Positions 1 to 64,000 of a stretch of DNA of 64,000 nucleotides are shown here, piece by piece; the stretch's first letter is position 1; the number at the start of each line of letters is the position of its first letter. The translations under genes and the position numbers were made by a program. The stretch covers positions 11,670 to 75,669 of the forward strand of contig CALEBN010000066.1 in NCBI GenBank assembly GCA_937943045.1, written 5' to 3'. The notes under the pieces were generated by a model. That model saw nothing but the letters and a program-made list of their open reading frames with translations. It made no database searches and was not told the origin of the DNA. The DNA comes from an uncultured Collinsella sp. GTDB taxonomy: Bacteria; Actinomycetota; Coriobacteriia; Coriobacteriales; Coriobacteriaceae.

Positions 1-457
1 AATTAGCAGAGTTTGCGAGGGTCTCCTGCGCGACGCGCAGCTGCGTCTTGACGGAAATGTCACGACGCTCGCCGCGGGCCTCGAGCACCAGGCCGCCCAC
101 GATAGACGGGTCGACCTGCTCGATAAGGAATACCTTGCGACCGAAGTCCTGCTCGCATTTCTTAGTGATGGTTTGACGCAGCTCGTCGTCGAGCGGGATC
201 GCCGTGGTGACGGTCACGCCCACTACATCCTCGTCTTCCTCGGCAACATACTTAAAGGCAGCTGCCACCTTGGGAAGAAGGTCGAGCTGGTCGCGCTTGG
301 ACATGGTGTCGAGCACGGCGATGATCTCGGGGCTGGCAAAAGCCAGGCGCTCGATCATCTCGAGGTCCTCGAACACATGGTTCTCGGCCTTAGCGGCTTC
401 CAGAAGGGAGCGCGCGTATGTCTCGAGCACCTTGTCCTGATAGCGGCTAGTCGGCAT
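1..457 (-). CDS. atpH: F0F1 ATP synthase subunit delta (OSCP), 3' end cut by window edge
   Basis: Reverse-strand reading from ATG at 457 gives MPTSRYQDKVLETYARSLLEAAK...VDPSIVGGLVLEARGERRDISVKTQL, typical of the delta/OSCP C-terminus. It overlaps the atpF stop and lies in atpB-E-F-H order. No stop codon before position 1. Confidence 0.85.
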   Translation of the reverse strand, partial: MPTSRYQDKVLETYARSLLEAAKAENHVFEDLEMIERLAFASPEIIAVLDTMSKRDQLDLLPKVAAAFKYVAEEDEDVVGVTVTTAIPLDDELRQTITKKCEQDFGRKVFLIEQVDPSIVGGLVLEARGERRDISVKTQLRVAQETLANSAN

Positions 458-1049
458 TCAGGCTACCTGCTTCCTGGATGTAACGCTCGATGAGCTTCTT
501 CTGCCCGGCCTCGTCCTCGAGTGCCTCGCCCACGATCTTGGTGGCGACGGCAACGGACAGGTCGGCGATGGAGCTCGCGGCACCGGCGTAGATGGACTTG
601 CGCTCGTCCTCGACGGTCGTATGGGCCTTGGCGATAATCTCCTCGGCCTCCTTGTGAGCAGCCTCGATGATACGGGCGCGCTCGGACTCGGCGTCCTTAC
701 GGGCCTCGAGAACAATGTCAGCAGCCTGACGACGGGCGTCGGTGACAATCGAGTCGGACTCAGCGCGCTTGGCGATAGCCTCCTGCCTGGTCTTCTCGGC
801 CTCGTCGAGGCTCTCCTCGATCTTCTTGCCGCGCTCCTCCATGGTTTTCATGATGCCCGGCAGGGCGACCTTGGCCAGCACGATCCAGATAATCAGGAAG
901 GCGATAAGCGCCGGGATGAACTCCGCCATCTTAGGGATGAGGATGTCCGCACCGGCAGCGCCGTCCTCGGCGAACGCGGAAACCGGCATGAGCAGCGCGG
1001 CCGCGGACGCGGAGAGTGCGATCGCGCTCTTCTGGGATGAAAGATTCAT
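447..1049 (-). CDS. atpF: F0F1 ATP synthase subunit b
   Basis: 200 aa with an N-terminal TM helix followed by a long charged Ala/Glu/Lys/Arg-rich helix. Position between atpE and atpH. Confidence 0.9.
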   Translation of the reverse strand: MNLSSQKSAIALSASAAALLMPVSAFAEDGAAGADILIPKMAEFIPALIAFLIIWIVLAKVALPGIMKTMEERGKKIEESLDEAEKTRQEAIAKRAESDSIVTDARRQAADIVLEARKDAESERARIIEAAHKEAEEIIAKAHTTVEDERKSIYAGAASSIADLSVAVATKIVGEALEDEAGQKKLIERYIQEAGSLNAD

Positions 1050-1064
1050 ACTTGACGCTCCGTG

Positions 1065-1259
1065 CTATTTAACGATCAGCGCGACAACGAAGCCGATCAG
1101 AGCCAGAGCCTCGCCGAAGGCGGAGCCCATGATGAAGACGGTGAACACGCGGCCCTGGACCTCAGGCTGACGGGCCATAGCACCCGTAGCACCCAGAGCA
1201 GACAGGCCGATAGCAAGACCAGCGCCGATAACACCGAGACCGTAACCGATAACTCCCAC
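1065..1259 (-). CDS. atpE: F0F1 ATP synthase subunit c
   Basis: 64 aa two-helix Gly/Ala-rich proteolipid (GAGLAIGLSALG...ARQPE...). GTG start preceded by AGGAGG. Confidence 0.92.
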   Translation of the reverse strand: MGVIGYGLGVIGAGLAIGLSALGATGAMARQPEVQGRVFTVFIMGSAFGEALALIGFVVALIVK

Positions 1260-1383
1260 GATTCCTCCTTTGTCGTGCGTGTCTTATTTCACGCAGGATA
1301 ACCTTTTTATAACTGCCGGGCTCCATGGGTACGGGCACCGGCGGTTTAACGAATTGCCTTACCTTTAAGGCGCGAACGGAAGA

Positions 1384-2187
1384 CTACTCCTCCTCCGCGA
1401 CCTCCTCTGCCTCGGAGACATACACGGCGGTAAGGACCGTGAAGACGTAAGCCTGGATGGCGCCGACCACAAGCTCGATCGCATAGATCAGGATGAGGAT
1501 GGCAAGCCAGGCCAGCGAAGGCAGGGCGCCGACGGCGTGGGCCGCGGAAACCTGCTGAAGCAGCGGCTGCATGAACATGCTCGCCATGATGGCGAACGAG
1601 CCCATGACCACGTGTCCTGCGAACATGTTGCAGAACAGACGGACGGCGAGCGTGATGAGGCGCAGGAAGGTCGAGAAAAGCTCGACGACCCACACAAGCA
1701 CGTTCATCGGGAAGCTCACGCCCTGCGGGGCGAGGCTCTTGATGTAGCCGATCACGCCGTGAGCCTTGCATCCGTAGTAGATGAAGTACACGAAGGCGAA
1801 GATGGCGAGCGCGGCGGTGGAGCCGATTGCGCCGGTGCCGGGCTTCATTCCCGGGATCAGGCCGATCATGTTGTTGATCAGGATGAACAGGAAAAGCGAG
1901 CACAGGAACGGGAAGTGCTTCTTCCAGTTCTCACCCACGACGCCCTTGCCGATATCGTTCTCGACGTACTCGATGATGTACTCGAAACCGTTGACGAAGA
2001 AGCCCTTGGGAACCAGGGTCTGCTTCTTCTTGAACACGGCCAGGACGATCAGGAGCACGATCGTGGAGACGATCAGCCAAAACGAGTACTGCGTGATGCC
2101 GCAGCTTAGATCGCCCACGACGGGGGTGGAGCTGAACTCGCTGACCAGATGATTAATCTCATCAGGCAGCTTTTCAAAAATTTCCAC
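1384..2187 (-). CDS. atpB: F0F1 ATP synthase subunit a
   Basis: 267 aa polytopic membrane protein with a subunit-a like C-terminal region (LRLITLAVRLFCNMFAGH). GTG start with AAAGG Shine-Dalgarno (SD) sequence. Confidence 0.9.
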   Translation of the reverse strand: MEIFEKLPDEINHLVSEFSSTPVVGDLSCGITQYSFWLIVSTIVLLIVLAVFKKKQTLVPKGFFVNGFEYIIEYVENDIGKGVVGENWKKHFPFLCSLFLFILINNMIGLIPGMKPGTGAIGSTAALAIFAFVYFIYYGCKAHGVIGYIKSLAPQGVSFPMNVLVWVVELFSTFLRLITLAVRLFCNMFAGHVVMGSFAIMASMFMQPLLQQVSAAHAVGALPSLAWLAILILIYAIELVVGAIQAYVFTVLTAVYVSEAEEVAEEE

Positions 2188-2190
2188 GAC

Positions 2191-2577
2191 TTACCTTTCG
2201 ACCTCATGAGGATCTCGCAGCGCCTTGGCGACACGAACCGTGCAGGCGACCATAAAGGCCACGAAGCCGATCGCCTCGCCCAGGAGGAACATGCGAAATG
2301 CCTCTCCGAACAACACAAACACAACCAAGGTAAAGACGAGCAGGGCGATTGCCGAGACCGCCAGACTCACCATACCCTTGAGCATGTCCGCATTCTGCTT
2401 ATCGTCAAGAACCGGCTTGAGCGTAAAGACAAAGGGAAGGAAGGCAATTGCGCCCGCGATGGCGCCTGCAACGATAGCGAGCAGATCGGCTATCTGAAAC
2501 ACTGGCGTCCTCACTTTCCTTTTTAACGCCTCACAGAACAGTTCCCGCCAAACATTGGTGACTATTGTACGAGCCAA
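2191..2577 (-). CDS. small membrane protein at the head of the atp operon (AtpI/AtpZ-like by position)
   Basis: 128 aa with 3-4 predicted TM helices, ending 4 nt before the atpB start. Named from position only. Confidence 0.5.
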   Translation of the reverse strand: MARTIVTNVWRELFCEALKRKVRTPVFQIADLLAIVAGAIAGAIAFLPFVFTLKPVLDDKQNADMLKGMVSLAVSAIALLVFTLVVFVLFGEAFRMFLLGEAIGFVAFMVACTVRVAKALRDPHEVER

Positions 2578-2782
2578 TCGCTAAAGTACAACCGTAAAAA
2601 CATCGGTTAATACGCACCTGTTCGTTTTCTTAAGACCTTCTTTATGCCGCAGGTAGGTAATACGTTTTTCTCGAACCCCTCTGGGCTAAACGTCCGTTAA
2701 CAGGAGTGCGCGTGAACGTCTTTTGCTCGCCCGCGCGCACCATTTCTTCGTATTTGTGACCGTAGCCGACAAGGCCCGATGA

Positions 2783-3430
2783 CTAGAGCGTGCCGTAGAT
2801 GCGGTCGCCGGCGTCGCCGAGGCCGGGAACGATGTAGGCAGCCTCGTTGAGATGGTCGTCGATGGCGCAGGTATAGATATGCACGTCGGGGTCCTTCTCA
2901 GTCAGCGACTTGAGGCCCTCGGGGGCCGCGACGATGCACAGCATGCGGATGTCCTTGACACCGCGCTCGCGCAGGTAGCTGATGGCCATCTCGGCAGAAC
3001 CGCCCGTGGCGAGCATGGGGTCGACGACCAGGCAGATGCGCTGGTCGATATCCTTGGGCATCTTGCAGTAATACTCGTGCGGCTCGTGGGTGACCTCGTC
3101 GCGCTCCATGCCGATGTGGCCCACGCGAGCGGAGGGCACCAGGTCGAGGATGCCGTCGACCATGCCAAGACCTGTACGCAGGATGGGGACGATGGCGAGC
3201 TTCTTGCCGGCAAGCTGCTTGAACGTGGCGGTTGTGATGGGGGTTTCGACCTCGACGTCTTCCATAGGCAGGTCGCGCATGGCCTCGTAGCCGTCAAAAA
3301 GCGCGAGCTCGCGCACGAGCTGACGGAACTGGTTGGTGCCGGTGTTTTTGTCGCGCAGGATCGACAGTTTGTGCTGGACGAGTGGGTGATCGACAAGGGT
3401 CACACGGGACGTATCGTAGGTGACGGTCAT
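2783..3430 (-). CDS. upp: uracil phosphoribosyltransferase
   Basis: [30 protein letters not shown]...[12 protein letters not shown]...[16 protein letters not shown], the classical Upp motifs. Start moved to the internal ATG at 3430; the longer ORF extension looks non-coding. Confidence 0.93.
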
Positions 3431-3552
3431 GGGTTGATGCCCCTTTCGTTTCGGCCGGAAGATGGCCTTGCTGACAAGGCGCATGGCGACGTTGTTGCCT
3501 CGCGCCGTGCATAAGTTTAACGGTTTGTTGTATCGAGTGCCCCGTCGCAGCC

Positions 3553-5094
3553 CTATTGAGCGGTGCTGAGCGAACGCCTGACCGCATCGTGCCAACCGTC
3601 CAGGTTGTGCTCGCGACGCTCAACGGACATATGGGGATGAAATGTCTTGACGATCTGGGTGTTTTGCTCCAGCTCCTCCAGATCCTCCCAATACCCAACC
3701 GCGAGGCCCGCCAGATACGCGGCACCGATCGCCGTTGTCTCCACCGACTCACATTGCAGTACGGGGATATCCAGCAAGTCCGCCTGGAACTGCATGATGA
3801 ACTCGTTGCGCGAGGCGCCGCCATCGACGGACAGGCGCTCAATCGAAAGACCCACGTCCTGCTCCATGGCACGCAGCACGTCATAGCTCTGATAGGCCAT
3901 GGACTCGCAAGCGGCACGCACGATGGTCGCGCGACTCGAGGCGCCGGTCAAACCGCATACGATGCCGCGGGCGTGCGCGTCCCACCAAGGTGCACCCAAG
4001 CCCGCGAAAGCGGGAACGAAGTAGCAGCCCTCGTTGTCGCTGATCGAGGAGGCGAGCCGTGCCGATTCGGATACGTTGGAGATAACGCCCATGTTGTCGC
4101 GCAGCCAGTTCATCGTTGAGCCGGCGGCAAAAATAGAGCCCTCGAGCGCATAGCTGACCTTGCCGTTCGCAGCGATACCGATGGTGGAGACCAGGCCATT
4201 CTTGGATTCGACGATCTCGTCGCCGGTGTTCATGAGCATAAAGCAGCCCGTGCCATAGGTGTTTTTGGTCTGGCCGGGATGGAAGCAGCAGTGACCGAAC
4301 AGCGACGCCTGCTGGTCACCCGCCACACCCATGATGGGCGGCATGTTGGTCATGATGTCGCTCGCGACGCGGCCGTAGTCGCCCGAGCTCCAGCGAACCT
4401 CGGGCATCATGGCACGCGGGATGTCGAAGAGCGCCAGCAGGTCATCGTCCCAGTCCAGCGTATGAATATTGAAGAGCGCTGTGCGGCTGGCATTGGTGTA
4501 GTCGGTGGCAAAGGTTTGGCCGCCGGTGAGGTTGTAGATGAGCCAGGTATCGATGGTGCCAAACATGAGGTCGCCCGCCGCCGCGCTCTCGCGTGCGCCG
4601 TCAACGTTGTCGAGAATCCACTGCACCTTGGAGGCCGAGAAATACGGGTCGAGCGTAAGGCCGGTGCGGGAACGCACCAGCTCCTCGCAGCCCTGCTCGA
4701 CCAGCTCGTCGATCAGAGGTGCGGTGCGACGGCATTGCCACACGATGGCGTTATAGATGGGTTGGCCGCTTATGCGGTCCCACACCACCGTGGTCTCGCG
4801 CTGGTTGGAGATACCGATGGCGGCGATGCGATCGGAATGGATGCCGCTCTTAAACTGGACCTCCATCATCACGCCGATCTGGCTGGCAAGCACCTCCGTG
4901 GGATCCTGCTCCACCCAGCCGGGGCACGGGAAGCTGGTTTTGACGCTACGACGCGCCTGGGCGACAATGCAGCCGTACTCGTCGACGATGGTCGCGAGTA
5001 CCGAGGTGGTGCCGCAGTCGAGCGCCATGATGTAGGAACCGCCAAAGCTAAACGAGGCGTCTTCCATACCCAGGCTACCTAGATTCAACGACAT
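3553..5094 (-). CDS. glpK: glycerol kinase
   Basis: 513 aa with FGGY kinase motifs ([46 protein letters not shown]). SD AAAGGTG sits before the ATG at 5094. Confidence 0.93.
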
Positions 5095-5107
5095 CGCTTA
5101 CACCTTT

Positions 5108-5851
5108 CTATTGCATCGGGTCGGACAGGACCCGCTCGATCTCTGATGCGGGAAGTGCGCCTTGGCGCAGGATCTGGAGTTCGCCATGCTTAAACGCCAC
5201 GATGGTCGAAGCGTCGCGGCACGGGGTCTCGCCCGCGTCGACGGCCACATCGACCCCCTCCAGAATGCGGTCCTCAACGTCGGCAAAGCTTGCCGGCGCG
5301 GGCGCGCCGTGCGTGTTGGCGCTGGTGCAGGCAAGCGGACTGCCGCACGCGCGGATGAGCGCTTGGACCACGGGAGAGGCCGACGCGCGAAGGGCCACCG
5401 TGTCGTCGGCAGCGCGCATAAAAGTCGGCACGCAGGGGGCCGCCTTGACCACGATAGTCAGGGCGCCCGGCCAGCATCGTCGCGCGAGTACGCGAGCATC
5501 TTCCGGGATATCCACGCCATAGCGGTCGAGTGCTTCGACGCCATCGACCAGCCAGGCGACGGTTTGCGTGAGTTCACGTTGCTTGAGAGTGAAGATACGG
5601 CGATAGCCGGTGCCGAGTGCGGGCACCGCGGCGCCATTGACGGCAACCTGCGGATCGCGCGGCCACGGCAGAGATTCGCTTGTATCTTGGGGCAAGGCGT
5701 CCGAGAAAGCGCTGACTGCCACAGCGACACCATAGACGGTCTCGGTCGGGATCAGGGCCAAGCCACCACAGCTGAGTACCTCGGCCGTACGCTCGACGGC
5801 GAGCCGATGCGGCTCACGCGCTCCCTCGAATACCCGATAGACCGTCTGCAT
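5108..5851 (-). CDS. tsaC: L-threonylcarbamoyladenylate synthase family protein (YrdC/Sua5/YwlC-like)
   Basis: 247 aa with LIPTETVYGVAV and SANTHG motifs. Conserved neighbourhood with prmC/prfA, as in the Bacillus ywlC region. Confidence 0.75.
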   Translation of the reverse strand: MQTVYRVFEGAREPHRLAVERTAEVLSCGGLALIPTETVYGVAVAVSAFSDALPQDTSESLPWPRDPQVAVNGAAVPALGTGYRRIFTLKQRELTQTVAWLVDGVEALDRYGVDIPEDARVLARRCWPGALTIVVKAAPCVPTFMRAADDTVALRASASPVVQALIRACGSPLACTSANTHGAPAPASFADVEDRILEGVDVAVDAGETPCRDASTIVAFKHGELQILRQGALPASEIERVLSDPMQ

Positions 5852-5985
5852 GCGTATGCCAGCCCCTTACGCTCTGGTGAAAGTTTGTTTACTGAGGGGC
5901 ATTCTCGCACGAAACGTTCAACCTATTTGCCCAGAGCGCATGTTGGTTTGGTGAGCGGCTCTAGTAGTCGGTGAAAGTGAGGGGG

Positions 5986-6432
5986 TTATTGGACTGCGAC
6001 GAACTTCTTTGGCCTGCCGGCGTGGCGTTCTTGGGCGGCGTAGCGCTCGATGCTGTCTATCGTTATCATCCGACGGCCGTCGACGAGTTCAACATCGAGC
6101 TTTCCTGCTTTGACCAGCGCGGTAATCCGCGGAGCGGAGACTTTGAGGTCCAGCGCTGCGTCTTTAAATGTTCGGCACGCCGCTTCCCGAGCGTCATCGT
6201 GGTCGATTTCGACTGAAAGGGCCACGACCTCGGCCGAGCGTTCGTATCCTGCCGGAGTCAAACCGTTGTTGAGGTCGTCGGCCAAAAACGCCATCAGTGC
6301 CTCGGTGGCATGGGCAATCGCTTCTTCGCGCGTGTCGCCATCGGCAAAGGCGCCAGGAATCTGCGGGAAGCTAGCGCAGTAACCGTCGTCTTCTTTTATG
6401 AGAACGCAGTCATAGGTAAATCGCTGCCTCAT
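5986..6432 (-). CDS. hicB: HicB family antitoxin
   Basis: N-terminus (YDCVLIKEDDGYCASFPQIPGAFADGDTREEAIAHATEAL) matches the HicB/UPF0150 fold, with a C-terminal DNA-binding-like tail. Start set at the ATG preceded by GGAGG. Sits directly downstream of hicA. Confidence 0.8.
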   Translation of the reverse strand: MRQRFTYDCVLIKEDDGYCASFPQIPGAFADGDTREEAIAHATEALMAFLADDLNNGLTPAGYERSAEVVALSVEIDHDDAREAACRTFKDAALDLKVSAPRITALVKAGKLDVELVDGRRMITIDSIERYAAQERHAGRPKKFVAVQ

Positions 6433-6443
6433 TTTGCCTCCAA

Positions 6444-6629
6444 CTACCATCCAGCTTGGCGACGAATACTTGCCCACGTGCCCTTCTTTGGTCGATCACC
6501 ACCAGAGCCGTTCACGGTGACAACACGGTCGCCAGAAACATATTTAGCATGACTACCGACTTGCGCGACCTTCACGAATCCATCGTGCTTGAGTAGGGCA
6601 ATGATCTCCCGAAAGGTAGGAGGTTGCAT
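6444..6629 (-). CDS. hicA: HicA family mRNA interferase toxin
   Basis: 61 aa, FREIIALLKHDGFVKVAQVGSHAKYV...GTWASIRRQAG, the typical HicA pattern. Confidence 0.85.
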   Translation of the reverse strand: MQPPTFREIIALLKHDGFVKVAQVGSHAKYVSGDRVVTVNGSGGDRPKKGTWASIRRQAGW

Positions 6630-6653
6630 GGGCCGACCTCTTTCAGCCGTCCT

Positions 6654-6673
6654 AATTATAAACTACTTTATAA
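6654..6673. promoter_or_regulatory. palindrome ATTATAAA-CTAC-TTTATAAT upstream of hicA (candidate -10 / HicB operator)
   Basis: 8-bp perfect inverted arms 25 nt upstream of the hicA ATG, containing TATAAT on the gene strand. Confidence 0.4.
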
Positions 6674-6697
6674 TTTTTGCTAATCAGTTAATAAATA

Positions 6698-7948
6698 TTA
6701 CTGGCGCTGTTTGGGCTCGGTGACGATGGCTCGAACGATGCGGGGACGATCGGTGAGGTCGCGGACGATGCGCACGTCCGAGAGACCCGCCTGGCGGCAG
6801 AGCTCGGCGGCGGCGTCGAGGGCACCCTCGTAGAGCTCGCAGGCAAACAGGCCGCCGGCGCGCAGCATGTAAGGCGCCGCATTGAGCAGGCGGCGGAAGA
6901 TATCGAGGCCGTCGGCACCGCCCTCGAGCGCCAAATCGGGCTCGAAGTCCTTAACCTCGTGCGGCAGCGAGCGCATGACGTCGGTCGGAATGTAAGGCGG
7001 GTTGGAAACGAGCACGTCAAAGGTGCCCCACTCTTCGCGGGGAATGGAACTCACCAGGTTGGTGAGGCTAAAGGCAACCTCATCTGCCGTGAGGCCGAGG
7101 GCATCGCGGTTTTTGGTGGCCAGATCGATGGCGCGCGGCTCGATATCGGTGGCGGTGCAGGTGACGTGGCCGCGGCGCTCCCAGGCAAGGGAGAGCGAGA
7201 TGCAGCCTGTGCCGCAACCGACCTCGAGAACGCGGGCGATACGGGGCTCGACCGGCGCGGGCGAGGCGGCATCCTGAGCTGAAGCCATCTCCTGGTCGGC
7301 GCCCTCGATGGCGATGCCGTATTCGTCGAGCTCGGGTTCGGCGGCTTCCGCGGCTTCGGCTTCTGCTGTCTGCGTGGCGGCTTCCTCGGCCTCGCGGTCG
7401 GCCAGTTCTTCGGCATAGGCACGACTGCCCAACACATCGCTACCCAACGCCGCCTCGTCGGCAGCCGTGAGGTTGGCGGCACGGCGCTCGGCCGTCGCTC
7501 GCTCGTCGGCCAATGCGACTTCGGCCTTGCGCGCTTGCTCGACTTCATCGTTCCAGGGCAGCTCAACGCGCTGACGGGCAGCAGCCTCGGGGCTCAGCAC
7601 CTCGGCATCCAGATAATTGAGGACTTCCTCGACGAGCATCTCGGTCTCGGGACGCGGAATGAGCACACCGGGGGCGCATGCGACGTCGATCATGCGGAAC
7701 TGCGTGCTGCCGGTGATGTACTGCAGCGGCTCGCCCTTGGCGCGGCGGACGACCGCCGCATGCATGGTCTCGAGCTGCGCCGCATCGAGCGTCTCGTCCA
7801 TACGCATATATAAGTCGATGCGCGCCAGACCCGTGGCTGCGCACAGCAGCCATTCGGCAGAAAGACGGGGATGCTCCTCACCGCGCTCGGCCAGGTACTC
7901 CTTGGTCCACTCGAGACAACGCTTGATGGTCCAGATCTCGTTTGCCAT
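6698..7948 (-). CDS. prmC: peptide chain release factor N5-glutamine methyltransferase with a ~120 aa acidic insertion
   Basis: N-terminal HemK domain, PRPETE, then VLEVGCGTGCISL and the NPPY motif (SNPPYIP). Start set at the ATG at 7948, preceded by GGGGAGGA. Confidence 0.85.
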   Translation of the reverse strand: MANEIWTIKRCLEWTKEYLAERGEEHPRLSAEWLLCAATGLARIDLYMRMDETLDAAQLETMHAAVVRRAKGEPLQYITGSTQFRMIDVACAPGVLIPRPETEMLVEEVLNYLDAEVLSPEAAARQRVELPWNDEVEQARKAEVALADERATAERRAANLTAADEAALGSDVLGSRAYAEELADREAEEAATQTAEAEAAEAAEPELDEYGIAIEGADQEMASAQDAASPAPVEPRIARVLEVGCGTGCISLSLAWERRGHVTCTATDIEPRAIDLATKNRDALGLTADEVAFSLTNLVSSIPREEWGTFDVLVSNPPYIPTDVMRSLPHEVKDFEPDLALEGGADGLDIFRRLLNAAPYMLRAGGLFACELYEGALDAAAELCRQAGLSDVRIVRDLTDRPRIVRAIVTEPKQRQ

Positions 7949-8339
7949 GGGGTCCTCCCCTCTTAAGCGCCGGGCGGCGCGCGAATGTCGGAGCAGATTG
8001 TACGCGAGGTCAGCGCTTGGCAAGGGACGATTGAAGGCGATTATCGAGAATCAGCCCAGAATTTTGCACCGGGCTCGCTCAAAGTGTTCATTCGCCGACG
8101 TCTAGATTTGCATTCGTCAAGCTTTTGGCAAGCTTGCCCTTAACCTGACCAATATCTAACCAAACGCTTGCCACATCGCTTGACGCGCGACGCGTCAAAA
8201 ATCACCCCGCGACTTCTTGGACGATTTTTCGAGCAATATTTTCAATAACAGATGCACGCCGTTGATTGCTTTAAGCAGATAAACAGCTTAAAGGCCATCA
8301 AAGCCGATTGAGTAACATCTCAAAGCAATGTGCCCAACC

Positions 8340-8562
8340 TAGTCATTTAAGAACGTCCCCAATGACTAAAGGGATCATTCAAGTGCCAACCAAGATAACG
8401 CCGATGTCTTGGCAATGCCAGCGAGCGGGTCGCATTTGAGGCAAGGTGACGTGAAACGAAAGGGCGCAGACCTTCTGGTCGCGCCCTTGAAGTTGAACGT
8501 CAGATTGTCCAAATGCGGCCCGCGCAGCGTCGGCTGGTCCGCCGTTCGGTAGAACGGCGGAA
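8340..8562 (-). ncRNA. structured repeat element, family 1, copy A (candidate ncRNA, identity unknown)
   Basis: Long imperfect hairpin (outer arms 8426-8441 / 8509-8522, apical GGGCGC-AGACC-TTCT-GGTC-GCGCCC at 8461-8487) plus flanking blocks shared with copies at 23323-23485 and 38300-38525. Confidence 0.45.
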
Positions 8563-8566
8563 CCCA

Positions 8567-9634
8567 CTACACGGCCTGTGCCAGCTTCTCGGCTCGCTCG
8601 GCGGCGGCGAGCGCCTCGATGACGGTGCCGAGCTGATCGCCCAGAAGGACGCCGTTGTAGGTGGAGTTGAAACCGATGCGGTGATCGGTCACGCGGTCCT
8701 GGGGCTGGTTATAGGTACGGATCTTCTCGGAACGGTTGCCGTGGCCAATCTGGCTCTGGCGCTCGGCGCCGAGCTCGGCCTGCTGCTTCTCGAGCTCCAT
8801 CTCGTACAGACGGGCGCGCAGCATCTGCATGCAGACCTCGCGGTTCTGAATCTGGGAACGCTGCTCTTGCGACTGCACCACGGTGTTGGTGGGCAGGTGG
8901 GTGATACGCACGGCGGAGTAGGTGGTGTTAACGCACTGACCGCCAGGGCCCGAAGCGCAGTAAGTGTCGATACGCAGGTCGGACTGGTTGATCTGGACGT
9001 CAATCTCCTCGGCCTCGGGAAGCACGGCGACGGTTGCCGTTGAGGTCTGGATGCGGCCCTGGGACTCGGTCTTGGGAACGCGCTGGACGCGGTGCACGCC
9101 GGACTCGAACTTCATGACGGAGTAGACGCGGTCGCCCTCGACCTTGAACTCAATGGACTTAAAGCCGCCGGCCTCGCTGGGGCTGGAATCGAGCACGGTA
9201 GTCTTCCAGCCGCGCGACTCGCAAAAGCGCTGATACATCTTGTACAGGTCGCCGGCGAAGATGGCCGCCTCGTCGCCACCGGCGGCGGAGCGAATCTCGA
9301 CGATGGTGTTCTTGTCGTCGTTGGGGTCACTCGGGATGAGCATGTACTTGATGTCTTCCTCGAGCTGGGGAAGCTTTTCCTCGTTCTCGGAGATGTCCAT
9401 CTGGAGCATCTCCTTCTCGTCCGCATCGCTGGTGTCGCGGAGCATCTCCTTGGCGGCCTCGATGTCATCGAGCGCGCCGATGTACTCGCGCGAGGCAGCG
9501 ATGAGGTCGGACTGGTGTGCGTACTCCTTGTTGAGACGCGTGAACTCCTTGATGTCGGAGGCGACGGCCGGGTCGGAAAGCTTCTTCTCGAGCTCCTCGT
9601 AGGCCTTGATGATCTTTTCGAGCTTGTCGCGCAT
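8567..9634 (-). CDS. prfA: peptide chain release factor 1
   Basis: 355 aa with GGQ motif (SGPGGQCVNTT) and an RF-1 type PxT region (RVPKTESQGRIQTST). Confidence 0.95.
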   Translation of the reverse strand: MRDKLEKIIKAYEELEKKLSDPAVASDIKEFTRLNKEYAHQSDLIAASREYIGALDDIEAAKEMLRDTSDADEKEMLQMDISENEEKLPQLEEDIKYMLIPSDPNDDKNTIVEIRSAAGGDEAAIFAGDLYKMYQRFCESRGWKTTVLDSSPSEAGGFKSIEFKVEGDRVYSVMKFESGVHRVQRVPKTESQGRIQTSTATVAVLPEAEEIDVQINQSDLRIDTYCASGPGGQCVNTTYSAVRITHLPTNTVVQSQEQRSQIQNREVCMQMLRARLYEMELEKQQAELGAERQSQIGHGNRSEKIRTYNQPQDRVTDHRIGFNSTYNGVLLGDQLGTVIEALAAAERAEKLAQAV

Positions 9635-9972
9635 GGCGGGACTCCTTTATGTGCGTGAAGGCGAAAATCAGCAGAGTTGATGGGGCGCGCGGCGCCACTG
9701 CGGGGGTAAGCCCAGCTAGAACATGTCGATCTTCAGATACATGCGCATCCCTTCGCGTATGAGGTACATAGTTGCGGTCTAACCCATACATGATAGCGTG
9801 CGCAGGCATACCTGCATATAACCCGCACGGAATGCGACAAAGGGTCAGTCTCTTTCCTTGAATACAACTTCATCCGAACGCCTCCCGCATTTATCCGCAC
9901 ATATACGGATAAATTTGGGAATCCGATACCCTGAGGGCCGGATCGGCCGGCCCCGGGAGATCGGAGGACGCC

Positions 9973-10303
9973 ATGTCCGGAAAGGGCGGGAAGGGCGCCG
10001 CGAGGGCGGTCCCGAGGACCCACGGCAGGCTCACCGGGTACGAGCGGGACACGGTCCAGAGGATGCTGAAGCGCAGGGTTCGCTCGGCCACTTCCTCGAG
10101 AGGTTCAAGGGCGTATCGACCCGCAGGCTCCACACAGCTGCCTGATGTGGTTCAGATGGCTGCGCGAGGCCGCACGCGTCGGGGACAGGACGTCGCTCAT
10201 GCGCGAGCAGCTCGACGACGGGCGCTACGAAAAGATCCGGAAGAAGATGATGGAGCCGGAGTACGAGTTCCATCTGGAGCCGGACGTGCAAACGGCGGGT
10301 TAA
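9973..10303 (+). pseudogene. possible frameshifted remnant of a transposase C-terminus (IS1595-like?)
   Basis: Frame-hopping fragments ...LGHFLERFKGVSTRRLH / CLMWFRWLREAAR... loosely resemble the FWS-LKR...G(V)S...L..YL.E.EFR(F/W)N tail of IS1595-type transposases. No intact ORF. Confidence 0.25.
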
Positions 10304-10316
10304 CATAGCCTTTCAC

Positions 10317-10341
10317 CAAAAAGGGCGAGCGGCCGCGCCCT
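10317..10341 (-). terminator. intrinsic terminator downstream of the adhesin gene
   Basis: On the reverse strand, the AGGGCG-CGGCCGCT-CGCCCT hairpin is followed by TTTTTGG, 45 nt after the stop at 10385. Confidence 0.55.
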
Positions 10342-10384
10342 GCGACCACCCGCCCTCAATCAAAGCCCTTCTCGGCCGCCGTAG

Positions 10385-13300
10385 CTACCGGTTCCGGCGC
10401 CGCAGGATAACGCCTGCGGCGATCAGCACCACCGCGCCGCCCGCGATGCCACCCAGGGCCATCGGCGACAAGCTGGTATCGCCCGTATACGGCAGACCCG
10501 GCTTCTCCTCCTTCGGCACCGGTGACTTGCTCGGCGGATTGGTGGGCGGCTCCGTCGGCGGGGTGGTCGGCGGCGTGTACGTGTTCTTGAACACCGGCGC
10601 CACGGCGCCGTCATAGGTTACCGTCGCCACCAGATGGCCCGCACCGTCGTCCGTCACCGTCACCGTTACCCGGTGCTCGGCCGCGTCGTACGTCACGTTC
10701 TTCTGACCGTCGTCCACCTCGGAGATGCTGTAGGCGTACGTTCCGGGCTTGTCGTACGAGATCGCCTCGAAGCCCACCGTGCCGTCCGCCGCGTTCTTTG
10801 CGGTCTGCAGCACCTTGCCGTCGGCATCCTTCAGCTGGAAGGAGAACCGCCCTTCCTTCAGGTCCTCGCCGCTCAGCACCTTGGAGGCCCCCAGCTTCAC
10901 CTCAGTCGCGGCCGGCGCGTAACTGTTGCTGAACGCCACCGCATCCGCAGCCTTGCCGCCCTTGCTGTAGGCAACCTGCGCCTCCAGCGCGTGCGTCTCC
11001 GCATTCTCCGTCACCGTCACCGTCGCGGTAAAGACCGTCGTGTCGTAGGTGACGCCGTTCGCCGTCGCCCCTGCCCGCTCGGACACGGTGTAGACGTACG
11101 TCCCCACCTTGTCCAGCTGCAGCGGCGCGAAGCCGAACGTGCCGTCGGCGCCGTTCTGCACCGTCTGCACCACGTTACCGTCGGCGTCCTTCAGGTCGAA
11201 GAAGAACTCACCCTCGGCCAGGTCGCGGCCGGTCAGAGCCTTCGTTCCGGTAATCGTCGCCGTCGTTGCCGTCGGCGTGTAGGTGTTGGTGAAGGTCAGA
11301 TCCGCAGCCGTCTTGTTCGCCGTCGCGGTCAGCTGGCCGCTGCCGTCATCGGTCACGTTCACCGTTACGTCCAGCACCGCATCGCTGTAAGTGATGGTGC
11401 CATCTTGGCCCGCAACCTCCTTCACCTGGTACGCATGCGAACCAGTTGCGGTGTACGAGATGGCCTTGAAGGTAAACGCTTTACCCACGTTCGTGGTCCG
11501 GTCGATCTCCTGCCCGGTGGCCACGTCAATCAGCGCGAATGTGAACTCGCCATCGGCGGGCGTCCGCGTGGTGGCCGGGTCGGCATTCTCAAGCACCTTG
11601 GTGCCAGAGATCTGGTAGGAGGTCTGACCCGGCTGGTAGCTGTTCGCAAACGTCATGGTATTGGGGGTGACGCCGTTCTCGGTGCCCTCGCTCGGTTTCA
11701 CCGTAGAGCTCTCTACCACCAGCTTGCCGTCGTTGTTGTCCTTCACCACGTAGGTCAGGGTGTACGTCTTGCCGGTGTAGGTCACGCCCGGCACGCCCGG
11801 CGCGCCGTCCGTCGGCTGCACCTCACGGACCGTGAAGGGAAAGGTGCCCGCATGGTCGAAGGTCAGCTCGTTAAAGTAAACCTTGCCCTTGGCGTCGTTC
11901 TTCTGGGTCTGGAGCACCGTACCGTCAGACCCCACCAGCTCGAAGGCGAAGTCTCCCGCCTTTAGCTGATAGCTGCCGTCGTGCACGTCAACGCTCTTGG
12001 TGAGGGCGATCGCGCCGGAGTTCGTCGCCTTCGCCTTGTAGGTGTTGGTGAAGGTGGGCTTCGTGGCGTCCGCGCCGTCGTAGGCGACGCTCGCCTGCAG
12101 CGTGCCGGCATTGTCCACAACCGTCACCACGGCATGATGCACCGCGTCGTCGTAGGTCACGTAGGCCAGATCACCCTTCCGCTCCACGATAGTGTACTCG
12201 TACGTGCCCGGCTTCGCGTAGGAGAAGGCGTCGAAGTTAACGCTTCCGTCCGCGCCGTTGGTCGCGGTCCGGACGGGCTTGGCCCCGGCAAGCTGCTCAG
12301 CAGTCATTTTGCCCTCGTACACATCGAAGGTGAACTCGCCGTCCTTGGGGACGATCGGCGTGTTGTCGTCCTTCTTCACATAGCTCTTCTGCGCACCGAG
12401 GGCCAGACCGGTCGCGGCCGGCTGGTAGGTGTTGGTGAAGGTATCCGAGCCGGATGCGCTCGTCACGATCGCCTTCGCATTCAGTGCTCCGTTCCCGCCG
12501 TCTGTGACCGTCACCGTATAGGTGAGGGCATGATTGTCATAGACCATGCCCGGCTCCGCGCCCGGCTGCTCCACGATGGTGTAGGTGAAGTCCTTGCTCG
12601 CGGCGCCGCCCAGGTCGGAGAGCTGGAACTCGCGCGTGAAGCAGACCTTGCCGTTTGCATCGTTCTTCGCGGTGGCGATCACGTTGCCGGCAGCGTCCTT
12701 CAGGTCGAAGGTGAACTCGCCGTCCGCAGGCTTCGTCGTGTGATCGAAGCCGTCCGCAACCTTGATGGTCTTGGTCGCCGTCAGCTCCACGGATCCCTTT
12801 GCGGTGTAGGTGTTGTTGAAGGTGGGAGCCGTAGCGGTACCGTCATAGGTGACGGTCACCTTTGTCTTGTTGTTGTCGTCCTGGTTCTGCTCTACCTTGA
12901 CGTGGACCTTGACTTCCTTGGCGTCGTAGGCCACGCCGTCGACGGACTGGCCGGCCTTCTCCTCCTTGAGCGTGTAGTCGTACTCGCCCAGGTTCAGGCC
13001 CTTGACGGTCAGCTTGACCTTGCCATTCTTATCGTTGGTGCCGCGAGCGTCCTCATTGCCGTCCTGGTCGTACAAGCCGAAGGTGAACGCATCGGCCGTC
13101 AGGTCCTTGCCCGCGAGAACTTTCGTGGCCTCAACGGTGACGTCCGCCGTCGGCTTCGTGTTGGTGAAGGTCGGCACGGCCTTCTCGCCGTCGTAGGTGA
13201 CGGTCGCCTTCAGCTCGCCCTTTTCGTCGGTGACCTTGACGTGGACCTTCACGCCCTTCGCGTCGTAGACGACGGTCGAGTCGGCGCCCTTCACCTCCTT

Positions 13301-16300
13301 GATGGTGTAGTCGTGGTCGCCCGGCGTAGCGTAGTCGATGGCTGCAAAGGCGACCTTGCCGTCCTTCTCGTTTTGGACAGTCTGGACCACGCTGCCGTCC
13401 TTGTCGAGCAGCTGGAACGTGAAGTCACTCCCCGCGAGCTCACCGCCCGTGAAGCGCTTCGTCGCCTTGAGCGTTACCGAGGTCTCCTTCGGGCGGTACG
13501 TGTTCGTGAAGGTCTTGTCTCCACTCGTTACCTGCGGTGTGGCCGTCAGCGTACCGGCGCCATCGTCTGTGACCGTCACCGTATAGGTGAGGGTATGGTT
13601 GTCATAGACCATGCCGGCCTCCGCGCCCAGCTTCTCCGCGATGGTGTAGGCGAAGTCCTTGCTCGCGGCGCCGCCCAGGTCGGCGAGCTCGAAGTCGCGC
13701 GTGAACTTCACCGTGCCATCGGCCTCGTTCTTCGCGGTGTCGAGCACCTTGCCGTCGGCGTCCTTCAGCTCGAACGTGTATTCGCCGCCCTTCAGCTTGG
13801 TGTCGTGCGTGAAGCCCGGCGCGACCGCAACGACCTTGGTCGCCGTCAGCTCCACGGATCCCTTTGCGGTGTAGGTGTTCGTGAAGGTGGGGGCATCGGC
13901 CTTGTCACCATCGTAGGCAACGGCGGCGTCCAGCTTGCCAGCTTTGTCCATGACCTTCACCGCGGCATGGTGCACCGCGTCGTCGAAGGTCACGTGGGAC
14001 AGGTCGCCCTTCTTCTCCACGATGGTGTACTTGTACTCGCCGGCCTTGGTGTAGTTGATGGCCGGGAAGGTGACGGTGCCGTCCTCGCCGTTCTTGGCGC
14101 TCCGGATGGGTTGCTTGCCCTTCAGCTGCTCGGCCGTCAGATCGCCCTCGTACAAGTCGAAGGCGAACTCGCCGCCCTTGAGCGCAGCCGGCGTGCTGTC
14201 GGACTTCACATAGGCCTTCTTCGCCGCGAGCGTCACCGAGGTCTCGGCGGGCTGATACGTGTTCTTGAAGGTCGGGATATCGTTCTTGCCGTCGTAAGTG
14301 ACGGTCGCCTTCGCCTTGTCGCCCTCCGCCTTCACCGAGACGTGAACCCTCACCTCCGTGGAATCGTAGGTGATGGTCGAATCGCTGCCAGCGACCTCCT
14401 TGAGCGTGTAGTCGTACTCGCCCAGGTTCAGGCCCTTGACGGTCAGCTTGACCTTGCCATTCTTATCGTTGGTGCCGCGAGCGTCCTCATTGCCGTCCTG
14501 GTCGTACAAGCCGAAGGTGAACGCATCGGCCGTCAGGTCCTTGCCCGCGAGAACTTTCGTGGCCTCAACGGTGACGTCCGCCGTCGGCTTCGTGTTGGTG
14601 AAGGTCGGCACGGCCTTCTCGCCGTCGTAGGTGACGGTCGCCTTCAGCTCGCCCTTTTCGTCGGTGACCTTGACGTGGACCTTCACGCCCTTCGCGTCGT
14701 AGACGACGGTCGAGTCGGCGCCCTTCACCTCCTTGATGGTGTAGTCGTGGTCGCCCGGCGTAGCGTAGTCGATGGCTGCAAAGGCGACCTTGCCGTCCTT
14801 CTCGTTTTGGACAGTCTGGACCACGCTGCCGTCCTTGTCGAGCAGCTGGAACGTGAAGTCACTCCCCGCGAGCTCACCGCCCGTGAAGCGCTTCGTCGCC
14901 TTGAGCGTTACCGAGGTCTCCTTCGGGCGGTACGTGTTCGTGATCACCGCAATCTGATCGTCGATCACCTGAGATGTGGCGGTGCCATCATCCTTATAGA
15001 TCTGCTCCATTTTGACGACTGGCTCGGTCAGATTTCCCTTGCCGTCATCCTTCACCGTTACGGTCACTTTGTATTCGGCGCTGGAGTAGCTGACACCGCC
15101 CAGCCAACTGGGATCGCTCTTGGCGGGCGTAGTCTCGGCAATGTAGTAGGTGTACTTGCCAGGCTTCTCATACTTAATCTCTCCGAAGCTAAATTCTTCG
15201 GCGCTCGTAACGGTCTTCTCGACCTGCTTCATGCCGGCCACGGGCGCTGCCGTGGCACCATCAGGCATCGGCGTTCCATCGGCGGCGCGCAGGCAAAGCT
15301 CGAAGCTGTCGGCGCTAGTCCACTCACGGCCGGTGAACTTCTTCTTCGCCTTGATGCCTGTGAGCGTCACCGAAGACTTCACGCTGTAGCTGTTGGTGAA
15401 CACCAGCTTGTTGTCTTTGGCCACCGTGCCGTCGGAATTCTGCGGGGCAATCCTGCCCGAGATGCTATTGCCTTCTTCAGTCAGATTCTTGTCACCCTGC
15501 TTGCGGCCGGTCAGCTTATAGCCCGCGGGCATCTTGTCTGCGCCGGTCAGCTCCTGCACCGCGTACTGGTCACCCTCGGCGAGACCGTACACGCGGATCG
15601 TCTGGTCGGCCGTGATGGTCTGCTCGCGGCCGTTCTCGAGGTCGAACATTTTGCCGACCTGCTTCTCGCTTGCGGTCCCCGCGTTCTCAAACACCGCGGC
15701 CTTGTACGTCTTCCCCGCCGTCGTGGGCACGGTGAACTTGAAGGTGAACCCCGCGTCCGGTTTTCCCGTCAGGCCCGCTGGCACCATGACCTTCTTCATC
15801 ACCTCGAGGCTCGCCTCGCGTTCGTTCGCCACGCGCACGCAGGTGGCGCCCGTAAACAGGGCGTTCAGATTCATGTCGCCCAGGTCGGCGCGGGTGCCCT
15901 TCGCATTAGTGTCACCAGACACGTCCTGCGTGATGCCCATACGTATCCAGCCCGTCTCGGTCTCCAGGCGGTAAGGTTCGTCCTTCTTGGTGGGCCCATA
16001 CTGGTAGACACGTCCATTGGCGCCGTACTTAAGATGTACCTCATTCTCGCCGCCCTTGGCGTCATTGTTCCAGGAAAGGTTGCCGTTGCCGTCGAGCGTC
16101 CCGTCGGACGTCTGGCGCTGGCCCTTGATCCACGTGAGCGTGTTGTCAATGTCGCCCTCTGCGCCAAACTGGCCCAGGCTCTTCATGAGCGAGCCCACGC
16201 CCACGAACGTCGAAACGCCGTCATCAACTGTACCAGCATCGGCGTGGACGCCGTAATCGTCCACAATCACCTTGATGAGCCTGTCATTAAGCAGGAAGCC

Positions 16301-18553
16301 ATTGGGCGCCGAGACCTCCTTCAGGAAGTAGGTACCCTTCACGAGCGGCTCGCTACTGTCGCTCGTAGACGGGAATACGCCCGCCCCTTCGAGCTTGACC
16401 GGGTTGGCGACCGACCTCGTCGTCAGGGTGTCGTAGGGGGCCTGGTCGCCATCGAGCACGGCCTTGCCGTTCGCATCCGTAGTCACCTGGGTGGACTTGT
16501 AAAGGCCGAACTTCGCCCCGTCAACGGGCTTACCCTCGGTATCGGTCTTCTGCACGAACAGGCGATTCTGGATGTTCGTGACGAGCAGGCGCGTGGCGAA
16601 CTGCCGCTTGAAGTTCGTGCCGTCTGCGATGTCGTCGCTGTACACGTGGACTGTGTTCTTAGGCGTCGCGTCGCCGATCGAGCTCGCCGTTGTGTGGTAG
16701 ATGGCCACCGTGTACTCGGCATCCTTGCGGGCATCACCGCTCAGCAGGTAGTAGTACTTGGAGATGTCACCGGGCAGATTTTGAATCTCTACCTGGTACT
16801 GGCCGCTTGTGTTGAGCGTGAAGGCGTGCAGGTCCTTCTTCGCCGCCTCGATAGCACCGGTCATGCCCGGCTCCTTGGCGAGGGTGTATCCCGCTCCCGT
16901 CGATGGGTCGCCCGACACGGCGTACCAATTGCTCGGATCTTTGATACCTGTGCCTGCGCTTTTGTCGCGCTTGAGCACCACAGCGAACAGTATGCCGGAG
17001 TCCAGATTGACGGTCTTGTCGGACTTCGTCAGGTCATTATTTGCCTTGTACACGGTCGACGGCGCGGTGATGGTCTCCTTCGCGGCGGCGAACGCACCGG
17101 TCTTCCACACGACGCTGCCCACGTCCATACCGCCGCGGTTGATGATGACGCCGCCCGCGCCGTTCTCAGCGCTCGCGGGCACGTACTCGAGCTGCATGCT
17201 ACCACCCGTCGCCGCGAGACTCGAGCGGTATCCCTCGGGTACGCGCGTCTCCTTCAGGAGGTAGTACTTGTTGTTGTCGTGATCCTTGTTGTAGAGATCG
17301 TCGAAGTTGATGACGCCGTTGTCCACGTCGTTCGTGAGCGTTAGGTGGCCGGCCTCGTCCGTGGTACCGGAGCCGATGAGCTCGCCCACGGTCTTGAAGT
17401 CCTTGTCGGTCTTATAGAGCTTGAACTCGGCACCCTGTACGAACTTGCCGTCCTGGTCGAACTTGATGATGTCGGACTCGGGCACCGTCACGAGGTTGAA
17501 CTTGAGCTCCATGTTGGAGTCGGTGGCGCCGCGCTCCAGGTAGAAGAACTTGAGGGTGTGGTTGGTGCCGTCGGCGAAGGTGTTGCCGTTGAAGCCCGAA
17601 GTGTCCTTATTCGCCTTCTGGTACTTGTTCTTCAGTGTGCCGTCGTTATTACCGTTCACCTTAATGTCGCCCGTACAAAAGTTGATGCTCAGACTCGCGC
17701 GGTTGTGAATACCGCCGATATCACCCACGAGGACATCGTCGATGAACACCCAGACGTCATCATCGCCGGCGAACTCGAACACCATGTCGTCGCCCGCGTT
17801 CGTCTTGCCGCCAGCAGGCTGCACGAATCGCGTGGACATTGAGAGGCCGAAGTGGTGGTTGACGGGGCGGCCGTCGTTGTAGCGCGAATCACCGGTGTTG
17901 TCTGCCTTGATGCCGGTTTGGACGAGCCGGCCGTTTTCCTCTTTGAGCACCTTGTCTGCCGCGTCGAACGGGAAGAACTGACCCTGGTGGGACGAATCGC
18001 CCGCTTTGTCAATGCCCCAGGTGTCATAGATGTCGAAGGCATTCTTGTCAGCGTTGTAGGCTGCGTAGTTTTTGGAGCTGTCATAGACGTAGTAGCCGTT
18101 CTGAACCTTGAGGAGGCCCGTCACGCCAAAATGGGACGTCTTGCCGATCTGGGCAGAGGAATCGAACAGGTAGCAGAGGGACTCGCCGCCCCAGGTTTTG
18201 GAAAGCTGCGGATAGCCGTCTAAAAGCGTGTTGTTGACAATGCCGGGCTGCGGGTTCGTGTTGCCCGTCCAATGGTTGAGCGACTCACCACCCTGGCCGT
18301 CGTTAAACTGGAACCGGTGGTTTGCGTTGACGCCGCCGTTGCCGGAAACCGACAGATGGTTATCGGGATTCACCCAGTAATCAAACAGGTTGATTGTTGT
18401 CCCCGAAGGCGAAATCGTCGTAACCGTGTGGTCCGAAAACGCCGCTTCCGCACGGGTCGGCAGGAAGAAACTCGCCGTCAGCGCGACGGCGAGGGCCAAA
18501 ACAATCACATATGGCGAGACCGGGCGCAGCCCACGACGACGGCCATAAGACAT
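10385..18553 (-). CDS. giant LPXTG-anchored surface adhesin: fibro-slime/PA14-like N-terminal domain, Cna-B/SpaA-type domains, and >20 Spy0128/FctA-like isopeptide repeat domains
   Basis: 2722 aa from the ATG at 18553. Signal peptide (VIVLALAVALTASFFLPTRAEA), GDDDVWVFIDDVLVGDIGGIH block, and repeated TFTNTY...K...G.F.F.L.D..G......N...G.V.F..I.Y...G...Y.I.E units. C-terminal LPYTG followed by a TM helix and RRRNR. Confidence 0.9.
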   Translation of the reverse strand: MSYGRRRGLRPVSPYVIVLALAVALTASFFLPTRAEAAFSDHTVTTISPSGTTINLFDYWVNPDNHLSVSGNGGVNANHRFQFNDGQGGESLNHWTGNTNPQPGIVNNTLLDGYPQLSKTWGGESLCYLFDSSAQIGKTSHFGVTGLLKVQNGYYVYDSSKNYAAYNADKNAFDIYDTWGIDKAGDSSHQGQFFPFDAADKVLKEENGRLVQTGIKADNTGDSRYNDGRPVNHHFGLSMSTRFVQPAGGKTNAGDDMVFEFAGDDDVWVFIDDVLVGDIGGIHNRASLSINFCTGDIKVNGNNDGTLKNKYQKANKDTSGFNGNTFADGTNHTLKFFYLERGATDSNMELKFNLVTVPESDIIKFDQDGKFVQGAEFKLYKTDKDFKTVGELIGSGTTDEAGHLTLTNDVDNGVINFDDLYNKDHDNNKYYLLKETRVPEGYRSSLAATGGSMQLEYVPASAENGAGGVIINRGGMDVGSVVWKTGAFAAAKETITAPSTVYKANNDLTKSDKTVNLDSGILFAVVLKRDKSAGTGIKDPSNWYAVSGDPSTGAGYTLAKEPGMTGAIEAAKKDLHAFTLNTSGQYQVEIQNLPGDISKYYYLLSGDARKDAEYTVAIYHTTASSIGDATPKNTVHVYSDDIADGTNFKRQFATRLLVTNIQNRLFVQKTDTEGKPVDGAKFGLYKSTQVTTDANGKAVLDGDQAPYDTLTTRSVANPVKLEGAGVFPSTSDSSEPLVKGTYFLKEVSAPNGFLLNDRLIKVIVDDYGVHADAGTVDDGVSTFVGVGSLMKSLGQFGAEGDIDNTLTWIKGQRQTSDGTLDGNGNLSWNNDAKGGENEVHLKYGANGRVYQYGPTKKDEPYRLETETGWIRMGITQDVSGDTNAKGTRADLGDMNLNALFTGATCVRVANEREASLEVMKKVMVPAGLTGKPDAGFTFKFTVPTTAGKTYKAAVFENAGTASEKQVGKMFDLENGREQTITADQTIRVYGLAEGDQYAVQELTGADKMPAGYKLTGRKQGDKNLTEEGNSISGRIAPQNSDGTVAKDNKLVFTNSYSVKSSVTLTGIKAKKKFTGREWTSADSFELCLRAADGTPMPDGATAAPVAGMKQVEKTVTSAEEFSFGEIKYEKPGKYTYYIAETTPAKSDPSWLGGVSYSSAEYKVTVTVKDDGKGNLTEPVVKMEQIYKDDGTATSQVIDDQIAVITNTYRPKETSVTLKATKRFTGGELAGSDFTFQLLDKDGSVVQTVQNEKDGKVAFAAIDYATPGDHDYTIKEVKGADSTVVYDAKGVKVHVKVTDEKGELKATVTYDGEKAVPTFTNTKPTADVTVEATKVLAGKDLTADAFTFGLYDQDGNEDARGTNDKNGKVKLTVKGLNLGEYDYTLKEVAGSDSTITYDSTEVRVHVSVKAEGDKAKATVTYDGKNDIPTFKNTYQPAETSVTLAAKKAYVKSDSTPAALKGGEFAFDLYEGDLTAEQLKGKQPIRSAKNGEDGTVTFPAINYTKAGEYKYTIVEKKGDLSHVTFDDAVHHAAVKVMDKAGKLDAAVAYDGDKADAPTFTNTYTAKGSVELTATKVVAVAPGFTHDTKLKGGEYTFELKDADGKVLDTAKNEADGTVKFTRDFELADLGGAASKDFAYTIAEKLGAEAGMVYDNHTLTYTVTVTDDGAGTLTATPQVTSGDKTFTNTYRPKETSVTLKATKRFTGGELAGSDFTFQLLDKDGSVVQTVQNEKDGKVAFAAIDYATPGDHDYTIKEVKGADSTVVYDAKGVKVHVKVTDEKGELKATVTYDGEKAVPTFTNTKPTADVTVEATKVLAGKDLTADAFTFGLYDQDGNEDARGTNDKNGKVKLTVKGLNLGEYDYTLKEEKAGQSVDGVAYDAKEVKVHVKVEQNQDDNNKTKVTVTYDGTATAPTFNNTYTAKGSVELTATKTIKVADGFDHTTKPADGEFTFDLKDAAGNVIATAKNDANGKVCFTREFQLSDLGGAASKDFTYTIVEQPGAEPGMVYDNHALTYTVTVTDGGNGALNAKAIVTSASGSDTFTNTYQPAATGLALGAQKSYVKKDDNTPIVPKDGEFTFDVYEGKMTAEQLAGAKPVRTATNGADGSVNFDAFSYAKPGTYEYTIVERKGDLAYVTYDDAVHHAVVTVVDNAGTLQASVAYDGADATKPTFTNTYKAKATNSGAIALTKSVDVHDGSYQLKAGDFAFELVGSDGTVLQTQKNDAKGKVYFNELTFDHAGTFPFTVREVQPTDGAPGVPGVTYTGKTYTLTYVVKDNNDGKLVVESSTVKPSEGTENGVTPNTMTFANSYQPGQTSYQISGTKVLENADPATTRTPADGEFTFALIDVATGQEIDRTTNVGKAFTFKAISYTATGSHAYQVKEVAGQDGTITYSDAVLDVTVNVTDDGSGQLTATANKTAADLTFTNTYTPTATTATITGTKALTGRDLAEGEFFFDLKDADGNVVQTVQNGADGTFGFAPLQLDKVGTYVYTVSERAGATANGVTYDTTVFTATVTVTENAETHALEAQVAYSKGGKAADAVAFSNSYAPAATEVKLGASKVLSGEDLKEGRFSFQLKDADGKVLQTAKNAADGTVGFEAISYDKPGTYAYSISEVDDGQKNVTYDAAEHRVTVTVTDDGAGHLVATVTYDGAVAPVFKNTYTPPTTPPTEPPTNPPSKSPVPKEEKPGLPYTGDTSLSPMALGGIAGGAVVLIAAGVILRRRNR
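12961..13509. repeat. 549-bp perfect internal duplication, copy 1 (inside the adhesin gene)
   Basis: Identical base for base to 14395-14943 (offset 1434 bp). Divergence is immediate outside these bounds. Confidence 0.9.
14395..14943. repeat. 549-bp perfect internal duplication, copy 2 (inside the adhesin gene)
   Basis: Identical to 12961-13509. The ORF track shows identical antisense peptides at 13002-13196 and 14436-14630. Confidence 0.9.
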
Positions 18554-18848
18554 GACGGACCACCGCTCGCGCGGCCGGTGTTCACCAGGAAGTTCCCTGC
18601 TTAGACACCCCCCCGGTAGCATTATTCACGAGTCGAGACGTCGTCTCTCTGAGCTCCTGCATAATTTCCTCCCTAGTCACACGGCGACCTGCCCGGGTGC
18701 TCCCCGGGGGCCGAGGCAGTCTGGCACATGCCCGCAGTCGTTCAAGGAATACCAGCCCCAGCATATGTCTCTTAAGATATCTTAGTCTTATTCTATGACA
18801 GTTTTTGTCTCATTACCGATGAAATCGGCTCAGTCCCTTTGTCGCATG

Positions 18849-20276
18849 CTAGAGCGTGTGGAGCAGGGCGATGAGGAAGCGGATGCCCTGGAGGTAGGCG
18901 CGACGGGTGATGCGCTCGTTGGTGCCGTGGACGCCGCGGTCGCATTCGTCATCGTCGACCACAAAGGCGGAGAAGCGGATGCACTCGTGGCAAATGCGCT
19001 GGTAGTTGGCGGCATCGGTTGCACCAATCACGGTCGAGGGCACGATGCTCATCGGCTCTTGGCCCACCGCAGACGATCCGTTTTCCTCCGTCGGCTTGGG
19101 ATCACGGAAATAGCGGGCGGCGATGGCGCGGACGGCCTCGAGCCCCGGACCGCCCACGCGCGGGGACGGCGAGGGCTCGGAGCTGCCGGGGCCCAGCTCG
19201 ACCTCGACTCGGCCGGCGAGCCCAGCGGTGGCAACGGCCTCGCGGCAGCAGGCCACGACATCGGCCACGCTCGTACCCTCGAGCATGCGGAAGTTGATAT
19301 TGACCCACATATCTTGCGGCATTACGTTGGCACCGGTACTGCCGCCCTCGATTTGCGTGGGCGCACAGGTGGTGGTCACAAGCGGGTACAGCTTTTTGCT
19401 GGCAAGGCAGTCGCGCACGATGGCATCCTTGCTGGCAGCAATCTCGTCTGCGGAATAAAGCCCCAGCTCGACGAGCTGCGCGGCAAGCAGATCGGTCACA
19501 CGCGCCGGCCACTCGATATCGCAAATCGCGGCAATAGCGCGGCTGAGCACTTCGAGCGACGTGCCACCGTAAGGGTTGGAAGAATGCCCGCCCTCGCTCT
19601 TCGTCCTGAGCACGATATCGGCATATCCCTTCTCGGCAAGATCGGCATGCATAAGCCAACCCTCACCCGCGCTGTACTCGGCAGCCGCAACGATACGATA
19701 GTCGCCCTCGTCGATCAGGTACTCAAGCTCAACGCCACGCTCCTCGAGCGCGCGGCCAATGGCACCCGCGCCGCACTGCGTGGTCTCCTCATCCTGGCCA
19801 AAAGCCAGCAGCAGGGTTCGCTCGTGTTGCCAGCCGTGCGCCAGCGCATACTCAACGGCCTCCAGGATGCCCGCAACCTGGTCTTTCATATCGATGGCGC
19901 CGCGACCCCAAATATAGGTGTCGTCCACGTGCCCGCTAAAGGGATCGTGCGTCCAGTCCGTCTCGGTGCCCGGCACCACGGGAACCACGTCCATGTGGCC
20001 CATGAGCATGACCGGCTTGAGGGCGGGGTCGGCGCCGGCAAGCGTCACGAGCAGCGAATGGTCGATGAGCTCGACCTCGCCCGTCGCAAACACGCGCGGC
20101 CAGGCCTGCTGCATATAGGCGCGCAGGTCGGCAAACGCCTGCCAGTCCACCGTCTGGGCATCCATGCTCGAAATCGTCGGAAACGACAGCACGCGGCCCA
20201 GGCGCTCGCATGCGCCGACCTCGTCGATATCGGCAAAATCATCCTCGTGCGCAAAGAAACGCCAAACCTCGGCCAT
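18849..20276 (-). CDS. M20 family metallopeptidase (dipeptidase / carboxypeptidase-like)
   Basis: LMGHMDVVPV, GRGAIDMKD and GQDEE motifs. ATG at 20276 preceded by GGAGGAAGG. Confidence 0.8.
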   Translation of the reverse strand: MAEVWRFFAHEDDFADIDEVGACERLGRVLSFPTISSMDAQTVDWQAFADLRAYMQQAWPRVFATGEVELIDHSLLVTLAGADPALKPVMLMGHMDVVPVVPGTETDWTHDPFSGHVDDTYIWGRGAIDMKDQVAGILEAVEYALAHGWQHERTLLLAFGQDEETTQCGAGAIGRALEERGVELEYLIDEGDYRIVAAAEYSAGEGWLMHADLAEKGYADIVLRTKSEGGHSSNPYGGTSLEVLSRAIAAICDIEWPARVTDLLAAQLVELGLYSADEIAASKDAIVRDCLASKKLYPLVTTTCAPTQIEGGSTGANVMPQDMWVNINFRMLEGTSVADVVACCREAVATAGLAGRVEVELGPGSSEPSPSPRVGGPGLEAVRAIAARYFRDPKPTEENGSSAVGQEPMSIVPSTVIGATDAANYQRICHECIRFSAFVVDDDECDRGVHGTNERITRRAYLQGIRFLIALLHTL

Positions 20277-20286
20277 GCCTTCCTCC

Positions 20287-20325
20287 AAAAACAGCGTGGC
20301 AAAGAGGCGGTCCCTTTGCCACGCT
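20287..20325 (-). terminator. intrinsic terminator after the ABC ATPase gene
   Basis: Reverse strand: AGCGTGGCAAAGGGACCGCCTCTTTGCCACGCT followed by GTTTTTGG, directly after the stop at 20334. Confidence 0.7.
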
Positions 20326-20333
20326 CGCTTGCA

Positions 20334-21116
20334 TTATTTGTCGTTGAGATAACGCGAGAGAAACTCGCGGGTGCGCTGGTGCTTAGGATTGCCAAAGAGC
20401 TCAGCCGGCGCGGCGTCCTCGAGCACCACGCCCTGGTCCATAAAGACCACGCGGTCGGACACGGTGCGTGCGAAGGCCATCTCGTGGGTAACGACGACCA
20501 TGGTCATGCCGTCGGTGGCGAGCTTGCGCATAACGTCGAGCACCTCGCCCACGATCTCGGGATCGAGCGCGGAGGTAGGCTCGTCAAACAGCATGATCTG
20601 CGGGCTCATGCACAGGGCGCGGGCGATGGCAACGCGCTGCTTTTGGCCACCGGACAGGCGACCGACCGCGGCATGGGCGAATTTTTCGAGTCCCACGCTC
20701 GCCAGATGCTCCATCGCGACCTGCTCGGCCTGATCTTTGCTCATCTTTTTGAGCGTAACGGGCGCGAGCGTGCAGTTGTCGAGCACATCCATGTTGTTGA
20801 ACAGGTTGAAGCCCTGGAACACCATGCCGATGTCCTCGCGCAGCTTGTTGATGTTGCAGCGCTCGGCCGTGAGATCCTGACCGTGAAACCAGATGTGGCC
20901 CGTGTCCGGAGTCTCGAGCAGGTTGAGGCAACGCAGCAGTGTCGACTTACCCGAGCCCGAGGCGCCGATGATGGTGACGACCTCGCCGGGGCTAACGGCC
21001 AGGTCGATGCCCTTGAGCACCTCGAGCGAGCCAAAGCTCTTGTGCAGGCCCTCAACGCGGATAAGCGGCTCTTTGGTTTGCGCGGCCGCAACGCCGGTAG
21101 TGGCGGTATCTGCCAT
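20334..21116 (-). CDS. amino-acid ABC transporter ATP-binding protein
   Basis: Walker [10 protein letters not shown], signature LSGGQKQR, Walker [12 protein letters not shown]. GlnQ/HisP-like length from the ATG at 21116. Confidence 0.9.
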
Positions 21117-21138
21117 GATGAATCTCCTCGTCTTGTGC

Positions 21139-22287
21139 CTAGTTGGAGCTGGGCAGCGTGGCCGGAGCCTCAGCGCCGAGCTTTTTGCCAAAGGCCTCGA
21201 GCAGGCGGCTCGCCACGAGCGTCAGGATCAGGTAGACCACGAGCGCCACGCAGTAGACCTCCATCTGGCGGTAGTACACGCCGGCGACGGTGGTGGTGGC
21301 GTACATGAGGTCGAACACGCCGATGACCGAAAGCACCGACGAGTCCTTGATGTTGATGATGAGTTCGTTGGTGAGCGCGGGGATCGCGTTTTTAATGCCC
21401 TGCGGGAACACGACCTTGCGCATGGCCTGCCATTGCGACAGACCCAGCGAGCGCGCTGCCTCGGCCTGGCCGGGGTCGATGGACTCGATGCCGCCGCGCA
21501 GGACCTCCATCATATAGGCGGTGGAGTTGAGCGAAATGGTGACGAGACCCGCGGTAAAGGTGCTCCAGATCTGGTTGGCCTGTGCCGTCTCGAACCCCAT
21601 GCCGCGCAAAACGGTAAAGCCCACATAGTAGATGAGCAGGCCCTGCACCATCATGGGCGTGCCGCGTACGATGGTGGAGTAGACGGTCGCAAAGCCTCGG
21701 CCGATGCTCTTAAAGAAGCGCGTGAGGTCGTTGTCCACGCGGTCGAACGTCTGGATACGCAGGAACACCAGCAACAGCGCCAGGAAGAAGGCGATGATGG
21801 TGCCAAAGAACGCGAGCGCGATGGTGATCTCGATGCCGCGGATGAAGAAGTCGCCGCTCCTGTAGGTCATGTAGACCAGGCTCGACAAAAAGTCGCTGGG
21901 GTTGGAATCCGAGACAATGCTCACCTGCACCAGGTCGATAAACGACATGATGCAGCGGTCCACGAAAAAGATCGCTGCGATGGCGACCACAACATAGCTA
22001 CCCAGGCGCGCGCCGCGGCGGAAACGCTCGGATGCGAACGGCGATTTTTCGCGATAGTCGCTCCAGTGCATAAGCTTGGTGACCAGCGCCGCCGCCGACA
22101 CGACGAGCCAGGCCCAAAGAATCGCCCAAAGGCAATCCTGGAACACGCCCGTGGGGGCCAAGAAGCTCAGCAGCGTGGGGTTGCGTTGGCTAAACGCCAG
22201 GCCGAGCGCCGCGATAACGCTCGTGCCCAGGTATACATAACGGTGGTCGGCCTTGATAAAGGAGGCCAGACGATTAATGACTTTCAT
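21139..22287 (-). CDS. amino-acid ABC transporter permease (His/Glu/Gln/Arg/opine family) with an extra N-terminal membrane domain
   Basis: C-terminal half carries [21 protein letters not shown] (EAA loop). A ~150 aa extra N-terminal TM region. SD GGGAGG. Confidence 0.85.
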
Positions 22288-22296
22288 GCTGCCTCC

Positions 22297-23223
22297 CTAT
22301 GCCGGCTGACGGTCGAGGCACGCGTCCCACATTTGGTCGCGTTCCTCTTGGCTAATGCCCTTGAGCGTCTTGTCGATGAGCTTAAGCAGCTTGTCCGAGC
22401 CCTTGCGGCAGCCGACGTTTGCCGTGACCTCCTGTTTAAAGCCCTCGCCCTCGGCAAATTGAATCGGCACGATACCCGGGTTTTGGGCCATATAGCCCTT
22501 CTCGTTCTCGGTGTTATAGGTCACGGCGTCGCAGGTGCCCTGCAGCAGATTCGAAAACACCGTGGGGACCGAGTCGACCGGGTTTTTGTGGACAACGCCC
22601 GGGATCTCGTCGATGACGGTATCGAGCATGGTGTCCTTTTGGCCGAGCACCGTAGCGCCGCTAAAGTCGCTGAGCTTGGTGGCGTTTTGGTAGGGCGAGC
22701 CCTCTTTTACGAACAGGCCAAAGTAGCCGATGAAGTACGGGTCGGAAAAGCCGACGGACTCCTCGCGCTCGGGCGTGGCGCTCATGCCGGCGATGATGAG
22801 GTCGATCTGCCCGTTGTTGAGCGAATCGATAAGACCCGAGAAGCTCTGCTTGACGGCAACGGGCTCGCCACCGAGGGCCTTGCAGACGATCTTGGCGATC
22901 TGCACGTCGTAACCATCGGCATAGGCGCCCTGCACGTTGTCGATGGGGATGGTGTACTCGCTGGCTTCGGAGACCTGCCAGTTGTACGGGGCGTAGGCCG
23001 CCTCCATGCCGATGCGGATCTTGTCCTTGCCGATCACGGAATCGGACAGGTCGTCGCGACCGCCGCCCGTCGTGGGCTGAACTACTTCCAGCGTGGAGGG
23101 GCGCTGGCAACCGGCAAGTGCGCCGGCGACGACAGAAGCGCTCGCAGCGAGAGCACTGCCCAAAAAGATGCGACGGCTGCATACCGGCTGTGGATGCGCG
23201 TCGCGTTGATGGGGAGAATGCAT
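22297..23223 (-). CDS. amino-acid ABC transporter substrate-binding lipoprotein
   Basis: From the ATG at 23223: RRIFLGSALAASASVVAGALAGC (signal peptide plus lipobox), followed by a type-3 SBP-like sequence (IRIGMEAAYAPYNW, DLIIAGMSATPERE). Confidence 0.85.
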   Translation of the reverse strand: MHSPHQRDAHPQPVCSRRIFLGSALAASASVVAGALAGCQRPSTLEVVQPTTGGGRDDLSDSVIGKDKIRIGMEAAYAPYNWQVSEASEYTIPIDNVQGAYADGYDVQIAKIVCKALGGEPVAVKQSFSGLIDSLNNGQIDLIIAGMSATPEREESVGFSDPYFIGYFGLFVKEGSPYQNATKLSDFSGATVLGQKDTMLDTVIDEIPGVVHKNPVDSVPTVFSNLLQGTCDAVTYNTENEKGYMAQNPGIVPIQFAEGEGFKQEVTANVGCRKGSDKLLKLIDKTLKGISQEERDQMWDACLDRQPA

Positions 23224-23322
23224 AATCTGCCTTCCCTGTTGAATCGTATGCTGACGACTTAACAGGATATACGCCAGCGACCAGCAGCGCAGCACAAGCT
23301 CGAAAAATTAATAGGCACGCGG

Positions 23323-23485
23323 TAGTCATTGGGGACGTCGATGTTTTGGCAATGCCGGCGAGCGACGTCCAGAGCGACAAGTGGCATGAAAAAGGCAAGG
23401 CATGACCAGAAGGTCTATGCCTTGCCTTTTGAATGACAACTTGTCGCTCTGGACGACGCGCAGCATCGACCGAGCGGCGGAACCT
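23323..23485 (-). ncRNA. structured repeat element, family 1, copy B
   Basis: Long hairpin: outer arms 23367-23382 / 23439-23454, inner AAGGCAAGGCAT / ATGCCTTGCCTT around GACC-AGAA-GGTC. Shares CGATGTYTTGGCAATGCCRGCGAGCG and GACGTCCCCAATGACTA blocks with copy A. Confidence 0.45.
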
Positions 23486-24379
23486 CTAGAGCAAGGTAAC
23501 GCTAAAACTGCGCTTGTCCGTCTTGCCCGAGGCCAGGGTGATGGTGTTGACCTTGTGCTCAAAGACATCGTCCTCGGTGTCCATGGTGGTATGACCGGTC
23601 CAGGGCTCGAGCGCCACAAACGGAGCGTCGTTGGCGGCAGACCACACGCCAATGTACTTAAAGCCCTCAAAGTCGATCTTGACGCCGTGGCCCGACTTGC
23701 GGCCGCGCAGTGTGAGCGTGGAGCCCGGAGTATCGGTGAACATGATGGCATCGTTATCGAAGCTGCGGTGCGTGATGGGCAGCACGTCCGAGTTATCGGG
23801 AGCCTTGTAGCTGCCCTCGAACGTCATAAGACCGTCGGGCGTGATAATGGGGGCCTCGTTGGTCCAAGCCTCGGTAAACGCCAGCTCGTAATCCTCGAAC
23901 GCCTCATCCTCGGCACCGGGGGCGGGCACGTTAAATGCGGGGTGGCCGCCCACCGAGAACGGCAGGTCCACGTCGCCGGTGTTGGTGACGGCAAAGGTCT
24001 GCGTGAGGGTGGCGTCGCCGGTCAGGGCATAGGTCATGTTGAGCTTAAAGTGGAACGGAAAGGCCTTGAGCGACTCGGGCGTATCGGTGATCTCGTACGT
24101 TACCGAGGAGCCGTCCTCCGAAACCTCGACCAGCTCGTGCTCGACGATGCGCGCGAGTCCGTGGCGCGGCATCTCGCAGGTGCCGGCCGCAGACGTTGCC
24201 GTGTTGTTGCGCAGCGAGCCCACAATAGGGAACAGGATGGGCGCGTGCTTGCCCCAAAAGGCGGGGTCGCCCTGCCACAGATACTCGTTGCCGTTGAGGG
24301 CAAGGCTCGTGAGCTGGGCGCCCATGGAATCGATGGCCGCGGTGAGGCCGCCGCGCTTGATGGTAGTGACAGTAGACAT
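23486..24379 (-). CDS. aldose 1-epimerase family protein
   Basis: 297 aa. LTSLALNGNEYLWQGDPAFWGKHAPILFPIVG, GGHPAFN and EPW motifs typical of the galactose mutarotase-like fold. Confidence 0.8.
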   Translation of the reverse strand: MSTVTTIKRGGLTAAIDSMGAQLTSLALNGNEYLWQGDPAFWGKHAPILFPIVGSLRNNTATSAAGTCEMPRHGLARIVEHELVEVSEDGSSVTYEITDTPESLKAFPFHFKLNMTYALTGDATLTQTFAVTNTGDVDLPFSVGGHPAFNVPAPGAEDEAFEDYELAFTEAWTNEAPIITPDGLMTFEGSYKAPDNSDVLPITHRSFDNDAIMFTDTPGSTLTLRGRKSGHGVKIDFEGFKYIGVWSAANDAPFVALEPWTGHTTMDTEDDVFEHKVNTITLASGKTDKRSFSVTLL

Positions 24380-24458
24380 GCTACTTCCTCCAATGGTAAA
24401 CAACGGTGTCGATGGTTATTGTCCCACTCTTGGCGGCGGGGTTGAGCGGCAGGCGCAG

Positions 24459-25325
24459 TTATTGAGCAATAGCGTAAAGGTCAAACCCGCCCTGCGGCGT
24501 GCTATCGACCGTGTCGGGAGCCTGTGAATTAAAACTCACCGGAACCATGCGCTTTGAGGCGCGGTAACGCGTGCCGTCGGTGGCGACGGGCGGTTCATCG
24601 ACCGTGAGCTCGTAGTCGCCGGGCTTGAGTTCGATGCCGTCACCTTCGGAATTGACGTATTGATACTCGTCGATTGCTTGTCCCTTGAGCGTGCGGCCCA
24701 CGATATGGACGAGCATTTGGCTGTCGCCGCGCGCGGTATCCCACGTCGCGCCTTCCTTAACCTCGACTGACACATGCACCGAGCGCGTGCGGCTGAGCGA
24801 TTGCTCGACGGACATCTCGACCTTGGCGGCGTCTTGGCGCTGCTGCTCAACATGGCCCCAGATGCTGCCGATTGCCGAGCAGGCGATAACGCCGGCCATG
24901 AAGGCAATGAGGATGGGGCCGAGCGGAGAGCGGCGACCCGCGTCTTCCTCATGAGCCAGGTCGGGACGATGCGTTGGCGCAGGCGCCTGAGCACCCTGCG
25001 CGGGCACGTCGAGAATGCTGAAAGATGCCGTACTGCCGGGGTCGATGGTGTGGCGCGGCTGCGGGGTCTTGGCCGGCGAGATGGACATGTCGGCTGGCTC
25101 ACCCAGCGTGGCCGTGGCATCGGCCTTTGCCTCGTCGGCCTCGGCCTGGGCCCAGGCCTGTTCAAAAGTCAGGGGCTCGGCGGCATCGGAGGCGGCGTCC
25201 GTCTCGACGGCATCGTTGCCGGTCTCGTCCTCGTCGCTCGACACGTCACGCGGCGCGGGCTCGTCCCACTCCTCGTCCGGAGCCTCGCCCTCGCTATACC
25301 ACCATTCAAAGTTATCGATATCCAT
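24459..25325 (-). CDS. hypothetical membrane-anchored protein (acidic N-terminus, one TM helix, beta-rich C-terminal domain)
   Basis: 288 aa ORF with good coding-like composition and one hydrophobic helix (LGPILIAFMAGVIACSAIGSIW). No recognisable family. Confidence 0.6.
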   Translation of the reverse strand: MDIDNFEWWYSEGEAPDEEWDEPAPRDVSSDEDETGNDAVETDAASDAAEPLTFEQAWAQAEADEAKADATATLGEPADMSISPAKTPQPRHTIDPGSTASFSILDVPAQGAQAPAPTHRPDLAHEEDAGRRSPLGPILIAFMAGVIACSAIGSIWGHVEQQRQDAAKVEMSVEQSLSRTRSVHVSVEVKEGATWDTARGDSQMLVHIVGRTLKGQAIDEYQYVNSEGDGIELKPGDYELTVDEPPVATDGTRYRASKRMVPVSFNSQAPDTVDSTPQGGFDLYAIAQ

Positions 25326-25495
25326 ACGGGGCGCCCCTTAGGCCTCGCAAATAAACACTTGCTAGCCTTATACCCGCAGACGGCGCCGGAGCTCGCCGAC
25401 ACAGACAGGAAAAGCGTCGCAACATTCGCCGCTTTTCCTCGTTTTCGAGATTTTCGCCGAATGTTGTGATGGTTTGGGCGACTGGCTGGCAGCGC

Positions 25496-25528
25496 AATGT
25501 GACAAAGGGACTGCCCCTTTGTCACATT
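25496..25528. repeat. GACAAAGGG palindromic hairpin, copy A
   Basis: AATGTGACAAAGGG-ACTGC-CCCTTTGTCACATT, 14-bp perfect arms, in the divergent intergenic region upstream of the MFS gene. Confidence 0.85.
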
Positions 25529-25576
25529 CTGTTAGAGTTGCAGGGATTGAATCCCGCTTATTCATGCGACATTGGA

Positions 25577-26821
25577 GTGACAACCTTGACCGCCGCAACC
25601 ACGCCTAAAAGCAAGTCAACCGCCGCCGTGCTCTCCCCTGCGCGCACTAAGCTCTGCTTGGCGCTGCTCGTGCTGTTGGGATTCTCGCTCGGCTGCTCCG
25701 AGTTCGTGGTCATCGGTATCGAGAGCGACCTGGCGACGGAACTCGACGTATCACTTGCTACTGCGGGCCAACTCATCAGCGTGTTCGCGCTGGTCTACGC
25801 CATCGCCACGCCGGTGCTTGCGCTCAGCACGGGGCGATTCCGCCGCTACCAGCTGCTCGTGTGCTACAGCATCGTCTTTGTGCTCGGCAACTTGGTCATG
25901 GCTCTGGCGCCCAACTTCCAGGTGCTGTTTATCTCGCGTATCATCCTGGGCTCCGTCTCGGGCGCACTGCTCGCCGTGGGCGTGACATACATCCCCGAGC
26001 TGCTGTCCCCGCAGCAAACTTCGCTTGCCATCTCGGTGGTATATGGTGCGTTTTCCGTGGCAATGGTCTTTGTGACCTCGATTGGCAAATTTGTGGCCGA
26101 CACGCTCGACTGGCACGTGGCCATGTACGGCACGCTGGCCTTTGCCGTTTTGATCTGCGGAGCGCTCGTAGCGTTTATGCCCCGCGCCGGTCAGACCGAT
26201 GAGCCCGCCACCTTCCGCGAGCAGGCGGGGCTGCTACGCGAGCCGAGCATCATCACCGGCATGCTTATCTTCTTGTTTGGCGTGGGCTCGGTCTATGTGT
26301 TCTACGGCTATGTGACGCCTTATCTTGAGCAGGTGCTGGGCATGGGCACCGTACAGGCGAGCACCACGCTCATGGCCTATGGCGTGTTCTGCCTGATTTC
26401 GAACATCCTGGGCGGATGGATCGATGCGCGTTTTGGCATGAAGGCGCTGCTGGTTACGTTTGCGCTGCAGGCGGCGGCGTTGCTCGGGCTGTTTGCTGTG
26501 GGCGGCACCATGCCGCTCGCGCTGGTCTTTGTCTTTAGCCTGGCGATGCTCATGTACCTGTTCTCGGTATCGTGCATCACGCACTTTATGGACGTGGCTC
26601 GCAGCCGCCATCCCAAATCGATGGTGCTCGCAAGTTCGGTTGAGCCCATGGCGTTTAACGTCGGCATCTCGTTTGGCACCGCAGTGGGCGGCGCCGTGGT
26701 AAGCAGCATTGGCATTGCGTACGTGGGTGCAGTGGGCGCCGCGTTCTCGCTTGTGGCCTGGGCGCTCACGCTGGTGACGATTAAGCTCGCCCGCTGGGAG
26801 CGCAAGCGGGCAAGGGCGTAG
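25577..26821 (+). CDS. MFS transporter (12-TM, drug/sugar efflux-like)
   Basis: Polytopic, with MFS-like loop motifs. Start uncertain (GTG 25577 or TTG 25586), because the longer ORF would read through the hairpin repeat. Confidence 0.8.
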   Translation: MTTLTAATTPKSKSTAAVLSPARTKLCLALLVLLGFSLGCSEFVVIGIESDLATELDVSLATAGQLISVFALVYAIATPVLALSTGRFRRYQLLVCYSIVFVLGNLVMALAPNFQVLFISRIILGSVSGALLAVGVTYIPELLSPQQTSLAISVVYGAFSVAMVFVTSIGKFVADTLDWHVAMYGTLAFAVLICGALVAFMPRAGQTDEPATFREQAGLLREPSIITGMLIFLFGVGSVYVFYGYVTPYLEQVLGMGTVQASTTLMAYGVFCLISNILGGWIDARFGMKALLVTFALQAAALLGLFAVGGTMPLALVFVFSLAMLMYLFSVSCITHFMDVARSRHPKSMVLASSVEPMAFNVGISFGTAVGGAVVSSIGIAYVGAVGAAFSLVAWALTLVTIKLARWERKRARA

Positions 26822-26828
26822 GCGTAGA

Positions 26829-26921
26829 TGCGATACTCGAGCTCGATGATGGCGATCGAACGAAAATCGCATATGCAACGTGTACTGTTTATCTGCCATG
26901 GCAACATCTGCCGCTCGACGA
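26829..26921 (+). repeat. attL-like direct repeat
   Basis: TGCGATACTCGAGCT...GCCGCTCGACGA aligns without gaps to 36121-36213, with about 9 mismatches. Confidence 0.85.
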
Positions 26922-26926
26922 GGTAA
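26873..26926 (+). pseudogene. duplicated 5' fragment of the LMW-PTP gene (MQRVLFICHGNICRSTR*)
   Basis: 17 codons matching the start of the intact gene at 36165 (MQCVLFICHGNICRSTMAES), then a stop at the island junction. Confidence 0.8.
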
Positions 26927-27096
26927 CCGCTGATTATCAGGCGTATTAACCATTCAAATCATCTGGTCTACTACCTTTTTACTACTCATTAGAGGCTCAG
27001 ACACGACAGACCAGATGGTTCCGCTTTTCACAACAGCCTACTTTTTCGACCGTTCAACAGGTCAGTAGATTAAATGGCTTATCAGCATGCTAGAGT

Positions 27097-27140
27097 TGTA
27101 CCTGCTACACAGCTCTAGCATTTTTTAATGCTCGCGCTTC
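27097..27140 (+). terminator. hairpin plus T-run inside the island's left non-coding part
   Basis: ATGCTAGAG-N17-CTCTAGCAT followed by TTTTTAATG. Coordinates approximate. Confidence 0.45.
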
Positions 27141-27552
27141 ACAACTGAAGACACTCAACCAGCGACAAGGAGGGGTATTTGCCCTTTCTCCTTGCTGGTT
27201 CGTGCTATTGCGAGGCGCTCGGAGCTGTGTAGCAACTGTGGGTGGATACTCCTCCTTTTCGTGCTACACATTCCGCTCTTCGGATGAGCCTCCTTCCGCA
27301 GTTTCCGTCACGCCAATGGAAGGAGAACGCATCGTGCACAAACACATAGCTTTCATCTCTCAAAAAGTTCAATTTGCTGCACAACAATTCCGTTATCACG
27401 ATGAATAAAACGTGACCCTCGTCCGTTAACCCCAAGCTGCGAAATCGGTGTCAGTTCACACCGATAGCATTTAATTCACAAACGTCTTGAAAAGAAATAC
27501 TTGGTGTCATAAAGACGTTGATGCACCGATCGCCAGAGAAAGGATGATTTTT

Positions 27553-27765
27553 ATGGCAAACAAAGCACCAGCACAATGCCCATCTTGCGGAGAACGCACA
27601 GGTTGGAAATGCACAGGAGAATCTAATAAAGGCTTCAGTGTGGGAAAAGCCGCCGCTGGAGGTCTGCTTTTAGGCCCCATTGGCCTCGTGGGCGGAGCAC
27701 TTGGCAAGAAGAAAAAGACGTATTACTGCCAGAACTGCGGATTCCGCGAAGACTACGATGCGTAA
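27553..27765 (+). CDS. small zinc-ribbon protein with a central glycine-zipper segment
   Basis: 70 aa: CPSC...(GKAAAGGLLLGPIGLVGGALG)...CQNC. GAAAGGA SD upstream. Confidence 0.6.
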   Translation: MANKAPAQCPSCGERTGWKCTGESNKGFSVGKAAAGGLLLGPIGLVGGALGKKKKTYYCQNCGFREDYDA

Positions 27766-27777
27766 GGGACGACACCC

Positions 27778-28296
27778 ATGACGGACGAAAACACTGGCAC
27801 CGAAAGTGAAAGCGCGAAGTTTGCGACGCACTTTAAAAAGGCATTGCTGCCTATGCTTGCTGTCTGCCTTCTTTGCGCCCTATACATCACCAGCTGTGCT
27901 TGCATATTGAATTCTTTCAATGATCCGTCAAGCTCCTCTTCTTCTGCCGCCTATGATGAAAATGATGAAGACTCTGAGGACGATGATGAAGACTCTGAGG
28001 ACGATGATGATTATTCTTCTTACTCCAGCTCCTCATCGAGCTCATCTTCTAGCACATTATTAGATGAGGACGATTGGGTTGATACGGATGACGGCAAAAC
28101 GTATCTAAAGTCTGACTCGGAAGACGGTGGCACAGACTATATCGACACCGATGGGGAGTACGCCATTCATAAAAATGCTGATGGAACTGGAGCAATTGCT
28201 GACGGCAATGGCAATAAAGCCGTGGATAACGATGGAGACGGAAAACTCGATTCCTATTCAACCGATAATGGAAAAACTTGGAACAGTCTCCAATGA
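27778..28296 (+). CDS. membrane-anchored, highly acidic Ser/Asp/Glu-rich protein with DxDxDG-type repeats
   Basis: 172 aa. TM helix LLPMLAVCLLCALYITSCACIL, poly-Ser/Asp/Glu tract, then DTDDGKTY, DTDGEYA, DNDGDGKLD (calcium-binding-like loops). Confidence 0.6.
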   Translation: MTDENTGTESESAKFATHFKKALLPMLAVCLLCALYITSCACILNSFNDPSSSSSSAAYDENDEDSEDDDEDSEDDDDYSSYSSSSSSSSSSTLLDEDDWVDTDDGKTYLKSDSEDGGTDYIDTDGEYAIHKNADGTGAIADGNGNKAVDNDGDGKLDSYSTDNGKTWNSLQ

Positions 28297-28299
28297 CAC

Positions 28300-28346
28300 G
28301 GCAATATCTATCGCTCGGCTAGATAAGCGCTGATTATCAGGCGTAT
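28300..28346 (+). repeat. internal partial att copy
   Basis: ACGGCAATATCTATCGCTCGGCTAGATAAGCGCTGATTATCAGGCGTAT is ~80% identical to 26900-26946 (the end of attL plus 25 nt beyond). 19 nt are identical: CGCTGATTATCAGGCGTAT at 26928-26946 and 28328-28346. Confidence 0.7.
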
Positions 28347-28649
28347 CAGCCAACCAAACACAGCGTTTACCAAGTGTCGGAGGAAGGAAAGCCCAATGAG
28401 CCAAAAGAACCGCCCGTTTGCTGTTACGGCAGAACTCGTCCCGTCTCTGATTTCCACTGCAATCAACGATTGCGCCCCATCAGCCTATCAGCCGCTTTAC
28501 GCAACAAGCCCGACCATCTGACGAAGCGTTCATGATCAATCTTGAAAATGGCACTGCCACGATGAGCGATGCCAGCATTCTGGCTTTTGTTTGCGGCAAA
28601 CCACAAACAGAGCCTTCAGCCACATCTTCACGTTTTCTTGGAGGAACAA

Positions 28650-29552
28650 ATGCGCAAACAAGCATTGCTCATCCCATTGTTGGCTTCATGTATCCTGCTG
28701 AGCGGCTGCGCAAGTCAGGGGACAAAACTCGACCAGCAGATTGCCTCAATCGGAAAAATTACCGCCGACTCTTGGGACGAGCTTCAGTCTCTTAATAGCC
28801 AATATAAAGAACTTGATGCTAGCGGGAAGCGGGATGTTAAACACTACAAAGACTTGGAAAGCGCCCTCGTAGAATGCTCGAAGCTCAGAACCGACCAGCA
28901 ATTTAGCAAAGATTTGAAAAAGTCGATCCATTGGCGGCAAAAACACGCGGACGATACGGATCAGGGTGTTTTAGTAGATGCTGAGCTAGCAAAGCTAGAA
29001 AAATACCGTTCCGCAGATTTCTCCAGCGACACGGTTAAGAACTCTTGCACCAAGTATTTGGAAGGACTCGACACCCAAAAAGCCGCCCTCGGCGAAGCCC
29101 TTAAATCGGACGAGCAAATTGAATGGCAAAAGGGCATGGTTCTTCGTTACGAAGCGCTCAACGAGCTTTATGAGGAGATAGGATTCCTTGCCACGGACGA
29201 TGACTTTGTCTCTAATTACATCGCAGGACTAGACAAACAGAAGAAGCTGCTAACAGCTCTCGAAGCCATTGAGGCCGATATCGACAGCCAGACCGACCGA
29301 ATCGACAACGAGGTAACATGGACTGACTATTCTGCCAGCTTCGAGGTCGACAACAACACCGACTATCAATTTGATTCGGCTTGGGAATGTTCGCTAAAAA
29401 ATGAGTCGGGCACCGTGACTGAAAATTCAACATGCCAAGTTGATAACATTAAGCCTCATTCTAGATATACGGTGACGTTCTACTTCTCCAATCCCGATAG
29501 CGGTTATGGTGGATGCGAATGGAATAACTACTACACGGATATTGTCTATTAA
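28650..29552 (+). CDS. lipoprotein of unknown function
   Basis: From the ATG after GGAGG: MRKQALLIPLLASCILLSGC (lipobox). 300 aa. Confidence 0.65.
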   Translation: MRKQALLIPLLASCILLSGCASQGTKLDQQIASIGKITADSWDELQSLNSQYKELDASGKRDVKHYKDLESALVECSKLRTDQQFSKDLKKSIHWRQKHADDTDQGVLVDAELAKLEKYRSADFSSDTVKNSCTKYLEGLDTQKAALGEALKSDEQIEWQKGMVLRYEALNELYEEIGFLATDDDFVSNYIAGLDKQKKLLTALEAIEADIDSQTDRIDNEVTWTDYSASFEVDNNTDYQFDSAWECSLKNESGTVTENSTCQVDNIKPHSRYTVTFYFSNPDSGYGGCEWNNYYTDIVY

Positions 29553-29583
29553 GGCCATCTTTCAATAACCATTAATTAATAGA

Positions 29584-30396
29584 GTGACCATGGAACCATT
29601 GAATTGCAAGCTCATCGACCTTTGCGCCGATGAAGAAAACCCTGAAGGGCGCAAATTAGCCCATGAAACCCTAGCCCGTCTCTGCGTTGCTATTGAGCGA
29701 ACCGCAGAGACCAACCAATCCAAAGGAAAAGTCGATCAGCCCAACGACAGCGCACCAAGCACGTGCATCAAAATCCGTTCTGAAGCACGTCGCATCTCAC
29801 GGCACCTCAGGGCTCGCAAGAGATCCGTCATAGCCTTCGCCGTATTGTTCGCATTACTTATCGCCAGCACGGCTATTGGAGTCCATTCATATAGCGAGCA
29901 GGTTGAGAGCTACAACGCACTTTCCGCTAAGTACGATTCTCTTTCAGATGACTATGATGATGCGTTCGACAAGGCAACTCTTTTGCAAGATAACAACAAC
30001 AAGCTGCGGAGCCGCATCGAAAAGATACAGAACGAAAAAGCAGATTTAAGTCGAGAGCTTACTCTCTATAAAGACCAGCAGGCAACTATCGACGATGAGA
30101 AAGCGAAGCTCGAAGAACTCCACTCCCAGCTTGATGCTCTTCAAAGCGAGCGCGATGAACTCCAAAAACAGGTTGATGCGAAGAAACTGGAGCAAGAGCG
30201 CGCCCAACGGGAGGCTGAACAAAACCGCATCCAAAGTGAAGCTCAGGCCACGCAGGGCCAAACCGTGTACTGGGTCTCGGGCGGCAGCGTCTACCACACC
30301 ACGCCAAACTGCCCAACGCTGAAACGCTCATCTGGAATTCACAGCGGAAGCATCTCCGCAAGCGGTAAAAGCCGCTGTTGCAAGGTCTGCGGATAA
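29584..30396 (+). CDS. single-pass membrane coiled-coil protein with a C-terminal YH..PNC...CCKVC Cys/His knuckle
   Basis: 270 aa. TM helix VIAFAVLFALLIASTAIGV, a heptad-rich Glu/Lys/Gln segment, and C-terminal VYWVSGGSVYHTTPNCPTLKRS...GKSRCCKVCG. Confidence 0.6.
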   Translation: MTMEPLNCKLIDLCADEENPEGRKLAHETLARLCVAIERTAETNQSKGKVDQPNDSAPSTCIKIRSEARRISRHLRARKRSVIAFAVLFALLIASTAIGVHSYSEQVESYNALSAKYDSLSDDYDDAFDKATLLQDNNNKLRSRIEKIQNEKADLSRELTLYKDQQATIDDEKAKLEELHSQLDALQSERDELQKQVDAKKLEQERAQREAEQNRIQSEAQATQGQTVYWVSGGSVYHTTPNCPTLKRSSGIHSGSISASGKSRCCKVCG

Positions 30397-30521
30397 CAGT
30401 GAAATAGCTGCATAATGATAATTAAACTTGGAGGAGGGTGCATGATGCCCTTCCTCCAAGTCATTCTCCATGGCCTCTACGGCACATTCTATTGCCTTTC
30501 AGTTTTAGACCAGACCAAGAG

Positions 30522-31511
30522 CTATGCAGCCTTGGAACGTTTCCTATAGTCTTGCCAGTTGGGCAACAAAACATATTTCCTAAGGAGATAGCGAACCTGT
30601 TCCATATTCCAACCCTTTGTTGGCACTTGTTTTTCGAAGAGTTTGACCAGTGATGCCACTGTTTTCAGGTTGAAGCTATATCTAGCAGAATCAACCTCTT
30701 CAAGAGAATAATAAAACGGCGGCCTCTCCGCTCCTTCTTTAAGTCCGAACGAGGTGCACGATTCAATCCTATTTATTGAACCATAGTCCGACAATAACCA
30801 GGGACTTTTCTCAGCAAGGGAACTCTCCCACGTTGCCTTAAATCGCCCAAGTACGTACTCAGACATATCAGACCACTCGCCGTGTTTTATTACATCAGCA
30901 AGAGATTTATATCCATGTTTGCGAACATACTCGATGCGATACGAATCAAAAGACTCTCGATACTCTTCGTCATAGTAAAGAGGATGGTCTCCCCAATATA
31001 CGATCACCTCCTTTTTTACTTCAACCCAATCTATCTTTGCAGCGCGGTCGACAATAAGACTCCTTCTTTTGCCGCTCAGCTTGGATGTCAGCTCTTGAAA
31101 TAGGTCATCGTCTATCTTCTTGTCTTTTTTTGCATAATAAAGACGATCCCCATATAGTCCAAAATATTTAGAAAGCTCGCCATTGGTCAGTCTTGCCGTC
31201 TGCCACTGTCCATTTGCTGTATGGTACATATTTCGCGTATATTCTCGAACGAACAGTGACCCAAATAGGATGGAAAACTCTTCCTCGGTTTCCGACTTCC
31301 TCCCGTTCGTCTTTCTCCCGTCGACTCTCGCCAGCGGCTCCTCGTAGACCTCGTTTACAACAAACAATCGATTGGTCGGCCTCTCATAACGGCAATACAG
31401 TTCCCAATGCTTCAGTTGCAGTTGCTTCGACTTGCCCGTTTTTGGTTTCTCGTGAAATAGCTCACACATTTCCTTGTAGCTGTACTCTCCAACTTTTAGC
31501 CCTAAATCCAA
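30522..31511 (-). CDS. hypothetical protein (329 aa), no recognisable family
   Basis: Long AT-rich ORF on the same strand as, and downstream of, the serine recombinase gene. Lys/Glu/Tyr-rich, no TM helix. Confidence 0.55.
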   Translation of the reverse strand: MDLGLKVGEYSYKEMCELFHEKPKTGKSKQLQLKHWELYCRYERPTNRLFVVNEVYEEPLARVDGRKTNGRKSETEEEFSILFGSLFVREYTRNMYHTANGQWQTARLTNGELSKYFGLYGDRLYYAKKDKKIDDDLFQELTSKLSGKRRSLIVDRAAKIDWVEVKKEVIVYWGDHPLYYDEEYRESFDSYRIEYVRKHGYKSLADVIKHGEWSDMSEYVLGRFKATWESSLAEKSPWLLSDYGSINRIESCTSFGLKEGAERPPFYYSLEEVDSARYSFNLKTVASLVKLFEKQVPTKGWNMEQVRYLLRKYVLLPNWQDYRKRSKAA

Positions 31512-31926
31512 ATAAACCTCCTATCAATCCAACTGAACTACCTTCCTGCACGAATTTAATTTGTCACTATAAATTTTTATTAACTTATAGATGCTCGATT
31601 TCATCTCGCATAATTTGTCACCAATCAACTACCATATATAATTAAATTATTTAGGGACTTGAAAGGTGACAAATATAAACATTTGCTACGTCTCGAAGAG
31701 ATGTAGCAAACTATAAGTAATGCGAGATTGATATTGTTAAACATGCAGGTAGATACGTTAGTAAGTAGCGGATATAAACTTACCTCCCTTAATTAAAATT
31801 ACCAACTCCGCTATTTAGGTACAGTGAAAGTATCCCCTAGCATGTAACGGCTATACGCCAAACCATCAATATCAATTCCCTATTTCGCGATATAGTTTTG
31901 AGCTATCGAGTTTATATGTTTGATTT

Positions 31927-32502
31927 TTATTTACCACGACATACATTTTTGTTGCCAGCTTCTCTATATAGAGTGCTCCTGCTGATACCAGTCTTTTCAC
32001 ATATCTCTTTAACCGACTTCGTTCTGTCGTTTCCAAATAGATAGAGAGCCATGTTGAGAGCGTCTTCATCAACATTAGGTCTGCCGAACTTCACACCTTG
32101 CTTCATAGCGGCCTCCCTGCCCTCGGCAGCATTCTCAAGGATGATCTGCCTCTGGAACTCAGCAATCGCTGACAGCATATGAAATATCAACTTGCCTGCT
32201 GGAGTGGTTGTATCGATAGCCTCTTTCTTGCTATGAACCTCGACATGCATCTGTTCGAAGGTCTCCATAAGGTCAATTAGGTCTTTAGTACTCCTGCCAA
32301 GTCGAGACAACTCAGTGATATAGACTTCATCGCCCTCGCGCAGACGAGAGAGCATATCTTTCAGAGCAGGACGATTGGCGTTCTTGCCCGAAGCCTTATC
32401 GATAAATATCTGGTTATCCTTTAAGCCAAGCTCATGCGCATATTCAAGCTGCCTTGCCTCGTTCTGTTCCTTTGTTGAGCAGCGAGCGTAGAGAAACTTC
32501 AT
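31927..32502 (-). CDS. serine recombinase (resolvase/invertase size class)
   Basis: 191 aa. YARCSTKEQ catalytic Ser motif, RLGRS, GRP, and a C-terminal HTH (TGISRSTLYRE). Confidence 0.9.
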   Translation of the reverse strand: MKFLYARCSTKEQNEARQLEYAHELGLKDNQIFIDKASGKNANRPALKDMLSRLREGDEVYITELSRLGRSTKDLIDLMETFEQMHVEVHSKKEAIDTTTPAGKLIFHMLSAIAEFQRQIILENAAEGREAAMKQGVKFGRPNVDEDALNMALYLFGNDRTKSVKEICEKTGISRSTLYREAGNKNVCRGK

Positions 32503-32518
32503 CGCGTGCCTCCAATTC

Positions 32519-32572
32519 CTATATGTCTCAAAAGTCCTATTAGTATTTTATATTGAGACATATACTTTTGGA
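32519..32572. promoter_or_regulatory. candidate res/recombinase binding site upstream of the serine recombinase gene
   Basis: ATATGTCTCAA-N21-TTGAGACATAT inverted repeat, with a third CATGTCTCAAA half-site near 32628. TGTC-type half sites are known for resolvases. Confidence 0.35.
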
Positions 32573-33247
32573 ATATCTTTTAGGACACTATTTGATTCAA
32601 AAGACTCACTTGGGGAGTGGTATTTCTCATGTCTCAAATGTTATGAATTTTGGGATACACCGTAACGCAGCTCAACTCTCTTACGCACTCCCAGCTTGCA
32701 AAAGATGCGTTACCTCATAAGCCCCTACCCCAGTCTGTTTTGTCGCATACGGGGTGTTTTACACTTTGGCCTCAACTTCTACTTGGCAGACCCCATCTAT
32801 GTAGTTGATATCAACATGACAGGAAGAATAAATTCCTCCGACCGTCTACCTTCACTGTAAATAGCGTATTACCAAGGCATAATCGCCAATGCTATCGAGA
32901 AGACCGCTAGCTGCCTAAAACGCCTTGAATCTTCGCGCCCTGAGAAATGCCAGCAGGAAGCGGCACCGTTCGCCCTTTTAGTCAAAATGAAAGCCCGTGT
33001 CCTTGATACAATCTCATCTACCACACCGCAACATCCATATATTTGGATGGAGCTTCACAATGGCATAGCTGCCGCTTTGTGTATGCAAACAGGCGAATTG
33101 GAGGGCACCCGCCTTTCAAGGTCTGTTCGCATATGCATGTGAAGCCTTGCGGTGTGGTAACTGTGGTAGGTGTCCTCCACATCGCTTCATTTAGTTGATG
33201 TGCTTCTCCCCTTCCACTTTGTCGGAATTTCTTTGGAAGGAGAGGTC

Positions 33248-34384
33248 ATGCCCCTTATCAACTGCCCAGAATGCGGGAAGCAAGTTTCAGACAAAGCTCC
33301 GACCTGCCCAAATTGTGGCTTTCCGCTGAACAGCATCTCCAGCAACGAAGCAACCAGCAGTACAGAAGATACTCAAAGCGACCAGCCAGAATCTGTGACC
33401 GAGAAGCAAAAAGATGGTTCCTCGAATGAAGCGCAGGACAATAATAAGCTCCCCGATACGCAAACGAAAAAGCCAGCGCAAGAGGGGCAAAAGAAAAAGA
33501 AGCAAGTCGTTTCAGGCAAAATGAAATTGACAGCAGCAGTACTCGGCATAGTCGCAGTCGCAGAAATTGCCGTTGGGGCTATGCTTGCATCGAACATCAT
33601 CTGCATACACGAGTGGAGCGGAAACAACTGTTGCCAAGTCAATCACTGCTATAAATGCGGAAAAGTCGATCCGAATGGAAAGATTGACCCCGATGCACAC
33701 AGCTGGAACTCTGCAACGTGCACCGAACCGAAAACTTGTGTCAACTGTAGGAAAACCGTCGGAGAGAAAAACCCAGACAATCATTGCTTCGAGGACAGAA
33801 GCGATGGCTCAAAAGTCTGTACGCGCTGTGGAAAGATAATTCCAGCCCCGAATAGCACCGACGAAGCGGGAGACGATAGCCCTTCAACCACAACTAGTCA
33901 GTCATCTGAAGACAACAACCAAACCGCGACAGAGGAGACCGCCCCTTCCGCATTTTCCTTTTCCCCTAGCTCCTTCAATAGAAAGCTCAAAAGCAATCTA
34001 GACGCAGACGTTATCGACAAGAGCACCGATGAGCTTATTTCCTATGTGTTTGTTGATGACATAAAGAACCCCGATATGTACGCAATGCTCTCTTTTACGA
34101 CAATGGACGGGCAGAGCAATCTGACAAAGAGCAGCAGGTATGACAGCTCCTGCAACCCGTCCCCCCTCCTCATGATTGACACCACGAAATGCGACTCAGC
34201 GATTGTTGCACGTGGATTCATAATGGCCTGCGATTCCTCACTCTCAAAAACCGATGCTCAGGAAGTCGTTACAAATCTTGCAAACAGCGTCGAAGGCAAT
34301 AGTGGGTCTACAAGCAAGAACGGGATTAACTATATTTTGGCAGGCGATGGCGAGAAAGTCATGCTTAGGGCAACAGTCGCATAG
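33248..34384 (+). CDS. zinc-ribbon / TM / Cys-rich extracellular protein of unknown function
   Basis: MPLINCPECGKQVSDKAPTCPNCG, a Ser/Thr/Glu linker, a TM helix (LTAAVLGIVAVAEIAVGAMLA), then about 14 Cys in CxxC-like pairs and an unknown C-terminal domain. SD GGAAGGAGAGG. Confidence 0.65.
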   Translation: MPLINCPECGKQVSDKAPTCPNCGFPLNSISSNEATSSTEDTQSDQPESVTEKQKDGSSNEAQDNNKLPDTQTKKPAQEGQKKKKQVVSGKMKLTAAVLGIVAVAEIAVGAMLASNIICIHEWSGNNCCQVNHCYKCGKVDPNGKIDPDAHSWNSATCTEPKTCVNCRKTVGEKNPDNHCFEDRSDGSKVCTRCGKIIPAPNSTDEAGDDSPSTTTSQSSEDNNQTATEETAPSAFSFSPSSFNRKLKSNLDADVIDKSTDELISYVFVDDIKNPDMYAMLSFTTMDGQSNLTKSSRYDSSCNPSPLLMIDTTKCDSAIVARGFIMACDSSLSKTDAQEVVTNLANSVEGNSGSTSKNGINYILAGDGEKVMLRATVA

Positions 34385-34685
34385 GCTCCTCAATCCACAC
34401 AATGCAATGTCTGGCACCGTAGCGTACTTCGCTACGGTGCCCTTTCTTTCAAACTGCGATTTCAATTGATGTACGCTCAGCCTATAGCAAAATTGCACGC
34501 TGGGAGCGAAATTAAGGCTTGGAATTGCACTGATGGGCATTTACTCCAATCCCATCCCCAACGGGGCAAATAGGCCTCATTTCCTTTGATTTAACCCAAT
34601 AAACGAACCCTTTTACCATGGCATAGACAACCCCATAGCTACAATCATGTTGTCGTGCTTGAGTCTCTGAAAGGAGATCCAAGCT

Positions 34686-35882
34686 ATGTCGAATAGGAAA
34701 GATAACAAGGGTCGAGTTCTCCATCGCGGAGAAGGCCAGCGCCCAGACGGTCGCTACTCATTCAAATACACCAATTGGATGGGAAAGACCTGCTTTGTCT
34801 ATTCGTGGACTTTGACAATTCACGACCAAACGCCGCACGGCAAAAAGAGAGACCTCTGCTTAAGACAAAAAGAGCAGCAGGTTCAAAAAGACCTCTTCGA
34901 CCACATTGCACCTGAGAACATGAACGTCATGACTCTGGTTGAGAACTACCTTGCGACCAAGGTTGCGGTACGAAAGACAACCGTTAGCGCCTATAAAACC
35001 GTCACCAATTACCTGAAAACAGACAGCTTCAGCAAAGCCAAAATATCAAACATTACGGTGTTGGACGCAAAGAAATGGCTTATCCACCTTCAGCAAGATG
35101 TTGGAAAGGGCTATAGCAGCGTCTGTAGCATCCGAGGCATACTCAGGCCAGCCTTTCAACTTGCTGAGGAATGTGGCCTCATCAGAAGAAACCCCTTTAA
35201 CTTCGAGCTTATCAATGTGCTTGTCAACGATACGGTATCCAGAGAATCGTTAAGCGTTAGACAGGAACGGCTATTCCTTGAATTTATGCGCTCGGATCAT
35301 CACTTCTCGCGCTACTTTGAGACTTACTTCATCTTGTTGAACACTGGACTCAGAATTTCTGAATACTGCGGCCTGACCCTTGATGACATTGACTTCGAAA
35401 ATCACTGCATACGCGTTCAAAAGCAACTCCATCGTGCGAGAGATATGCAGTATTACGTTGAAGAACCAAAGACGAAATCTGGTATGAGGTATATCCCCAT
35501 GACCGCTTCTGTCGAAAAGGCCTTCCACAGTCTCATCGGACAGAGGGCGCAACCAAAAGAAGAGCCTGTTATTGATGGGGTAAGGGGCTTCATCTGCCTA
35601 GACAAGAATGAGATGCCATGCGTTGCTCTGCATTGGGAACATAGGCTCAAACGCGCCATCATTAAGCACAACCGCATCTATAAGGAAGAGCTGCCTCATA
35701 TAACTCCGCACCAGCTCAGGCACACTTTCTGCAGCCGAATGGCACGCGCTGGCATGAGTCCGGCAAAGCTCAGATACATTATGGGGCACTCAGATATCAA
35801 CACCACCTACAACGTTTACACCCATCTTGGGCTTGAAGATATTCAAGACGAGATGCTTGCTATTGAACAAAACCGCAGGTAG
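34686..35882 (+). CDS. int: tyrosine-type site-specific integrase
   Basis: 398 aa. SAM-like N-terminal domain, then C-terminal RISE..., HQLRHTF, GHSDINTTYNVYTH (R-H-R-Y catalytic pattern). Confidence 0.92.
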   Translation: MSNRKDNKGRVLHRGEGQRPDGRYSFKYTNWMGKTCFVYSWTLTIHDQTPHGKKRDLCLRQKEQQVQKDLFDHIAPENMNVMTLVENYLATKVAVRKTTVSAYKTVTNYLKTDSFSKAKISNITVLDAKKWLIHLQQDVGKGYSSVCSIRGILRPAFQLAEECGLIRRNPFNFELINVLVNDTVSRESLSVRQERLFLEFMRSDHHFSRYFETYFILLNTGLRISEYCGLTLDDIDFENHCIRVQKQLHRARDMQYYVEEPKTKSGMRYIPMTASVEKAFHSLIGQRAQPKEEPVIDGVRGFICLDKNEMPCVALHWEHRLKRAIIKHNRIYKEELPHITPHQLRHTFCSRMARAGMSPAKLRYIMGHSDINTTYNVYTHLGLEDIQDEMLAIEQNRR

Positions 35883-36120
35883 ACATTGGTAGTAAAAATT
35901 TGAGCCGTACTACGTTTTTACTACTTTTGCTTCTACTTTTGACTGATTTCTGGCCTTAATAAAGTGGATTCTCCACCCTATATTGGAAACTGATTTTTAG
36001 AGCCATTCAGCTCGTTGAATGCAGTAGAAGTGTTGGGGATAAAGGTCTTATCTTGTTATTATCGCAGGTAGAAATAACTATTTGACCCTGTCCCTTTGCC
36101 ACATCACATCGGGGCGCGGC

Positions 36121-36213
36121 TGCGATACTCGAGCTTGATGATGGCGATCGAAAGGAAACCGCATATGCAATGCGTACTGTTTATCTGCCATGGGAACATC
36201 TGCCGCTCGACGA
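36121..36213 (+). repeat. attR-like direct repeat (overlaps the promoter and 5' end of the LMW-PTP gene)
   Basis: Partner of 26829-26921. Confidence 0.85.
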
Positions 36214-36611
36214 TGGCCGAGTCGGTGTTTACCGAGCTGGTGCACCGCGCCGGACGCGCGGGCGAGTTTGTCATTGATTCCGCTGCGACCTCGACCGAGG
36301 AGATCGGCAACCCGCCACACCACGGTACCGTTGCCAAGCTACGCGAGGTCGGGATTCCCGTCGTCGCACATCGCGCGCGTCAGGTGCGTCGTGCAGAGTA
36401 TGGCAACTGGGATCACATTGTCTATATGGACGATGAAAACGCCCGCGGCCTGCACCGTATCTTTGGCAAGGACCCCGATGGCAAGATCTCGCGCCTGCTC
36501 GATTGGACCGATCGCCCCGGCGACGTGGCCGACCCCTGGTACACCGGCAATTTCGATGCCACCTACCGCGATGTGCTCGCCGGTTGCACCGCTATGCTCG
36601 AGCAGCTGTAG
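36165..36611 (+). CDS. low-molecular-weight protein-tyrosine phosphatase
   Basis: MQCVLFICHGNICRSTMAE (CX5R(S/T) P-loop) and DPWY motif. 148 aa. Confidence 0.9.
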   Translation: MQCVLFICHGNICRSTMAESVFTELVHRAGRAGEFVIDSAATSTEEIGNPPHHGTVAKLREVGIPVVAHRARQVRRAEYGNWDHIVYMDDENARGLHRIFGKDPDGKISRLLDWTDRPGDVADPWYTGNFDATYRDVLAGCTAMLEQL

Positions 36612-36657
36612 GCGCTCGGGCGGCGCGGATATACGGGCCACGCCATCGGTATAAAAC

Positions 36658-36779
36658 GAGCGTGGATTTTCTCCCGCATACAAATTGAGCGTGGATAATC
36701 TCCCACTTTGAGCGTTCAAGGGCGCCCTAAACGGGAGAAAATCCACGCTCATTATCTCGGTGGAAGATTATCCACGCTC
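36658..36779. repeat. nested A-B-A'-B' 19-bp repeat block between convergent genes
   Basis: A GAGCGTGGATTTTCTCCCG (36658-36676), B GAGCGTGGATAATCTCCCA (36687-36705), A' the exact reverse complement of A (36732-36750), B' the reverse complement of B with 1 mismatch (36761-36779). Confidence 0.85.
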
Positions 36780-36781
36780 GG

Positions 36782-37111
36782 TTACTCGTCGACGATCTCG
36801 GCAAGCCAGACGTTCAACGTATCGACCTCGGGGCAGCAGAACTTTGCCGTACCGGGCTCGTTGCCAGGCACGGTTCCGCCGTAGCGCAGGATATCGATAT
36901 AGGGAAAGCCCACGTGGCAGGCCATGGCGCACATCTTGCCGCGGTCTCGGTCGAAGTCAAAGACGTCGCCCGGCTTATGACCATGGTGGCAGCGACACAC
37001 ACCCAGCTGATCCACGCAGCTCACGCGGATACGCGGACGCTTGCCCCGCGACGCGCCGAGCGGCTTGTCCCCGCCCGCGGGCTTGGCACCGCCCTCGCCA
37101 GCGTTACTCAT
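36782..37111 (-). CDS. small Cys-rich protein, TIGR04076-like
   Basis: 109 aa with a C..C.C....PGD.F....CAMACH..FPYI..LRYGG....CCP pattern. Overlaps the pdxK stop by 8 nt. The family assignment is from memory of the motif. Confidence 0.55.
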   Translation of the reverse strand: MSNAGEGGAKPAGGDKPLGASRGKRPRIRVSCVDQLGVCRCHHGHKPGDVFDFDRDRGKMCAMACHVGFPYIDILRYGGTVPGNEPGTAKFCCPEVDTLNVWLAEIVDE

Positions 37112-37928
37112 GGTCGATCACATCCAGGCAGGCCTCGATGGGAAGGCCGGCCGACTTGTCCTCTTGGTCGGCATTGCGCTCGATAAGCTCGGCCACCACA
37201 CGCATAGCGTCGGTCGTCGCACGTTGCAGGCTCCAGCCGGCCATAACGCGACCCACGAGCACCGACGAGAACGTATCGCCCGTGCCCGGGAAATACACCG
37301 GGATCAGCTCAAAGGGAATCGTAAAGTACTCTCCCGCCACATGGTCGTAGCCGATAACGGCACTCGCCCCGTCGACCTTTGCGCTCGTGATGACCACCGA
37401 CTTGGCGCCCAGCGCGAGCATGGCATCCACGAGCGCACGAGCCTCGTCGGCCGTAATCTGCTCGGCCATAGGCGTATCGGTGAGCAGACACGCCTCGGTA
37501 TAGTTGGGCACCGCGTAGTCGGCGCACTCGACCAGGCTGCGCATAAGGCCGATGGTCGACTCGGGCACGCCAGCGTAGAGCCTGCCGTTGTCGGCCATGA
37601 TGGGGTCGACGAACACTTTGGTGCCCTTTTGCGCGCGGCGGTGGCAAAAGTCCGAGATGATGCGCGCCTCTTCTTCGGTCACGATAAAGCCGGTCGAGAT
37701 GGCGTCGAATTCAAAGCCGAGTTCCTCCCAGATGGCGAGGCTCTGGCGGACATACTCCGTGGTGTCGTGGATGTAGAACTTGGGGTAGTTGAGCGTATCG
37801 GAAACGAGGGCCGTCGGCAGGTTGTGGATGCGATAGCCCATGTGCGACAGCACCGGCAGCATGGCAGAAAGCGCGACCTTGCCGTAGCCGCACATATCGT
37901 TGATCAGCAGCAGCTGAGTGTTCTTCAT
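37104..37928 (-). CDS. pdxK: pyridoxal/pyridoxine/pyridoxamine kinase (PfkB/ribokinase superfamily)
   Basis: From the ATG at 37928: MKNTQLLLINDMCGYGKVALSAMLPVLSHMG...VFVDPIMADNG...GTGDTFSS. Confidence 0.8.
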   Translation of the reverse strand: MKNTQLLLINDMCGYGKVALSAMLPVLSHMGYRIHNLPTALVSDTLNYPKFYIHDTTEYVRQSLAIWEELGFEFDAISTGFIVTEEEARIISDFCHRRAQKGTKVFVDPIMADNGRLYAGVPESTIGLMRSLVECADYAVPNYTEACLLTDTPMAEQITADEARALVDAMLALGAKSVVITSAKVDGASAVIGYDHVAGEYFTIPFELIPVYFPGTGDTFSSVLVGRVMAGWSLQRATTDAMRVVAELIERNADQEDKSAGLPIEACLDVIDHE

Positions 37929-38109
37929 GAGTGTCCCCCTTGGGTCGGGTGCGACGCGACGGCGCCACAGTGCGACTAAGTGTAGCGCAGGGGGCGTTGC
38001 AAGCGGGCGCAGGCGCCGAGGAGGGCACATTGTTGCGGAAAGGTTACGGAAATGGGAGGCAAAATCGCGGCGGTAGCGGCACGGTAGCTGCCATCTATTT
38101 ACTACCATT

Positions 38110-38265
38110 CCAAAACTATGCCGGATTACTACGATAAACCGCCAGTCTCCAACCACAACGAATTGCACTCCAGCAAAACCGCAGGTAGACAGCTTGTGAT
38201 TTTCCGAAAAACAATGCCGAGGTCTGAGATTTCGAATTCATCGTAGTAATCCGGCATAGTTTTGG
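38110..38265. repeat. family-2 element: 26-bp perfect inverted repeats closing a core with AAAACCGCAGGTAGAC
   Basis: CCAAAACTATGCCGGATTACTACGAT (38110-38135) is the exact reverse complement of 38240-38265. Core at 38175-38190. Confidence 0.85.
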
Positions 38266-38299
38266 GCAAAGCAACTTTGGAAGGGTGTCACCGCAGCCC

Positions 38300-38525
38300 A
38301 AAATGATCCCTTTTCCTCCGTCCCCAAGGGATCACATGCACCGAAGCGGACCGTGACGGAATCACAGATTTGAGGACGGACAGCGAAAGCGTTCCCAAGC
38401 GAACAAGGTAGCGTGAAAGAGGAGGGCATAGGCCTTGTGTCCATGCCCGACGATTGAACGCCAGATTGCCGCTTAGGAGCGTTTGCAGCGTCGAGCCGTT
38501 ACGCGGTTTGGCAAAACCGCATAAC
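38300..38525 (-). ncRNA. structured repeat element, family 1, copy C
   Basis: Shares GTGAAAG..GGGCAT-AGGCC-TTGT-GTCC-ATGCCC, TTGAACGCCAGATTGCC, TGCAGCGTCGAGCC, a terminal hairpin GCGGTTTGGCAAAACCGC and GATCCCTT..TTGGGGACG with copy A. Confidence 0.4.
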
Positions 38526-38624
38526 CACTAGTTTGGTACCTTGACATTCCTGTATGGCGCTCCTAAATTAGTTAGGCACAAAACAATTCCTCTACCTAAC
38601 TAAAGAAAGGAGCGAAGCTTAGAT

Positions 38625-39128
38625 ATGTGTGTTGAACCACTCGCCTATCCGCATGAACCCGGCGGCGACCCCTCACGGCCGGCAGACGAGCCCGAGACCC
38701 AATCCAAGGAGGACCGTCTCGCCAAGAGAATCCTCCATGGGCTGGGGTTTTGCGGCCATTACATGCATTTTCACGGCGGCGGCATATCTGGCAAAGCGCC
38801 CATCGTCTGCCTGCTCGCTAAGCAGCCCACCGGCGAGCTTTCCCAACAGGAACTCGGCATGCACTTCGACCTCAAGCCGGGGTCACTTTCCGAGATTCTG
38901 TCCAAGCTCGAAATGGGCGGTCTTATCGAGCGCAACCGCAATCCCAAAGACCGTCGGCAGCTCACCATCCGCCTGACCGAAGCGGGATGGGAAAAGGCCC
39001 GCGTTGAGCAGGCAGCCCGCATTCGCTTTAGAGAGCAGGCCTTTAGCGCGCTCACCCACGACGAGCGCGAGGACCTCGCCGAAATGCTCGAGAAAATCCG
39101 TGTAACCTGGGAGGAACTGGATGATTAA
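38625..39128 (+). CDS. MarR family transcriptional regulator
   Basis: 167 aa with a winged-helix core (LSQQELGMHFDLKPGSLSEILSKLEMGGLIERNRNPKDRRQLTIRLTEAG). Overlaps the downstream ABC gene start. Confidence 0.85.
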   Translation: MCVEPLAYPHEPGGDPSRPADEPETQSKEDRLAKRILHGLGFCGHYMHFHGGGISGKAPIVCLLAKQPTGELSQQELGMHFDLKPGSLSEILSKLEMGGLIERNRNPKDRRQLTIRLTEAGWEKARVEQAARIRFREQAFSALTHDEREDLAEMLEKIRVTWEELDD

Positions 39129-40935
39129 AACCCTCATGGGCAGCATCAGCGACTATATGAAAGTCACCGTTGCCACGCCGTTGCTCGTGCTTGGCGAGGT
39201 GCTCTGCGAGATGCTGATTCCATTTATCACCGCCAACCTGATCGATGCCATCAAAGACGGCGCCACCGTAGCCGAGATGCTTCCCACCGCAGGCTTTTTG
39301 GTGCTCATCGCACTGACGTCGCTTGCTTTTGGTGCCGCTGCCGGCGTCACCTGCAGCCATGCGAGCTGCGGCTTCGCCAAGAACCTGCGTCACGACCTGT
39401 TCTACAAGATCCAGACGTTCAGCTTTGCCAACATCGATGAGTTCTCGAGCTCCTCGCTCGTCACGCGCCTGACCACCGACATCAACAACGTTCAGCAGGC
39501 CTTTATGATGATCATCCGTATCGCCGTGCGCGCGCCGCTGGTCTTGATCTTCGCCTTTACCATGGCATTTATCATGGGCGGCAGCGTCGCCATGGTCTAC
39601 CTGATCATCATTCCGCTGCTGGGCTTTGGACTGTTCTTTATCATCTTTAAGGTGCGCCCCATCTTCTCGCGCGTGTTCCACAAGTACGACGCCCTTAACG
39701 AGTCCGTCGAGGAAAACGTCACCGGCATGCGCGTGGTCAAGAGCTACGTGCGCGAAGACTTTGAGAAGGAGAAGTTCGCGACCGCCGCACGCGACGTCCA
39801 GATGGACTTCACCCGCGCCGAGAAGCTGCTGGCCTTTAACAACCCCATGATGAACATCTGCGTCAACGGCGCATTTGTCGTCATCATCTACCTGGGCTCC
39901 AAGCTCATCATCACGAGCCAGGGCACGCTGTTCGACGTGGGCCAGCTCTCCTCGATCTTTACCTATGGCTTCCAGATCCTCATGAGCCTGATGCAGCTGT
40001 CGATGATCTTTGTCATGGTGACCATGGCCGACGAATCGGCACACCGCATTACCGAGGTGCTGGCCGCCGAGCCCACGATCGCCGATCCCGCCGAGCCCGT
40101 GCTCGAGGTCGCCGATGGCTCCATCGACTTTGACCACGTGAGCTTTAAGTATTCCGCGCATGCGAAGCGCCAGGCGCTCGACGACATCGACCTGCACATT
40201 AAGAGCGGCGAAACCATCGGCATCATCGGCGGCACCGGCTCGGCCAAGTCCACGCTCGTAAACCTCATCGCCCGCCTGTACGACGCCACCGAAGGCACCG
40301 TGCGCGTAGGCGGCATGGACGTGCGCGACTACGACCTGGACGCGCTGCGCCACCAGGTCGCCATGGTGCTGCAGAAAAACGTACTGTTTAGCGGCACCAT
40401 TGCCGAGAACCTGCGTTGGGGCGATCCGAATGCCACCGACGAGGAAGTCCGCGAGGCCGCGCATCTGGCCTGCGCCGATGAGTTTGTCGATGGCTTCCCC
40501 AAGGGCTATGACACCTGGATCGAGCAGGGCGGCTCCAATGTCTCGGGCGGTCAGAAGCAGCGCCTGTGCATTGCGCGTGCCCTGCTGCGTCGCCCCAAGA
40601 TCTTGATCCTGGACGACTCCACGAGCGCCGTCGACACCAAGACCGACGCCAAGATTCGCGCAGGGCTGGCAAGCTATCTGCCCAACACGACCAAGCTCAT
40701 CATCGCCCAGCGCATCAGCTCCGTGCAGGACGCAGACCGCATCATCGTCATGGAGGGCGGCCGTATCGCACAGATCGGCAACCATGACGAGCTACTCAAG
40801 ACGAGCGAGATCTACCGCGAGACCTTTACCTCGCAGAACAAGATGTCTGCCGAGGGCGAAGGGGCCGTCGAGGCCGACGCCGAGGCATCCGTAACGCAAG
40901 CCCAGACCCAGGAAGGAGGCGAGGCACATGAGTAA
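39121..40935 (+). CDS. ABC exporter, fused permease/ATPase (heterodimer partner 1)
   Basis: 604 aa. 6-TM domain, Walker A GGTGSAKST, signature VSGGQKQR, Walker B ILILDDSTSAVD. Confidence 0.9.
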   Translation: MIKTLMGSISDYMKVTVATPLLVLGEVLCEMLIPFITANLIDAIKDGATVAEMLPTAGFLVLIALTSLAFGAAAGVTCSHASCGFAKNLRHDLFYKIQTFSFANIDEFSSSSLVTRLTTDINNVQQAFMMIIRIAVRAPLVLIFAFTMAFIMGGSVAMVYLIIIPLLGFGLFFIIFKVRPIFSRVFHKYDALNESVEENVTGMRVVKSYVREDFEKEKFATAARDVQMDFTRAEKLLAFNNPMMNICVNGAFVVIIYLGSKLIITSQGTLFDVGQLSSIFTYGFQILMSLMQLSMIFVMVTMADESAHRITEVLAAEPTIADPAEPVLEVADGSIDFDHVSFKYSAHAKRQALDDIDLHIKSGETIGIIGGTGSAKSTLVNLIARLYDATEGTVRVGGMDVRDYDLDALRHQVAMVLQKNVLFSGTIAENLRWGDPNATDEEVREAAHLACADEFVDGFPKGYDTWIEQGGSNVSGGQKQRLCIARALLRRPKILILDDSTSAVDTKTDAKIRAGLASYLPNTTKLIIAQRISSVQDADRIIVMEGGRIAQIGNHDELLKTSEIYRETFTSQNKMSAEGEGAVEADAEASVTQAQTQEGGEAHE

Positions 40936-42847
40936 GGCAACGACCGCCGAGCGCGCGCTCAACCGCAAGGGCGGCACCATGTCGCGCCTCATCAAGACGC
41001 TCTTTGGCTTCTACCCCGTGCTTTTGCCCCTCGTCGTCGTCGGCGTGGTGCTCTGCGCCATCATCAACTCCATCGGCGCGACCTTCCTTCAGAGCGCCCT
41101 GCAGATTATTAGCGAATCGTGGCAGTCGGGCGATTGGGAAGCCGCACAGCCCAAGATCGCACAGCTTGTGACCACCCTCGCCTGCATCTACGGCGTCGGC
41201 ATCCTGTCTTCGCTCTTCTGGAACCGCGCCATGGCCATCGTCACGCAGGGCTCGCTCGAGAAGCTGCGCGAGAAGATGTTCAACCGTATGCAGGACCTGC
41301 CGATTCGCTACTTCGACACGCACCAGCGCGGCGACATCATGAGCCACTACACCAACGACATCGACACGCTGCGCCAGATGATCAGCCAGTCGCTGCCCAA
41401 CCTGCTCATGACGACCATCGTCATCGTCACGGTGTTCTTTATCATGCTGTACTACAGTGTGTGGATGTGCCTGGTCATTGTGGCCGGCGTCGTCTTTATG
41501 ACCTTTATGACCAAGCTGCTCGGCTCCAACTCCGCGCGCTTCTTCATTGCGCAGCAGACCGAACTCGGCGTGGTCGAGGGCCATATCGAGGAAGTCATGA
41601 ACGGCCAGAAGGTCGTCAAGGCATTCTGCCACGAGTCTGCCGCCGAGGCCGATTTTGACGAGCGCAACGAAAAGCTCTTCGAGGTCTCGCAGAAGGCCAA
41701 CATGTACGCCAACATCCTCATGCCTATCCTTATGAACCTGGGCAACCTGCTCTACGTGCTGGTCGCACTGGCAGGCGGCATTTTCCTGGCGCTGGGCGTG
41801 CCCAATCTGAGCATCTCGGGCATGGCGCTGTCCATCGCCGTCGTGGTGCCGTTCCTCAACATGACCAAGCAGTTCTGCGGACAGATCGGCCAGATCTCGC
41901 AGCAGATCAACGCCGTGGTCATGGGCCTCGCCGGCGCCGACCGCATCTTTGAGCTCATCGACGAGGAGCCCGAAGCCGACGAAGGTTACGTGACACTCGT
42001 CAACGCGCAGGTGAACCCCGAGACCTGGGAGTTCGAGGAGGCCGACCACCACACCGGCATGTGGGCATGGAAACATCCGCACCGCGCAACCGGCGAGATC
42101 GAGTACGTACCGCTGCGCGGCGACCTGGTCATGGACAACGTCGACTTTGGCTACACGCCCGACCACGAGGTGCTGCACGGCGTGTCCGTGTTTGCCAAGC
42201 CGGGTCAGAAGGTCGCATTTGTCGGCGCCACCGGTGCCGGTAAGACGACCATCACCAACCTCATCAACCGCTTCTATGACATCGCCGACGGCAAGATCCG
42301 CTACGACGGCATCAACGTCAACAAGATCCGCAAGGCCGATCTGCGCCGCTCGCTGGGCGTCGTGCTGCAGGACGTAAACCTGTTCACCGGCACCGTGATG
42401 GATAACATCCGCTACGGCAACCTGGATGCCACCGACGAGGAGTGCATCGCAGCGGCCAAGCTCGCCGGTGCGGACGACTTTATCACCCGCCTGCCCGACG
42501 GCTACGACACCATGCTCACCGGCAACGGCGCGCAGCTGTCGCAGGGCCAGCGCCAGCTGATTTCAATCGCACGTGCTGCCGTCGCCGATCCGCCGGCAAT
42601 GATTCTGGACGAGGCTACGAGCTCCATCGACACCCGCACCGAAGCCATCGTGCAGGCGGGCATGGACAAGCTCATGGAAGGCCGCACGACGTTTGTCATC
42701 GCACACCGCCTGTCCACCGTGCGCAACTCCGACGCGATCATCTGTCTTGATCACGGCCGCATCATCGAGCGCGGCAACCACGACGAGCTGATCGCCAAGC
42801 GCGGGTATTACTACCAGCTCTACACCGGAGCGTTTGAGCTGGAGTAG
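40928..42847 (+). CDS. ABC exporter, fused permease/ATPase (heterodimer partner 2)
   Basis: 639 aa. GATGAGKTT, LSQGQRQL, MILDEATSSID. Overlaps the upstream partner by 8 nt. Confidence 0.9.
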   Translation: MSKATTAERALNRKGGTMSRLIKTLFGFYPVLLPLVVVGVVLCAIINSIGATFLQSALQIISESWQSGDWEAAQPKIAQLVTTLACIYGVGILSSLFWNRAMAIVTQGSLEKLREKMFNRMQDLPIRYFDTHQRGDIMSHYTNDIDTLRQMISQSLPNLLMTTIVIVTVFFIMLYYSVWMCLVIVAGVVFMTFMTKLLGSNSARFFIAQQTELGVVEGHIEEVMNGQKVVKAFCHESAAEADFDERNEKLFEVSQKANMYANILMPILMNLGNLLYVLVALAGGIFLALGVPNLSISGMALSIAVVVPFLNMTKQFCGQIGQISQQINAVVMGLAGADRIFELIDEEPEADEGYVTLVNAQVNPETWEFEEADHHTGMWAWKHPHRATGEIEYVPLRGDLVMDNVDFGYTPDHEVLHGVSVFAKPGQKVAFVGATGAGKTTITNLINRFYDIADGKIRYDGINVNKIRKADLRRSLGVVLQDVNLFTGTVMDNIRYGNLDATDEECIAAAKLAGADDFITRLPDGYDTMLTGNGAQLSQGQRQLISIARAAVADPPAMILDEATSSIDTRTEAIVQAGMDKLMEGRTTFVIAHRLSTVRNSDAIICLDHGRIIERGNHDELIAKRGYYYQLYTGAFELE

Positions 42848-42928
42848 GACCGGTTACTGACGGAGGGCGCCCCGGGGGCGCCCTCCTGCGCGCGATCAGC
42901 CCGTCATTTAAAACGGAATAAAAGTTTG

Positions 42929-42963
42929 CGAGGCCCTAGCCGTTTGGCCAGGGCCTCGTTTTG
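42929..42963 (+). terminator. intrinsic terminator between the ABC operon and the convergent lysR-type gene
   Basis: CGAGGCCCT-N12-AGGGCCTCG followed by TTTTG. A second GC palindrome lies at 42862-42886. Confidence 0.6.
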
Positions 42964-42973
42964 TAAGGATGCA

Positions 42974-43885
42974 CTAGTTGAGGAGTTGGGCCATGGCGTT
43001 GACGAATTTTTGGACTTGGAGGGTGGGCTCGAGCGGGTAGTGCAGAAAGACTGGCACCTCGCGACCGCATAGGAACGGCACGCCCACAAAGGCAGGGTGC
43101 ACGCCCGACCACGCTCCGCAGGTGAGCACCGCGTCGCCCTTTTCCTCTGCATCGTTAAAGAGCGCAAAGTCAAAGCTATCCACATCGATCACGTCCACAC
43201 CGCCGTCGGCCAAAAGGTCGATACGTAGACTGTCCATGGCGTCGTTGCCGTGACGGAGCACGCGCAGGCGCATGCCCTCCAGGTCGGCAACCGTGATGCG
43301 CGTCTTGCGCGCCAGCGGGCTCGCGCGCGGCACGTCGATATAAACCGGCACGTTGACAATGCGGAGCTTTTGGCAGGCATCGCCCCAGCGTGGGGTCGAA
43401 AAACTCGACTGCACCACATCGACCTCGCGGCCCAAGCTGCGCATGACGGATTCGCGCTCGTCATAGAGGTCGCTTACCGGCACGATTTCAAAACGCAGCG
43501 ACGGTTCCAGATCGTGGATGCCCGACCACATCGACAGCGTTTGACGCCCCGGGCACATCATCGACACGCCCAGGCGCACGGCACCGCCGTCACCCGCCGC
43601 ACGTCGGGCACGGCGCAGGGCGTCCTCGGACTGGCGCATGATCGAGCGAGCGTCGTCCACCAGCAGAGCACCCGCCGGCGTCACCTTGACGCCCGAGTGC
43701 GAGCGCTCGAACAACGTGATGCCAAACTCGGCCTCGAAGCCCGACACCTGCTTGACGAGCGCCGGGGTCGACACGCGCAATTTTGCCGCCGCACGCGAGA
43801 AGCTTCCCAGCTCCGCGGCGGCCGATATGGCCTCAAGTCGTCGATCGTACACGTCAATCTCCCGTTTTCGCGCCCGTGACCGCAT
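42974..43885 (-). CDS. LysR family transcriptional regulator
   Basis: N-terminal HTH (LEAISAAAELGSFSRAAAKLRVSTPALVKQVSGFE) plus a substrate-binding domain. Divergent from the SDR/MFS/oxidoreductase genes. Confidence 0.85.
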   Translation of the reverse strand: MRSRARKREIDVYDRRLEAISAAAELGSFSRAAAKLRVSTPALVKQVSGFEAEFGITLFERSHSGVKVTPAGALLVDDARSIMRQSEDALRRARRAAGDGGAVRLGVSMMCPGRQTLSMWSGIHDLEPSLRFEIVPVSDLYDERESVMRSLGREVDVVQSSFSTPRWGDACQKLRIVNVPVYIDVPRASPLARKTRITVADLEGMRLRVLRHGNDAMDSLRIDLLADGGVDVIDVDSFDFALFNDAEEKGDAVLTCGAWSGVHPAFVGVPFLCGREVPVFLHYPLEPTLQVQKFVNAMAQLLN

Positions 43886-44085
43886 GGTGCCACAGGGGGT
43901 TATTTTCGCAGGTCACGCGCTCAATTGAGAACAAGCCTCAATGCACAGTGTAAACCTACGGTTAACGCCATTCTAACAATTATGCAATTCACCTGCGCAA
44001 ATGCAAAGCATACGATAACCTGCGAAAACCACGTGGGTCGATTAATGGGAGCGACCCACAGGGAGGCACAAGAAGGGAAGTTCCT

Positions 44086-44967
44086 ATGAGCAACTGGCTT
44101 AAGCTCGAGGGCGATGTTTGCGCCGTGACTGGCGCGCTCGGCGGTATGGGCGCCGAGATCTGCCGCGAGTTCGCCCGCAATGGCGCCAACGTCGTCCTGC
44201 TCGACCTGGACGAGGAGAAGGTCAAGACCGCTGCCGCCGACCTCGCTGCCGAGTTTGGCATCCACGCCGAGGGTTACAAGATGAACGCCACCGACGAGGC
44301 CGAGGTTCAGGCTGCCGTCGACGCCACCATCGCCGACTTCGGCCGCGTCGACGTCCTCGTCAACACCGCCGGCATCCTGCGTTTCGCCGCCATGGAGGAC
44401 CTGCCGCTGAGCGACTGGGAGCAGGTGCTCAACGTCAACCTCACCGGCTACTTCATCACCTCACAGCGCTTTGGTCGCGAGATGATCAAGGCCGGCCAGG
44501 GCCGCCTGGTGCACATCTCGACCGTCGCCAGCCACTCCCCCGAGACGTTCTCGGGCGTGTACAGCTCCACCAAGGCCGGCGTCAACATGATGTCCAAGAT
44601 GCTCGCCGCCGAGTGGGGCCCCTACGGCGTCCGCTCCAACTGCGTCGAGCCTTGCTTCGTTAAGACCCCGATGTCGGCCAACTTCTACGCCGACCCCGAG
44701 GTCGAAAAGAGCCGCAGCCGCCTGATCGCCACGCGCCGCATCGGCGAAGTCAGCGATATCGCCAACGCCGTCATGTTCCTGGCATCCAAGCGCTCGGACT
44801 TTACCACCGGCGACGCCATCAAGGTCGACGGCGGCTTCTCCAACATGATGGGCGACCTCACCGCCAAGCCCGGCGGCCGTCGCGCCTATGCCGACAACTA
44901 CCTTAAGAACAAGGGTGTCGAGCTCTGGTCCGATGAGTCCGGCGTCGCCAAGCCGACTGACCAGTAA
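44086..44967 (+). CDS. SDR family oxidoreductase
   Basis: TGALGGMG (TGxxxGxG), NTAG and YSSTKAG (YxxxK) motifs. 293 aa. Confidence 0.88.
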   Translation: MSNWLKLEGDVCAVTGALGGMGAEICREFARNGANVVLLDLDEEKVKTAAADLAAEFGIHAEGYKMNATDEAEVQAAVDATIADFGRVDVLVNTAGILRFAAMEDLPLSDWEQVLNVNLTGYFITSQRFGREMIKAGQGRLVHISTVASHSPETFSGVYSSTKAGVNMMSKMLAAEWGPYGVRSNCVEPCFVKTPMSANFYADPEVEKSRSRLIATRRIGEVSDIANAVMFLASKRSDFTTGDAIKVDGGFSNMMGDLTAKPGGRRAYADNYLKNKGVELWSDESGVAKPTDQ

Positions 44968-45033
44968 ACCAACCTGACAGAGAGGCCCCGCGGACACGCC
45001 CGCTCCTCCCCCGTATTGATTAGAAAGAGTCCA

Positions 45034-46290
45034 ATGGCTTCCACCAACTCCAACAAGGGTCGCGCCGTCGTGCTTTCCGCCGCGTGCGTCACCATGTTCT
45101 TCATCAGCTCCATCGCGCTGTATTCCGTCGTGAGCAAGAACCTGCTCGCCGTCTACCCCGAGTGGTCCAGCGCCCTTACCTGGGCGTTCCCGGTCTTTCA
45201 GACCATCATGGCCGTGACGGGCATCTTCGCCGGCCGCATCTCCGACAAGATCGGTCCGCGCAACGTCGTGATCGCCGCCGCCGTGTGCTACGGCCTGGGC
45301 TGGTTCATGTCCGGCACCGTCACCGAGCCGTGGCAGTTCTACCTGTGGTTCTCGCTCGTCGCCGCCATCGGCAACGGCCTGGGCTACAACCCGGCGCTCA
45401 CCACCGGCCAAAAGTGGTTCATCGACAAGAAGGGTCTCGCCTCCGGCATCACTCTGGCCGCTTCGACCGCCGGCCCCGCCGTGCTGTCCCCGGTGCTCGC
45501 CTCGCTGCTCATCCCGAGCCTGGGCATCTTCGGCGCCCTTAAGGCGCTCGGCGTCATCTTCTTTGTGACGATCGCCGCCTCCGCCCTGTTCCTGAAGGCC
45601 CCCGAGGCCGGTTGGCTGCCCGAGGGCTTCGAGGCCCCCAAGGGCGGCGCGCACGCCGGCACCTTCGGTGACCTCACCCCGGGCGAGATGGTCAAGACCC
45701 CGCGCTTCTGGGTCCTCATCGTCACCTTCGCCTTTGCCGCCACCGCGGGCACCCTGCTCGTGGGCAAGGTTGCCTCCATCGCCGCCGTCCAGCTCTTCGC
45801 CGACCCCACGAGCGCCGCGGCCGTCGCCCTCGGCGGTGTGGTGGTCTCCGTCAACACCTGCGCCAACTTGGTTGGCCGCCTGTCCTTTGGCCAGATCATC
45901 GACAAGCTCGGCGCCTATAAGTCGCTGCTCATCAGCCTTGTCGTCACCATCATCGCACTCGTCATCATGTCGATGAGCTTTACGCAGAGCATGTTCTTTG
46001 TGGCGCTCGCCCTGCTCGGCTTTAGCTTTGGCGCTTTGCTCGTCATCTACCCACCGCTCACCGGTGGCGCCTTTGGCACCAGCAACATCGGCGTCAACTA
46101 CGGCATCATGTTTTTGGGTTATGCCGCTTCCACCTGGATCAGCCAGCCCATCACCGCCGTGCTGTATCACGCCGAGGCCGGCAGCGCCGCCTACCAGCAG
46201 TCCTTCTACGGCGCCATTGTGATCGCCGCCATCGCTGTCGTGCTCACCGTCTACATGATGGTCTCCGACAGCAAGAAGAAGTCCGCCTAG
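45034..46290 (+). CDS. MFS transporter (oxalate/formate antiporter-like subfamily)
   Basis: 12 predicted TM helices. GRISDKIGPRN loop motif. Start set at the ATG at 45034. Confidence 0.8.
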   Translation: MASTNSNKGRAVVLSAACVTMFFISSIALYSVVSKNLLAVYPEWSSALTWAFPVFQTIMAVTGIFAGRISDKIGPRNVVIAAAVCYGLGWFMSGTVTEPWQFYLWFSLVAAIGNGLGYNPALTTGQKWFIDKKGLASGITLAASTAGPAVLSPVLASLLIPSLGIFGALKALGVIFFVTIAASALFLKAPEAGWLPEGFEAPKGGAHAGTFGDLTPGEMVKTPRFWVLIVTFAFAATAGTLLVGKVASIAAVQLFADPTSAAAVALGGVVVSVNTCANLVGRLSFGQIIDKLGAYKSLLISLVVTIIALVIMSMSFTQSMFFVALALLGFSFGALLVIYPPLTGGAFGTSNIGVNYGIMFLGYAASTWISQPITAVLYHAEAGSAAYQQSFYGAIVIAAIAVVLTVYMMVSDSKKKSA

Positions 46291-46298
46291 TTTTACCG

Positions 46299-46329
46299 AT
46301 GCGACAAAGGAACAGCCCCTTTGTCGCAT
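46299..46329. repeat. GACAAAGGG palindromic hairpin, copy B
   Basis: ATGCGACAAAGG-AACAGCC-CCTTTGTCGCAT, 9 nt after the MFS stop. Confidence 0.85.
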
Positions 46330-46359
46330 TCCACCGGTCACCAGTATTAAGGAGTCGAA

Positions 46360-47400
46360 ATGTCTGAGCTCAACCCCGTCCGCATTGCCGTTATCGGCGC
46401 CGGCGCCATGGGCCGCAACCACATCCGCTTTGTCACCGAGGAGCCCGAGGCCGAGCTCGTCGCCATCGCCGACGCCTTTGAGGGCGCCCGCGCCACGGCC
46501 GAGTCCGCCGGCGTGCCGTTTTACACCGATCCCGCCCAGATGATGGACGAGGTCAAGCCCGAGGCCGTCATTATCGCCACCCCCAACGACCTGCACCTGG
46601 GCGTTGCCCGCGAGGCCGTGAAGCGCAACATCGTGCCGCTGGTCGAAAAGCCGATCTCCAACGATCTCGAGGATGCCCAGGCCTTCGCCGCCGAGGCCGA
46701 GACCGCCGGCGTGCCCGTACTCGTGGGTCAGCACCGTCGCCACAACCCCTTCGTCAACAAGGCCAAGGAGATCATCGAGTCCGGCGAGCTGGGCAAGCTC
46801 ACCGTGTCGAGCTTCCACTACATGATCTATAAGAACGACGAGTACTTCGATGTCGAGTGGCGCCGCAAGAAGGGTGCCGGCCCGATCCTGGTCAACCTGG
46901 TGCACGACGTCGACCTGCTCCGTTACCTGCTGGGCGAGCCCGTTGCCGTCCAGGGCATGCAGTCCAGCGCCGCCCGCGGTTTTGAGACCGAGGACTCCGC
47001 CGTGGTCAACGTCCGTTTTGCCGATGGCGCGCTCGCAAGCATGACCATCTCCGACGCCACCGCCAGCCCCTGGAACTGGGAGGCAACCGCTCGCGAGGAT
47101 CCGCAGTATCGCCCCTTCGACGCCGACGCCTACTTTATTGGCGGTACCTTGGGCGCCTTGTCGCTGCCCCGCCTGCATCAGTTCTCCTACGACGGCGCCT
47201 CCAACTGGCACAAGCCGCTGCAGATGGAGATCCCGGCCGTCGACCCGGCGCTGCCGCACAAGATGCAGCTCAAGCACTTTGTGAAGGTCGTCCGCCGCGA
47301 GGTCGAGCCCGTCGTGACCCCCGCCGATAACGTCAAGACGCTCACGCTTCTCAACGCCATCAAGGAGGCCGCCGAGACCGGCCAGCTCGTCGAGCTGTAA
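46360..47400 (+). CDS. Gfo/Idh/MocA family oxidoreductase
   Basis: N-terminal Rossmann motif (RIAVIGAGAMGRNH) and an EKP motif (VEKPIS). 346 aa. Confidence 0.88.
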   Translation: MSELNPVRIAVIGAGAMGRNHIRFVTEEPEAELVAIADAFEGARATAESAGVPFYTDPAQMMDEVKPEAVIIATPNDLHLGVAREAVKRNIVPLVEKPISNDLEDAQAFAAEAETAGVPVLVGQHRRHNPFVNKAKEIIESGELGKLTVSSFHYMIYKNDEYFDVEWRRKKGAGPILVNLVHDVDLLRYLLGEPVAVQGMQSSAARGFETEDSAVVNVRFADGALASMTISDATASPWNWEATAREDPQYRPFDADAYFIGGTLGALSLPRLHQFSYDGASNWHKPLQMEIPAVDPALPHKMQLKHFVKVVRREVEPVVTPADNVKTLTLLNAIKEAAETGQLVEL

Positions 47401-47473
47401 TGCCTTAGGACAGACCGCGGCAGAAGCCCCATGCCGAGCCCCTCGGTCCGCCACCAATAAGCCCCTCTTCTTT

Positions 47474-47510
47474 GCCCCGCGAGCAGCCTCCTGCCCGCGG
47501 GGCATTTTGC
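47474..47510 (+). terminator. intrinsic terminator after the oxidoreductase gene
   Basis: GCCCCGCG-N14-CGCGGGGC followed by ATTTTGC. Confidence 0.6.
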
Positions 47511-47581
47511 TACCTTGCCGACGATTTTTCTGGGGCGGGGGCTATTTTGTACCTCGGCTTGATTCGTTTGCCACGAAATGC

Positions 47582-47717
47582 GCCTATCTACTACGTTTAA
47601 CCGATTACCCTCAACCATACCGAATTTCGCGAAATAAAAACCGCAGGTAGACGGCTTGCCGATTTTCGGAAAACCCAGGCATGGTCGACCTATACGGTTC
47701 AAACGTAGTAGATGGGC
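47582..47717. repeat. family-2 element: 22/23-bp inverted repeats closing a core with AAAACCGCAGGTAGAC
   Basis: GCCTATCTACTACGTTTAACCG (47582-47603) pairs with 47695-47717 (1 mismatch, 1 indel). Core at 47637-47652. Interior is homologous to 38136-38239. Confidence 0.85.
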
Positions 47718-47811
47718 CGTTTTCATGGCGCAGCCCCAAAACAGTCTTTTAGGACGGGTGGTATCCTTGGTAGCTCTGTGCTGCAAACGCACCTCAAACG
47801 CAAGGAGTCCC

Positions 47812-49959
47812 ATGGATCTTATCGCCCAGCTCGCCCGCGAGCTCAACCTTAAGGCTGACAACATCGAGGCAGCCGTCAAGCTCATCGACGAGGGCAATAC
47901 CATTCCCTTTATCTCGCGCTACCGCAAGGAAGCAACGGGCGGCATGGACGACGTCGCCCTGCGTGCGCTCGACGAGCGCCTGTCCTACCTGCGCAATCTT
48001 GAGCAGCGCAAGGAGGACGTCATCCTGCTCATCGACGCCCAGGGCAAACTCACGCCCGAACTCGAGCAGCAGATTCGCGAGGCCACGCAGCTCCAGCGTG
48101 TCGAGGACCTCTACAAGCCCTACCGCAAAAAGCGCATGACCCGCGCACAGAAGGCCCGCGAGGCAGGCCTGGAGCCGCTTGCCAACATGATCATCATGCA
48201 GGCCTCGGCCAAGGGCAGCGCGCTCGACGCCGCCGCGGCATACGTCAACGAGGAAGCCGGCTTCGACACGCCCGAGAAGGCGCTCGCCGGCGCCGCCGAC
48301 ATCGTGGCCGAGACGGTAGCCGAGGACCCGGAGAACGTCGCCGACCTGCGCGCCTTTACACAAAACACCGCCGATATCGTCGTCGAGGCCACCGATCCCA
48401 CCGAGAAGACTCCCTACGAGCCGTACTACAGCTATGACGAGCCACTGCGCCGTATACCCAACCACCGCGTGCTGGCTATCGACCGCGGTGAACGCGAGGG
48501 CAAGCTCCGCGTGCGCGTAAACGTCGACGGCGCTGCCGCCACGGCACGCCTTGGAAGCCGTTGGCCCCGCCGTCAGGGCGTGTTTGCCCCCATCTTCGAT
48601 GCCGCCATCGCCGACGGCTACAAGCGCCTCATGGCCCCCTCGCTGGAGCGCGAGGCCCGCGCCAAACTCACCGTTCGCGCCCAGACCGAGGCCATCAACG
48701 TCTTTGCCAAGAATCTCGAGGGTCTACTCTCGGCACGCCCCGTGCGAGGCGCCCGCGTGCTCGCGCTCGACCCGGGCTACCGCACCGGCTGCAAGGTCGC
48801 CGTCATGGACGAGACCGGCAAGCTGCTCGACCACGGCGTGGTCTACCCCACCAAACCGCGCCACGACGTCGCCGGCACTAAGCGCGAGCTCGCCCGCCTC
48901 GTCAAGAAGGACGACGTCAACACCATAGTCATCGGCAACGGCACCGCCAGCCGTGAGACCGAGGAAGTCGTCTCGGAGTTCATCGCCGAGCAGGCGCCTG
49001 GGCTGCGATACACCATCGTCAACGAGGCCGGCGCGTCGGTGTACTCCGCCTCCGAGCTCGCCAGCCAGGAATACCCCGACCTGGACGTCACCGTGCGTGG
49101 CGCCATGAGCCTGGGCCGTCGCCTGCAAGACCCGCTGGCAGAGCTCGTCAAGATTCCGCCCCAGTCCATCGGCGTTGGCCAGTACCAGCACGACCTTGAC
49201 CAGGCCGAGCTTTCACGCACCCTGGGCCACGTGGTGGAGGACGTCGTCAACCGCGTGGGCGTCGACGTCAACACCGCGAGTGCGAGCCTGCTGGGCTACG
49301 TGTCGGGCATCACGCCGAGCGTTGCCAAAAACATCGTGGCCTACCGCGAGGAACACGGCGCCTTTACCGATCGCCGCCAGCTCAAGAAGGTCCCCAAGTT
49401 GGGGCCCAAGGCATATCTCAACGCCGCGGGTTTCCTGCGCATCAGCGGCGGCAAGAACCCGCTCGACGCGACAAGCGTCCACCCTGAGAGCTACGAGGTG
49501 GCCACAACCGTCCTGGAGCGCGCAGGCGTTAAAGCCAGCGAGCTCAGCCGCGGCGGCGTGCCCGACATCGAGCGCCGTCTGGGCAGCATCTCGGCGCTGG
49601 CAAGCGACCTGGACTGCGGCACCCTCACGCTCATCGACATTGTCAACGAGCTCAAGAAGCCCGGTCGCGACCCGCGCGACGACGCGCCCGAGGTGGTCTT
49701 TAGCCGCTCAGCGCTTTCCATCGACGACCTGGAACCCGGCATGGAGCTCAAGGGCACGGTGCGCAACGTTGTGGACTTTGGCGCCTTCGTCGACGTGGGC
49801 GTGCACCAGGACGGCCTCGTGCACATCTCCAAGCTGGCCAACCGCTTTGTCAAGCACCCGAGCGACGTGGTGCGCGTCGGCGATACGGTCAAGGTGTGGG
49901 TCGAGAAGGTTGATCGCGACCGCAAAAAGATCTCCCTCACCATGGTGCAGGGCAAATAA
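47812..49959 (+). CDS. tex: Tex-like transcription accessory protein (YqgF/HhH/S1 domains)
   Basis: MDLIAQLARELNLKADNIEAAVKLIDEGNTIPFISRYRKE, the canonical Tex N-terminus. C-terminal S1 domain (GTVRNVVDFGAFVDVGVHQDGLVHIS). AAGGAG SD. Confidence 0.93.
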   Translation: MDLIAQLARELNLKADNIEAAVKLIDEGNTIPFISRYRKEATGGMDDVALRALDERLSYLRNLEQRKEDVILLIDAQGKLTPELEQQIREATQLQRVEDLYKPYRKKRMTRAQKAREAGLEPLANMIIMQASAKGSALDAAAAYVNEEAGFDTPEKALAGAADIVAETVAEDPENVADLRAFTQNTADIVVEATDPTEKTPYEPYYSYDEPLRRIPNHRVLAIDRGEREGKLRVRVNVDGAAATARLGSRWPRRQGVFAPIFDAAIADGYKRLMAPSLEREARAKLTVRAQTEAINVFAKNLEGLLSARPVRGARVLALDPGYRTGCKVAVMDETGKLLDHGVVYPTKPRHDVAGTKRELARLVKKDDVNTIVIGNGTASRETEEVVSEFIAEQAPGLRYTIVNEAGASVYSASELASQEYPDLDVTVRGAMSLGRRLQDPLAELVKIPPQSIGVGQYQHDLDQAELSRTLGHVVEDVVNRVGVDVNTASASLLGYVSGITPSVAKNIVAYREEHGAFTDRRQLKKVPKLGPKAYLNAAGFLRISGGKNPLDATSVHPESYEVATTVLERAGVKASELSRGGVPDIERRLGSISALASDLDCGTLTLIDIVNELKKPGRDPRDDAPEVVFSRSALSIDDLEPGMELKGTVRNVVDFGAFVDVGVHQDGLVHISKLANRFVKHPSDVVRVGDTVKVWVEKVDRDRKKISLTMVQGK

Positions 49960-50116
49960 TCCGGCATGAAAATCGGACAAACAAGCCCAGGCTCGTTTGT
50001 CCGATTAACAGGCACATCTCCGTACACACCACAACAAAAAGGTGCCGCCCATCAAAGAGGCGGCACCAACAAAGTCTCATTCAGCTCAGAACCTACTGAC
50101 AAGCTCGTGCCGGCAG

Positions 50117-50186
50117 CCCCGGCCTTCCCTTTCCCTAGCGCGACCCTCGCAAAGCGCGTGAGCGATAGGGAAAGGGAAGGCCGGGG
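50117..50186. terminator. large perfect stem-loop between convergent tex and transaldolase genes
   Basis: 21-bp perfect arms CCCCGGCCTTCCCTTTCCCTA / TAGGGAAAGGGAAGGCCGGGG with a 28-nt loop. A second hairpin lies at 50041-50067, with a T-run on the reverse strand. Confidence 0.5.
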
Positions 50187-50217
50187 CGAACAGCCCACGG
50201 CGCAGCCAGTGTTCGCC

Positions 50218-50922
50218 CTACGGCAGGATATGAAAGCCCAAAGCGGCGATATCCTTGGCAAAACCGCGCACGGTGTCGAGCGAGATCTCGTACGGGTCGC
50301 GGCCGATGTTCTTGCGCTTGGCCAGGATGCTGTTAGGCACCGTGATGATCTGGCAACCGCAGGCTTCGGCCTGGTAGATGTTGATGAGCTCGCGCGTGGA
50401 TGCCCACAGGACCTCGCAGTTGGGCTTGACGGCGGCCTTCTTGACCGACTCCGTCACAAACGGAATGGGATCGACGCCGGTATCGGCGATACGGCCGGCA
50501 AAGAGCGAGATGATAGACGGCGTCTCGGCGTCAACGGCCTCGACCATCTCATCGACCTGCTCGGGCGTAAAGATGGTAGTGACGTTGACCTTGATGCCGT
50601 CGGCCGAAAGCTTGCGGACCAGCCCGGCGGTGGACTCGCCCTTGGTGGTCACGCACGGAATCTTGACGTAGACGTTGTCGGCCCAGGTAGCGATCTCGCG
50701 CGCCTCAACCTCCATGGTCTCGGTGTCGTCGGCAAAGACCTCAAACGAGACGGACACATCGGTGATGTGGGCCAGGACCTCCTTGGCAAACGCGCGGTAA
50801 TCCGTCACGCCGCCCTTCTTCATAAGGGACGGGTTGGTCGTGAAACCCTGAACGTTGCCGTTCTCGTACATGTCGAGCATGCCTTCGAGGTTTGCACCGT
50901 CAGCGAACACCTTGATTGCCAT
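50218..50922 (-). CDS. transaldolase / fructose-6-phosphate aldolase family protein
   Basis: MAIKVFADGANLEGM...GFTTNPSL...VKIP pattern. 234 aa from the ATG at 50922. Confidence 0.8.
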   Translation of the reverse strand: MAIKVFADGANLEGMLDMYENGNVQGFTTNPSLMKKGGVTDYRAFAKEVLAHITDVSVSFEVFADDTETMEVEAREIATWADNVYVKIPCVTTKGESTAGLVRKLSADGIKVNVTTIFTPEQVDEMVEAVDAETPSIISLFAGRIADTGVDPIPFVTESVKKAAVKPNCEVLWASTRELINIYQAEACGCQIITVPNSILAKRKNIGRDPYEISLDTVRGFAKDIAALGFHILP

Positions 50923-50960
50923 CTGCCTGATTCCTTTCGCTTGCACATGGGCGTTGAGCT

Positions 50961-51060
50961 GCTAAACACTTTACCTACGTTTATCAAGGCGTGAGCTGCG
51001 GGTTTTTATCTTCTCGGCGAACGGTATAAACACCTCAGTGTTTGGATTGATAAATCGATT
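50961..51060. repeat. family-2 element, diverged copy in the opposite orientation
   Basis: The reverse complement reads ATACCGTTCGCCGAGAAGATAAAAACCCGCAGCTCACGCCTTGATAAACGTAGGTAAAG. Compare 47619-47712: ATACCGAATTTCGCGAAATAAAAACCGCAGGTAGACGGCTTG...AAACGTAGTAGATGG. Confidence 0.55.
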
Positions 51061-51115
51061 GAGCATGCAAAAGCAAAGAGTCGCAGTTTGAGCAAACGTC
51101 AGAACGCGGGATTCA

Positions 51116-51943
51116 TTAGATGAGGCCGAAATGCCGCATCGCTGTGACGGTGCCGTCGTGTGCGACATCGTCGGTCACGTAGTCGGCGACCGCCTTGACC
51201 TCAGGCATGGCGTTGCCCATGGCGACAGCCGTCTCGACCGCAGCGAGCATGCCCAGGTCGTTACCCGAATCGCCGAAGCCAAAGGTGCGCGCGTTGCCGG
51301 TGCGACCCAGGTATTCCAGCGCTCGCGCCACGCCCACGCCCTTGTCGATGCCCTTGGGGCTCAGCTCGCGATTCTGACCACCGGTGTTGCACAGCTCAAA
51401 CTCGCGATCGATAAAGCCATCATCGTTGGCTACGCGAGCCAGGTCGCTCGCGACGATGCCTACCTTGCCCACGCGCAGACGGCCGTCGACGCGCATTTCC
51501 TCGGTGCTGTGCACCACAGAAGTGCCGATCAGAGACGACTGCTCAACACCCTCGGGTTCCAGGGCAAAAGTAGCCACGTTGGTCTCGAAAAAGGCCTCAA
51601 TCCCTGCCGCGGCCATACGGCGCGCAAGCTCCTCGATAACGTCCTCGTCAAAGCAGTCCTCGTGTACCACGCGTCCCTCGACCTCGAGCGTGGCTCCCGC
51701 CATGGCAACGATGCCCGCGGGGTCGAGCGCACGCAAGCTGTCCGCGATGAGCCACAGGGGACGACCCGTGCAGATAAACGCCTTGTGCCCTGCATCGCGC
51801 AGTGCACGGAACGCCTCAACCACCGTCTGCGAGGGGCGAACCGCCGAAAAGTCCTTGTCGGTCATATTGTCCGGATCGAACGACGTCAGCGTGCCGTCCA
51901 CGTCAAAAAAGAGCACAGCGGATTCGGGGCACGCATCAATCAT
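51116..51943 (-). CDS. Cof-type HAD-IIB family hydrolase
   Basis: FFDVDGTL (DxD motif), CTGRP, GDSGNDLGM. Confidence 0.85.
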   Translation of the reverse strand: MIDACPESAVLFFDVDGTLTSFDPDNMTDKDFSAVRPSQTVVEAFRALRDAGHKAFICTGRPLWLIADSLRALDPAGIVAMAGATLEVEGRVVHEDCFDEDVIEELARRMAAAGIEAFFETNVATFALEPEGVEQSSLIGTSVVHSTEEMRVDGRLRVGKVGIVASDLARVANDDGFIDREFELCNTGGQNRELSPKGIDKGVGVARALEYLGRTGNARTFGFGDSGNDLGMLAAVETAVAMGNAMPEVKAVADYVTDDVAHDGTVTAMRHFGLI

Positions 51944-52018
51944 ATGGGTTCCTTTCGGGGGCGAGAGCAAACGAAGTATTCATCATATAATGGAGCGACG
52001 CAACCAGAGAGGTCACCC

Positions 52019-54577
52019 ATGGAATTTTACGCAAGCTGCCCCGAGGGCTTTGAGTCCGCACTCGCCGACGAGCTTAAACGCCTCGGGCTTTCGCATGTCC
52101 GCCGCCTGAAGGGCCGCGCTACGTTTGAGGGCGAGCTTGAGCAGGGCTATCGCGCGTGCCTGTGGTCGCGCCTGGCGAGCCGTGTGTTCGTGGTACTCGG
52201 GCGCTTTGAGGCGCAGGATGCCGACGAGCTGTACGATAGCGTTTACAACATCGCCTGGGAGAGCATCGTCCGCCCCGGCGCCACCATCGCCATTACCGCC
52301 CGCGGCGTGACCGAGCATCTGCGCAACACGCGTTTCTCGGCCCTGCGCGCCAAGGACGCGCTGTGCGACCGTCTGGCCGAGACCACGGGCCGTCGTGCCG
52401 ACGTCGATGCCGCCGACCCCGACGTTCACCTGTTGCTTTCGCTGCGTCAGCGTCGCGCGAGTATCAGCCTGGACCTTTCGGGCGACCCGCTGTTCAAGCG
52501 CCTGCCGCCCGCCGCGACCCGCGCCGGCGAGGGCACGCACGTGCTGCGCCCCGACTACGCCGCCCTAGTGCTGGCGCAGGTCGGCTGGACCGCACTGTGC
52601 GAGCGCGAGCTGACGTCCGATGATTACGAAAACGAAGCCCTGCCCACGCTGGTCGATGCCTCGTGCGCAGGCGGCGGTCTGCTGTTGGAGGCCGTGAACA
52701 TTCTGACCGACCGCGCCCCGGGCGCCGCACGCGAGCGCTGGGGCTTTGAGGGCTGGCAGCTGCACGACGCCGCTCTGTGGGAGCAGTTGCTTGCCGAGGC
52801 ACGCGAGCGCGAGGCGGCAGCACGCGAGCGCCAGGCACGCATCGTGGCCGTGGATGTTGACCCCGCCGCCCGCAAGACCGCTGAGCGCATGGTCAAGTGC
52901 GCCGGCTACAAGCGCTTTGTCGATTTTTGCGCCGCCAAGTCCGCCGCCGTGCTGGACCATGCGGGCGCCGTCGCCGGTGCCGCCGTGGTCGCAGACACCA
53001 CCGAAACCCCGCTTTCGCTCATGCACGACGCCATGACGCTGGTCGGTGAGCTGCGCCGCGCGCCCGAGCTTGCCTCGGCACCGGTCGCCGCGCTCACCCG
53101 CGATGGCCTTATGGCCCGCGCACTCCATGCCGAGCCCGCGCGCTCCATTGCCGTCATGCCCAATAACGAGGAGGCGGCTATTGAGGTCTGGCCCTCGCTC
53201 GACCACGCCGCCGCGGCATTCGAAGCTGCGACCAGCGCAGATGCCGAACAGCAGACCGCAGACGCTCAAGACGAAGCCGCCGACACTCCCATGCCCGAAC
53301 CTGCCGCCACGCTCGACCTGGGCGACGGCAAGCCGCTGCCCGTGCTCATCCCCGAGTCCGAGCAGTTCGCCAACCGCCTGCGCAAGAACGCCCGCCTGCG
53401 TCGCAAGTGGGCAAAGCGCGAGGGCGTGAGCTGCTACCGCGTCTACGATGCCGACCTGCCCGACTACTCCGCCGCCATTGACCTGTACGAAGGCTGCCCG
53501 CAGACGCCGGGCCGCTGGCTCGTCATCGCCGAATACGCCGCGCCCAAGACCATCGATCCCACGCTGGCCCAGGCCCGCATGCTCGACATCTTGGCCATCG
53601 CGCCGCGCATCCTAGATGTTCCCGCCGAGCATGTGCACGCCAAGGCCCGCATGCGTTCGCGCGGCGGCTCGCAGTACGGCAAGCAGGGTGCCGGCAAGGG
53701 CGGATCGGGCGAGCGTGCCAACATCGCGCGCCGTCGCCTGCCGCTCATCGAAGAGGGCGGCCTTACCTTTGCCGTCAACTTTGACGACTATCTGGATGTG
53801 GGCATCTTCCTGGACCACCGCGTCACCCGCAACCTGGTGCGCGAGCACGCCAAACAGGCACGCCGCTTCCTCAACCTGTTCGCCTACACCGGCACCGCCA
53901 CCTGCTATGCGGCAGACGGCGGCGTCGAGGAGACCGTGACGGTCGACCTTTCCAACACCTACCTGGACTGGGCCGAGCGCAACATGCGCCAGAACGGCTT
54001 TGTTGGCCCGCAGCATCACTTTGTGCGCGATGACGTGCTCGCCTGGATTCGTGACCAGCGCCAGACGCGCAACCGCTGGGACCTGATTTTTGTCGACCCG
54101 CCCACGTTTTCGAACTCGTCCAAGATGGGCCGCCGCACCTGGGATGTCCAGCGCGACCATGTTGAGCTTTTGGCCGGCGTATCTCGCCTGCTCGCACAGG
54201 GCGGACATGCCATCTTTAGCTGCAACCTGCGCGGCTTTCGCCCCGAGACGCGCAAGCTCGCACGCGCGGGCGTCGTGCTGGAGGACATTACGGCGCAGAC
54301 CATCCCCGAGGATTTCGCACGCAACCAGAAGGTGCATCATTGCTATATCGTGCGCCGACTGCCCATCGAGGACGCCATGGCCGAGGTCGGCTTTAGCGCC
54401 GAGGAGATTGCCGAGCGAACCGAGGAGCTGCGCAACCCCGAGGCCCGCAAGCCCCGTGCGTCAGTACCCGCGCACGCGCAGGCCGGCAACGGCAAGTCGA
54501 ACTTTGCCGGCAAACCCTCCCCCGCCGGCAAGCCCAAAAAGAAGAAGTTCTACGCCAGCAAGCCCAAGGGCAAATAA
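52019..54577 (+). CDS. RlmKL/RlmL-like 23S rRNA methyltransferase (THUMP domain plus two SAM-methyltransferase modules) with a Lys-rich tail
   Basis: From the ATG at 52019: MEFYASCPEGFESALADELKRLGL (THUMP-type N-terminus). C-terminal module with NLFAYTG, DLIFVDPPTFS. 852 aa. Confidence 0.75.
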   Translation: MEFYASCPEGFESALADELKRLGLSHVRRLKGRATFEGELEQGYRACLWSRLASRVFVVLGRFEAQDADELYDSVYNIAWESIVRPGATIAITARGVTEHLRNTRFSALRAKDALCDRLAETTGRRADVDAADPDVHLLLSLRQRRASISLDLSGDPLFKRLPPAATRAGEGTHVLRPDYAALVLAQVGWTALCERELTSDDYENEALPTLVDASCAGGGLLLEAVNILTDRAPGAARERWGFEGWQLHDAALWEQLLAEAREREAAARERQARIVAVDVDPAARKTAERMVKCAGYKRFVDFCAAKSAAVLDHAGAVAGAAVVADTTETPLSLMHDAMTLVGELRRAPELASAPVAALTRDGLMARALHAEPARSIAVMPNNEEAAIEVWPSLDHAAAAFEAATSADAEQQTADAQDEAADTPMPEPAATLDLGDGKPLPVLIPESEQFANRLRKNARLRRKWAKREGVSCYRVYDADLPDYSAAIDLYEGCPQTPGRWLVIAEYAAPKTIDPTLAQARMLDILAIAPRILDVPAEHVHAKARMRSRGGSQYGKQGAGKGGSGERANIARRRLPLIEEGGLTFAVNFDDYLDVGIFLDHRVTRNLVREHAKQARRFLNLFAYTGTATCYAADGGVEETVTVDLSNTYLDWAERNMRQNGFVGPQHHFVRDDVLAWIRDQRQTRNRWDLIFVDPPTFSNSSKMGRRTWDVQRDHVELLAGVSRLLAQGGHAIFSCNLRGFRPETRKLARAGVVLEDITAQTIPEDFARNQKVHHCYIVRRLPIEDAMAEVGFSAEEIAERTEELRNPEARKPRASVPAHAQAGNGKSNFAGKPSPAGKPKKKKFYASKPKGK

Positions 54578-54671
54578 CAAAGTTGCGGTGGAATACGGAC
54601 TGTTTTGCCTGGAATTAGGCAAATTTAGACCGTATTTCACCGCAACTCATAGTGGGATGGTGGTTGGCGAT

Positions 54672-55385
54672 CTAGCCTTGGGTGACCAATCGGTAACCGA
54701 TACCCACATGCGTCTGGATATAGCGCGGATGCGCGGGGTCGGACTCGATCTTCTTGCGCAGCGTGCCCATAAAGACACGCAGGCTCGCCAGGTCGCTCTT
54801 GGTTGCCGTGCCCCAAATCTCGTGCAGGATAAACTGGTGCGTCAGCACCTTGTCGGCGTTATGCGCCAACAGGCACAGGAGCTTGTACTCGATCGGCGTC
54901 AGATGCAACTCCTCGCCATCCATCGTGGCGATGCCGGCATCAAAATCGATATGCAGCTCACCGGTATCGAACGAGCCCTCGGACGCACCCATGCCAATCT
55001 GCGCATACGAAAGGCGCCTGAGCGTCGTGCGAATGCGCGCGAGCAGCTCCTCGACCGAAAACGGCTTGGTCAGGTAGTCGTCGGCGCCGGCATCGAGCGC
55101 GCGAATCTTGTCCGCATCCTCGCTGCGCGCCGAAACCACAATAATCGGCATACCCGACCATGCGCGCACCGACTCCACCACCTTGACACCATCCATATCG
55201 GGCAGGCCCAGATCGAGCAGCACAATACTCGGTGCCTGCGATGAGGCGGCGGCGATGGCGGCATGGGCGGTCTCCACGGCCATATGGCGCAAGCCGTGCG
55301 CCTCGAGCGCAGCGACGATAAGATTGCGAACGGCGGGGTCGTCCTCAACGACCAAGATGAGCGGTTTTACGGCAGAGTTCGGCAC
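54672..55385 (-). CDS. kdpE: OmpR-family response regulator, KdpE-like
   Basis: GTG start after AAGGAG. ILVVEDDPAVRNL...LDLGLPDMDG...ALDAGADDYLTKPF plus a winged-helix C-terminus (THVGIGYRL). Confidence 0.85.
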   Translation of the reverse strand: MPNSAVKPLILVVEDDPAVRNLIVAALEAHGLRHMAVETAHAAIAAASSQAPSIVLLDLGLPDMDGVKVVESVRAWSGMPIIVVSARSEDADKIRALDAGADDYLTKPFSVEELLARIRTTLRRLSYAQIGMGASEGSFDTGELHIDFDAGIATMDGEELHLTPIEYKLLCLLAHNADKVLTHQFILHEIWGTATKSDLASLRVFMGTLRKKIESDPAHPRYIQTHVGIGYRLVTQG

Positions 55386-55389
55386 AGCG

Positions 55390-57015
55390 CTACTCCTTAT
55401 CAAACGAAACGTCGGCGGCGGGAAGTTCAATCGTAAAGACTGAGCCGTGCGGATCCGCCGCGGCAACCTCTATGCTACCGCCATGTGCCAGCGCAATGGA
55501 GCGGCAGAGCGAAAGACCCAGGCCCACGCTGCGATGGCTGTCGGCAAGACCGTGGTTGGCGGTGTAGAACGACTCAAAGACCCGCTCGCGATCTTCGGGT
55601 GCGATGCCCGGACCATCATCGGCCACCGAGCACGCCACGCGTCCATCGTCGACGCTAATCGAAATCATGATATGCGAGCCTGCGGGCGTATAGGTGATGG
55701 CGTTGTTCACCAGATTGACCACCAGCTGCACCATCAGGCGCGCGTCGACGTTGACGAGCGCCGGCTCATCGCACGCCACCACCTTTAGGTCGTGCTCGCG
55801 CACGGCCGGATTTACGTGGCGCAGTGCTTCCTCGACGATATCATCCATGAGCTCGAGCGTAGTCGACAGATGCATGCCGCCACCCTCGAGCTTGGTGATG
55901 GCGAGCAGGTTCTCGACGGTAGCGTTGAGCCATTGCGCATCCGAGCGAATGGACAGGAGCAGGCCGCGGCGCGTCTGGGCATCGAGCACGGCCGTGCCAG
56001 TCGAGCCTTGGTCGAGCAGCACGTCGGCATTGCCCGAAATACTGGTGAGCGGCGTGCGCAGATCGTGCGAGATGGAGCGCAGCAGGTTGGCGCGCAGCTG
56101 CTCGTTTTTGGCAAGCACCGCCGCTTCTTCGCGGGCCTCCATGGCGCGGGCGCGATCGAGCGCCAGCTCGCCTTCGCTCACGATGGCATCGGCAAGCGCC
56201 CGTTCCTCGTGCGTCAGCACGTCGGGCTCGGCAACGATAGCCAGCACGCCCACCACCGAGGCGGGGTCGCCCGAGCGCACGAAGCCGTCGCCCGTGCGAA
56301 CCGTCAGGTAGATGCCATAAAACGCCGAGCCGCCATAGGTGGCATCGAGCGGCGTTCCCACATAGGCGGACGCCGAGAGCCGCGGCGGCATCTGCGGCGC
56401 CAGTTCGTGCACCGGCGCGGCATCGCCCACGGCCGTGTATGTCGCACGCGGCAGCAGGTCATCATCGTCGGCGTCGGCGCTGTACCACACGACCGGACAG
56501 CCCGAAAGACGCGCCAGCTGCGTTGCCATGGCATGGATAATTTGCTGCTGATCGGCACACCGCTGCAGCATGCGGTTGGTCTCGAGCACCATATGCGTGC
56601 GGCGGTCGCTAGCGGCAGCCTGTGCTAAAGCGCGGCGCAGGGCCAACGCAATCGAGCTCGACACAAGCGAGACCACGAACATGATGAAGAACATGCCGGG
56701 ATAGACGCGGTCGATAAGCGACAGCGAGTAGCGCGGGTCGACAAACAAGAAGTTGTAGAGCGCCACGGCGGCAGCCGAGCTCAGCAAGCAATACAGGCGA
56801 CTCCAGGTAAAGAATGCGCACAGCTGCACGGCGAACACATAGACGATCATGATGCTCGGCGCGAGACCCGGATGGTCGAGCAGCGCGCCCACAATCGTCG
56901 CTGCGACCAGTAGCCCCGCCGATACGCAGGCGTCATACAGAGGAGTGCGGCGCGTCAGCGTTGTGCGCCGCCACCAAAAGCTATCGGCAATATCGCCGTC
57001 CGTACGGACGTCCAT
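55390..57015 (-). CDS. sensor histidine kinase resembling the C-terminal half of KdpD (TM bundle, GAF-like, HisKA, HATPase); the N-terminal KdpD/Usp domains are absent
   Basis: 541 aa. 4 TM helices at the N-terminus, H-box SISHDLRTPLTSI, N/G boxes (NLVNNAITYT, DDGPGI, GLGLSLC). Confidence 0.8.
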   Translation of the reverse strand: MDVRTDGDIADSFWWRRTTLTRRTPLYDACVSAGLLVAATIVGALLDHPGLAPSIMIVYVFAVQLCAFFTWSRLYCLLSSAAAVALYNFLFVDPRYSLSLIDRVYPGMFFIMFVVSLVSSSIALALRRALAQAAASDRRTHMVLETNRMLQRCADQQQIIHAMATQLARLSGCPVVWYSADADDDDLLPRATYTAVGDAAPVHELAPQMPPRLSASAYVGTPLDATYGGSAFYGIYLTVRTGDGFVRSGDPASVVGVLAIVAEPDVLTHEERALADAIVSEGELALDRARAMEAREEAAVLAKNEQLRANLLRSISHDLRTPLTSISGNADVLLDQGSTGTAVLDAQTRRGLLLSIRSDAQWLNATVENLLAITKLEGGGMHLSTTLELMDDIVEEALRHVNPAVREHDLKVVACDEPALVNVDARLMVQLVVNLVNNAITYTPAGSHIMISISVDDGRVACSVADDGPGIAPEDRERVFESFYTANHGLADSHRSVGLGLSLCRSIALAHGGSIEVAAADPHGSVFTIELPAADVSFDKE

Positions 57016-57035
57016 CAGCGCCCCGCCCCTCTCTC

Positions 57036-57079
57036 AAAAACAAAAACCACCACAAAGGGACAGGCACCTTTGTGGTGGT
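57036..57079 (-). terminator. intrinsic terminator/attenuator between the small membrane gene and the kinase gene
   Basis: Reverse strand: ACCACCACAAAGG-N8-CCTTTGTGGTGGT followed by TTTTTGTTTTTG. Confidence 0.7.
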
Positions 57080-57128
57080 CTTCCCTCGTGGTGGTTCTAA
57101 GTGTAAAGCCTTCTACGACCGGCAGCCG

Positions 57129-57323
57129 CTAGACAAACAGCACGTGCGCGAGCAGGGCACACACGCACACCACTCCAAATACCAGCGCCACGACCGAAAT
57201 CACACGATCGGCCATGTCCATGTTGGCCCGATTCGTAAAGAACCGATCTTCGGCTGCGTCGACACGCGCCTCACGCATCATTTCGACCACCGCCTCACGG
57301 CCATCGAGCGCCTTTGTATCCAT
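57129..57323 (-). CDS. small tail-anchored membrane protein
   Basis: 64 aa from the ATG at 57323 (strong GGGAGG SD). C-terminal TM helix VISVVALVFGVVCVCALLAHVLFV. Confidence 0.5.
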   Translation of the reverse strand: MDTKALDGREAVVEMMREARVDAAEDRFFTNRANMDMADRVISVVALVFGVVCVCALLAHVLFV

Positions 57324-57382
57324 GTTTACCTCCCCGGCCTCATGCTTATCCATCAAAACCAACTCCGTGTAGCCGCCGACGT

Positions 57383-59410
57383 CTACGGCCGCTCGTTGGG
57401 AGCCAGACGTTGCATCTTGTTCACGGCCTTGAACTTGGTGAACAGCGGCACGTACTCAAAGCTCACGTTGGAGTTCTCCAGGCCATACCAGCGCGCGGGT
57501 GTGCCGGCGGCGCGGCGGATGATGTACTTGAGCGTGATGGCCGTACGCTCGCTCGGCTCCACATCGCTTTCGGGCGCCAGAAGCTTACGGATCAGGACGA
57601 ACTTGAACGTGCCGATGTTACCCGGATCCTTGTAGACCGAGTAGTCATGCGTCTGTGGCGGCAGCTCGCCGGTGGCAGCCAGGTCCTGAACAACCTGACG
57701 CAGGTAGGCATTGACGCGCTGGTTGATCTTGTAGCCCAGGTACAGATGCACGCGGAACACGTAGTCGGTGCCGAACGTCTCGACCGAATAGGCAAAGGTG
57801 TGCGGTTCGTCCATGGTCTCGACATTCACAAACCACCAGGCGCGGGCGCGCTTGGGATGCTTGTCCAAGATCGAATAGACGATATCGCGGTCGATGTAGT
57901 CGGTATGGGTGTCCTTGGTCAGGTACACGATGTTGTCGCTTATGCGCTCGTAACGGTCGTCGTCGCGCAGGCGCTTGAGCTGCGGCAGGTAGCTGCGCAG
58001 CGGCAGCAGCGTAAACTGGCGCTGCTCGACCGCCGTGCCGTTGTACCAGCACACCATAATGCCCATGATGAGTGCAGCCATCAGAATGGTGAAATAGCCG
58101 CCGTGGAAGAACTTGGTGAGCGAGCTCACAAAGAAAAAGCCCTCGAGCAAAAGGAAGAAGGCCGCGAAGATCCACGGAGCAACCTTGAGCTTGCGCTCCT
58201 CGTGCAGGTAGAAGAAGAGCAGAAGCGTGGTGCACATCATAGTCAGCGTAATGGCAAGGCCGTACGCGGCTTCCATATGCGCCGAGTTCTGGAACAGCAG
58301 CACCACGATGACGCAGCCGACAAGCATGACGTTGTTGACCATGGGAATATAAAGCTGGCCCTTGGTCTCGGCAGGGTAGAAGACCTGCATGTGCGGCATG
58401 AGGTCCAGACGGCTGGCCTCGGACACCAGCGAGAATGCGCCGGTGATGAGCGCCTGCGAGGCAATGATGGCCGCGACGGTGGAAAGGCCGACGGCAAACG
58501 GGCGCAGGCCCGGGGCGAGCATCTGGTAGAACGGGTTGAGGTCGGCAATGCCCATGAGCTCGGGGTTGGCAGCGTTGTTCATAAGCCAAGCGCCCTGGCC
58601 CATATAGGAAAGCAGCAGGCAGCACTTAACGAACGGCCAGGTAGCGTAGATGTTGCCGCGGCCGACGTGGCCCATGTCGGAGTAGAGCGCCTCGGCACCG
58701 GTGGTGGCGAGGAAGCAACTGCCCAGAATCATGATGCCCGCGTGGTTGTTGGGGCTCAGCAAAAAGGCGATGCCGCGCACCGGGTTGAGGCACAGCAGCA
58801 CGGCGGGGTGCTGGAAGACAAAGAACAGACCCGTGCCGCCCAGGAACAGGAACCACAGCGTCATGATGGGGCCAAAGGCGTGACCGATCTTGGCCGTACC
58901 GATGCGCTGTACCAGGAAGAGCACGATGATGATGGCGAGCGTAATGGCGACGACGCGGCCCTGGTCATCGCCCAGCACGGCATGGACCGCCGGGATGGTG
59001 CGCAGGCCCTCGATGGCCGTGGTAACGGTAACGGCCGGCGTCAGGATGCCATCGGCGAGCAGCGCGGCGCCGCCCAGCATGGCGGGGATGATGAGCCACT
59101 TGCCACAACGCTTGACCAGGCTGTACAGGGCAAAGATGCCGCCCTCGCCGTGGTTGTCGGCACGCAGCGAGATCAGCACGTACTTGATGGTGGTCAGCAG
59201 CGTGACCGTCCACACGACAAGGGAGAGCGCGCCAAGCACGAACTCCTCCGTCACGCTTCCGATGCCGCCGTTGCCGGCAACGAGCGCCTTGGTTACATAC
59301 ATAGGACTGGTGCCGATATCGCCGTACACCACGCCCAGCGTGACGAGCATCGCCGAGATGCTCACAGGAATCGCAGCGTGCGAGGCTGCCTCCTTGGCCT
59401 TTTGTTCCAT
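57383..59410 (-). CDS. kup: KUP/HAK/KT family potassium transporter
   Basis: LGVVYGDIGTSPMY signature, 12 TM helices plus a cytosolic C-terminal domain. ATG at 59410 preceded by GGAGGA. Confidence 0.93.
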   Translation of the reverse strand: MEQKAKEAASHAAIPVSISAMLVTLGVVYGDIGTSPMYVTKALVAGNGGIGSVTEEFVLGALSLVVWTVTLLTTIKYVLISLRADNHGEGGIFALYSLVKRCGKWLIIPAMLGGAALLADGILTPAVTVTTAIEGLRTIPAVHAVLGDDQGRVVAITLAIIIVLFLVQRIGTAKIGHAFGPIMTLWFLFLGGTGLFFVFQHPAVLLCLNPVRGIAFLLSPNNHAGIMILGSCFLATTGAEALYSDMGHVGRGNIYATWPFVKCCLLLSYMGQGAWLMNNAANPELMGIADLNPFYQMLAPGLRPFAVGLSTVAAIIASQALITGAFSLVSEASRLDLMPHMQVFYPAETKGQLYIPMVNNVMLVGCVIVVLLFQNSAHMEAAYGLAITLTMMCTTLLLFFYLHEERKLKVAPWIFAAFFLLLEGFFFVSSLTKFFHGGYFTILMAALIMGIMVCWYNGTAVEQRQFTLLPLRSYLPQLKRLRDDDRYERISDNIVYLTKDTHTDYIDRDIVYSILDKHPKRARAWWFVNVETMDEPHTFAYSVETFGTDYVFRVHLYLGYKINQRVNAYLRQVVQDLAATGELPPQTHDYSVYKDPGNIGTFKFVLIRKLLAPESDVEPSERTAITLKYIIRRAAGTPARWYGLENSNVSFEYVPLFTKFKAVNKMQRLAPNERP

Positions 59411-59533
59411 AAGCCGGTTTCCTCCCAACTTTAATGTTCGAAGGAATTATAGGTAATCGGCCCATGTTTGAATGGCACCGTTTTCCCAGCTAGATAAACA
59501 TTTATACGGCCTTTAGGCCACCGCCGCGATATG

Positions 59534-59568
59534 GAATGTGACAAAGGGATTGTCCCTTTGTCACATTC
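59534..59568. repeat. GACAAAGGG palindromic hairpin, copy C
   Basis: GAATGTGACAAAGGGA-TTG-TCCCTTTGTCACATTC, 16-bp perfect arms, abutting the nitroreductase stop codon. Confidence 0.85.
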
Positions 59569-59569
59569 G

Positions 59570-60418
59570 TCATTTTCCAAGCCAGTTTTTGAACCACCAT
59601 TCCATGGATCGGCTCATCTCGGCCATAAAGGGACTCGTGTGCTTGCGGGTATAGATGTCCACGACGCGCTCCCCCACCTCGCGGGCATGCGGGCGAAACA
59701 TCGCATCCATCTCGGCCACCTGCGCGTCCATGGTCGCGGCATCCGCACGGCAGTAGCGTTCCTCGTGTACCAGGTTTACCACGGGGTGCGCGATTGCCGG
59801 GCGTTCCTTACGGGGCGTGCCGATGATGAGCATCGACAGCGGCATGGTATAGGGCGGCAGATCGAGCAGCTCGGCAACTTCCTCGGCATTCTCGACGATA
59901 TCACCGATGTAGCAGCTCCCCAGCCCCAGGGCCTCGGCGGCAACCACGGCGTTTTGCGCGGCAATCACGGCGTCCTGGGCCGCGATGGCAAAGTCGCCCA
60001 AACCCGGCGCGCGGCGGGGTGCCTTGCCCGTGCGCTCGACAAACTCAGGCTCAAAGCAGCCCACGTGCTCAAACAGATCGATCCACTTGGCATAATCGAC
60101 CACAAATATTAGTGCCCAGGGCGCCTTGGCGATCATGGGCTGGTGGTCGCACAGGTCGGCCAGGCGGTCGAGCGTAGCCTGCTCGCGGATGCTCACGATG
60201 GAATACATCATCATGGCACCCGCCGACGGCGCACGGCTCGCCGCGTGCAGAATCGCCGCCCGCTGCTCGTCGGTCACCGCCACGGGACGGTCGTCGTCAT
60301 CACGCGCGAAGGCACGCGTGGAGGAACGGTGCTCCAACGTGTCCAGCACCGCGTTGCCCGTGGTCTCGACCGGATAGCCGTACGTATCCACAGCCTTGGT
60401 GCAAACCTGCTCGCTCAT
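59570..60418 (-). CDS. nitroreductase family protein
   Basis: LEHRSSTRAF and ASRAPSAG motifs, 282 aa. Confidence 0.8.
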   Translation of the reverse strand: MSEQVCTKAVDTYGYPVETTGNAVLDTLEHRSSTRAFARDDDDRPVAVTDEQRAAILHAASRAPSAGAMMMYSIVSIREQATLDRLADLCDHQPMIAKAPWALIFVVDYAKWIDLFEHVGCFEPEFVERTGKAPRRAPGLGDFAIAAQDAVIAAQNAVVAAEALGLGSCYIGDIVENAEEVAELLDLPPYTMPLSMLIIGTPRKERPAIAHPVVNLVHEERYCRADAATMDAQVAEMDAMFRPHAREVGERVVDIYTRKHTSPFMAEMSRSMEWWFKNWLGK

Positions 60419-60630
60419 AGCCCCATCCCTGCCATTTCTTTAAGAAGCCTTTACGTTTCCGTGTAATTCCCGTCCATTATCGCGCAGGTCGCCACTACAT
60501 TGCGCCACACCGCCACACGCGCGTTAATATGGCTGGTTGTTGTGCGCAGTCACCAATTGCAGCGCATATCTTGGTAACAATCGGGTAAACCCCCGCTTTC
60601 GTAGGTTTTAAGTTTGTGAGGAGTCTCAGC

Positions 60631-62931
60631 ATGTTCGCTGCCGCCATCTCGCTCGTCGGTCTTGCGGCGACCGTCTACCTTGTCTTGCGCGAGGCCAAGG
60701 CCATTCGCGCTCAGTCGGGCACCGTTACCAAAAGCGCTCTTGGGTGGAGCGTCGCCTTCGGTCTGTTCCAGCTCTTTTTGACCATTTGGGGCGCCATTGG
60801 CCTCGTCGCCCAAAACGAGCCGCTCGCCTTTGTGATGCTCATTCTGACCAACGCCATCCTCACCGGATGCGCTTGGGCCAGCATCGCCCGCGACCGCATC
60901 GCCCCGCGCGTCTTTGCGTTCGCTGCTACCGATGCCCCCGCCCCCACCGGCAAGCTTGCCCGCCTGCGCGGCGCCTTCGTGGGCAAACCGCTCGTCGCGG
61001 CCGTCCTGTGCTTGCTGCTCGCCGGCGTCTTTGCGCTGCTGGGCATGGAGGTCTCGTCCAACCACGACTTTACCTGGGTCTACCCCCTGTGCATCCTGCT
61101 TGAGTGGGCCATCATCACCGCGCTCATGAGCGGCCTGTTCTTCCTGTTCCAGCGCCACGGTGCAGCTCCCGCGGTCCTGGCCTTTGCCCTCTTTGTCCTG
61201 GGCGTTGCCGAGTTCTTCGTCATTACGTTTAAATCCATGCCCATCCAGCCGGGCGACCTTTCGGCCATTTCCACCGCCGCCGCGGTCGCCGGCAACGGCT
61301 ACACCTTCTCGATCTCGCTGTTCTGCGTGCTGTCCATGGGCTTTACCGCCATCTCGATGCTGCTGTGCGAGTACGCTGGCATCGTGGCGCCGCATCGCCA
61401 GAAGGGCGCCGTCAATGCCAAGCGCATGCTGCTCACCAACCTGCTTGTCGCCGTGCTGTGTCTGGGCGGCGTGACCGCGCACGTCACGCTTATCGACTAC
61501 TACAACACCCTCGGCATCACCGTCTACACCTGGCGCCCGCTCGAGAGCTACTGGCGCGAGGGCTACATGCCCGCTTTCATTAGCGCAGCGCAGTCCATCA
61601 AGCCGCCCAAGCCCGCCGATTACTCCGTCGACGATGCCAAGGCCACGCTCAAAAAGTACGCCAAGGCCTACGACAAGTCCGACGCGGCCAAGAGCGACGA
61701 GCGCGCCGCCGCAAAGGACCAATTCGACAGCGAGAAGCCCACGGTCATCGGCATCATGAACGAGACGTTCTCGGATCTGTCGATCTACCAGAACATGCGC
61801 GCCGGCTACGAGGGCCCGCAGTATTTTAAGAGCCTGTCCAACTGCCTCAGCCGCGGCAAGCTCTACGTGAGCGCCTACGGCGGCGGCACCGCCAATACCG
61901 AGTTTGAGTTTATGACCGGCAACTCCATGGCAAGCCTTGGCTCGGGCGTGTACCCCTACACCATCTACAACATGGAAACGACCGGGAATCTGGCAGAGCA
62001 GTTCAAGTCGCTCGGATATTCCACCACGGCCATGCACCCCAACCACGCAACCAACTGGAACCGCGATAACGTCTACAAGGACTTTGGCTTTGACCAGTTC
62101 CTGTCCATCAACGACTTCCAGGGAGCCGACACCCTGCGCGGCATGGTGACCGACCAGGCTACCTACGACAAGATTCTTGAGCTGCTCGACCAGAACGCCG
62201 ATCCGCAGTTTATCTTCGACGTGACCATGCAGAACCACTCGGGCTACGATACGGGTCTGCTGCCGGCCGACAAGCAGATGCACCTGAACATCGACACGAC
62301 CGACCTGGACGCCAAGACCATCGAGGACGGCACGCTCTCCGATGTCGACGAGTACGTCTCGTGCATTGAGCAGTCCGACCAGGCGCTGCGTTACTTCCTC
62401 AACGCCCTGAACAAACTCGACCGCAAGGTGGTCGTGGTGTTCTGGGGCGACCACCAGCCGTTCTTCCCGTCCAAGTTCAACGATAAGTGGTTTACCGGCG
62501 AAGACGATGCCACGCACCAGGAACGTCTGTGGCAGACCGACTACATCATCTGGGCCAACTACGACGTTGCCGGCTGCGACCAGACGAGTGAGGTCGACGA
62601 CCTGTCCACCAACTACCTGTCCACGCAGCTCATGCAGCTGATTGGCGCCCCGCTGACTGACTACCAGAAAGCGCACATGACGCTGCGCGAGTCGCTGCCC
62701 GCCATCAACTCGGTGGGCTACGAGGACTCCAGCCTGCGCTGGGCGCTCTCCTCCAACGTCACCGGTGACGACGCCGCCGCAGCAGCCGCCACCAAGGCAC
62801 GCGAGGATTACGCCAAGATGCAATACTACGAGATGTTCCGCGACGGCAAGAACGTGTACACCGAGCACTTCCAGACCGAGGCCAACGAGACCGACCCCAA
62901 CCTGGCGCCGGGTACGACCAAGATTAAGTAG
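60631..62931 (+). CDS. LTA synthase / sulfatase-family membrane enzyme (LtaS-like)
   Basis: N-terminal multi-TM region, then an extracellular alkaline-phosphatase-like domain (MNETFSDL, GGTANTEFEFMTGNS, WGDHQP). ATG at 60631 after GAGGAG. Confidence 0.85.
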   Translation: MFAAAISLVGLAATVYLVLREAKAIRAQSGTVTKSALGWSVAFGLFQLFLTIWGAIGLVAQNEPLAFVMLILTNAILTGCAWASIARDRIAPRVFAFAATDAPAPTGKLARLRGAFVGKPLVAAVLCLLLAGVFALLGMEVSSNHDFTWVYPLCILLEWAIITALMSGLFFLFQRHGAAPAVLAFALFVLGVAEFFVITFKSMPIQPGDLSAISTAAAVAGNGYTFSISLFCVLSMGFTAISMLLCEYAGIVAPHRQKGAVNAKRMLLTNLLVAVLCLGGVTAHVTLIDYYNTLGITVYTWRPLESYWREGYMPAFISAAQSIKPPKPADYSVDDAKATLKKYAKAYDKSDAAKSDERAAAKDQFDSEKPTVIGIMNETFSDLSIYQNMRAGYEGPQYFKSLSNCLSRGKLYVSAYGGGTANTEFEFMTGNSMASLGSGVYPYTIYNMETTGNLAEQFKSLGYSTTAMHPNHATNWNRDNVYKDFGFDQFLSINDFQGADTLRGMVTDQATYDKILELLDQNADPQFIFDVTMQNHSGYDTGLLPADKQMHLNIDTTDLDAKTIEDGTLSDVDEYVSCIEQSDQALRYFLNALNKLDRKVVVVFWGDHQPFFPSKFNDKWFTGEDDATHQERLWQTDYIIWANYDVAGCDQTSEVDDLSTNYLSTQLMQLIGAPLTDYQKAHMTLRESLPAINSVGYEDSSLRWALSSNVTGDDAAAAAATKAREDYAKMQYYEMFRDGKNVYTEHFQTEANETDPNLAPGTTKIK

Positions 62932-62958
62932 CTGCTAGCTGCTGAGCCACAACTGAAA

Positions 62959-63088
62959 CGTCTGTCCAGGCGGAGGCATATAAGGTTCCCTGCTCGGACA
63001 GTCCTGCGCAAGACGAAGGCCACATTAAGTGGCCTTCTTTGCGTGCGGAACTCGCGATGAACCTTATATGCCTCCGCCTGGACAGACG
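62959..63088. repeat. 30-bp perfect inverted repeats flanking a 70-bp segment that contains a terminator hairpin
   Basis: CGTCTGTCCAGGCGGAGGCATATAAGGTTC (62959-62988) is the exact reverse complement of 63059-63088. Confidence 0.85.
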
Positions 63089-63142
63089 CCCTGATGTTGG
63101 GGCGTGGCTTGTCTTGGGTGTATCGCCGAACATATATAAGTT

Positions 63143-63172
63143 GAAGGCCACGTTATGTGGCCTTCTTTGTTT
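63143..63172 (+). terminator. intrinsic terminator (second copy of the GAAGGCCAC hairpin)
   Basis: GAAGGCCAC-GTTAT-GTGGCCTTC followed by TTTGTTTG. A near-identical copy at 63015-63044 lies inside the inverted-repeat element. Confidence 0.65.
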
Positions 63173-63305
63173 GCGGAAAGTGTGTCCCGGAATTCTTGTC
63201 TGGAATGGGATGGATTTTCCGGATGAGGGCTTGACGGAAAATGTGTCCCGTTCCGGGCGCTAATTGTGGGATGCAGTTTCCGCTTGCGGAGTCTCCACTC
63301 AACAG

Positions 63306-63345
63306 AAAACCCGGGTGGCCTGTTTTTTGGCTACCCGGGTTTTTG
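63306..63345. terminator. bidirectional intrinsic terminator after the wall-anchored protein gene
   Basis: AAAA-CCCGGGTGGCC-N8-GGCTACCCGGG-TTTTT. Confidence 0.7.
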
Positions 63346-63370
63346 GGTTGTCGATATGTTCGACTGGCTA

Positions 63371-64000
63371 CTAGTGGGTCTTGCGGCGCTTGATCAGCAT
63401 AATGAGGGCTATCACTACGAGCGTTGCTCCCGCTGCTGCTGCGGTGGCGACTAGGGCGAATGTTTGGTCGCCGGTGTTTGCGAGGTTCTTCGCTGTGGTC
63501 GTAGTCTTGACCTTGGTGTCGGCCTTAGCTCCGTTGTCGGACTTGGGCTTGTCCGGGTTCGTCGGGGTCTCAGGAGTCTCGGGATCCTTTGAGCCTTCGG
63601 AGTCGGTGGGGCCGGCAGTGTTTACCAGCGTATGGTCCAGGAACTTCTTGGCGCCCGCGCTTGCCTGCGAGAACAGGCGGCGTGTGCGGATCGGGGTGGC
63701 GTTCACCGTTGTGGGCGCCGTCTCCTTGGGCGCGATGTTCACCAGCGTGATGCCAGTGTCCAGGCCCACGTTGTTGTATCCCACGTGGCAGTAATACTGC
63801 GCACCGTCATCGTTTGTAGTCAGGTCAAGCTTAAGCGTTGAGGCCGTTCCGGCTGGGAGGTTGCCATCGGCGCCCACGCGCTGGAACGCGGTCTCGCCAC
63901 GGCCCTTGCGGTACCAGATATATGACGGCGCCAGCTCCGTTTCACTGCCGTCGGCATTGCGCTGCGTCACATGGCCAATCGCCAAGAGCGTCAGCTTGTC
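63371..64000 (-). CDS. cell-wall anchored surface protein, C-terminal part (5' end outside the window)
   Basis: The reading frame is open to the window edge. Ig-like segment (YYCHVGYNN), Pro/Thr/Lys linker, LANTG sorting-like motif, then a TM helix and KRRKTH. Confidence 0.75.
   Translation of the reverse strand, partial: DKLTLLAIGHVTQRNADGSETELAPSYIWYRKGRGETAFQRVGADGNLPAGTASTLKLDLTTNDDGAQYYCHVGYNNVGLDTGITLVNIAPKETAPTTVNATPIRTRRLFSQASAGAKKFLDHTLVNTAGPTDSEGSKDPETPETPTNPDKPKSDNGAKADTKVKTTTTAKNLANTGDQTFALVATAAAAGATLVVIALIMLIKRRKTH

Follow-up and report, generated by a model that had tools for sequence, protein, structure and literature searches.

The 64-kb window, that is, the whole stretch of Collinsella DNA that was analysed, carries three homologous copies of one element, all with their sense on its minus strand: copy A (~8332-8572), copy B (23309-23501) and copy C (38298-38534). 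Copy A follows prfA, which encodes the release factor RF1, and has prmC downstream of it; copy B follows an aldose 1-epimerase gene; copy C is not behind a gene but has a divergent MarR gene on one side and a kinase gene on the other, and its orthologues are present in two further loci (L011 and L087). A true MITE flanked by terminal inverted repeats (TIRs) adjoins copy C. The three same-orientation copies of the original prediction were recovered both by profile and by covariance-model searches. An nhmmer profile built from the three returned C at 38534-38298 (E 3e-60), A at 8572-8332 (E 8e-60) and B at 23501-23309 (E 9e-43), with no other convincing match within the 64 kb; a covariance model built from 98 relatives picked exactly these three in the window (A 148, C 138 and B 84 bits), and a search with this model with filters off found no further diverged copies there. 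The weak covariance-model matches at 50110-50272, 261-390 and 62958-63088 proved to be other sequences, not copies. On folding, every copy is far stabler than its own shuffles (z -6.6 for A, -10.2 for B and -3.5 for C). The GC skew of the window is too flat to relate the orientation of the element to the direction of replication.

Table 1. Parts of the three copies and the stop codons that two of them abut (window coordinates).
Feature	Position	Strand	Basis and remarks
prfA (RF1) TAG stop	8567-8569	-	ORF 8567-9634(-), PCRF and RF-1 domains; element head 3 nt downstream
Copy A head hairpin GTTCCGCCG-TTCTACCGAA-CGGCGGAC(C)	8536-8563	-	fold
Copy A block CGACGCTGC (consensus YGAYGCTGC)	8524-8532	-	pattern search; final bases open the long hairpin
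Copy A long hairpin, ~105 nt	8421-8528	-	fold; family helices 2 and 3
Copy A CGCTCGCTG end and linker, variant GGCATTGCCAAGACATCGGCGT...	8369-8420	-	common to copy B
Copy A tail, REP-like hairpin TAGTCATT-GGGGACGTTCTTA-AATGACTA	8340-8368	-	sequence
Aldose 1-epimerase TAG stop	23486-23488	-	ORF 23486-24403(-) matches Aldose_epim; copy B 1 nt downstream
Copy B, whole	23309-23485	-	nhmmer; covariance model 84 bits minus, 61 bits plus; fold z -10.2; alignment
Copy B truncated head GGTTCCGCCG	23475-23484	-	sequence
Copy B block CGATGCTGC	23460-23468	-	pattern search
Copy B near-perfect long hairpin, 23-nt tip inverted	about 23362-23464	-	fold, alignment
Copy B linker GGCATTGCCAAAACATCGACGT	23335-23356	-	sequence
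Copy B half tail unit, reverse orientation	23323-23337	-	sequence
Copy C core	38381-38525	-	covariance-model match, 138 bits; fold
Copy C head hairpin GTTATGCGG-TTTTGCCAAA-CCGCGTAAC	38498-38525	-	fold
Copy C block CGACGCTGC	38485-38493	-	pattern search
Copy C long hairpin	about 38383-38489	-	fold
Copy C linker (TCCGTCCTCAAATCTGTG... variant) and tail	38298-38380	-	sequence, nhmmer
Copy C tail hairpin TGATCCCTT-GGGGACGGAGGAA-AAGGGATCA	38304-38334	-	sequence

Much of the anatomy first proposed from the letters of the window stands (Table 1): the 5' hairpins of A and C, with only GGTTCCGCCG left at the head of B; the conserved GCTGC block, which a pattern search finds as YGAYGCTGC in each copy; the stems that stay paired though divergent, seen in all three copies and in agreement with the covariation of the family; and the start of A and B directly past TAG stop codons. 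The long hairpin of copy A has GCGGGCCGCATTTGGACAA / TTGCCTCAAATGCGACCCGC as its outer stem and CAATCTGACGTTCAA / TTTCACGTCACCTTG as its conserved arms, the latter with fixed internal loops, and its tip is GGGCGCGACC-AGAA-GGTCTGCGCCC; the plus strand of this copy also scores 33 bits, so the long hairpin is palindromic. In copy B, alignment shows the 23-nt tip to be inverted with respect to the canonical variant. Two supposedly single-stranded blocks had to be reassigned: TTGAACGYCAGATTGYC is actually the arm CAATCTGACGTTCAA, which pairs with TTTCACGTCACCTTG within the long hairpin by both fold and alignment, and TTGGGGACG / CCCCAATGACTA is a separate REP-like hairpin module, of which copy B keeps half in reversed orientation. 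No intrinsic terminator, i.e., a G+C-rich hairpin followed by a T run, was found in or at the end of the three copies.

Collinsella, with hundreds of species defined from genomes, is among the very common genera of the human gut. A genome scan returned at least 120 stretches with matches, essentially all from Collinsella or Coriobacteriaceae, in which nhmmer delineates at least 147 element regions. Across more than 130 Collinsella loci the element is built of modules: a stop codon that is TAG or TAA and only very rarely TGA; 0-5 nt; a 28-nt head hairpin; the YGAYGCTGC block; the ~105-nt hairpin; CGCTCGCTG and a linker; and a tail of small GGGGAC-loop hairpins of REP-like type, from none to several. 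GA-GCTGC is invariant across 98 aligned cores, the core varies from 142 to 151 nt, with indels, among the aligned copies, and the linker comes in at least three variants, that of copy A being one. The ~105-nt hairpin consists of two inverted CAA-NN-TGACGT-NN-AA motifs, and the mismatches between the inverted copies create its two fixed internal loops. The predicted family with covarying stems is supported by the 98 distinct cores, in which 96.2% of cells are paired (against 78.2% in shuffles and 34-42% with partners slid), 26 of 43 base pairs are changed on both sides and covariation scores 0.456 versus 0.150. The head hairpin (helix 1 of the consensus) is 98.8% paired with four pairs changed on both sides, and in the long hairpin with its tip helix 22 of 35 pairs are so changed. 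The mismatch counts of G·U (78) and A·C (65) are balanced; hence, the data display no strand preference and do not single out an RNA sense strand.

The head, outer-stem, tip, linker and tail variants are mixed in many combinations across loci. Tandem partial heads occur among the family loci; tail units are found in both orientations, also in short arrays, and some of them far from any core; and the long hairpin scores on the opposite strand too with both nhmmer and the covariance model. The tail units TAGTCRTT-GGGGAC...-AAYGACTA, of ~30 nt, are preceded by G, which gives a GTAG tag, in 23 of 36 instances; GTAG or TTAG is also present at many head junctions, but there it coincides with the stop codon. 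The orthologous sites number about 40, with at least 33-38 distinct ones in the sample, and the core copy number is an estimate drawn from the three in the 64-kb window, the at least 33-38 sites sampled and the ~45 obtained by a Chao1-type extrapolation. Behind prfA, the element is present in every one of the 15 further assemblies examined (10 of 10 with an identical RF1 and five other genomes), with a module set that differs each time and a stop that is either TAG or TAA, and the module variants at one site differ even between strains with identical flanking proteins. At one locus (L124), a prfA-side core continues into the tail and flank that belong to another site; part of the module shuffling, along with this junction, could stem from chimeras of short-read metagenome assemblies. 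A viral collection of 2.9 million contigs yielded one match, at a site also occupied in bacterial genomes, and a phage origin was rejected as this lone viral match sits at a host site.

The placement behind stop codons extends well beyond copies A and B. Among the matches listed, a same-strand ORF stop is only a few nt away from 91 of the 124 heads, namely TAG in 70 cases, TAA in 20 and TGA in one; counted per site, 26 of 38 are stop-adjacent, one of these with TGA, against a background TGA use of 20-25%. Given ~26 independent sites, the TGA deficit has a P of about 0.006-0.02. Stop and head are separated by a variable spacer of 0 to 5 nt. About a third of the sites are not behind a stop codon, some copies following terminators or partial copies instead. 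Some family members lie just downstream of a separate canonical terminator. A protein-coding or read-through extension was rejected because frame and length vary between copies, with a stop offset of 0-5 nt and a core of 142-151 nt with indels.

On the side of potential mobilizing enzymes, a Collinsella Y1_Tnp protein scores 33.7 bits with PF01797 (cut-off 23) and 69.6 bits, i.e., below the cut-off of 80, with the NCBIfam RAYT model, and its distant homologues carry the JGI name RayT. The gene is single-copy, in one syntenic place (rho-argS-CarD-like-Y1_Tnp-HD). On its flanks are two copies, in inverted orientation, of the GGGAC-loop hairpin AACCTGCCAAAAAGGGACAGGTTTATTTTGGCAGG, which has the GGGAC loop motif alone in common with the tail units and nothing in common with the core. 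Such GGGAC-loop hairpins form a large superfamily (160 in 1.05 Mb), and the core hairpins are without the motif. With IS200, IS608 and E. coli RAYT queries, tblastn found only the RAYT-like gene in locus L069, adjoining no element, and about 1 Mb of loci contained no full-length parent with a transposase gene.

A relationship with the Collinsella-1 RNA motif, an orphan motif of gut Actinobacteria that had been offered as one possibility, was not upheld. Its accession, RF01700, as listed by Weinberg et al. 2010 (PMC2864571), is present in the Rfam library that was searched, and we reject the identity since no copy matches that model even at E<=10. With cmscan and Rfam 15, the whole window gave 0 matches at gathering thresholds, the region of copy A, searched at E<=10, had nothing beyond chance miRNA/IRES matches, and three other element-bearing loci gave none at E<=1. 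Likewise, we found no described Collinsella repeat in the literature that fits specifically.

The better parallels are with bacterial palindromic repeats, whose definitions as REP, BIME and REPIN we take from earlier work (PMC2817692, PMC3116915, PMC3337134, PMC3733652). A REP is a short imperfect palindrome of 20-40 nt, one end of which carries the tetranucleotide GTAG (GT[AG]G) or CGTC (PMC3733652); REPs and BIMEs are extragenic, number more than 100 per genome and form mosaic clusters in alternating orientation (PMC2817692); and those of E. coli stop exonucleases that act from the 3' end (PMC12320835). As in the REP/BIME of Enterobacteria and Pseudomonas, the Collinsella elements are extragenic palindromic units, grouped in mosaics whose units alternate in orientation; they lie at the 3' ends of genes and between operon genes, their positions being conserved between strains while their composition varies. 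They share the GTAG tag, here on 23 of 36 tail units, and, with REP-RAYT systems, a single-copy syntenic Y1 (HUH) transposase gene flanked by inverted hairpins of the same superfamily. In contrast to REPs, the core measures ~145 nt with a fixed three-part order and the copies number tens rather than hundreds; in contrast to REP-RAYT systems, it is without the GGGAC motif of the hairpins flanking the RAYT-like gene, the host is an actinobacterium (Coriobacteriia) and the RAYT-like score falls below the curated threshold. The resemblance to the REPIN of Bertels and Rainey (PMC3116915, PMC3337134) lies in a 105-nt hairpin made of two inverted copies of one motif, whose arms evolve in concert with pairing kept, and in the population of variants per genome; unlike a REPIN, the element has an extra head hairpin, a linker and a strong polarity to the upstream stop, and, set against the dependence of REPINs on RAYTs, its own tie to a RAYT is putative.

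Two further repeat classes invite comparison. The BOX elements of Streptococcus pneumoniae are modular (A-B(n)-C), intergenic and genus-specific with a stable predicted structure; to our knowledge, they have no terminal inverted repeats and no known transposase, and are not reported to abut stop codons. The Collinsella element resembles them in its modular architecture, in which internal or tail units vary in number, in its stable predicted secondary structure, in being intergenic and confined to one genus, and in lacking terminal inverted repeats and a known transposase, but has no sequence relationship with them and does abut stop codons. The mycobacterial MIRU, tandem 40-100-bp direct repeats with small ORFs between operon genes, are similar in being actinobacterial, in lying between operon genes oriented with transcription and in having ends that touch flanking stop and start codons, whereas the Collinsella element is a palindromic, non-coding single unit.

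Hence, we propose that the three copies are probably Collinsella-specific interspersed modular palindromic repeats of the REP/BIME/REPIN kind, rather than a stand-alone regulatory RNA gene, and the best reading of the family as a whole is a new REP/BIME-like mosaic repeat at gene 3' ends. Its repeat-like nature is seen in the ~40 sites, mixed modules, tandem partial copies, tails in both orientations and one inverted tip. The original prediction had gone from compensatory change to a structured RNA as opposed to a simple repeat; this step is unsupported because REP/REPIN DNA palindromes are expected to show the same signature, and the family behaves as a REP-like repeat. Neither terminal inverted repeats nor target-site duplications were found; thus, so far as could be tested, neither of the two observations that would have spoken against it, stems without covariation or MITE-type ends, was made. 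Several points sit less comfortably with a REP-like repeat: the RAYT-like gene is flanked by a different, GGGAC-loop hairpin, which is neither core nor head; its product scores under the curated RAYT cut-off; the core hairpins do not carry GGGAC; the copy number looks like tens per genome where REPs typically reach hundreds; and the strict site conservation, the orientation to the upstream gene and the placement 0-5 nt behind TAG/TAA would also fit a selected RNA function.

We envisage the behavior of the element as follows. Dispersal probably acts on folded single-stranded DNA via the single-copy RAYT-like Y1 (HUH) transposase, a route we propose at least for the GTAG-tagged tail units; head, long hairpin, tail unit and CCTGCCAAA hairpin are candidate single-stranded substrates of the protein. 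With the invariant blocks as anchors, modules would be swapped between copies through ectopic recombination or gene conversion, and selection, or the dispersal mechanism itself, would purge variants with unpaired arms. The sole comparison of a filled with an empty site represents a replacement, not a clean insertion of the core, and no transposition event of the core was caught. On the mRNA, the hairpin behind the stop would, by analogy with E. coli REPs, most likely act as a barrier to exonucleases at the 3' end; it would similarly insulate adjacent transcription units and may interfere with termination at the abutting stop codon. In this last regard, REPs within 15 nt of a stop codon reportedly cause ribosome stalling, a result that Liang, Rudd and Deutscher are said to have obtained in 2015. 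We regard a contribution to RNA 3' ends or to translation termination as a plausible but putative role.

That last possibility can be taken further: the element might primarily be a cis-acting structured RNA of 3' UTRs, transcribed with the upstream gene, with its repeat-like spread being secondary. The head hairpin would then work with an RF1-readable TAG/TAA stop and might tune termination, ribosome rescue or 3'-end stability; as a variant, the locus might yield a 3'UTR-derived small RNA. The strong covariation and the invariant unpaired or internal-loop bases agree with this, as do the 26 of 38 sites that abut a co-oriented stop within ~5 nt, with one TGA against the 20-25% background, and the retention of the element behind prfA in every genome examined despite sequence turnover. 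However, that TGA deficit reaches a P of only about 0.006-0.02 at ~26 independent sites, about a third of the sites are not behind a stop and copy C lies in a divergent promoter region; G·U is not in surplus over A·C; the tip of copy B is inverted and tail units point either way; module content is unrelated to gene function; and there is no Rfam relative. We consider it unlikely on balance. A more far-reaching pair of options, which we regard as quite improbable, is that the family is either an RNA device (head, long hairpin and linker) coupled to RF1-dependent termination or the first composite stop-codon-targeting, RAYT-mobilised element in Actinobacteria. The device would have been selected 0-5 nt behind TAG/TAA, and not the RF2-only TGA, at ~40 genes including prfA (RF1) itself; if true, it would set the efficiency of ribosome termination or rescue, resulting in a regulon-like feedback on RF1 supply.

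A classical MITE, i.e., a deletion derivative of an IS moved in trans by a DDE transposase, is very unlikely. The length of 150-250 nt, the many copies and their intergenic location would suit it, and the TAG/TAA junction would be accounted for by, for example, an IS630/mariner type with TA or CTAG as its target. TA is present at the 5' junction, the ends of tail units carry CTAG, and copy C has a true, TIR-flanked MITE as its neighbor. Yet, in the ~75 copies inspected, the 5' end (GTTNCGNNG...) is unrelated to the 3' ends (tail units or linker), and the element thus has no terminal inverted repeats; between filled L032 and the one empty site (L012, L111), 29 nt are replaced and nothing is duplicated; the spacer between stop and head varies from 0 to 5 nt; no transposase-bearing, full-length parent was seen in about 1 Mb of loci; and the sites are conserved across species rather than polymorphic. 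Least credible of all is a recombination site read as folded DNA by a site-specific recombinase (an integron attC, IS200/IS605 ends or PATE-like), for although the location directly past the stop codon in gene orientation, the structure kept over variable sequence, stem mismatches resembling the extrahelical bases of attC and a head beginning with GTT recall such sites, the neighbors are housekeeping genes in normal synteny (prfA, prmC) without the arrays of mobile cassettes next to intI in which attC sites mark the cassette 3' ends, the head reads GTTACGC or GTTCCGC and not the GTTRRRY of the attC core sites (RYYYAAC...GTTRRRY), the hairpins of head and tail show no relationship of the kind seen between the two ends of IS200/IS605, and no integrase or tnpA/tnpB gene adjoins any copy in the loci listed. 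An IS200/IS605-derived PATE, which would have similar subterminal hairpins left and right and insert 3' of a fixed tetra- or pentanucleotide, was specifically rejected: the hairpin of the head is unlike that of the tail in stem, loop and length, and the junction is variable apart from TAR.

In practical terms, we see the find as useful and not revolutionary. An unannotated repeat family at gene 3' ends explains odd gaps such as that between prfA and prmC; it can lead structured-RNA searches astray, and assemblies made from short reads can be broken or scrambled by it. Its modules, hypervariable yet fixed in site, are natural markers for strain typing and are also likely to be places where genomes rearrange often. 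Most descriptions of REP-RAYT systems come from Proteobacteria, and the family, the RAYT-like gene and the GGGAC-loop superfamily would together extend their biology to Coriobacteriia. Finally, the link to TAG/TAA offers a testable case of how a hairpin behind a stop codon might bear on termination and mRNA decay.

We propose that the Family-1 element is probably a mosaic repeat of the REP/BIME/REPIN type, like which it behaves; in its modular build it also resembles the pneumococcal BOX elements. It combines modular construction, covarying hairpins, tens of conserved sites, turnover of modules between near-identical strains and a TAG/TAA stop-codon polarity, and it shows none of the features that define MITEs, terminators, Rfam families or phage elements. 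The original prediction of three copies in one orientation is borne out: a three-segment profile matches the 64-kb window at three places only (E 3e-60 to 9e-43), all on the minus strand, and a covariance model from 98 relatives recovers exactly the same copies (148, 138 and 84 bits), each far more stable when folded than dinucleotide shuffles of its own sequence. The Rfam scan proposed at the outset gave no matching family, and membership in Collinsella-1 (RF01700), which had been floated, failed when tested. We found no description of Family-1 in the searchable literature.

Coordinates of the features discussed (window positions unless a locus from another Collinsella assembly is named; z-scores compare each copy with dinucleotide shuffles of its own sequence)
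Feature	Position	Strand	Details
Copy A	8572-8332	minus	minimum free energy -106.7 kcal/mol; z -6.6
Copy B	23501-23309	minus	minimum free energy -89.2 kcal/mol; z -10.2
Copy C	38534-38298	minus	minimum free energy -92.2 kcal/mol; z -3.5
YGAYGCTGC block, copy A	8524-8532	minus	
YGAYGCTGC block, copy B	23460-23468	minus	
YGAYGCTGC block, copy C	38485-38493	minus	
Tip of copy B	23392-23421		23 nt, GGCATAGACCTTCTGGTCATGCC
(A/G)GGGAC-loop hairpins outside the three copies	20293-20327, 25496-25530, 46299-46331, 57046-57079, 59535-59569		
prmC	6698-8023	minus	416-441 aa; PrmC_N 37-105, methyltransferase domain 263-344
Repeat-rich ORF	10385-18622	minus	2745 aa
TIR-flanked element	38100-38265		~165 nt; TIRs CCAAAACTATGCCGGATTACTACGAT ... 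ATCGTAGTAATCCGGCATAGTTTTGG
Second stretch of the TIR-flanked element	47589-47674		86 nt, 71% identity
Direct repeat (family D13)	26821-26921 and 36113-36213		101 nt, 90% identity, 9.3 kb apart
Palindrome	62958-63088		~130 nt; GAAACGTCTGTCCAGGCGGAGGCATATAAGGTTC ... GAACCTTATATGCCTCCGCCTGGACAGACGC
Near-copy of its inner hairpin	63143-63170		120 nt downstream
RAYT-like ORF	L069 4503-5261	minus	
Y1_Tnp gene, further contigs	L132-L134 4001-4759; L135-L137		
prfA-side element followed by ThrE gene	L124 4069-4700		
HTH_38/HTH_23 protein	L123 1369-2721	minus	450 aa

The predicted flanks hold for two of the copies: A begins 3 nt past the end of the RF1 gene (PCRF and RF-1 domains), with prmC next, and B 1 nt past the aldose 1-epimerase gene, whereas C has a divergent MarR gene on one side and a kinase gene on the other, and is next to an unrelated TIR-flanked element. 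The latter looks like a true MITE; part of it recurs elsewhere in the window, and it is also found at the orthologous site in another assembly (L011). The prmC gene is itself unusually long, with ~150 residues separating its two domains.

A degenerate pattern derived from the three copies and run on a genome collection matched at least 120 stretches (862 kb), essentially all from Collinsella or Coriobacteriaceae; within the stretches listed, nhmmer delineated 147 element regions. Read on the sense strand, the element comprises a stop codon with a 0-5 nt, often G-rich spacer; a 28-nt head hairpin (GTTACGCGG..CCGCGTAAC, GTTACGGCG..CGCCGTAAC, GTTCCGCCG..CGGCGGAC and others); an invariant GA-GCTGC block; a ~105-nt hairpin with at least seven sequence versions of its outer stem and at least five of its tip; CGCTCGCTG; one linker of at least three kinds; and a tail of zero to several ~30-nt hairpins with a GGGGAC loop. 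Two almost invariant arms, CAATCTGACGTTCAA and TTTCACGTCACCTTG, connect the outer stem of the long hairpin with its tip; they pair with each other except at two fixed 2x2 internal loops. The tail hairpins (TAGTCATT-GGGGACGTTCTTA-AATGACTA; GGCACTT-GGGGACGTTCCTTTT-GTGCC; GATCCCTT-GGGGACGGAGGAA-AAGGGATC) occur in both orientations, at times as short arrays. The original description holds for the head hairpins in copies A and C and the truncated head in copy B, as well as for the YGAYGCTGC block and long central hairpin of all three copies. Two points in it need amending: the supposedly single-stranded TTGAACGYCAGATTGYC block is actually one arm of the long hairpin, and TTGGGGACG / CCCCAATGACTA makes up a small hairpin module of its own.

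The compensatory stem changes noted in the three copies prove real and general across the family. On an alignment of 98 distinct cores, RNAalifold yields 43 pairs, 26 of which vary on both sides. Pairing is seen in 96.2% of the cells. Shuffling the partners lowers this to 78.2% (none of 500 shuffles attains the observed figure), and displacing them by 1-3 columns lowers it to 34-42%; covariation scores 0.456 in the alignment and 0.150 in the shuffles. The structure is therefore under constraint, and more than one observation speaks against a constraint confined to a single strand. Tolerated mismatches are divided between G·U/U·G (78) and A·C/C·A (65), stem variants with wobbles number three on the sense strand and one on the antisense strand, and the opposite strand of the long hairpin also scores. 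Further, the tip of copy B corresponds exactly to the reverse complement of the canonical GGCATGACCAGAAGGTCTATGCC present in its orthologs and in other copies, a hairpin-tip inversion; such flips are typical of DNA palindromes. Hence, the sense RNA is not singled out, and a single-stranded DNA hairpin or cruciform fits equally well.

With stop-adjacency defined as a distance of a few nucleotides at most from the end of a same-strand ORF (60 codons or longer), 91 of 124 heads qualify. Their offsets peak at 0 and +1, and their stops are TAG in 70 cases, TAA in 20 and TGA in one. By site, 26 of 38 are stop-adjacent: 15 with TAG only, five with both TAG and TAA, five with TAA only and one with TGA. 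Against a TGA background among long ORFs of 20% in the same DNA and 25% within the window, a binomial estimate by site gives P ~0.006-0.02 for the deficit, which is suggestive, not conclusive. At the other sites, the element comes after a canonical terminator or a partial copy, or is located in a promoter region, copy C being an example; no T-tailed terminator hairpin was seen in copies A, B and C. At an empty site, the gene already ends in TAG at the same position; thus, judging from this one site, the element seems to be placed behind a pre-existing stop rather than supplying one. The stop-codon polarity and the strand findings both bear on the main rival explanation, an RNA device in the 3'UTR that is under selection and coupled to RF1-read stop codons, which we regard as rather improbable. 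The polarity of Family-1 stands as an oddity open to testing.

Upstream-flank clustering distinguishes 33-38 genomic sites among the matches listed, and a Chao1-type extrapolation (33 clusters, 13 singletons, seven doubletons) gives ~45 strict-pattern sites, which suggests tens of copies per genome; the window itself holds three per 64 kb. Sites are kept across many genome-defined species and vary in module content. For instance, the prfA-side element is present in the window, in 5/5 genomes of the site clustering and in 10/10 assemblies whose RF1 matches that of the window exactly; its copies differ in heads, outer stems, tips, linkers and tails, within a spacer of ~590-750 nt after a TAG or TAA stop. 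Outer-stem variants combine with several tips and tips with several outer stems, pointing to exchange of short segments with the invariant blocks as anchors; non-pairing combinations are absent, and partial heads occur in tandem with full copies. In one assembly that also shares the window's RF1 exactly (L124), prfA and the element are followed by a ThrE gene in place of prmC, the prfA-side core running on into tail and flanking sequence that belong to a different site (that of L062, L120 and L048); the cause is either a repeat-mediated rearrangement or a chimeric assembly. At the one filled/empty comparison (L032 versus L012 and L111), ~290 nt replace 29 nt right after the stop, with no target duplication. 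Neither terminal inverted repeats on Family-1 copies nor a transposase-bearing parent in the sampled loci was seen, and a DDE-type MITE is accordingly unlikely. Searching the viral collection turned up one match, which lies at a host site. An attC-like site is likewise unlikely.

Tail units are found at a large distance from cores as well. A G stands before the unit, which creates GTAG, in 23/36 cases, and one stands behind it, which creates CTAG, in 30/36. The units belong to a larger group of hairpins whose stems vary and whose loops carry (A/G)GGGAC on the 5' side; the 1.05 Mb of Collinsella DNA searched contains 160 of them. Of these, five in the window form a second REP-like family with a AAAGGGAC-type loop (e.g., AATGTGACA-AAGGGACTGCCCCTT-TGTCACATT). 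With an E. coli RAYT sequence as query, tblastn located a RAYT-like ORF in L069, which matches Pfam Y1_Tnp above cut-off and the NCBIfam REP-associated tyrosine transposase at 69.6 bits, under the cut-off of 80. Its close homologs are abundant (one cluster has 2701 members), and distant ones carry the JGI label RayT. The gene, single-copy in Collinsella, occupies the same place in six further contigs (rho-argS-CarD-like-[Y1_Tnp]-HD-aldehyde dehydrogenase), flanked by two inverted copies of one hairpin (AACCTGCCAAAAAGGGACAGGTTTATTTTGGCAGG; AACCTGCCAAAAAGGGACAGGTTTATTTTGGCAGGTTTTATCTG), each touching the stop codon of the neighboring gene. Since a single-copy, syntenic gene with inverted palindromic flanks is the published RAYT signature (PMC2817692, PMC3116915), a REP-RAYT system likely exists in Collinsella, and looks like a previously undescribed one of Coriobacteriia. 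Its apparent link is to the tail modules, and does not imply the core as a substrate: the tail units at best would belong to the REP-RAYT class, with the core an uncertain candidate.

As a REP-like mosaic, Family-1 might have diversified via ectopic recombination among copies and been dispersed as folded single-stranded DNA by a RAYT-like enzyme, and at the RNA level it could act as a hairpin barrier where the upstream message ends. REPs at most 15 nt from a stop codon reportedly stall terminating ribosomes (work of Liang, Rudd and Deutscher in 2015). E. coli REPs shield mRNA from 3' exonucleases, their decay requiring RNase R and PNPase (PMC12320835). Together with the Y1 gene, Family-1 is an actinobacterial REP-RAYT candidate, and it is valuable for annotating Collinsella, a major gut genus.

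Other repeats and genes in the region merit mention. The 2745-aa ORF has many internal repeats of ~350-1400 nt, and its orthologs, of highly variable length (2361-3550 aa), bear SpaA, FctA and DUF7601 pilin/adhesin domains. One complete Collinsella chromosome (L123) has an insertion between prfA and the adhesin gene, coding for an HTH_38/HTH_23 protein, by appearance an IS30-like transposase, which is missing from the window. A direct repeat is assigned to family D13, and a palindrome unrelated to Family-1 surrounds the inner hairpin GAAGGCCACATTAAGTGGCCTTC, of which a near-copy follows downstream.

Follow-up and report, generated by a model that had tools for sequence, protein, structure and literature searches.

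Long intergenic palindromes of Collinsella and the recurrence of their conserved apex motif in phages and an integrative island

The window, a stretch of 64,000 nucleotides from an uncultured Collinsella sp. (contig CALEBN010000066.1), contains two long palindromes. The first, e1 (38107..38268, + strand; about 160 bp), recognized by its arms, a profile match and its folding energy, lies between the divergently oriented genes of a pfkB-type kinase (37104–37928, − strand) and a MarR protein (38625–39128, + strand). As originally predicted, it is closed by a terminal inverted repeat (38110–38265): an inverted-repeat search delimits two outer stem arms of 29 nt on the + strand, CCAAAACTATGCCGGATTACTACGATAAA at 38110..38138 and the right arm at 38237..38265, which includes GTAGTAAT, and these are 97% complementary. 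The second palindrome, e2 (47570..47729, + strand; 160 bp), was identified by profile match and folding energy and is flanked by the terminator of a GFO/IDH/MocA oxidoreductase gene and by the tex gene (start 47812). This element had been placed at 47582–47717; it is real but longer, with an outer stem formed by GCCACGAAA and TTTTCATGGC. The claimed homology of the two interiors holds, as that of e1 aligns without gaps to 47589–47674 (71% identity over 86 nt) and a profile search recovers e1 and e2 with E-values of 5e-45 and 1e-40, respectively. Their terminal repeats do differ in sequence, yet they align column by column. At the apex, both copies carry on the + strand a 16-bp motif termed M (AAAACCGCAGGTAGAC), located at 38175..38190 in e1 (alignment columns 76–91, which are invariant) and at 47637..47652 in e2, where it forms an imperfect 11-7-12 dyad with 47653–47668. 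A further, diverged and inverted copy proposed for 50961–51060 is not supported: the profile search found no match in this region up to E ≤ 1000, and the region does not stand out in folding energy.

The window also contains a low-GC integrative island (26922..36112, + strand; 47% GC vs approximately 61% elsewhere), which is context and not a copy of the palindrome family. It has direct repeats at 26821–26921 and 36113–36213, and its insertion site, an LMW-phosphatase gene, is the same in 19 public contigs. The island encodes a Tn916-type tyrosine integrase (34686..35882, + strand; PF02920 (Integrase_DNA), 7.5e-28; PF00589 (Phage_integrase), 4e-29), whose N-terminal domain matches PDB 1BB8/1B69 (E 2e-18), and this domain match predicts a Tn916-type arm-binding domain. 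The last codons (..QNRR*) and the stop codon of the integrase gene coincide with a profile and motif match to M as a 16-mer without palindrome (M1, 35869..35884, + strand), within an 18-nt exact match, CAAAACCGCAGGTAGACA, at 35868–35885 that had been overlooked in the original prediction. A second motif match, M2 (CGCAGGTAGA, 36063..36072, + strand), is located within the island, some 40 nt from its right junction, and on direct reading its context GTAGA-N7-ATTTGA mirrors the left end. With four occurrences of CGCAGGTAGA in the window (e1, e2 and two in the right arm of the island) vs 0.09 expected, the core is indeed far above chance, but the exact 10-mer CCGCAGGTAG is present four times (2647, 35873, 38179, and 47641) and not five times as had been counted. 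Of the two shorter core matches reported earlier, the one at 36063 thus belongs to the island arm, and the 10-mer at 2647 stands alone, with uncertain significance. A motif scan furthermore placed two GTAGTAAA motifs in the right arm of the island (35889..35924; 35889 on the + strand, 35917 on the − strand), two GTAGTARA motifs in its left arm (26967..26985, − strand), one GTAGTAAA motif directly outside the left arm of e1 (38098..38105, − strand), and the motif GTAGTAGA (A motif) in both the left (47587..47594, − strand) and the right (47705..47712, + strand) arm of e2. In total, GTAGTARA occurs eight times in the window vs 0.74 expected, and seven of these eight sites are in the island ends or at e1 and e2, six of them inside the arms of the island or of e2 and one directly outside the left arm of e1. 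GTAGTAAAT presumably corresponds to the arm-type site of Tn916 in the DNA of PDB 1B69; literature searches for the Tn916 arm-site sequence retrieved nothing relevant.

Both e1 and e2 are members of a Collinsella-wide family of long palindromes of approximately 160–165 bp with several copies per genome. A genome scan revealed at least 120 stretches, nearly all of them in Collinsella, which form 18 clusters at 85% identity among the matches listed, and at least 149 full copies in at least 12 locus clusters were recovered from about 0.9 Mb of fetched loci. Typical copies were also present in two loci assigned to Bacteroidaceae and Alloprevotella, which are probably mis-binned. Among the matches listed, e1 has orthologous copies in six other Collinsella genomes (cluster 6), and e2 belongs to cluster 0 with at least 25 relatives. 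Plasmid and phage records contained no match to the element outside Collinsella DNA, and a description of the family was found neither in Rfam nor in the searchable literature on Collinsella repeats. The genes next to the copies are unrelated housekeeping genes, and the 105 gene contexts that were classified comprise 39 convergent, 31 antisense tandem, 23 sense tandem, and 12 divergent arrangements.

In an alignment of 48 sequences the family is almost free of indels and the core is invariant; the stems vary between subfamilies yet remain complementary, and the tip motif AAAACCGCAGGTAG(AC) is common to all copies. Three blocks are conserved. Firstly, the outer stems contain TAC/GTA-containing motifs, mostly GTAGTA(A/G)A, and the stems of one subfamily lack GTAGTA. 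Secondly, a GACCA/TGGTC pair is located mid-stem. Thirdly, the asymmetric 16-bp apex motif M, AAAACCGCAGGTAG(AC), constitutes the better-kept half of an 11-7-11 dyad, of which the left arm and the loop are invariant and the right arm is degenerate in most copies (pairs 79–101 and 81–99 are mostly unpaired). Some copies have a perfect A4-stem-T4 apex, for example AAAACCGCAGG-N7-CCTGCGGTTTT in cluster 3, whose copies are terminator-like on both strands. Paralogous copies have nothing in common beyond the palindrome. Orthologous copies are 0.76–0.99 identical, vs 0–0.6 for the other surrounding intergenic DNA. This conservation was also seen in two orthologous sets gathered without the core requirement, and since the apex is no better conserved than the stems in these sets, part of its apparent invariance comes from the search pattern. 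The palindrome itself was tested by comparing the pairing of alignment cells with the pairing obtained after sliding the partners. According to this comparison 83% of the cells are paired, vs 33–43% with slid partners, and 30 of the 56 pairs change on both sides, which confirms that the closing stem co-varies around a common core. Such covariation alone cannot tell RNA from DNA palindromes.

Near-identical copies (approximately 90%) occur in unrelated flanks, with homology ending sharply at CGCCACG...CGTGGCG, and show that the family was dispersed in the past. Tandem arrays consist of two or three copies and are variable in composition, and at one locus the genomes differ in which of two subfamilies they carry (clusters 5 and 7). 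These observations would be in line with a selfish, non-autonomous mobile palindrome that is mobilized in trans by a Tn916-type tyrosine recombinase or a REPIN-like HUH/Y1 enzyme, with stems that provide enzyme-binding motifs and a hairpin, an apex that serves as recombination core, and most copies old and fixed. The common presence of GTAGTARA in the stems and in the arms of the Tn916-type island, as well as the resemblance of the 11-7-11 dyad to a recombinase core site, would fit this scenario. We nevertheless regard such mobility as somewhat doubtful. The copy number is low, with about three BLAST places in a 0.9-Mb Collinsella aerofaciens record and two in the window, and the copies reside at orthologous positions in many species, where they are conserved far above the neighboring intergenic DNA. 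No integrase was detected near the copies by tblastn in about 0.9 Mb of loci, and no transposase gene is among their annotated neighbors. About 1 Mb of Collinsella DNA contained no longer element bounded by the family ends, and the end motifs were found in this DNA essentially within family copies only, with a single orphan. Joining the flanks did not yield any clean empty site, and the sole candidate (locus L037 compared to L114 and L031) is a replaced intergenic region. Moreover, the integrase of the island shows site specificity, with the LMW-phosphatase gene as its target in 19 of 19 contigs, and the subfamily without GTAGTA in its stems would lack the proposed binding motif.

Direct repeats indicative of target-site duplications do not flank the copies in unrelated loci, although mobility by a tyrosine recombinase or a Y1 enzyme would not leave any. 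The ends, which are conserved in MITEs, differ between the subfamilies and the center is common to them. Together with the low copy number and the orthologous positions, this upholds the earlier view that the element is not a MITE. The copies also differ from REP, BIME, and REPIN units, which are 20–40 bp long, GTAG/CGTC-tagged and present in high copy number, as they are much longer (palindromes of about 165 bp) and few in number, and their GTAG is found within the stems and at the apex and not as an unpaired tag.

A structured non-coding RNA had been proposed as one of two alternatives, the other being a cruciform recognized by a protein. It would be transcribed as a long hairpin of about 160 nt, conserved in its apical loop, and would serve as a small RNA, RNase III substrate or protein sponge. 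The very stable folding (z scores of −7 to −10), the pairs that change on both sides and the conservation above that of the surrounding intergenic DNA are compatible with such an RNA. Moreover, e1 (−64.4 kcal/mol on the + strand and −78.7 on the − strand, z approximately −10) and e2 (−64.6 and −78.4 kcal/mol, respectively) each fold 14 kcal/mol better on the strand opposite AAAACCGCAGGTAGAC. However, this strand preference vanishes over 132 unique copies, of which 67 favor one strand and 64 the other, with mean energies of −74.9 vs −74.2 kcal/mol and equal G-U counts. Rfam 15 gave no match in the window at the gathering score, a scan of e1 and e2 at E ≤ 10 returned nothing beyond terminator-like noise, and the same kind of noise was all that was obtained for two phage att regions (see below). 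No promoter or terminator is conserved together with the element, the apex being terminator-like on one strand only in some copies, and the orientation to the neighboring genes is arbitrary, with many copies between convergent genes. In phage and island DNA the apex motif also occurs where there is no hairpin, and it may point either way relative to the local genes. We thus consider an RNA unlikely, and of the two alternatives originally proposed the evidence favors protein-recognized DNA. The family is not a classical MITE, and its reading as an RNA gene lacks support, because target-site duplications are absent, the positions are orthologous, no strand is preferred, Rfam contains no relative and the orientation is arbitrary.

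Several other functions were considered for the conserved core. A small peptide was rejected by inspection, since the sole recurrent ATG (ATGGTC) reads outward into the subfamily-variable stems and the apex frames contain stops. A sigma-70 promoter is at odds with both the spacing and the −10 hexamer; the scan yielded one weak match (9/12) in e1 and nothing in e2. On grounds of sequence, copy number or length, dif/Xer sites, parS, DnaA boxes, DNA-uptake sequences, and Chi were excluded as well. TACTACG presumably resembles the nick site of the pMV158-family RepB, as the apex hairpin does the nick hairpins of HUH enzymes.

What is new here is that the tip motif is also present without the palindrome in mobile elements. 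Besides the island, eight high-GC viral contigs contain the motif as a 19-mer without palindrome. The phage sites are intergenic and adjoin integrases of three different types, or terminase or head genes, and their contexts differ accordingly: M is found near an integrase gene, upstream of terS or inside a head-gene module. In phage and island DNA it occurs in both orientations relative to transcription. In two of the phage loci, L169 and L170, inverted copies of M flank a tRNA-3′-like fragment directly downstream of the integrase gene, and this fragment is likely the attP core. Among relatives of the integrase in locus L132, only those at least 86% identical are accompanied by M.

The identity between phage intergenic regions beside integrase genes and the chromosomal apex extends over 16–22 nt and looks like an att core. 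The apex could thus be the attB of temperate phages or integrative elements, with the motif as identity segment for the integrase crossover. The common block of 45–53 nt that starts at M in three unrelated elements, the 11-7-11 layout known from recombinase core sites, and the interruption of two chromosomal copies (L088 and L041) exactly within M could be explained in this manner. This function appears quite improbable, however, as none of the approximately 115 M-carrying chromosomal loci among the matches listed is a hybrid junction that joins half a palindrome to foreign DNA and still contains M. In the two interrupted copies part of M is missing, so that they do not result from a crossover within the identity segment. 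The tRNA-3′-like fragment is the likely attP core of L169 and L170, where M occupies the arms on both sides of it, and the island has M at the stop codon of its integrase gene but a different integration site, the LMW-phosphatase gene. Moreover, M also adjoins terminase and head genes. Oversized bidirectional intrinsic terminators or mRNA-stabilizing 3′ hairpins would account for the enrichment between convergent genes (39 of 105 classified contexts), for the A4-stem-T4 apex of some copies, such as those in cluster 3, and for the apex of e2, which scored terminator-like on the − strand only, but are very improbable, because e1 is situated between divergent genes and its apex does not fit a terminator, e2 lies downstream of a separate canonical terminator, many copies are away from gene 3′ ends, the 3′ arm of the apex is degenerate in most copies, neither the invariant loop sequence nor outer stems of 55 bp would be needed, and tandem arrays of three would serve no purpose in termination.

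We tentatively favor, as a reading that is plausible but falls somewhat short of probable, that the chromosomal palindromes of Collinsella act as DNA and that M is a putative protein-recognition site common to the host and its mobile elements. Among the functions considered, the element is most likely a docking site for a protein on DNA, because phages and the mobile island carry the 16-base signature near integration genes. The binding of M by a protein, the kind of protein involved and any effect on the host are inferred. Mobile elements of the same host clade would use the bare motif in the arms of recombination or packaging regions. Most economically, M would bind an accessory DNA-binding or DNA-bending factor, which could be a host factor analogous to IHF or the arm-binding domain of an integrase. 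The chromosomal palindromes might then be high-affinity platforms for this factor, similar to the IHF sites in the center of BIME-1/RIP and Correia elements, and occasionally also insertion hot spots. This model assumes a single role for M across the differing contexts in mobile elements. To our knowledge, no IHF-type system has been characterized in the Coriobacteriia, and a search for HU/IHF-type genes found none in 1.3 Mb of sampled sequence, a sample that is uninformative in this respect. A protein site alone does not explain the complementary stem of 55–60 bp on each side. That this complementarity has been kept points to the formation of a hairpin or cruciform, or to a copy mechanism that generates palindromes.

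Alternatively, the palindromes might be orphan att-like modules kept by the host, composed of the 11-7-11 core and inverted Tn916-type arm sites at a distance of about 55 bp, and function as landing or decoy pads or as non-autonomous integrative mini-elements. We assign a low probability to this version. If true, they would be miniature elements of a class not described before, linked to tyrosine recombinases and conserved throughout the genus, and the pads would titrate or guide the integrases and accessory factors of mobile elements.

By analogy, the putative docking sites are best read as resembling BIME-1/RIP, Correia or ERIC elements. BIME-1/RIP (RIB) of Escherichia coli consists of an inverted REP pair with a central L motif that is bound by IHF (PMC3333891, PMC2817692). 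As the alignment and the pair counts demonstrate, the Collinsella palindromes likewise have intergenic palindromic arms around a conserved asymmetric central motif; both single copies and tandem clusters exist, with an enrichment at the 3′ ends of genes. The central protein site of BIME-1/RIP is also used in phage att and cos regions, and M, judged by motif matches, seems to recur in phage and island regions in a like manner. REPs are known targets of insertion sequences (PMC1525189), which parallels the two Collinsella copies that are broken at the apex. There are, however, differences: the Collinsella arms are 55–60 bp long vs 20–40 bp in REPs, copies number tens vs hundreds, and no RAYT or transposase is among the annotated neighbors. 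The central motif does not match the E. coli IHF consensus, and its binding is a prediction. For Actinobacteria, no GTAG-tagged REPs have been reported (PMC3733652). The Correia elements (CREE) of Neisseria are 100–155 bp long, with a central IHF site, conserved terminal repeats of 26 bp, TA target duplications, hundreds of copies, and presence/absence polymorphism (PMC2649163). The Collinsella family has in common with them the size, an inverted repeat with a conserved core, the potential to form a long hairpin, the intergenic location, and the existence of subfamilies, but differs by its variable ends, the absence of a duplication, the low copy number, and the orthologous positions across species. 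Like the Collinsella copies, the ERIC (IRU) elements of enterobacteria, at about 127 bp, are imperfect palindromes; they have a highly conserved center, low to moderate copy number, extragenic and often orthologous locations, and unknown function. They are unrelated to the Collinsella family in lineage and sequence, and we know of no ERIC that shares its core with recombination regions of phages or islands.

Two recombination systems offer further parallels. The att arms of heterobivalent tyrosine integrases, as in lambda attP and the ends of Tn916, are resembled in the combination of GTAGTARA, a short repeated motif that is also clustered at both ends of the Tn916-type island, with M as second motif, in the inversion of M around the presumed crossover region in two phages and in the core-site-like 11-7-11 dyad of the Collinsella apex. 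The Collinsella copies, however, form perfect long palindromes that lack a neighboring integrase, signs of recombination were not found at the copies examined, and GTAGTA is absent in one subfamily. Integron attC sites, too, are imperfect palindromes that preserve a structure despite a variable sequence. A tyrosine recombinase recognizes them as folded DNA; they have conserved ends (R and L boxes) and a variable center, and form cassette arrays beside intI at lengths of 57–141 bp. In contrast, the center is the conserved part in Collinsella, and an integron context is lacking.

Collinsella is an abundant genus of the human gut whose non-coding genome is essentially undescribed. The conservation pattern of the palindromes, with a fixed center, free yet complementary ends and orthologous sites in many species, is the opposite of that of MITEs. 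The link of their apex motif to recombination or packaging regions of several unrelated phages and the island may provide a handle on a putative DNA-binding factor common to the host and the mobile elements of the Coriobacteriia. On the practical side, the family explains some assembly breaks and can serve as a marker for Collinsella contigs.

Both homologous elements of the original prediction are real: their interiors align without gaps at 71% identity over 86 nt, and a profile built from these two sequences recovers e1 (38110–38265) and e2 at E-values of 5e-45 and 1e-40. The arms of e1 are 29 nt long with 97% complementarity. For e2, the element stands but its proposed limits (47582–47717) were too narrow, since the outer stem runs from GCCACGAAA (47570) to TTTTCATGGC (47729). 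A single long hairpin is predicted for each (−64 to −79 kcal/mol, z −7 to −10), and in these window copies the strand opposite to the apex motif folds better by 14 kcal/mol. The 10-mer said to occur five times is present as exact CCGCAGGTAG only four times (2647, 35873, 38179, and 47641). The supposed inverted third copy at 50961–51060 is not counted as a copy, because it gives no profile match even at E ≤ 1000 and its folding energy is ordinary.

Scanning one genome per species with AAAACCGCAGGTAGACNGC yielded at least 120 stretches, and all except a handful of the matches listed bear Collinsella or Coriobacteriaceae labels. One match in a Bacillota genome bin (L056) was rejected as a chance match. 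Two contigs binned as Bacteroidaceae and Alloprevotella (L028 and L062) are probably mis-binned, because both contain typical Collinsella copies, nearly identical to those of cluster 0. The 118 usable copies among the matches listed form 18 clusters at 85% identity, so that no fewer than a dozen loci or subfamilies can be told apart. An alignment of 48 representatives needs just three gap columns over its length of 190, and every copy aligned is a palindrome of ~165 bp. At least three outer-stem sequence types exist, the first reading CAAAACTATGCCGGATTACTACGAT, the second starting in the same way and continuing with TTACGGGGCTGG, and the third reading CGCCACGAAAnGGGCCTATCTACTACGTTT; one locus (L002) has yet other stem sequences. 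GACCA/TGGTC lies in mid-stem, and the apex consensus is AAAACCGCAGG-TAGACRG-CYTGCSGWTTT, with a fixed left arm and loop and a degenerate right arm. A profile run against the fetched loci detected at least 149 full-length copies, of which ~31 lack the scan pattern, yet carry AAAACCGCAGGTAG or a near variant, and tandem arrays of two or three copies are present among these loci. Copy number is low, perhaps ~10 to 20 per genome as estimated from partial genomes, because BLAST detects only ~3 places in a 0.9-Mb record of C. aerofaciens; one 40-kb stretch of this record has three, of which two stand in tandem between argS and rho and the third 10 kb away. A further locus (L111) has, in its reverse orientation, two copies ~885 nt apart, where a ~300-nt block comprising palindrome and flanks is repeated directly on both sides of a short segment; this may be a duplication in place or a small insertion with a copy at each end.

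The copies neighbor unrelated housekeeping genes, encoding a pfkB-type kinase, MarR with ABC exporters, an oxidoreductase, and Tex in the window, and a Mur ligase, an M24 peptidase, a two-component regulator, hydrogenase subunits, ArgS, Rho, and tRNAs at other loci. According to a simple gene finder, and with orthologs counted separately, 39 copies lie between convergent and 12 between divergent genes, while among tandem genes 31 are antisense and 23 sense. Where near-identical copies occur in unrelated flanks, the limits of homology coincide exactly with those of the palindrome. Within ~1 Mb of Collinsella DNA the end motifs are almost confined to family copies, and therefore no longer parent element is visible there. 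No target-site duplication was found at family copies, and a search for a clean empty site found none. As originally predicted, the family does not behave as a transposase-mobilized MITE; low copy number and retention of orthologs likewise speak against a proliferating one. Orthologous copies are 0.93–0.99 identical, at least as much as flanking coding DNA and far more than other intergenic DNA; since presence of the core was a condition of the scan, this comparison is biased. In two by-catch ortholog sets detected by the profile only, the element is 0.76–0.96 identical versus 0–0.6 for neighboring intergenic DNA, and the apex is no better kept than the stems. The family is a maintained low-copy palindrome and not a cis-regulator of one pathway. 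It might once have been mobile and now be fixed, as a non-autonomous palindrome moved by a tyrosine recombinase or Y1 enzyme, an explanation overlapping with the protein-recognized palindrome favored below; dispersed near-identical copies and variable arrays would fit, but it is made rather doubtful by the small number of copies, their conservation between orthologous loci, and the lack of a partner gene in ~0.9 Mb of loci.

The predicted co-variation of the stem around a conserved core was borne out when the full hairpin structure was drawn on the alignment and pairs were counted, using partners slid by 1–3 columns as control. Standard pairs fill 83% of the cells versus 33–43% with slid partners, both sides have changed in 30 of 56 pairs, and the covariation score is 0.31 versus 0.06–0.09; RNAalifold is concordant for the outer stem. 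Stem covariation cannot, however, tell RNA from DNA. Folding is equally stable on both strands over 132 unique copies (means of −74.9 and −74.2 kcal/mol; 67 versus 64 copies), so the strand advantage in the window is no family property, and the number of G-U pairs is the same on both strands. In the e2-type subfamily, the polymorphic stem pair at columns 24/154 occurs in all four combinations, at frequencies as under independence. A structured RNA is unlikely in view of this strand symmetry.

The apex motif is not restricted to palindromes. The window contains CGCAGGTAGA four times versus 0.09 expected, namely in e1, in e2, and at two sites of a low-GC integrative island (~26922–36112, ~9.2 kb, GC 47%). 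One is part of an exact 18-nt match at 35868–35885, overlooked in the original prediction, where the family-apex 16-mer and the stop codon of a Tn916-type integrase (34686–35882; Pfam Integrase_DNA and Phage_integrase) overlap; the other lies ~40 nt inside the right junction. The island also carries a resolvase-family gene. Its insertion point is the 5′ end of the gene for a low-molecular-weight phosphotyrosine phosphatase (36165–36611), and it is flanked by 101-bp direct repeats with 90% identity (26821–26921 and 36113–36213); the same site, with the integrase beside the same phosphatase gene, is found in 19 public contigs. The stem motif GTAGTARA occurs eight times in the window versus 0.74 expected; the two arms of the island hold four of these and the e2 arms two, and one touches e1, whereas the eighth, inside a gene, is taken as chance. 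The N-terminal domain of the integrase matches PDB 1BB8/1B69 (E 2e-18). Assuming that the N-domain of Tn916 integrase is complexed with GAGTAGTAAATTC in 1B69, GTAGTAAAT would be an arm-type site.

Nine IMG/VR contigs contain the same 19-mer, and a metagenome scan added one further mobile-element context. In one viral contig (L139), a normal full copy has a tRNA gene on either side. In the other eight (GC 56–67%) the motif is intergenic in every case and stands without a palindrome: 7 nt past the integrase stop, facing a CHAP lysin gene (L133); between integrase and endolysin-like genes (L135); 350–550 nt upstream of a different type of integrase, the large terminase lying on the far side (L132, L134, L138); as a direct pair, 83 nt upstream of the gene for the small terminase (L136); or within a head-gene module that has another, degenerate copy close by (L137). 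In the metagenomic element, which has an integrase and a DnaB-type helicase (L164, L165), it overlaps the stop of a 195-aa ORF. L135, L138, and L164, otherwise unrelated, have in common a 45–53-nt block starting at the motif. The motif is absent near integrase relatives of <86% identity from lower-GC contigs. Directly downstream of the integrase in L135 (= L169) and its 80% relative L170, a tRNA-3′-like fragment, GGTTCGAATCC...ACCA, was recognized by eye (L169 3380–3480; L170 3363–3470); Rfam gives it no score. This putative fragment is probably the attP core and, since the order is integrase, motif-like sequence (+), fragment, motif (−), the probable crossover region has the motif on both sides, inverted. 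Hence, chromosomal palindromes share this asymmetric 16-bp sequence with recombination/packaging regions of mobile elements having at least three integrase types.

That the apex is itself the crossover site, attB/attP, is the less likely role and quite improbable as the sole explanation, because none of ~115 motif-bearing chromosomal loci among the matches listed has a hybrid junction, the island and L169/L170 seem to recombine elsewhere, and two interrupted copies have lost part of the motif. These are broken at the same position in the apex, one ending ...AAAACCG before foreign sequence (L088, 3130–3303) and the other resuming after it with GCAGGTAGAC... (L041, 1–146), with unrelated sequence and contig ends; something thus appears to insert precisely, as a site-specific element, into the apex. 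A role as terminator is very improbable.

Found in palindromes and mobile elements, facing either way with respect to nearby genes and at times as a spaced pair, the motif behaves as a candidate protein-binding site would. We tentatively favor a DNA-level palindrome whose apex might be bound by a recombination-accessory or architectural protein common to host and mobile elements, the stems probably being recognized by the same candidate protein. We lean this way because the IHF site is the closest analogy: IHF sites occupy the lambda attP arms and cosB as well as the center of E. coli BIME-1/RIP and Neisseria Correia palindromes (PMC3333891, PMC2649163), so that one site likewise serves mobile-element recombination/packaging DNA and palindrome centers. 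The family is best filed with the intergenic palindromic repeats BIME-1/RIP, Correia, and ERIC. Three traits make it unusual: its center is conserved while the ends vary freely, orthologous copies are retained across the genus, and its motif recurs in the recombination regions of phages and the island. No description of it was found in Rfam 15 or the searchable literature, and Actinobacteria are absent from the list in a survey of GTAG-tagged REPs (PMC3733652).

Among other features of the window, palindromes of 33 nt, ATGTGACAAAGGGnnnGnCCCTTTGTCACAT, form a family of their own and occur four times (20294–20326, 25497–25529, 46299–46331, and 59536–59568); these are probably terminator-like hairpins and directly adjoin long palindromes in other genomes (L006, L041, L114). 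A long palindrome at 62959–63088, GAAGGCCAC...GTGGCCTTC, is unrelated in sequence to the family of e1 and e2 and has perfect 30-bp arms 70 nt apart with a small terminator-like hairpin inside. On the minus strand, a very large gene (10500–15100) with many diverged tandem repeats of ~350–1100 nt, including an exact 300-nt duplicate (12961–13260 and 14395–14694), probably encodes a repeat-domain surface protein. Cumulative GC skew rises until ~25 kb and falls thereafter; at this turn (~25000–27000) the direction of replication might change, although gene strand and the boundary of the island could equally account for it.
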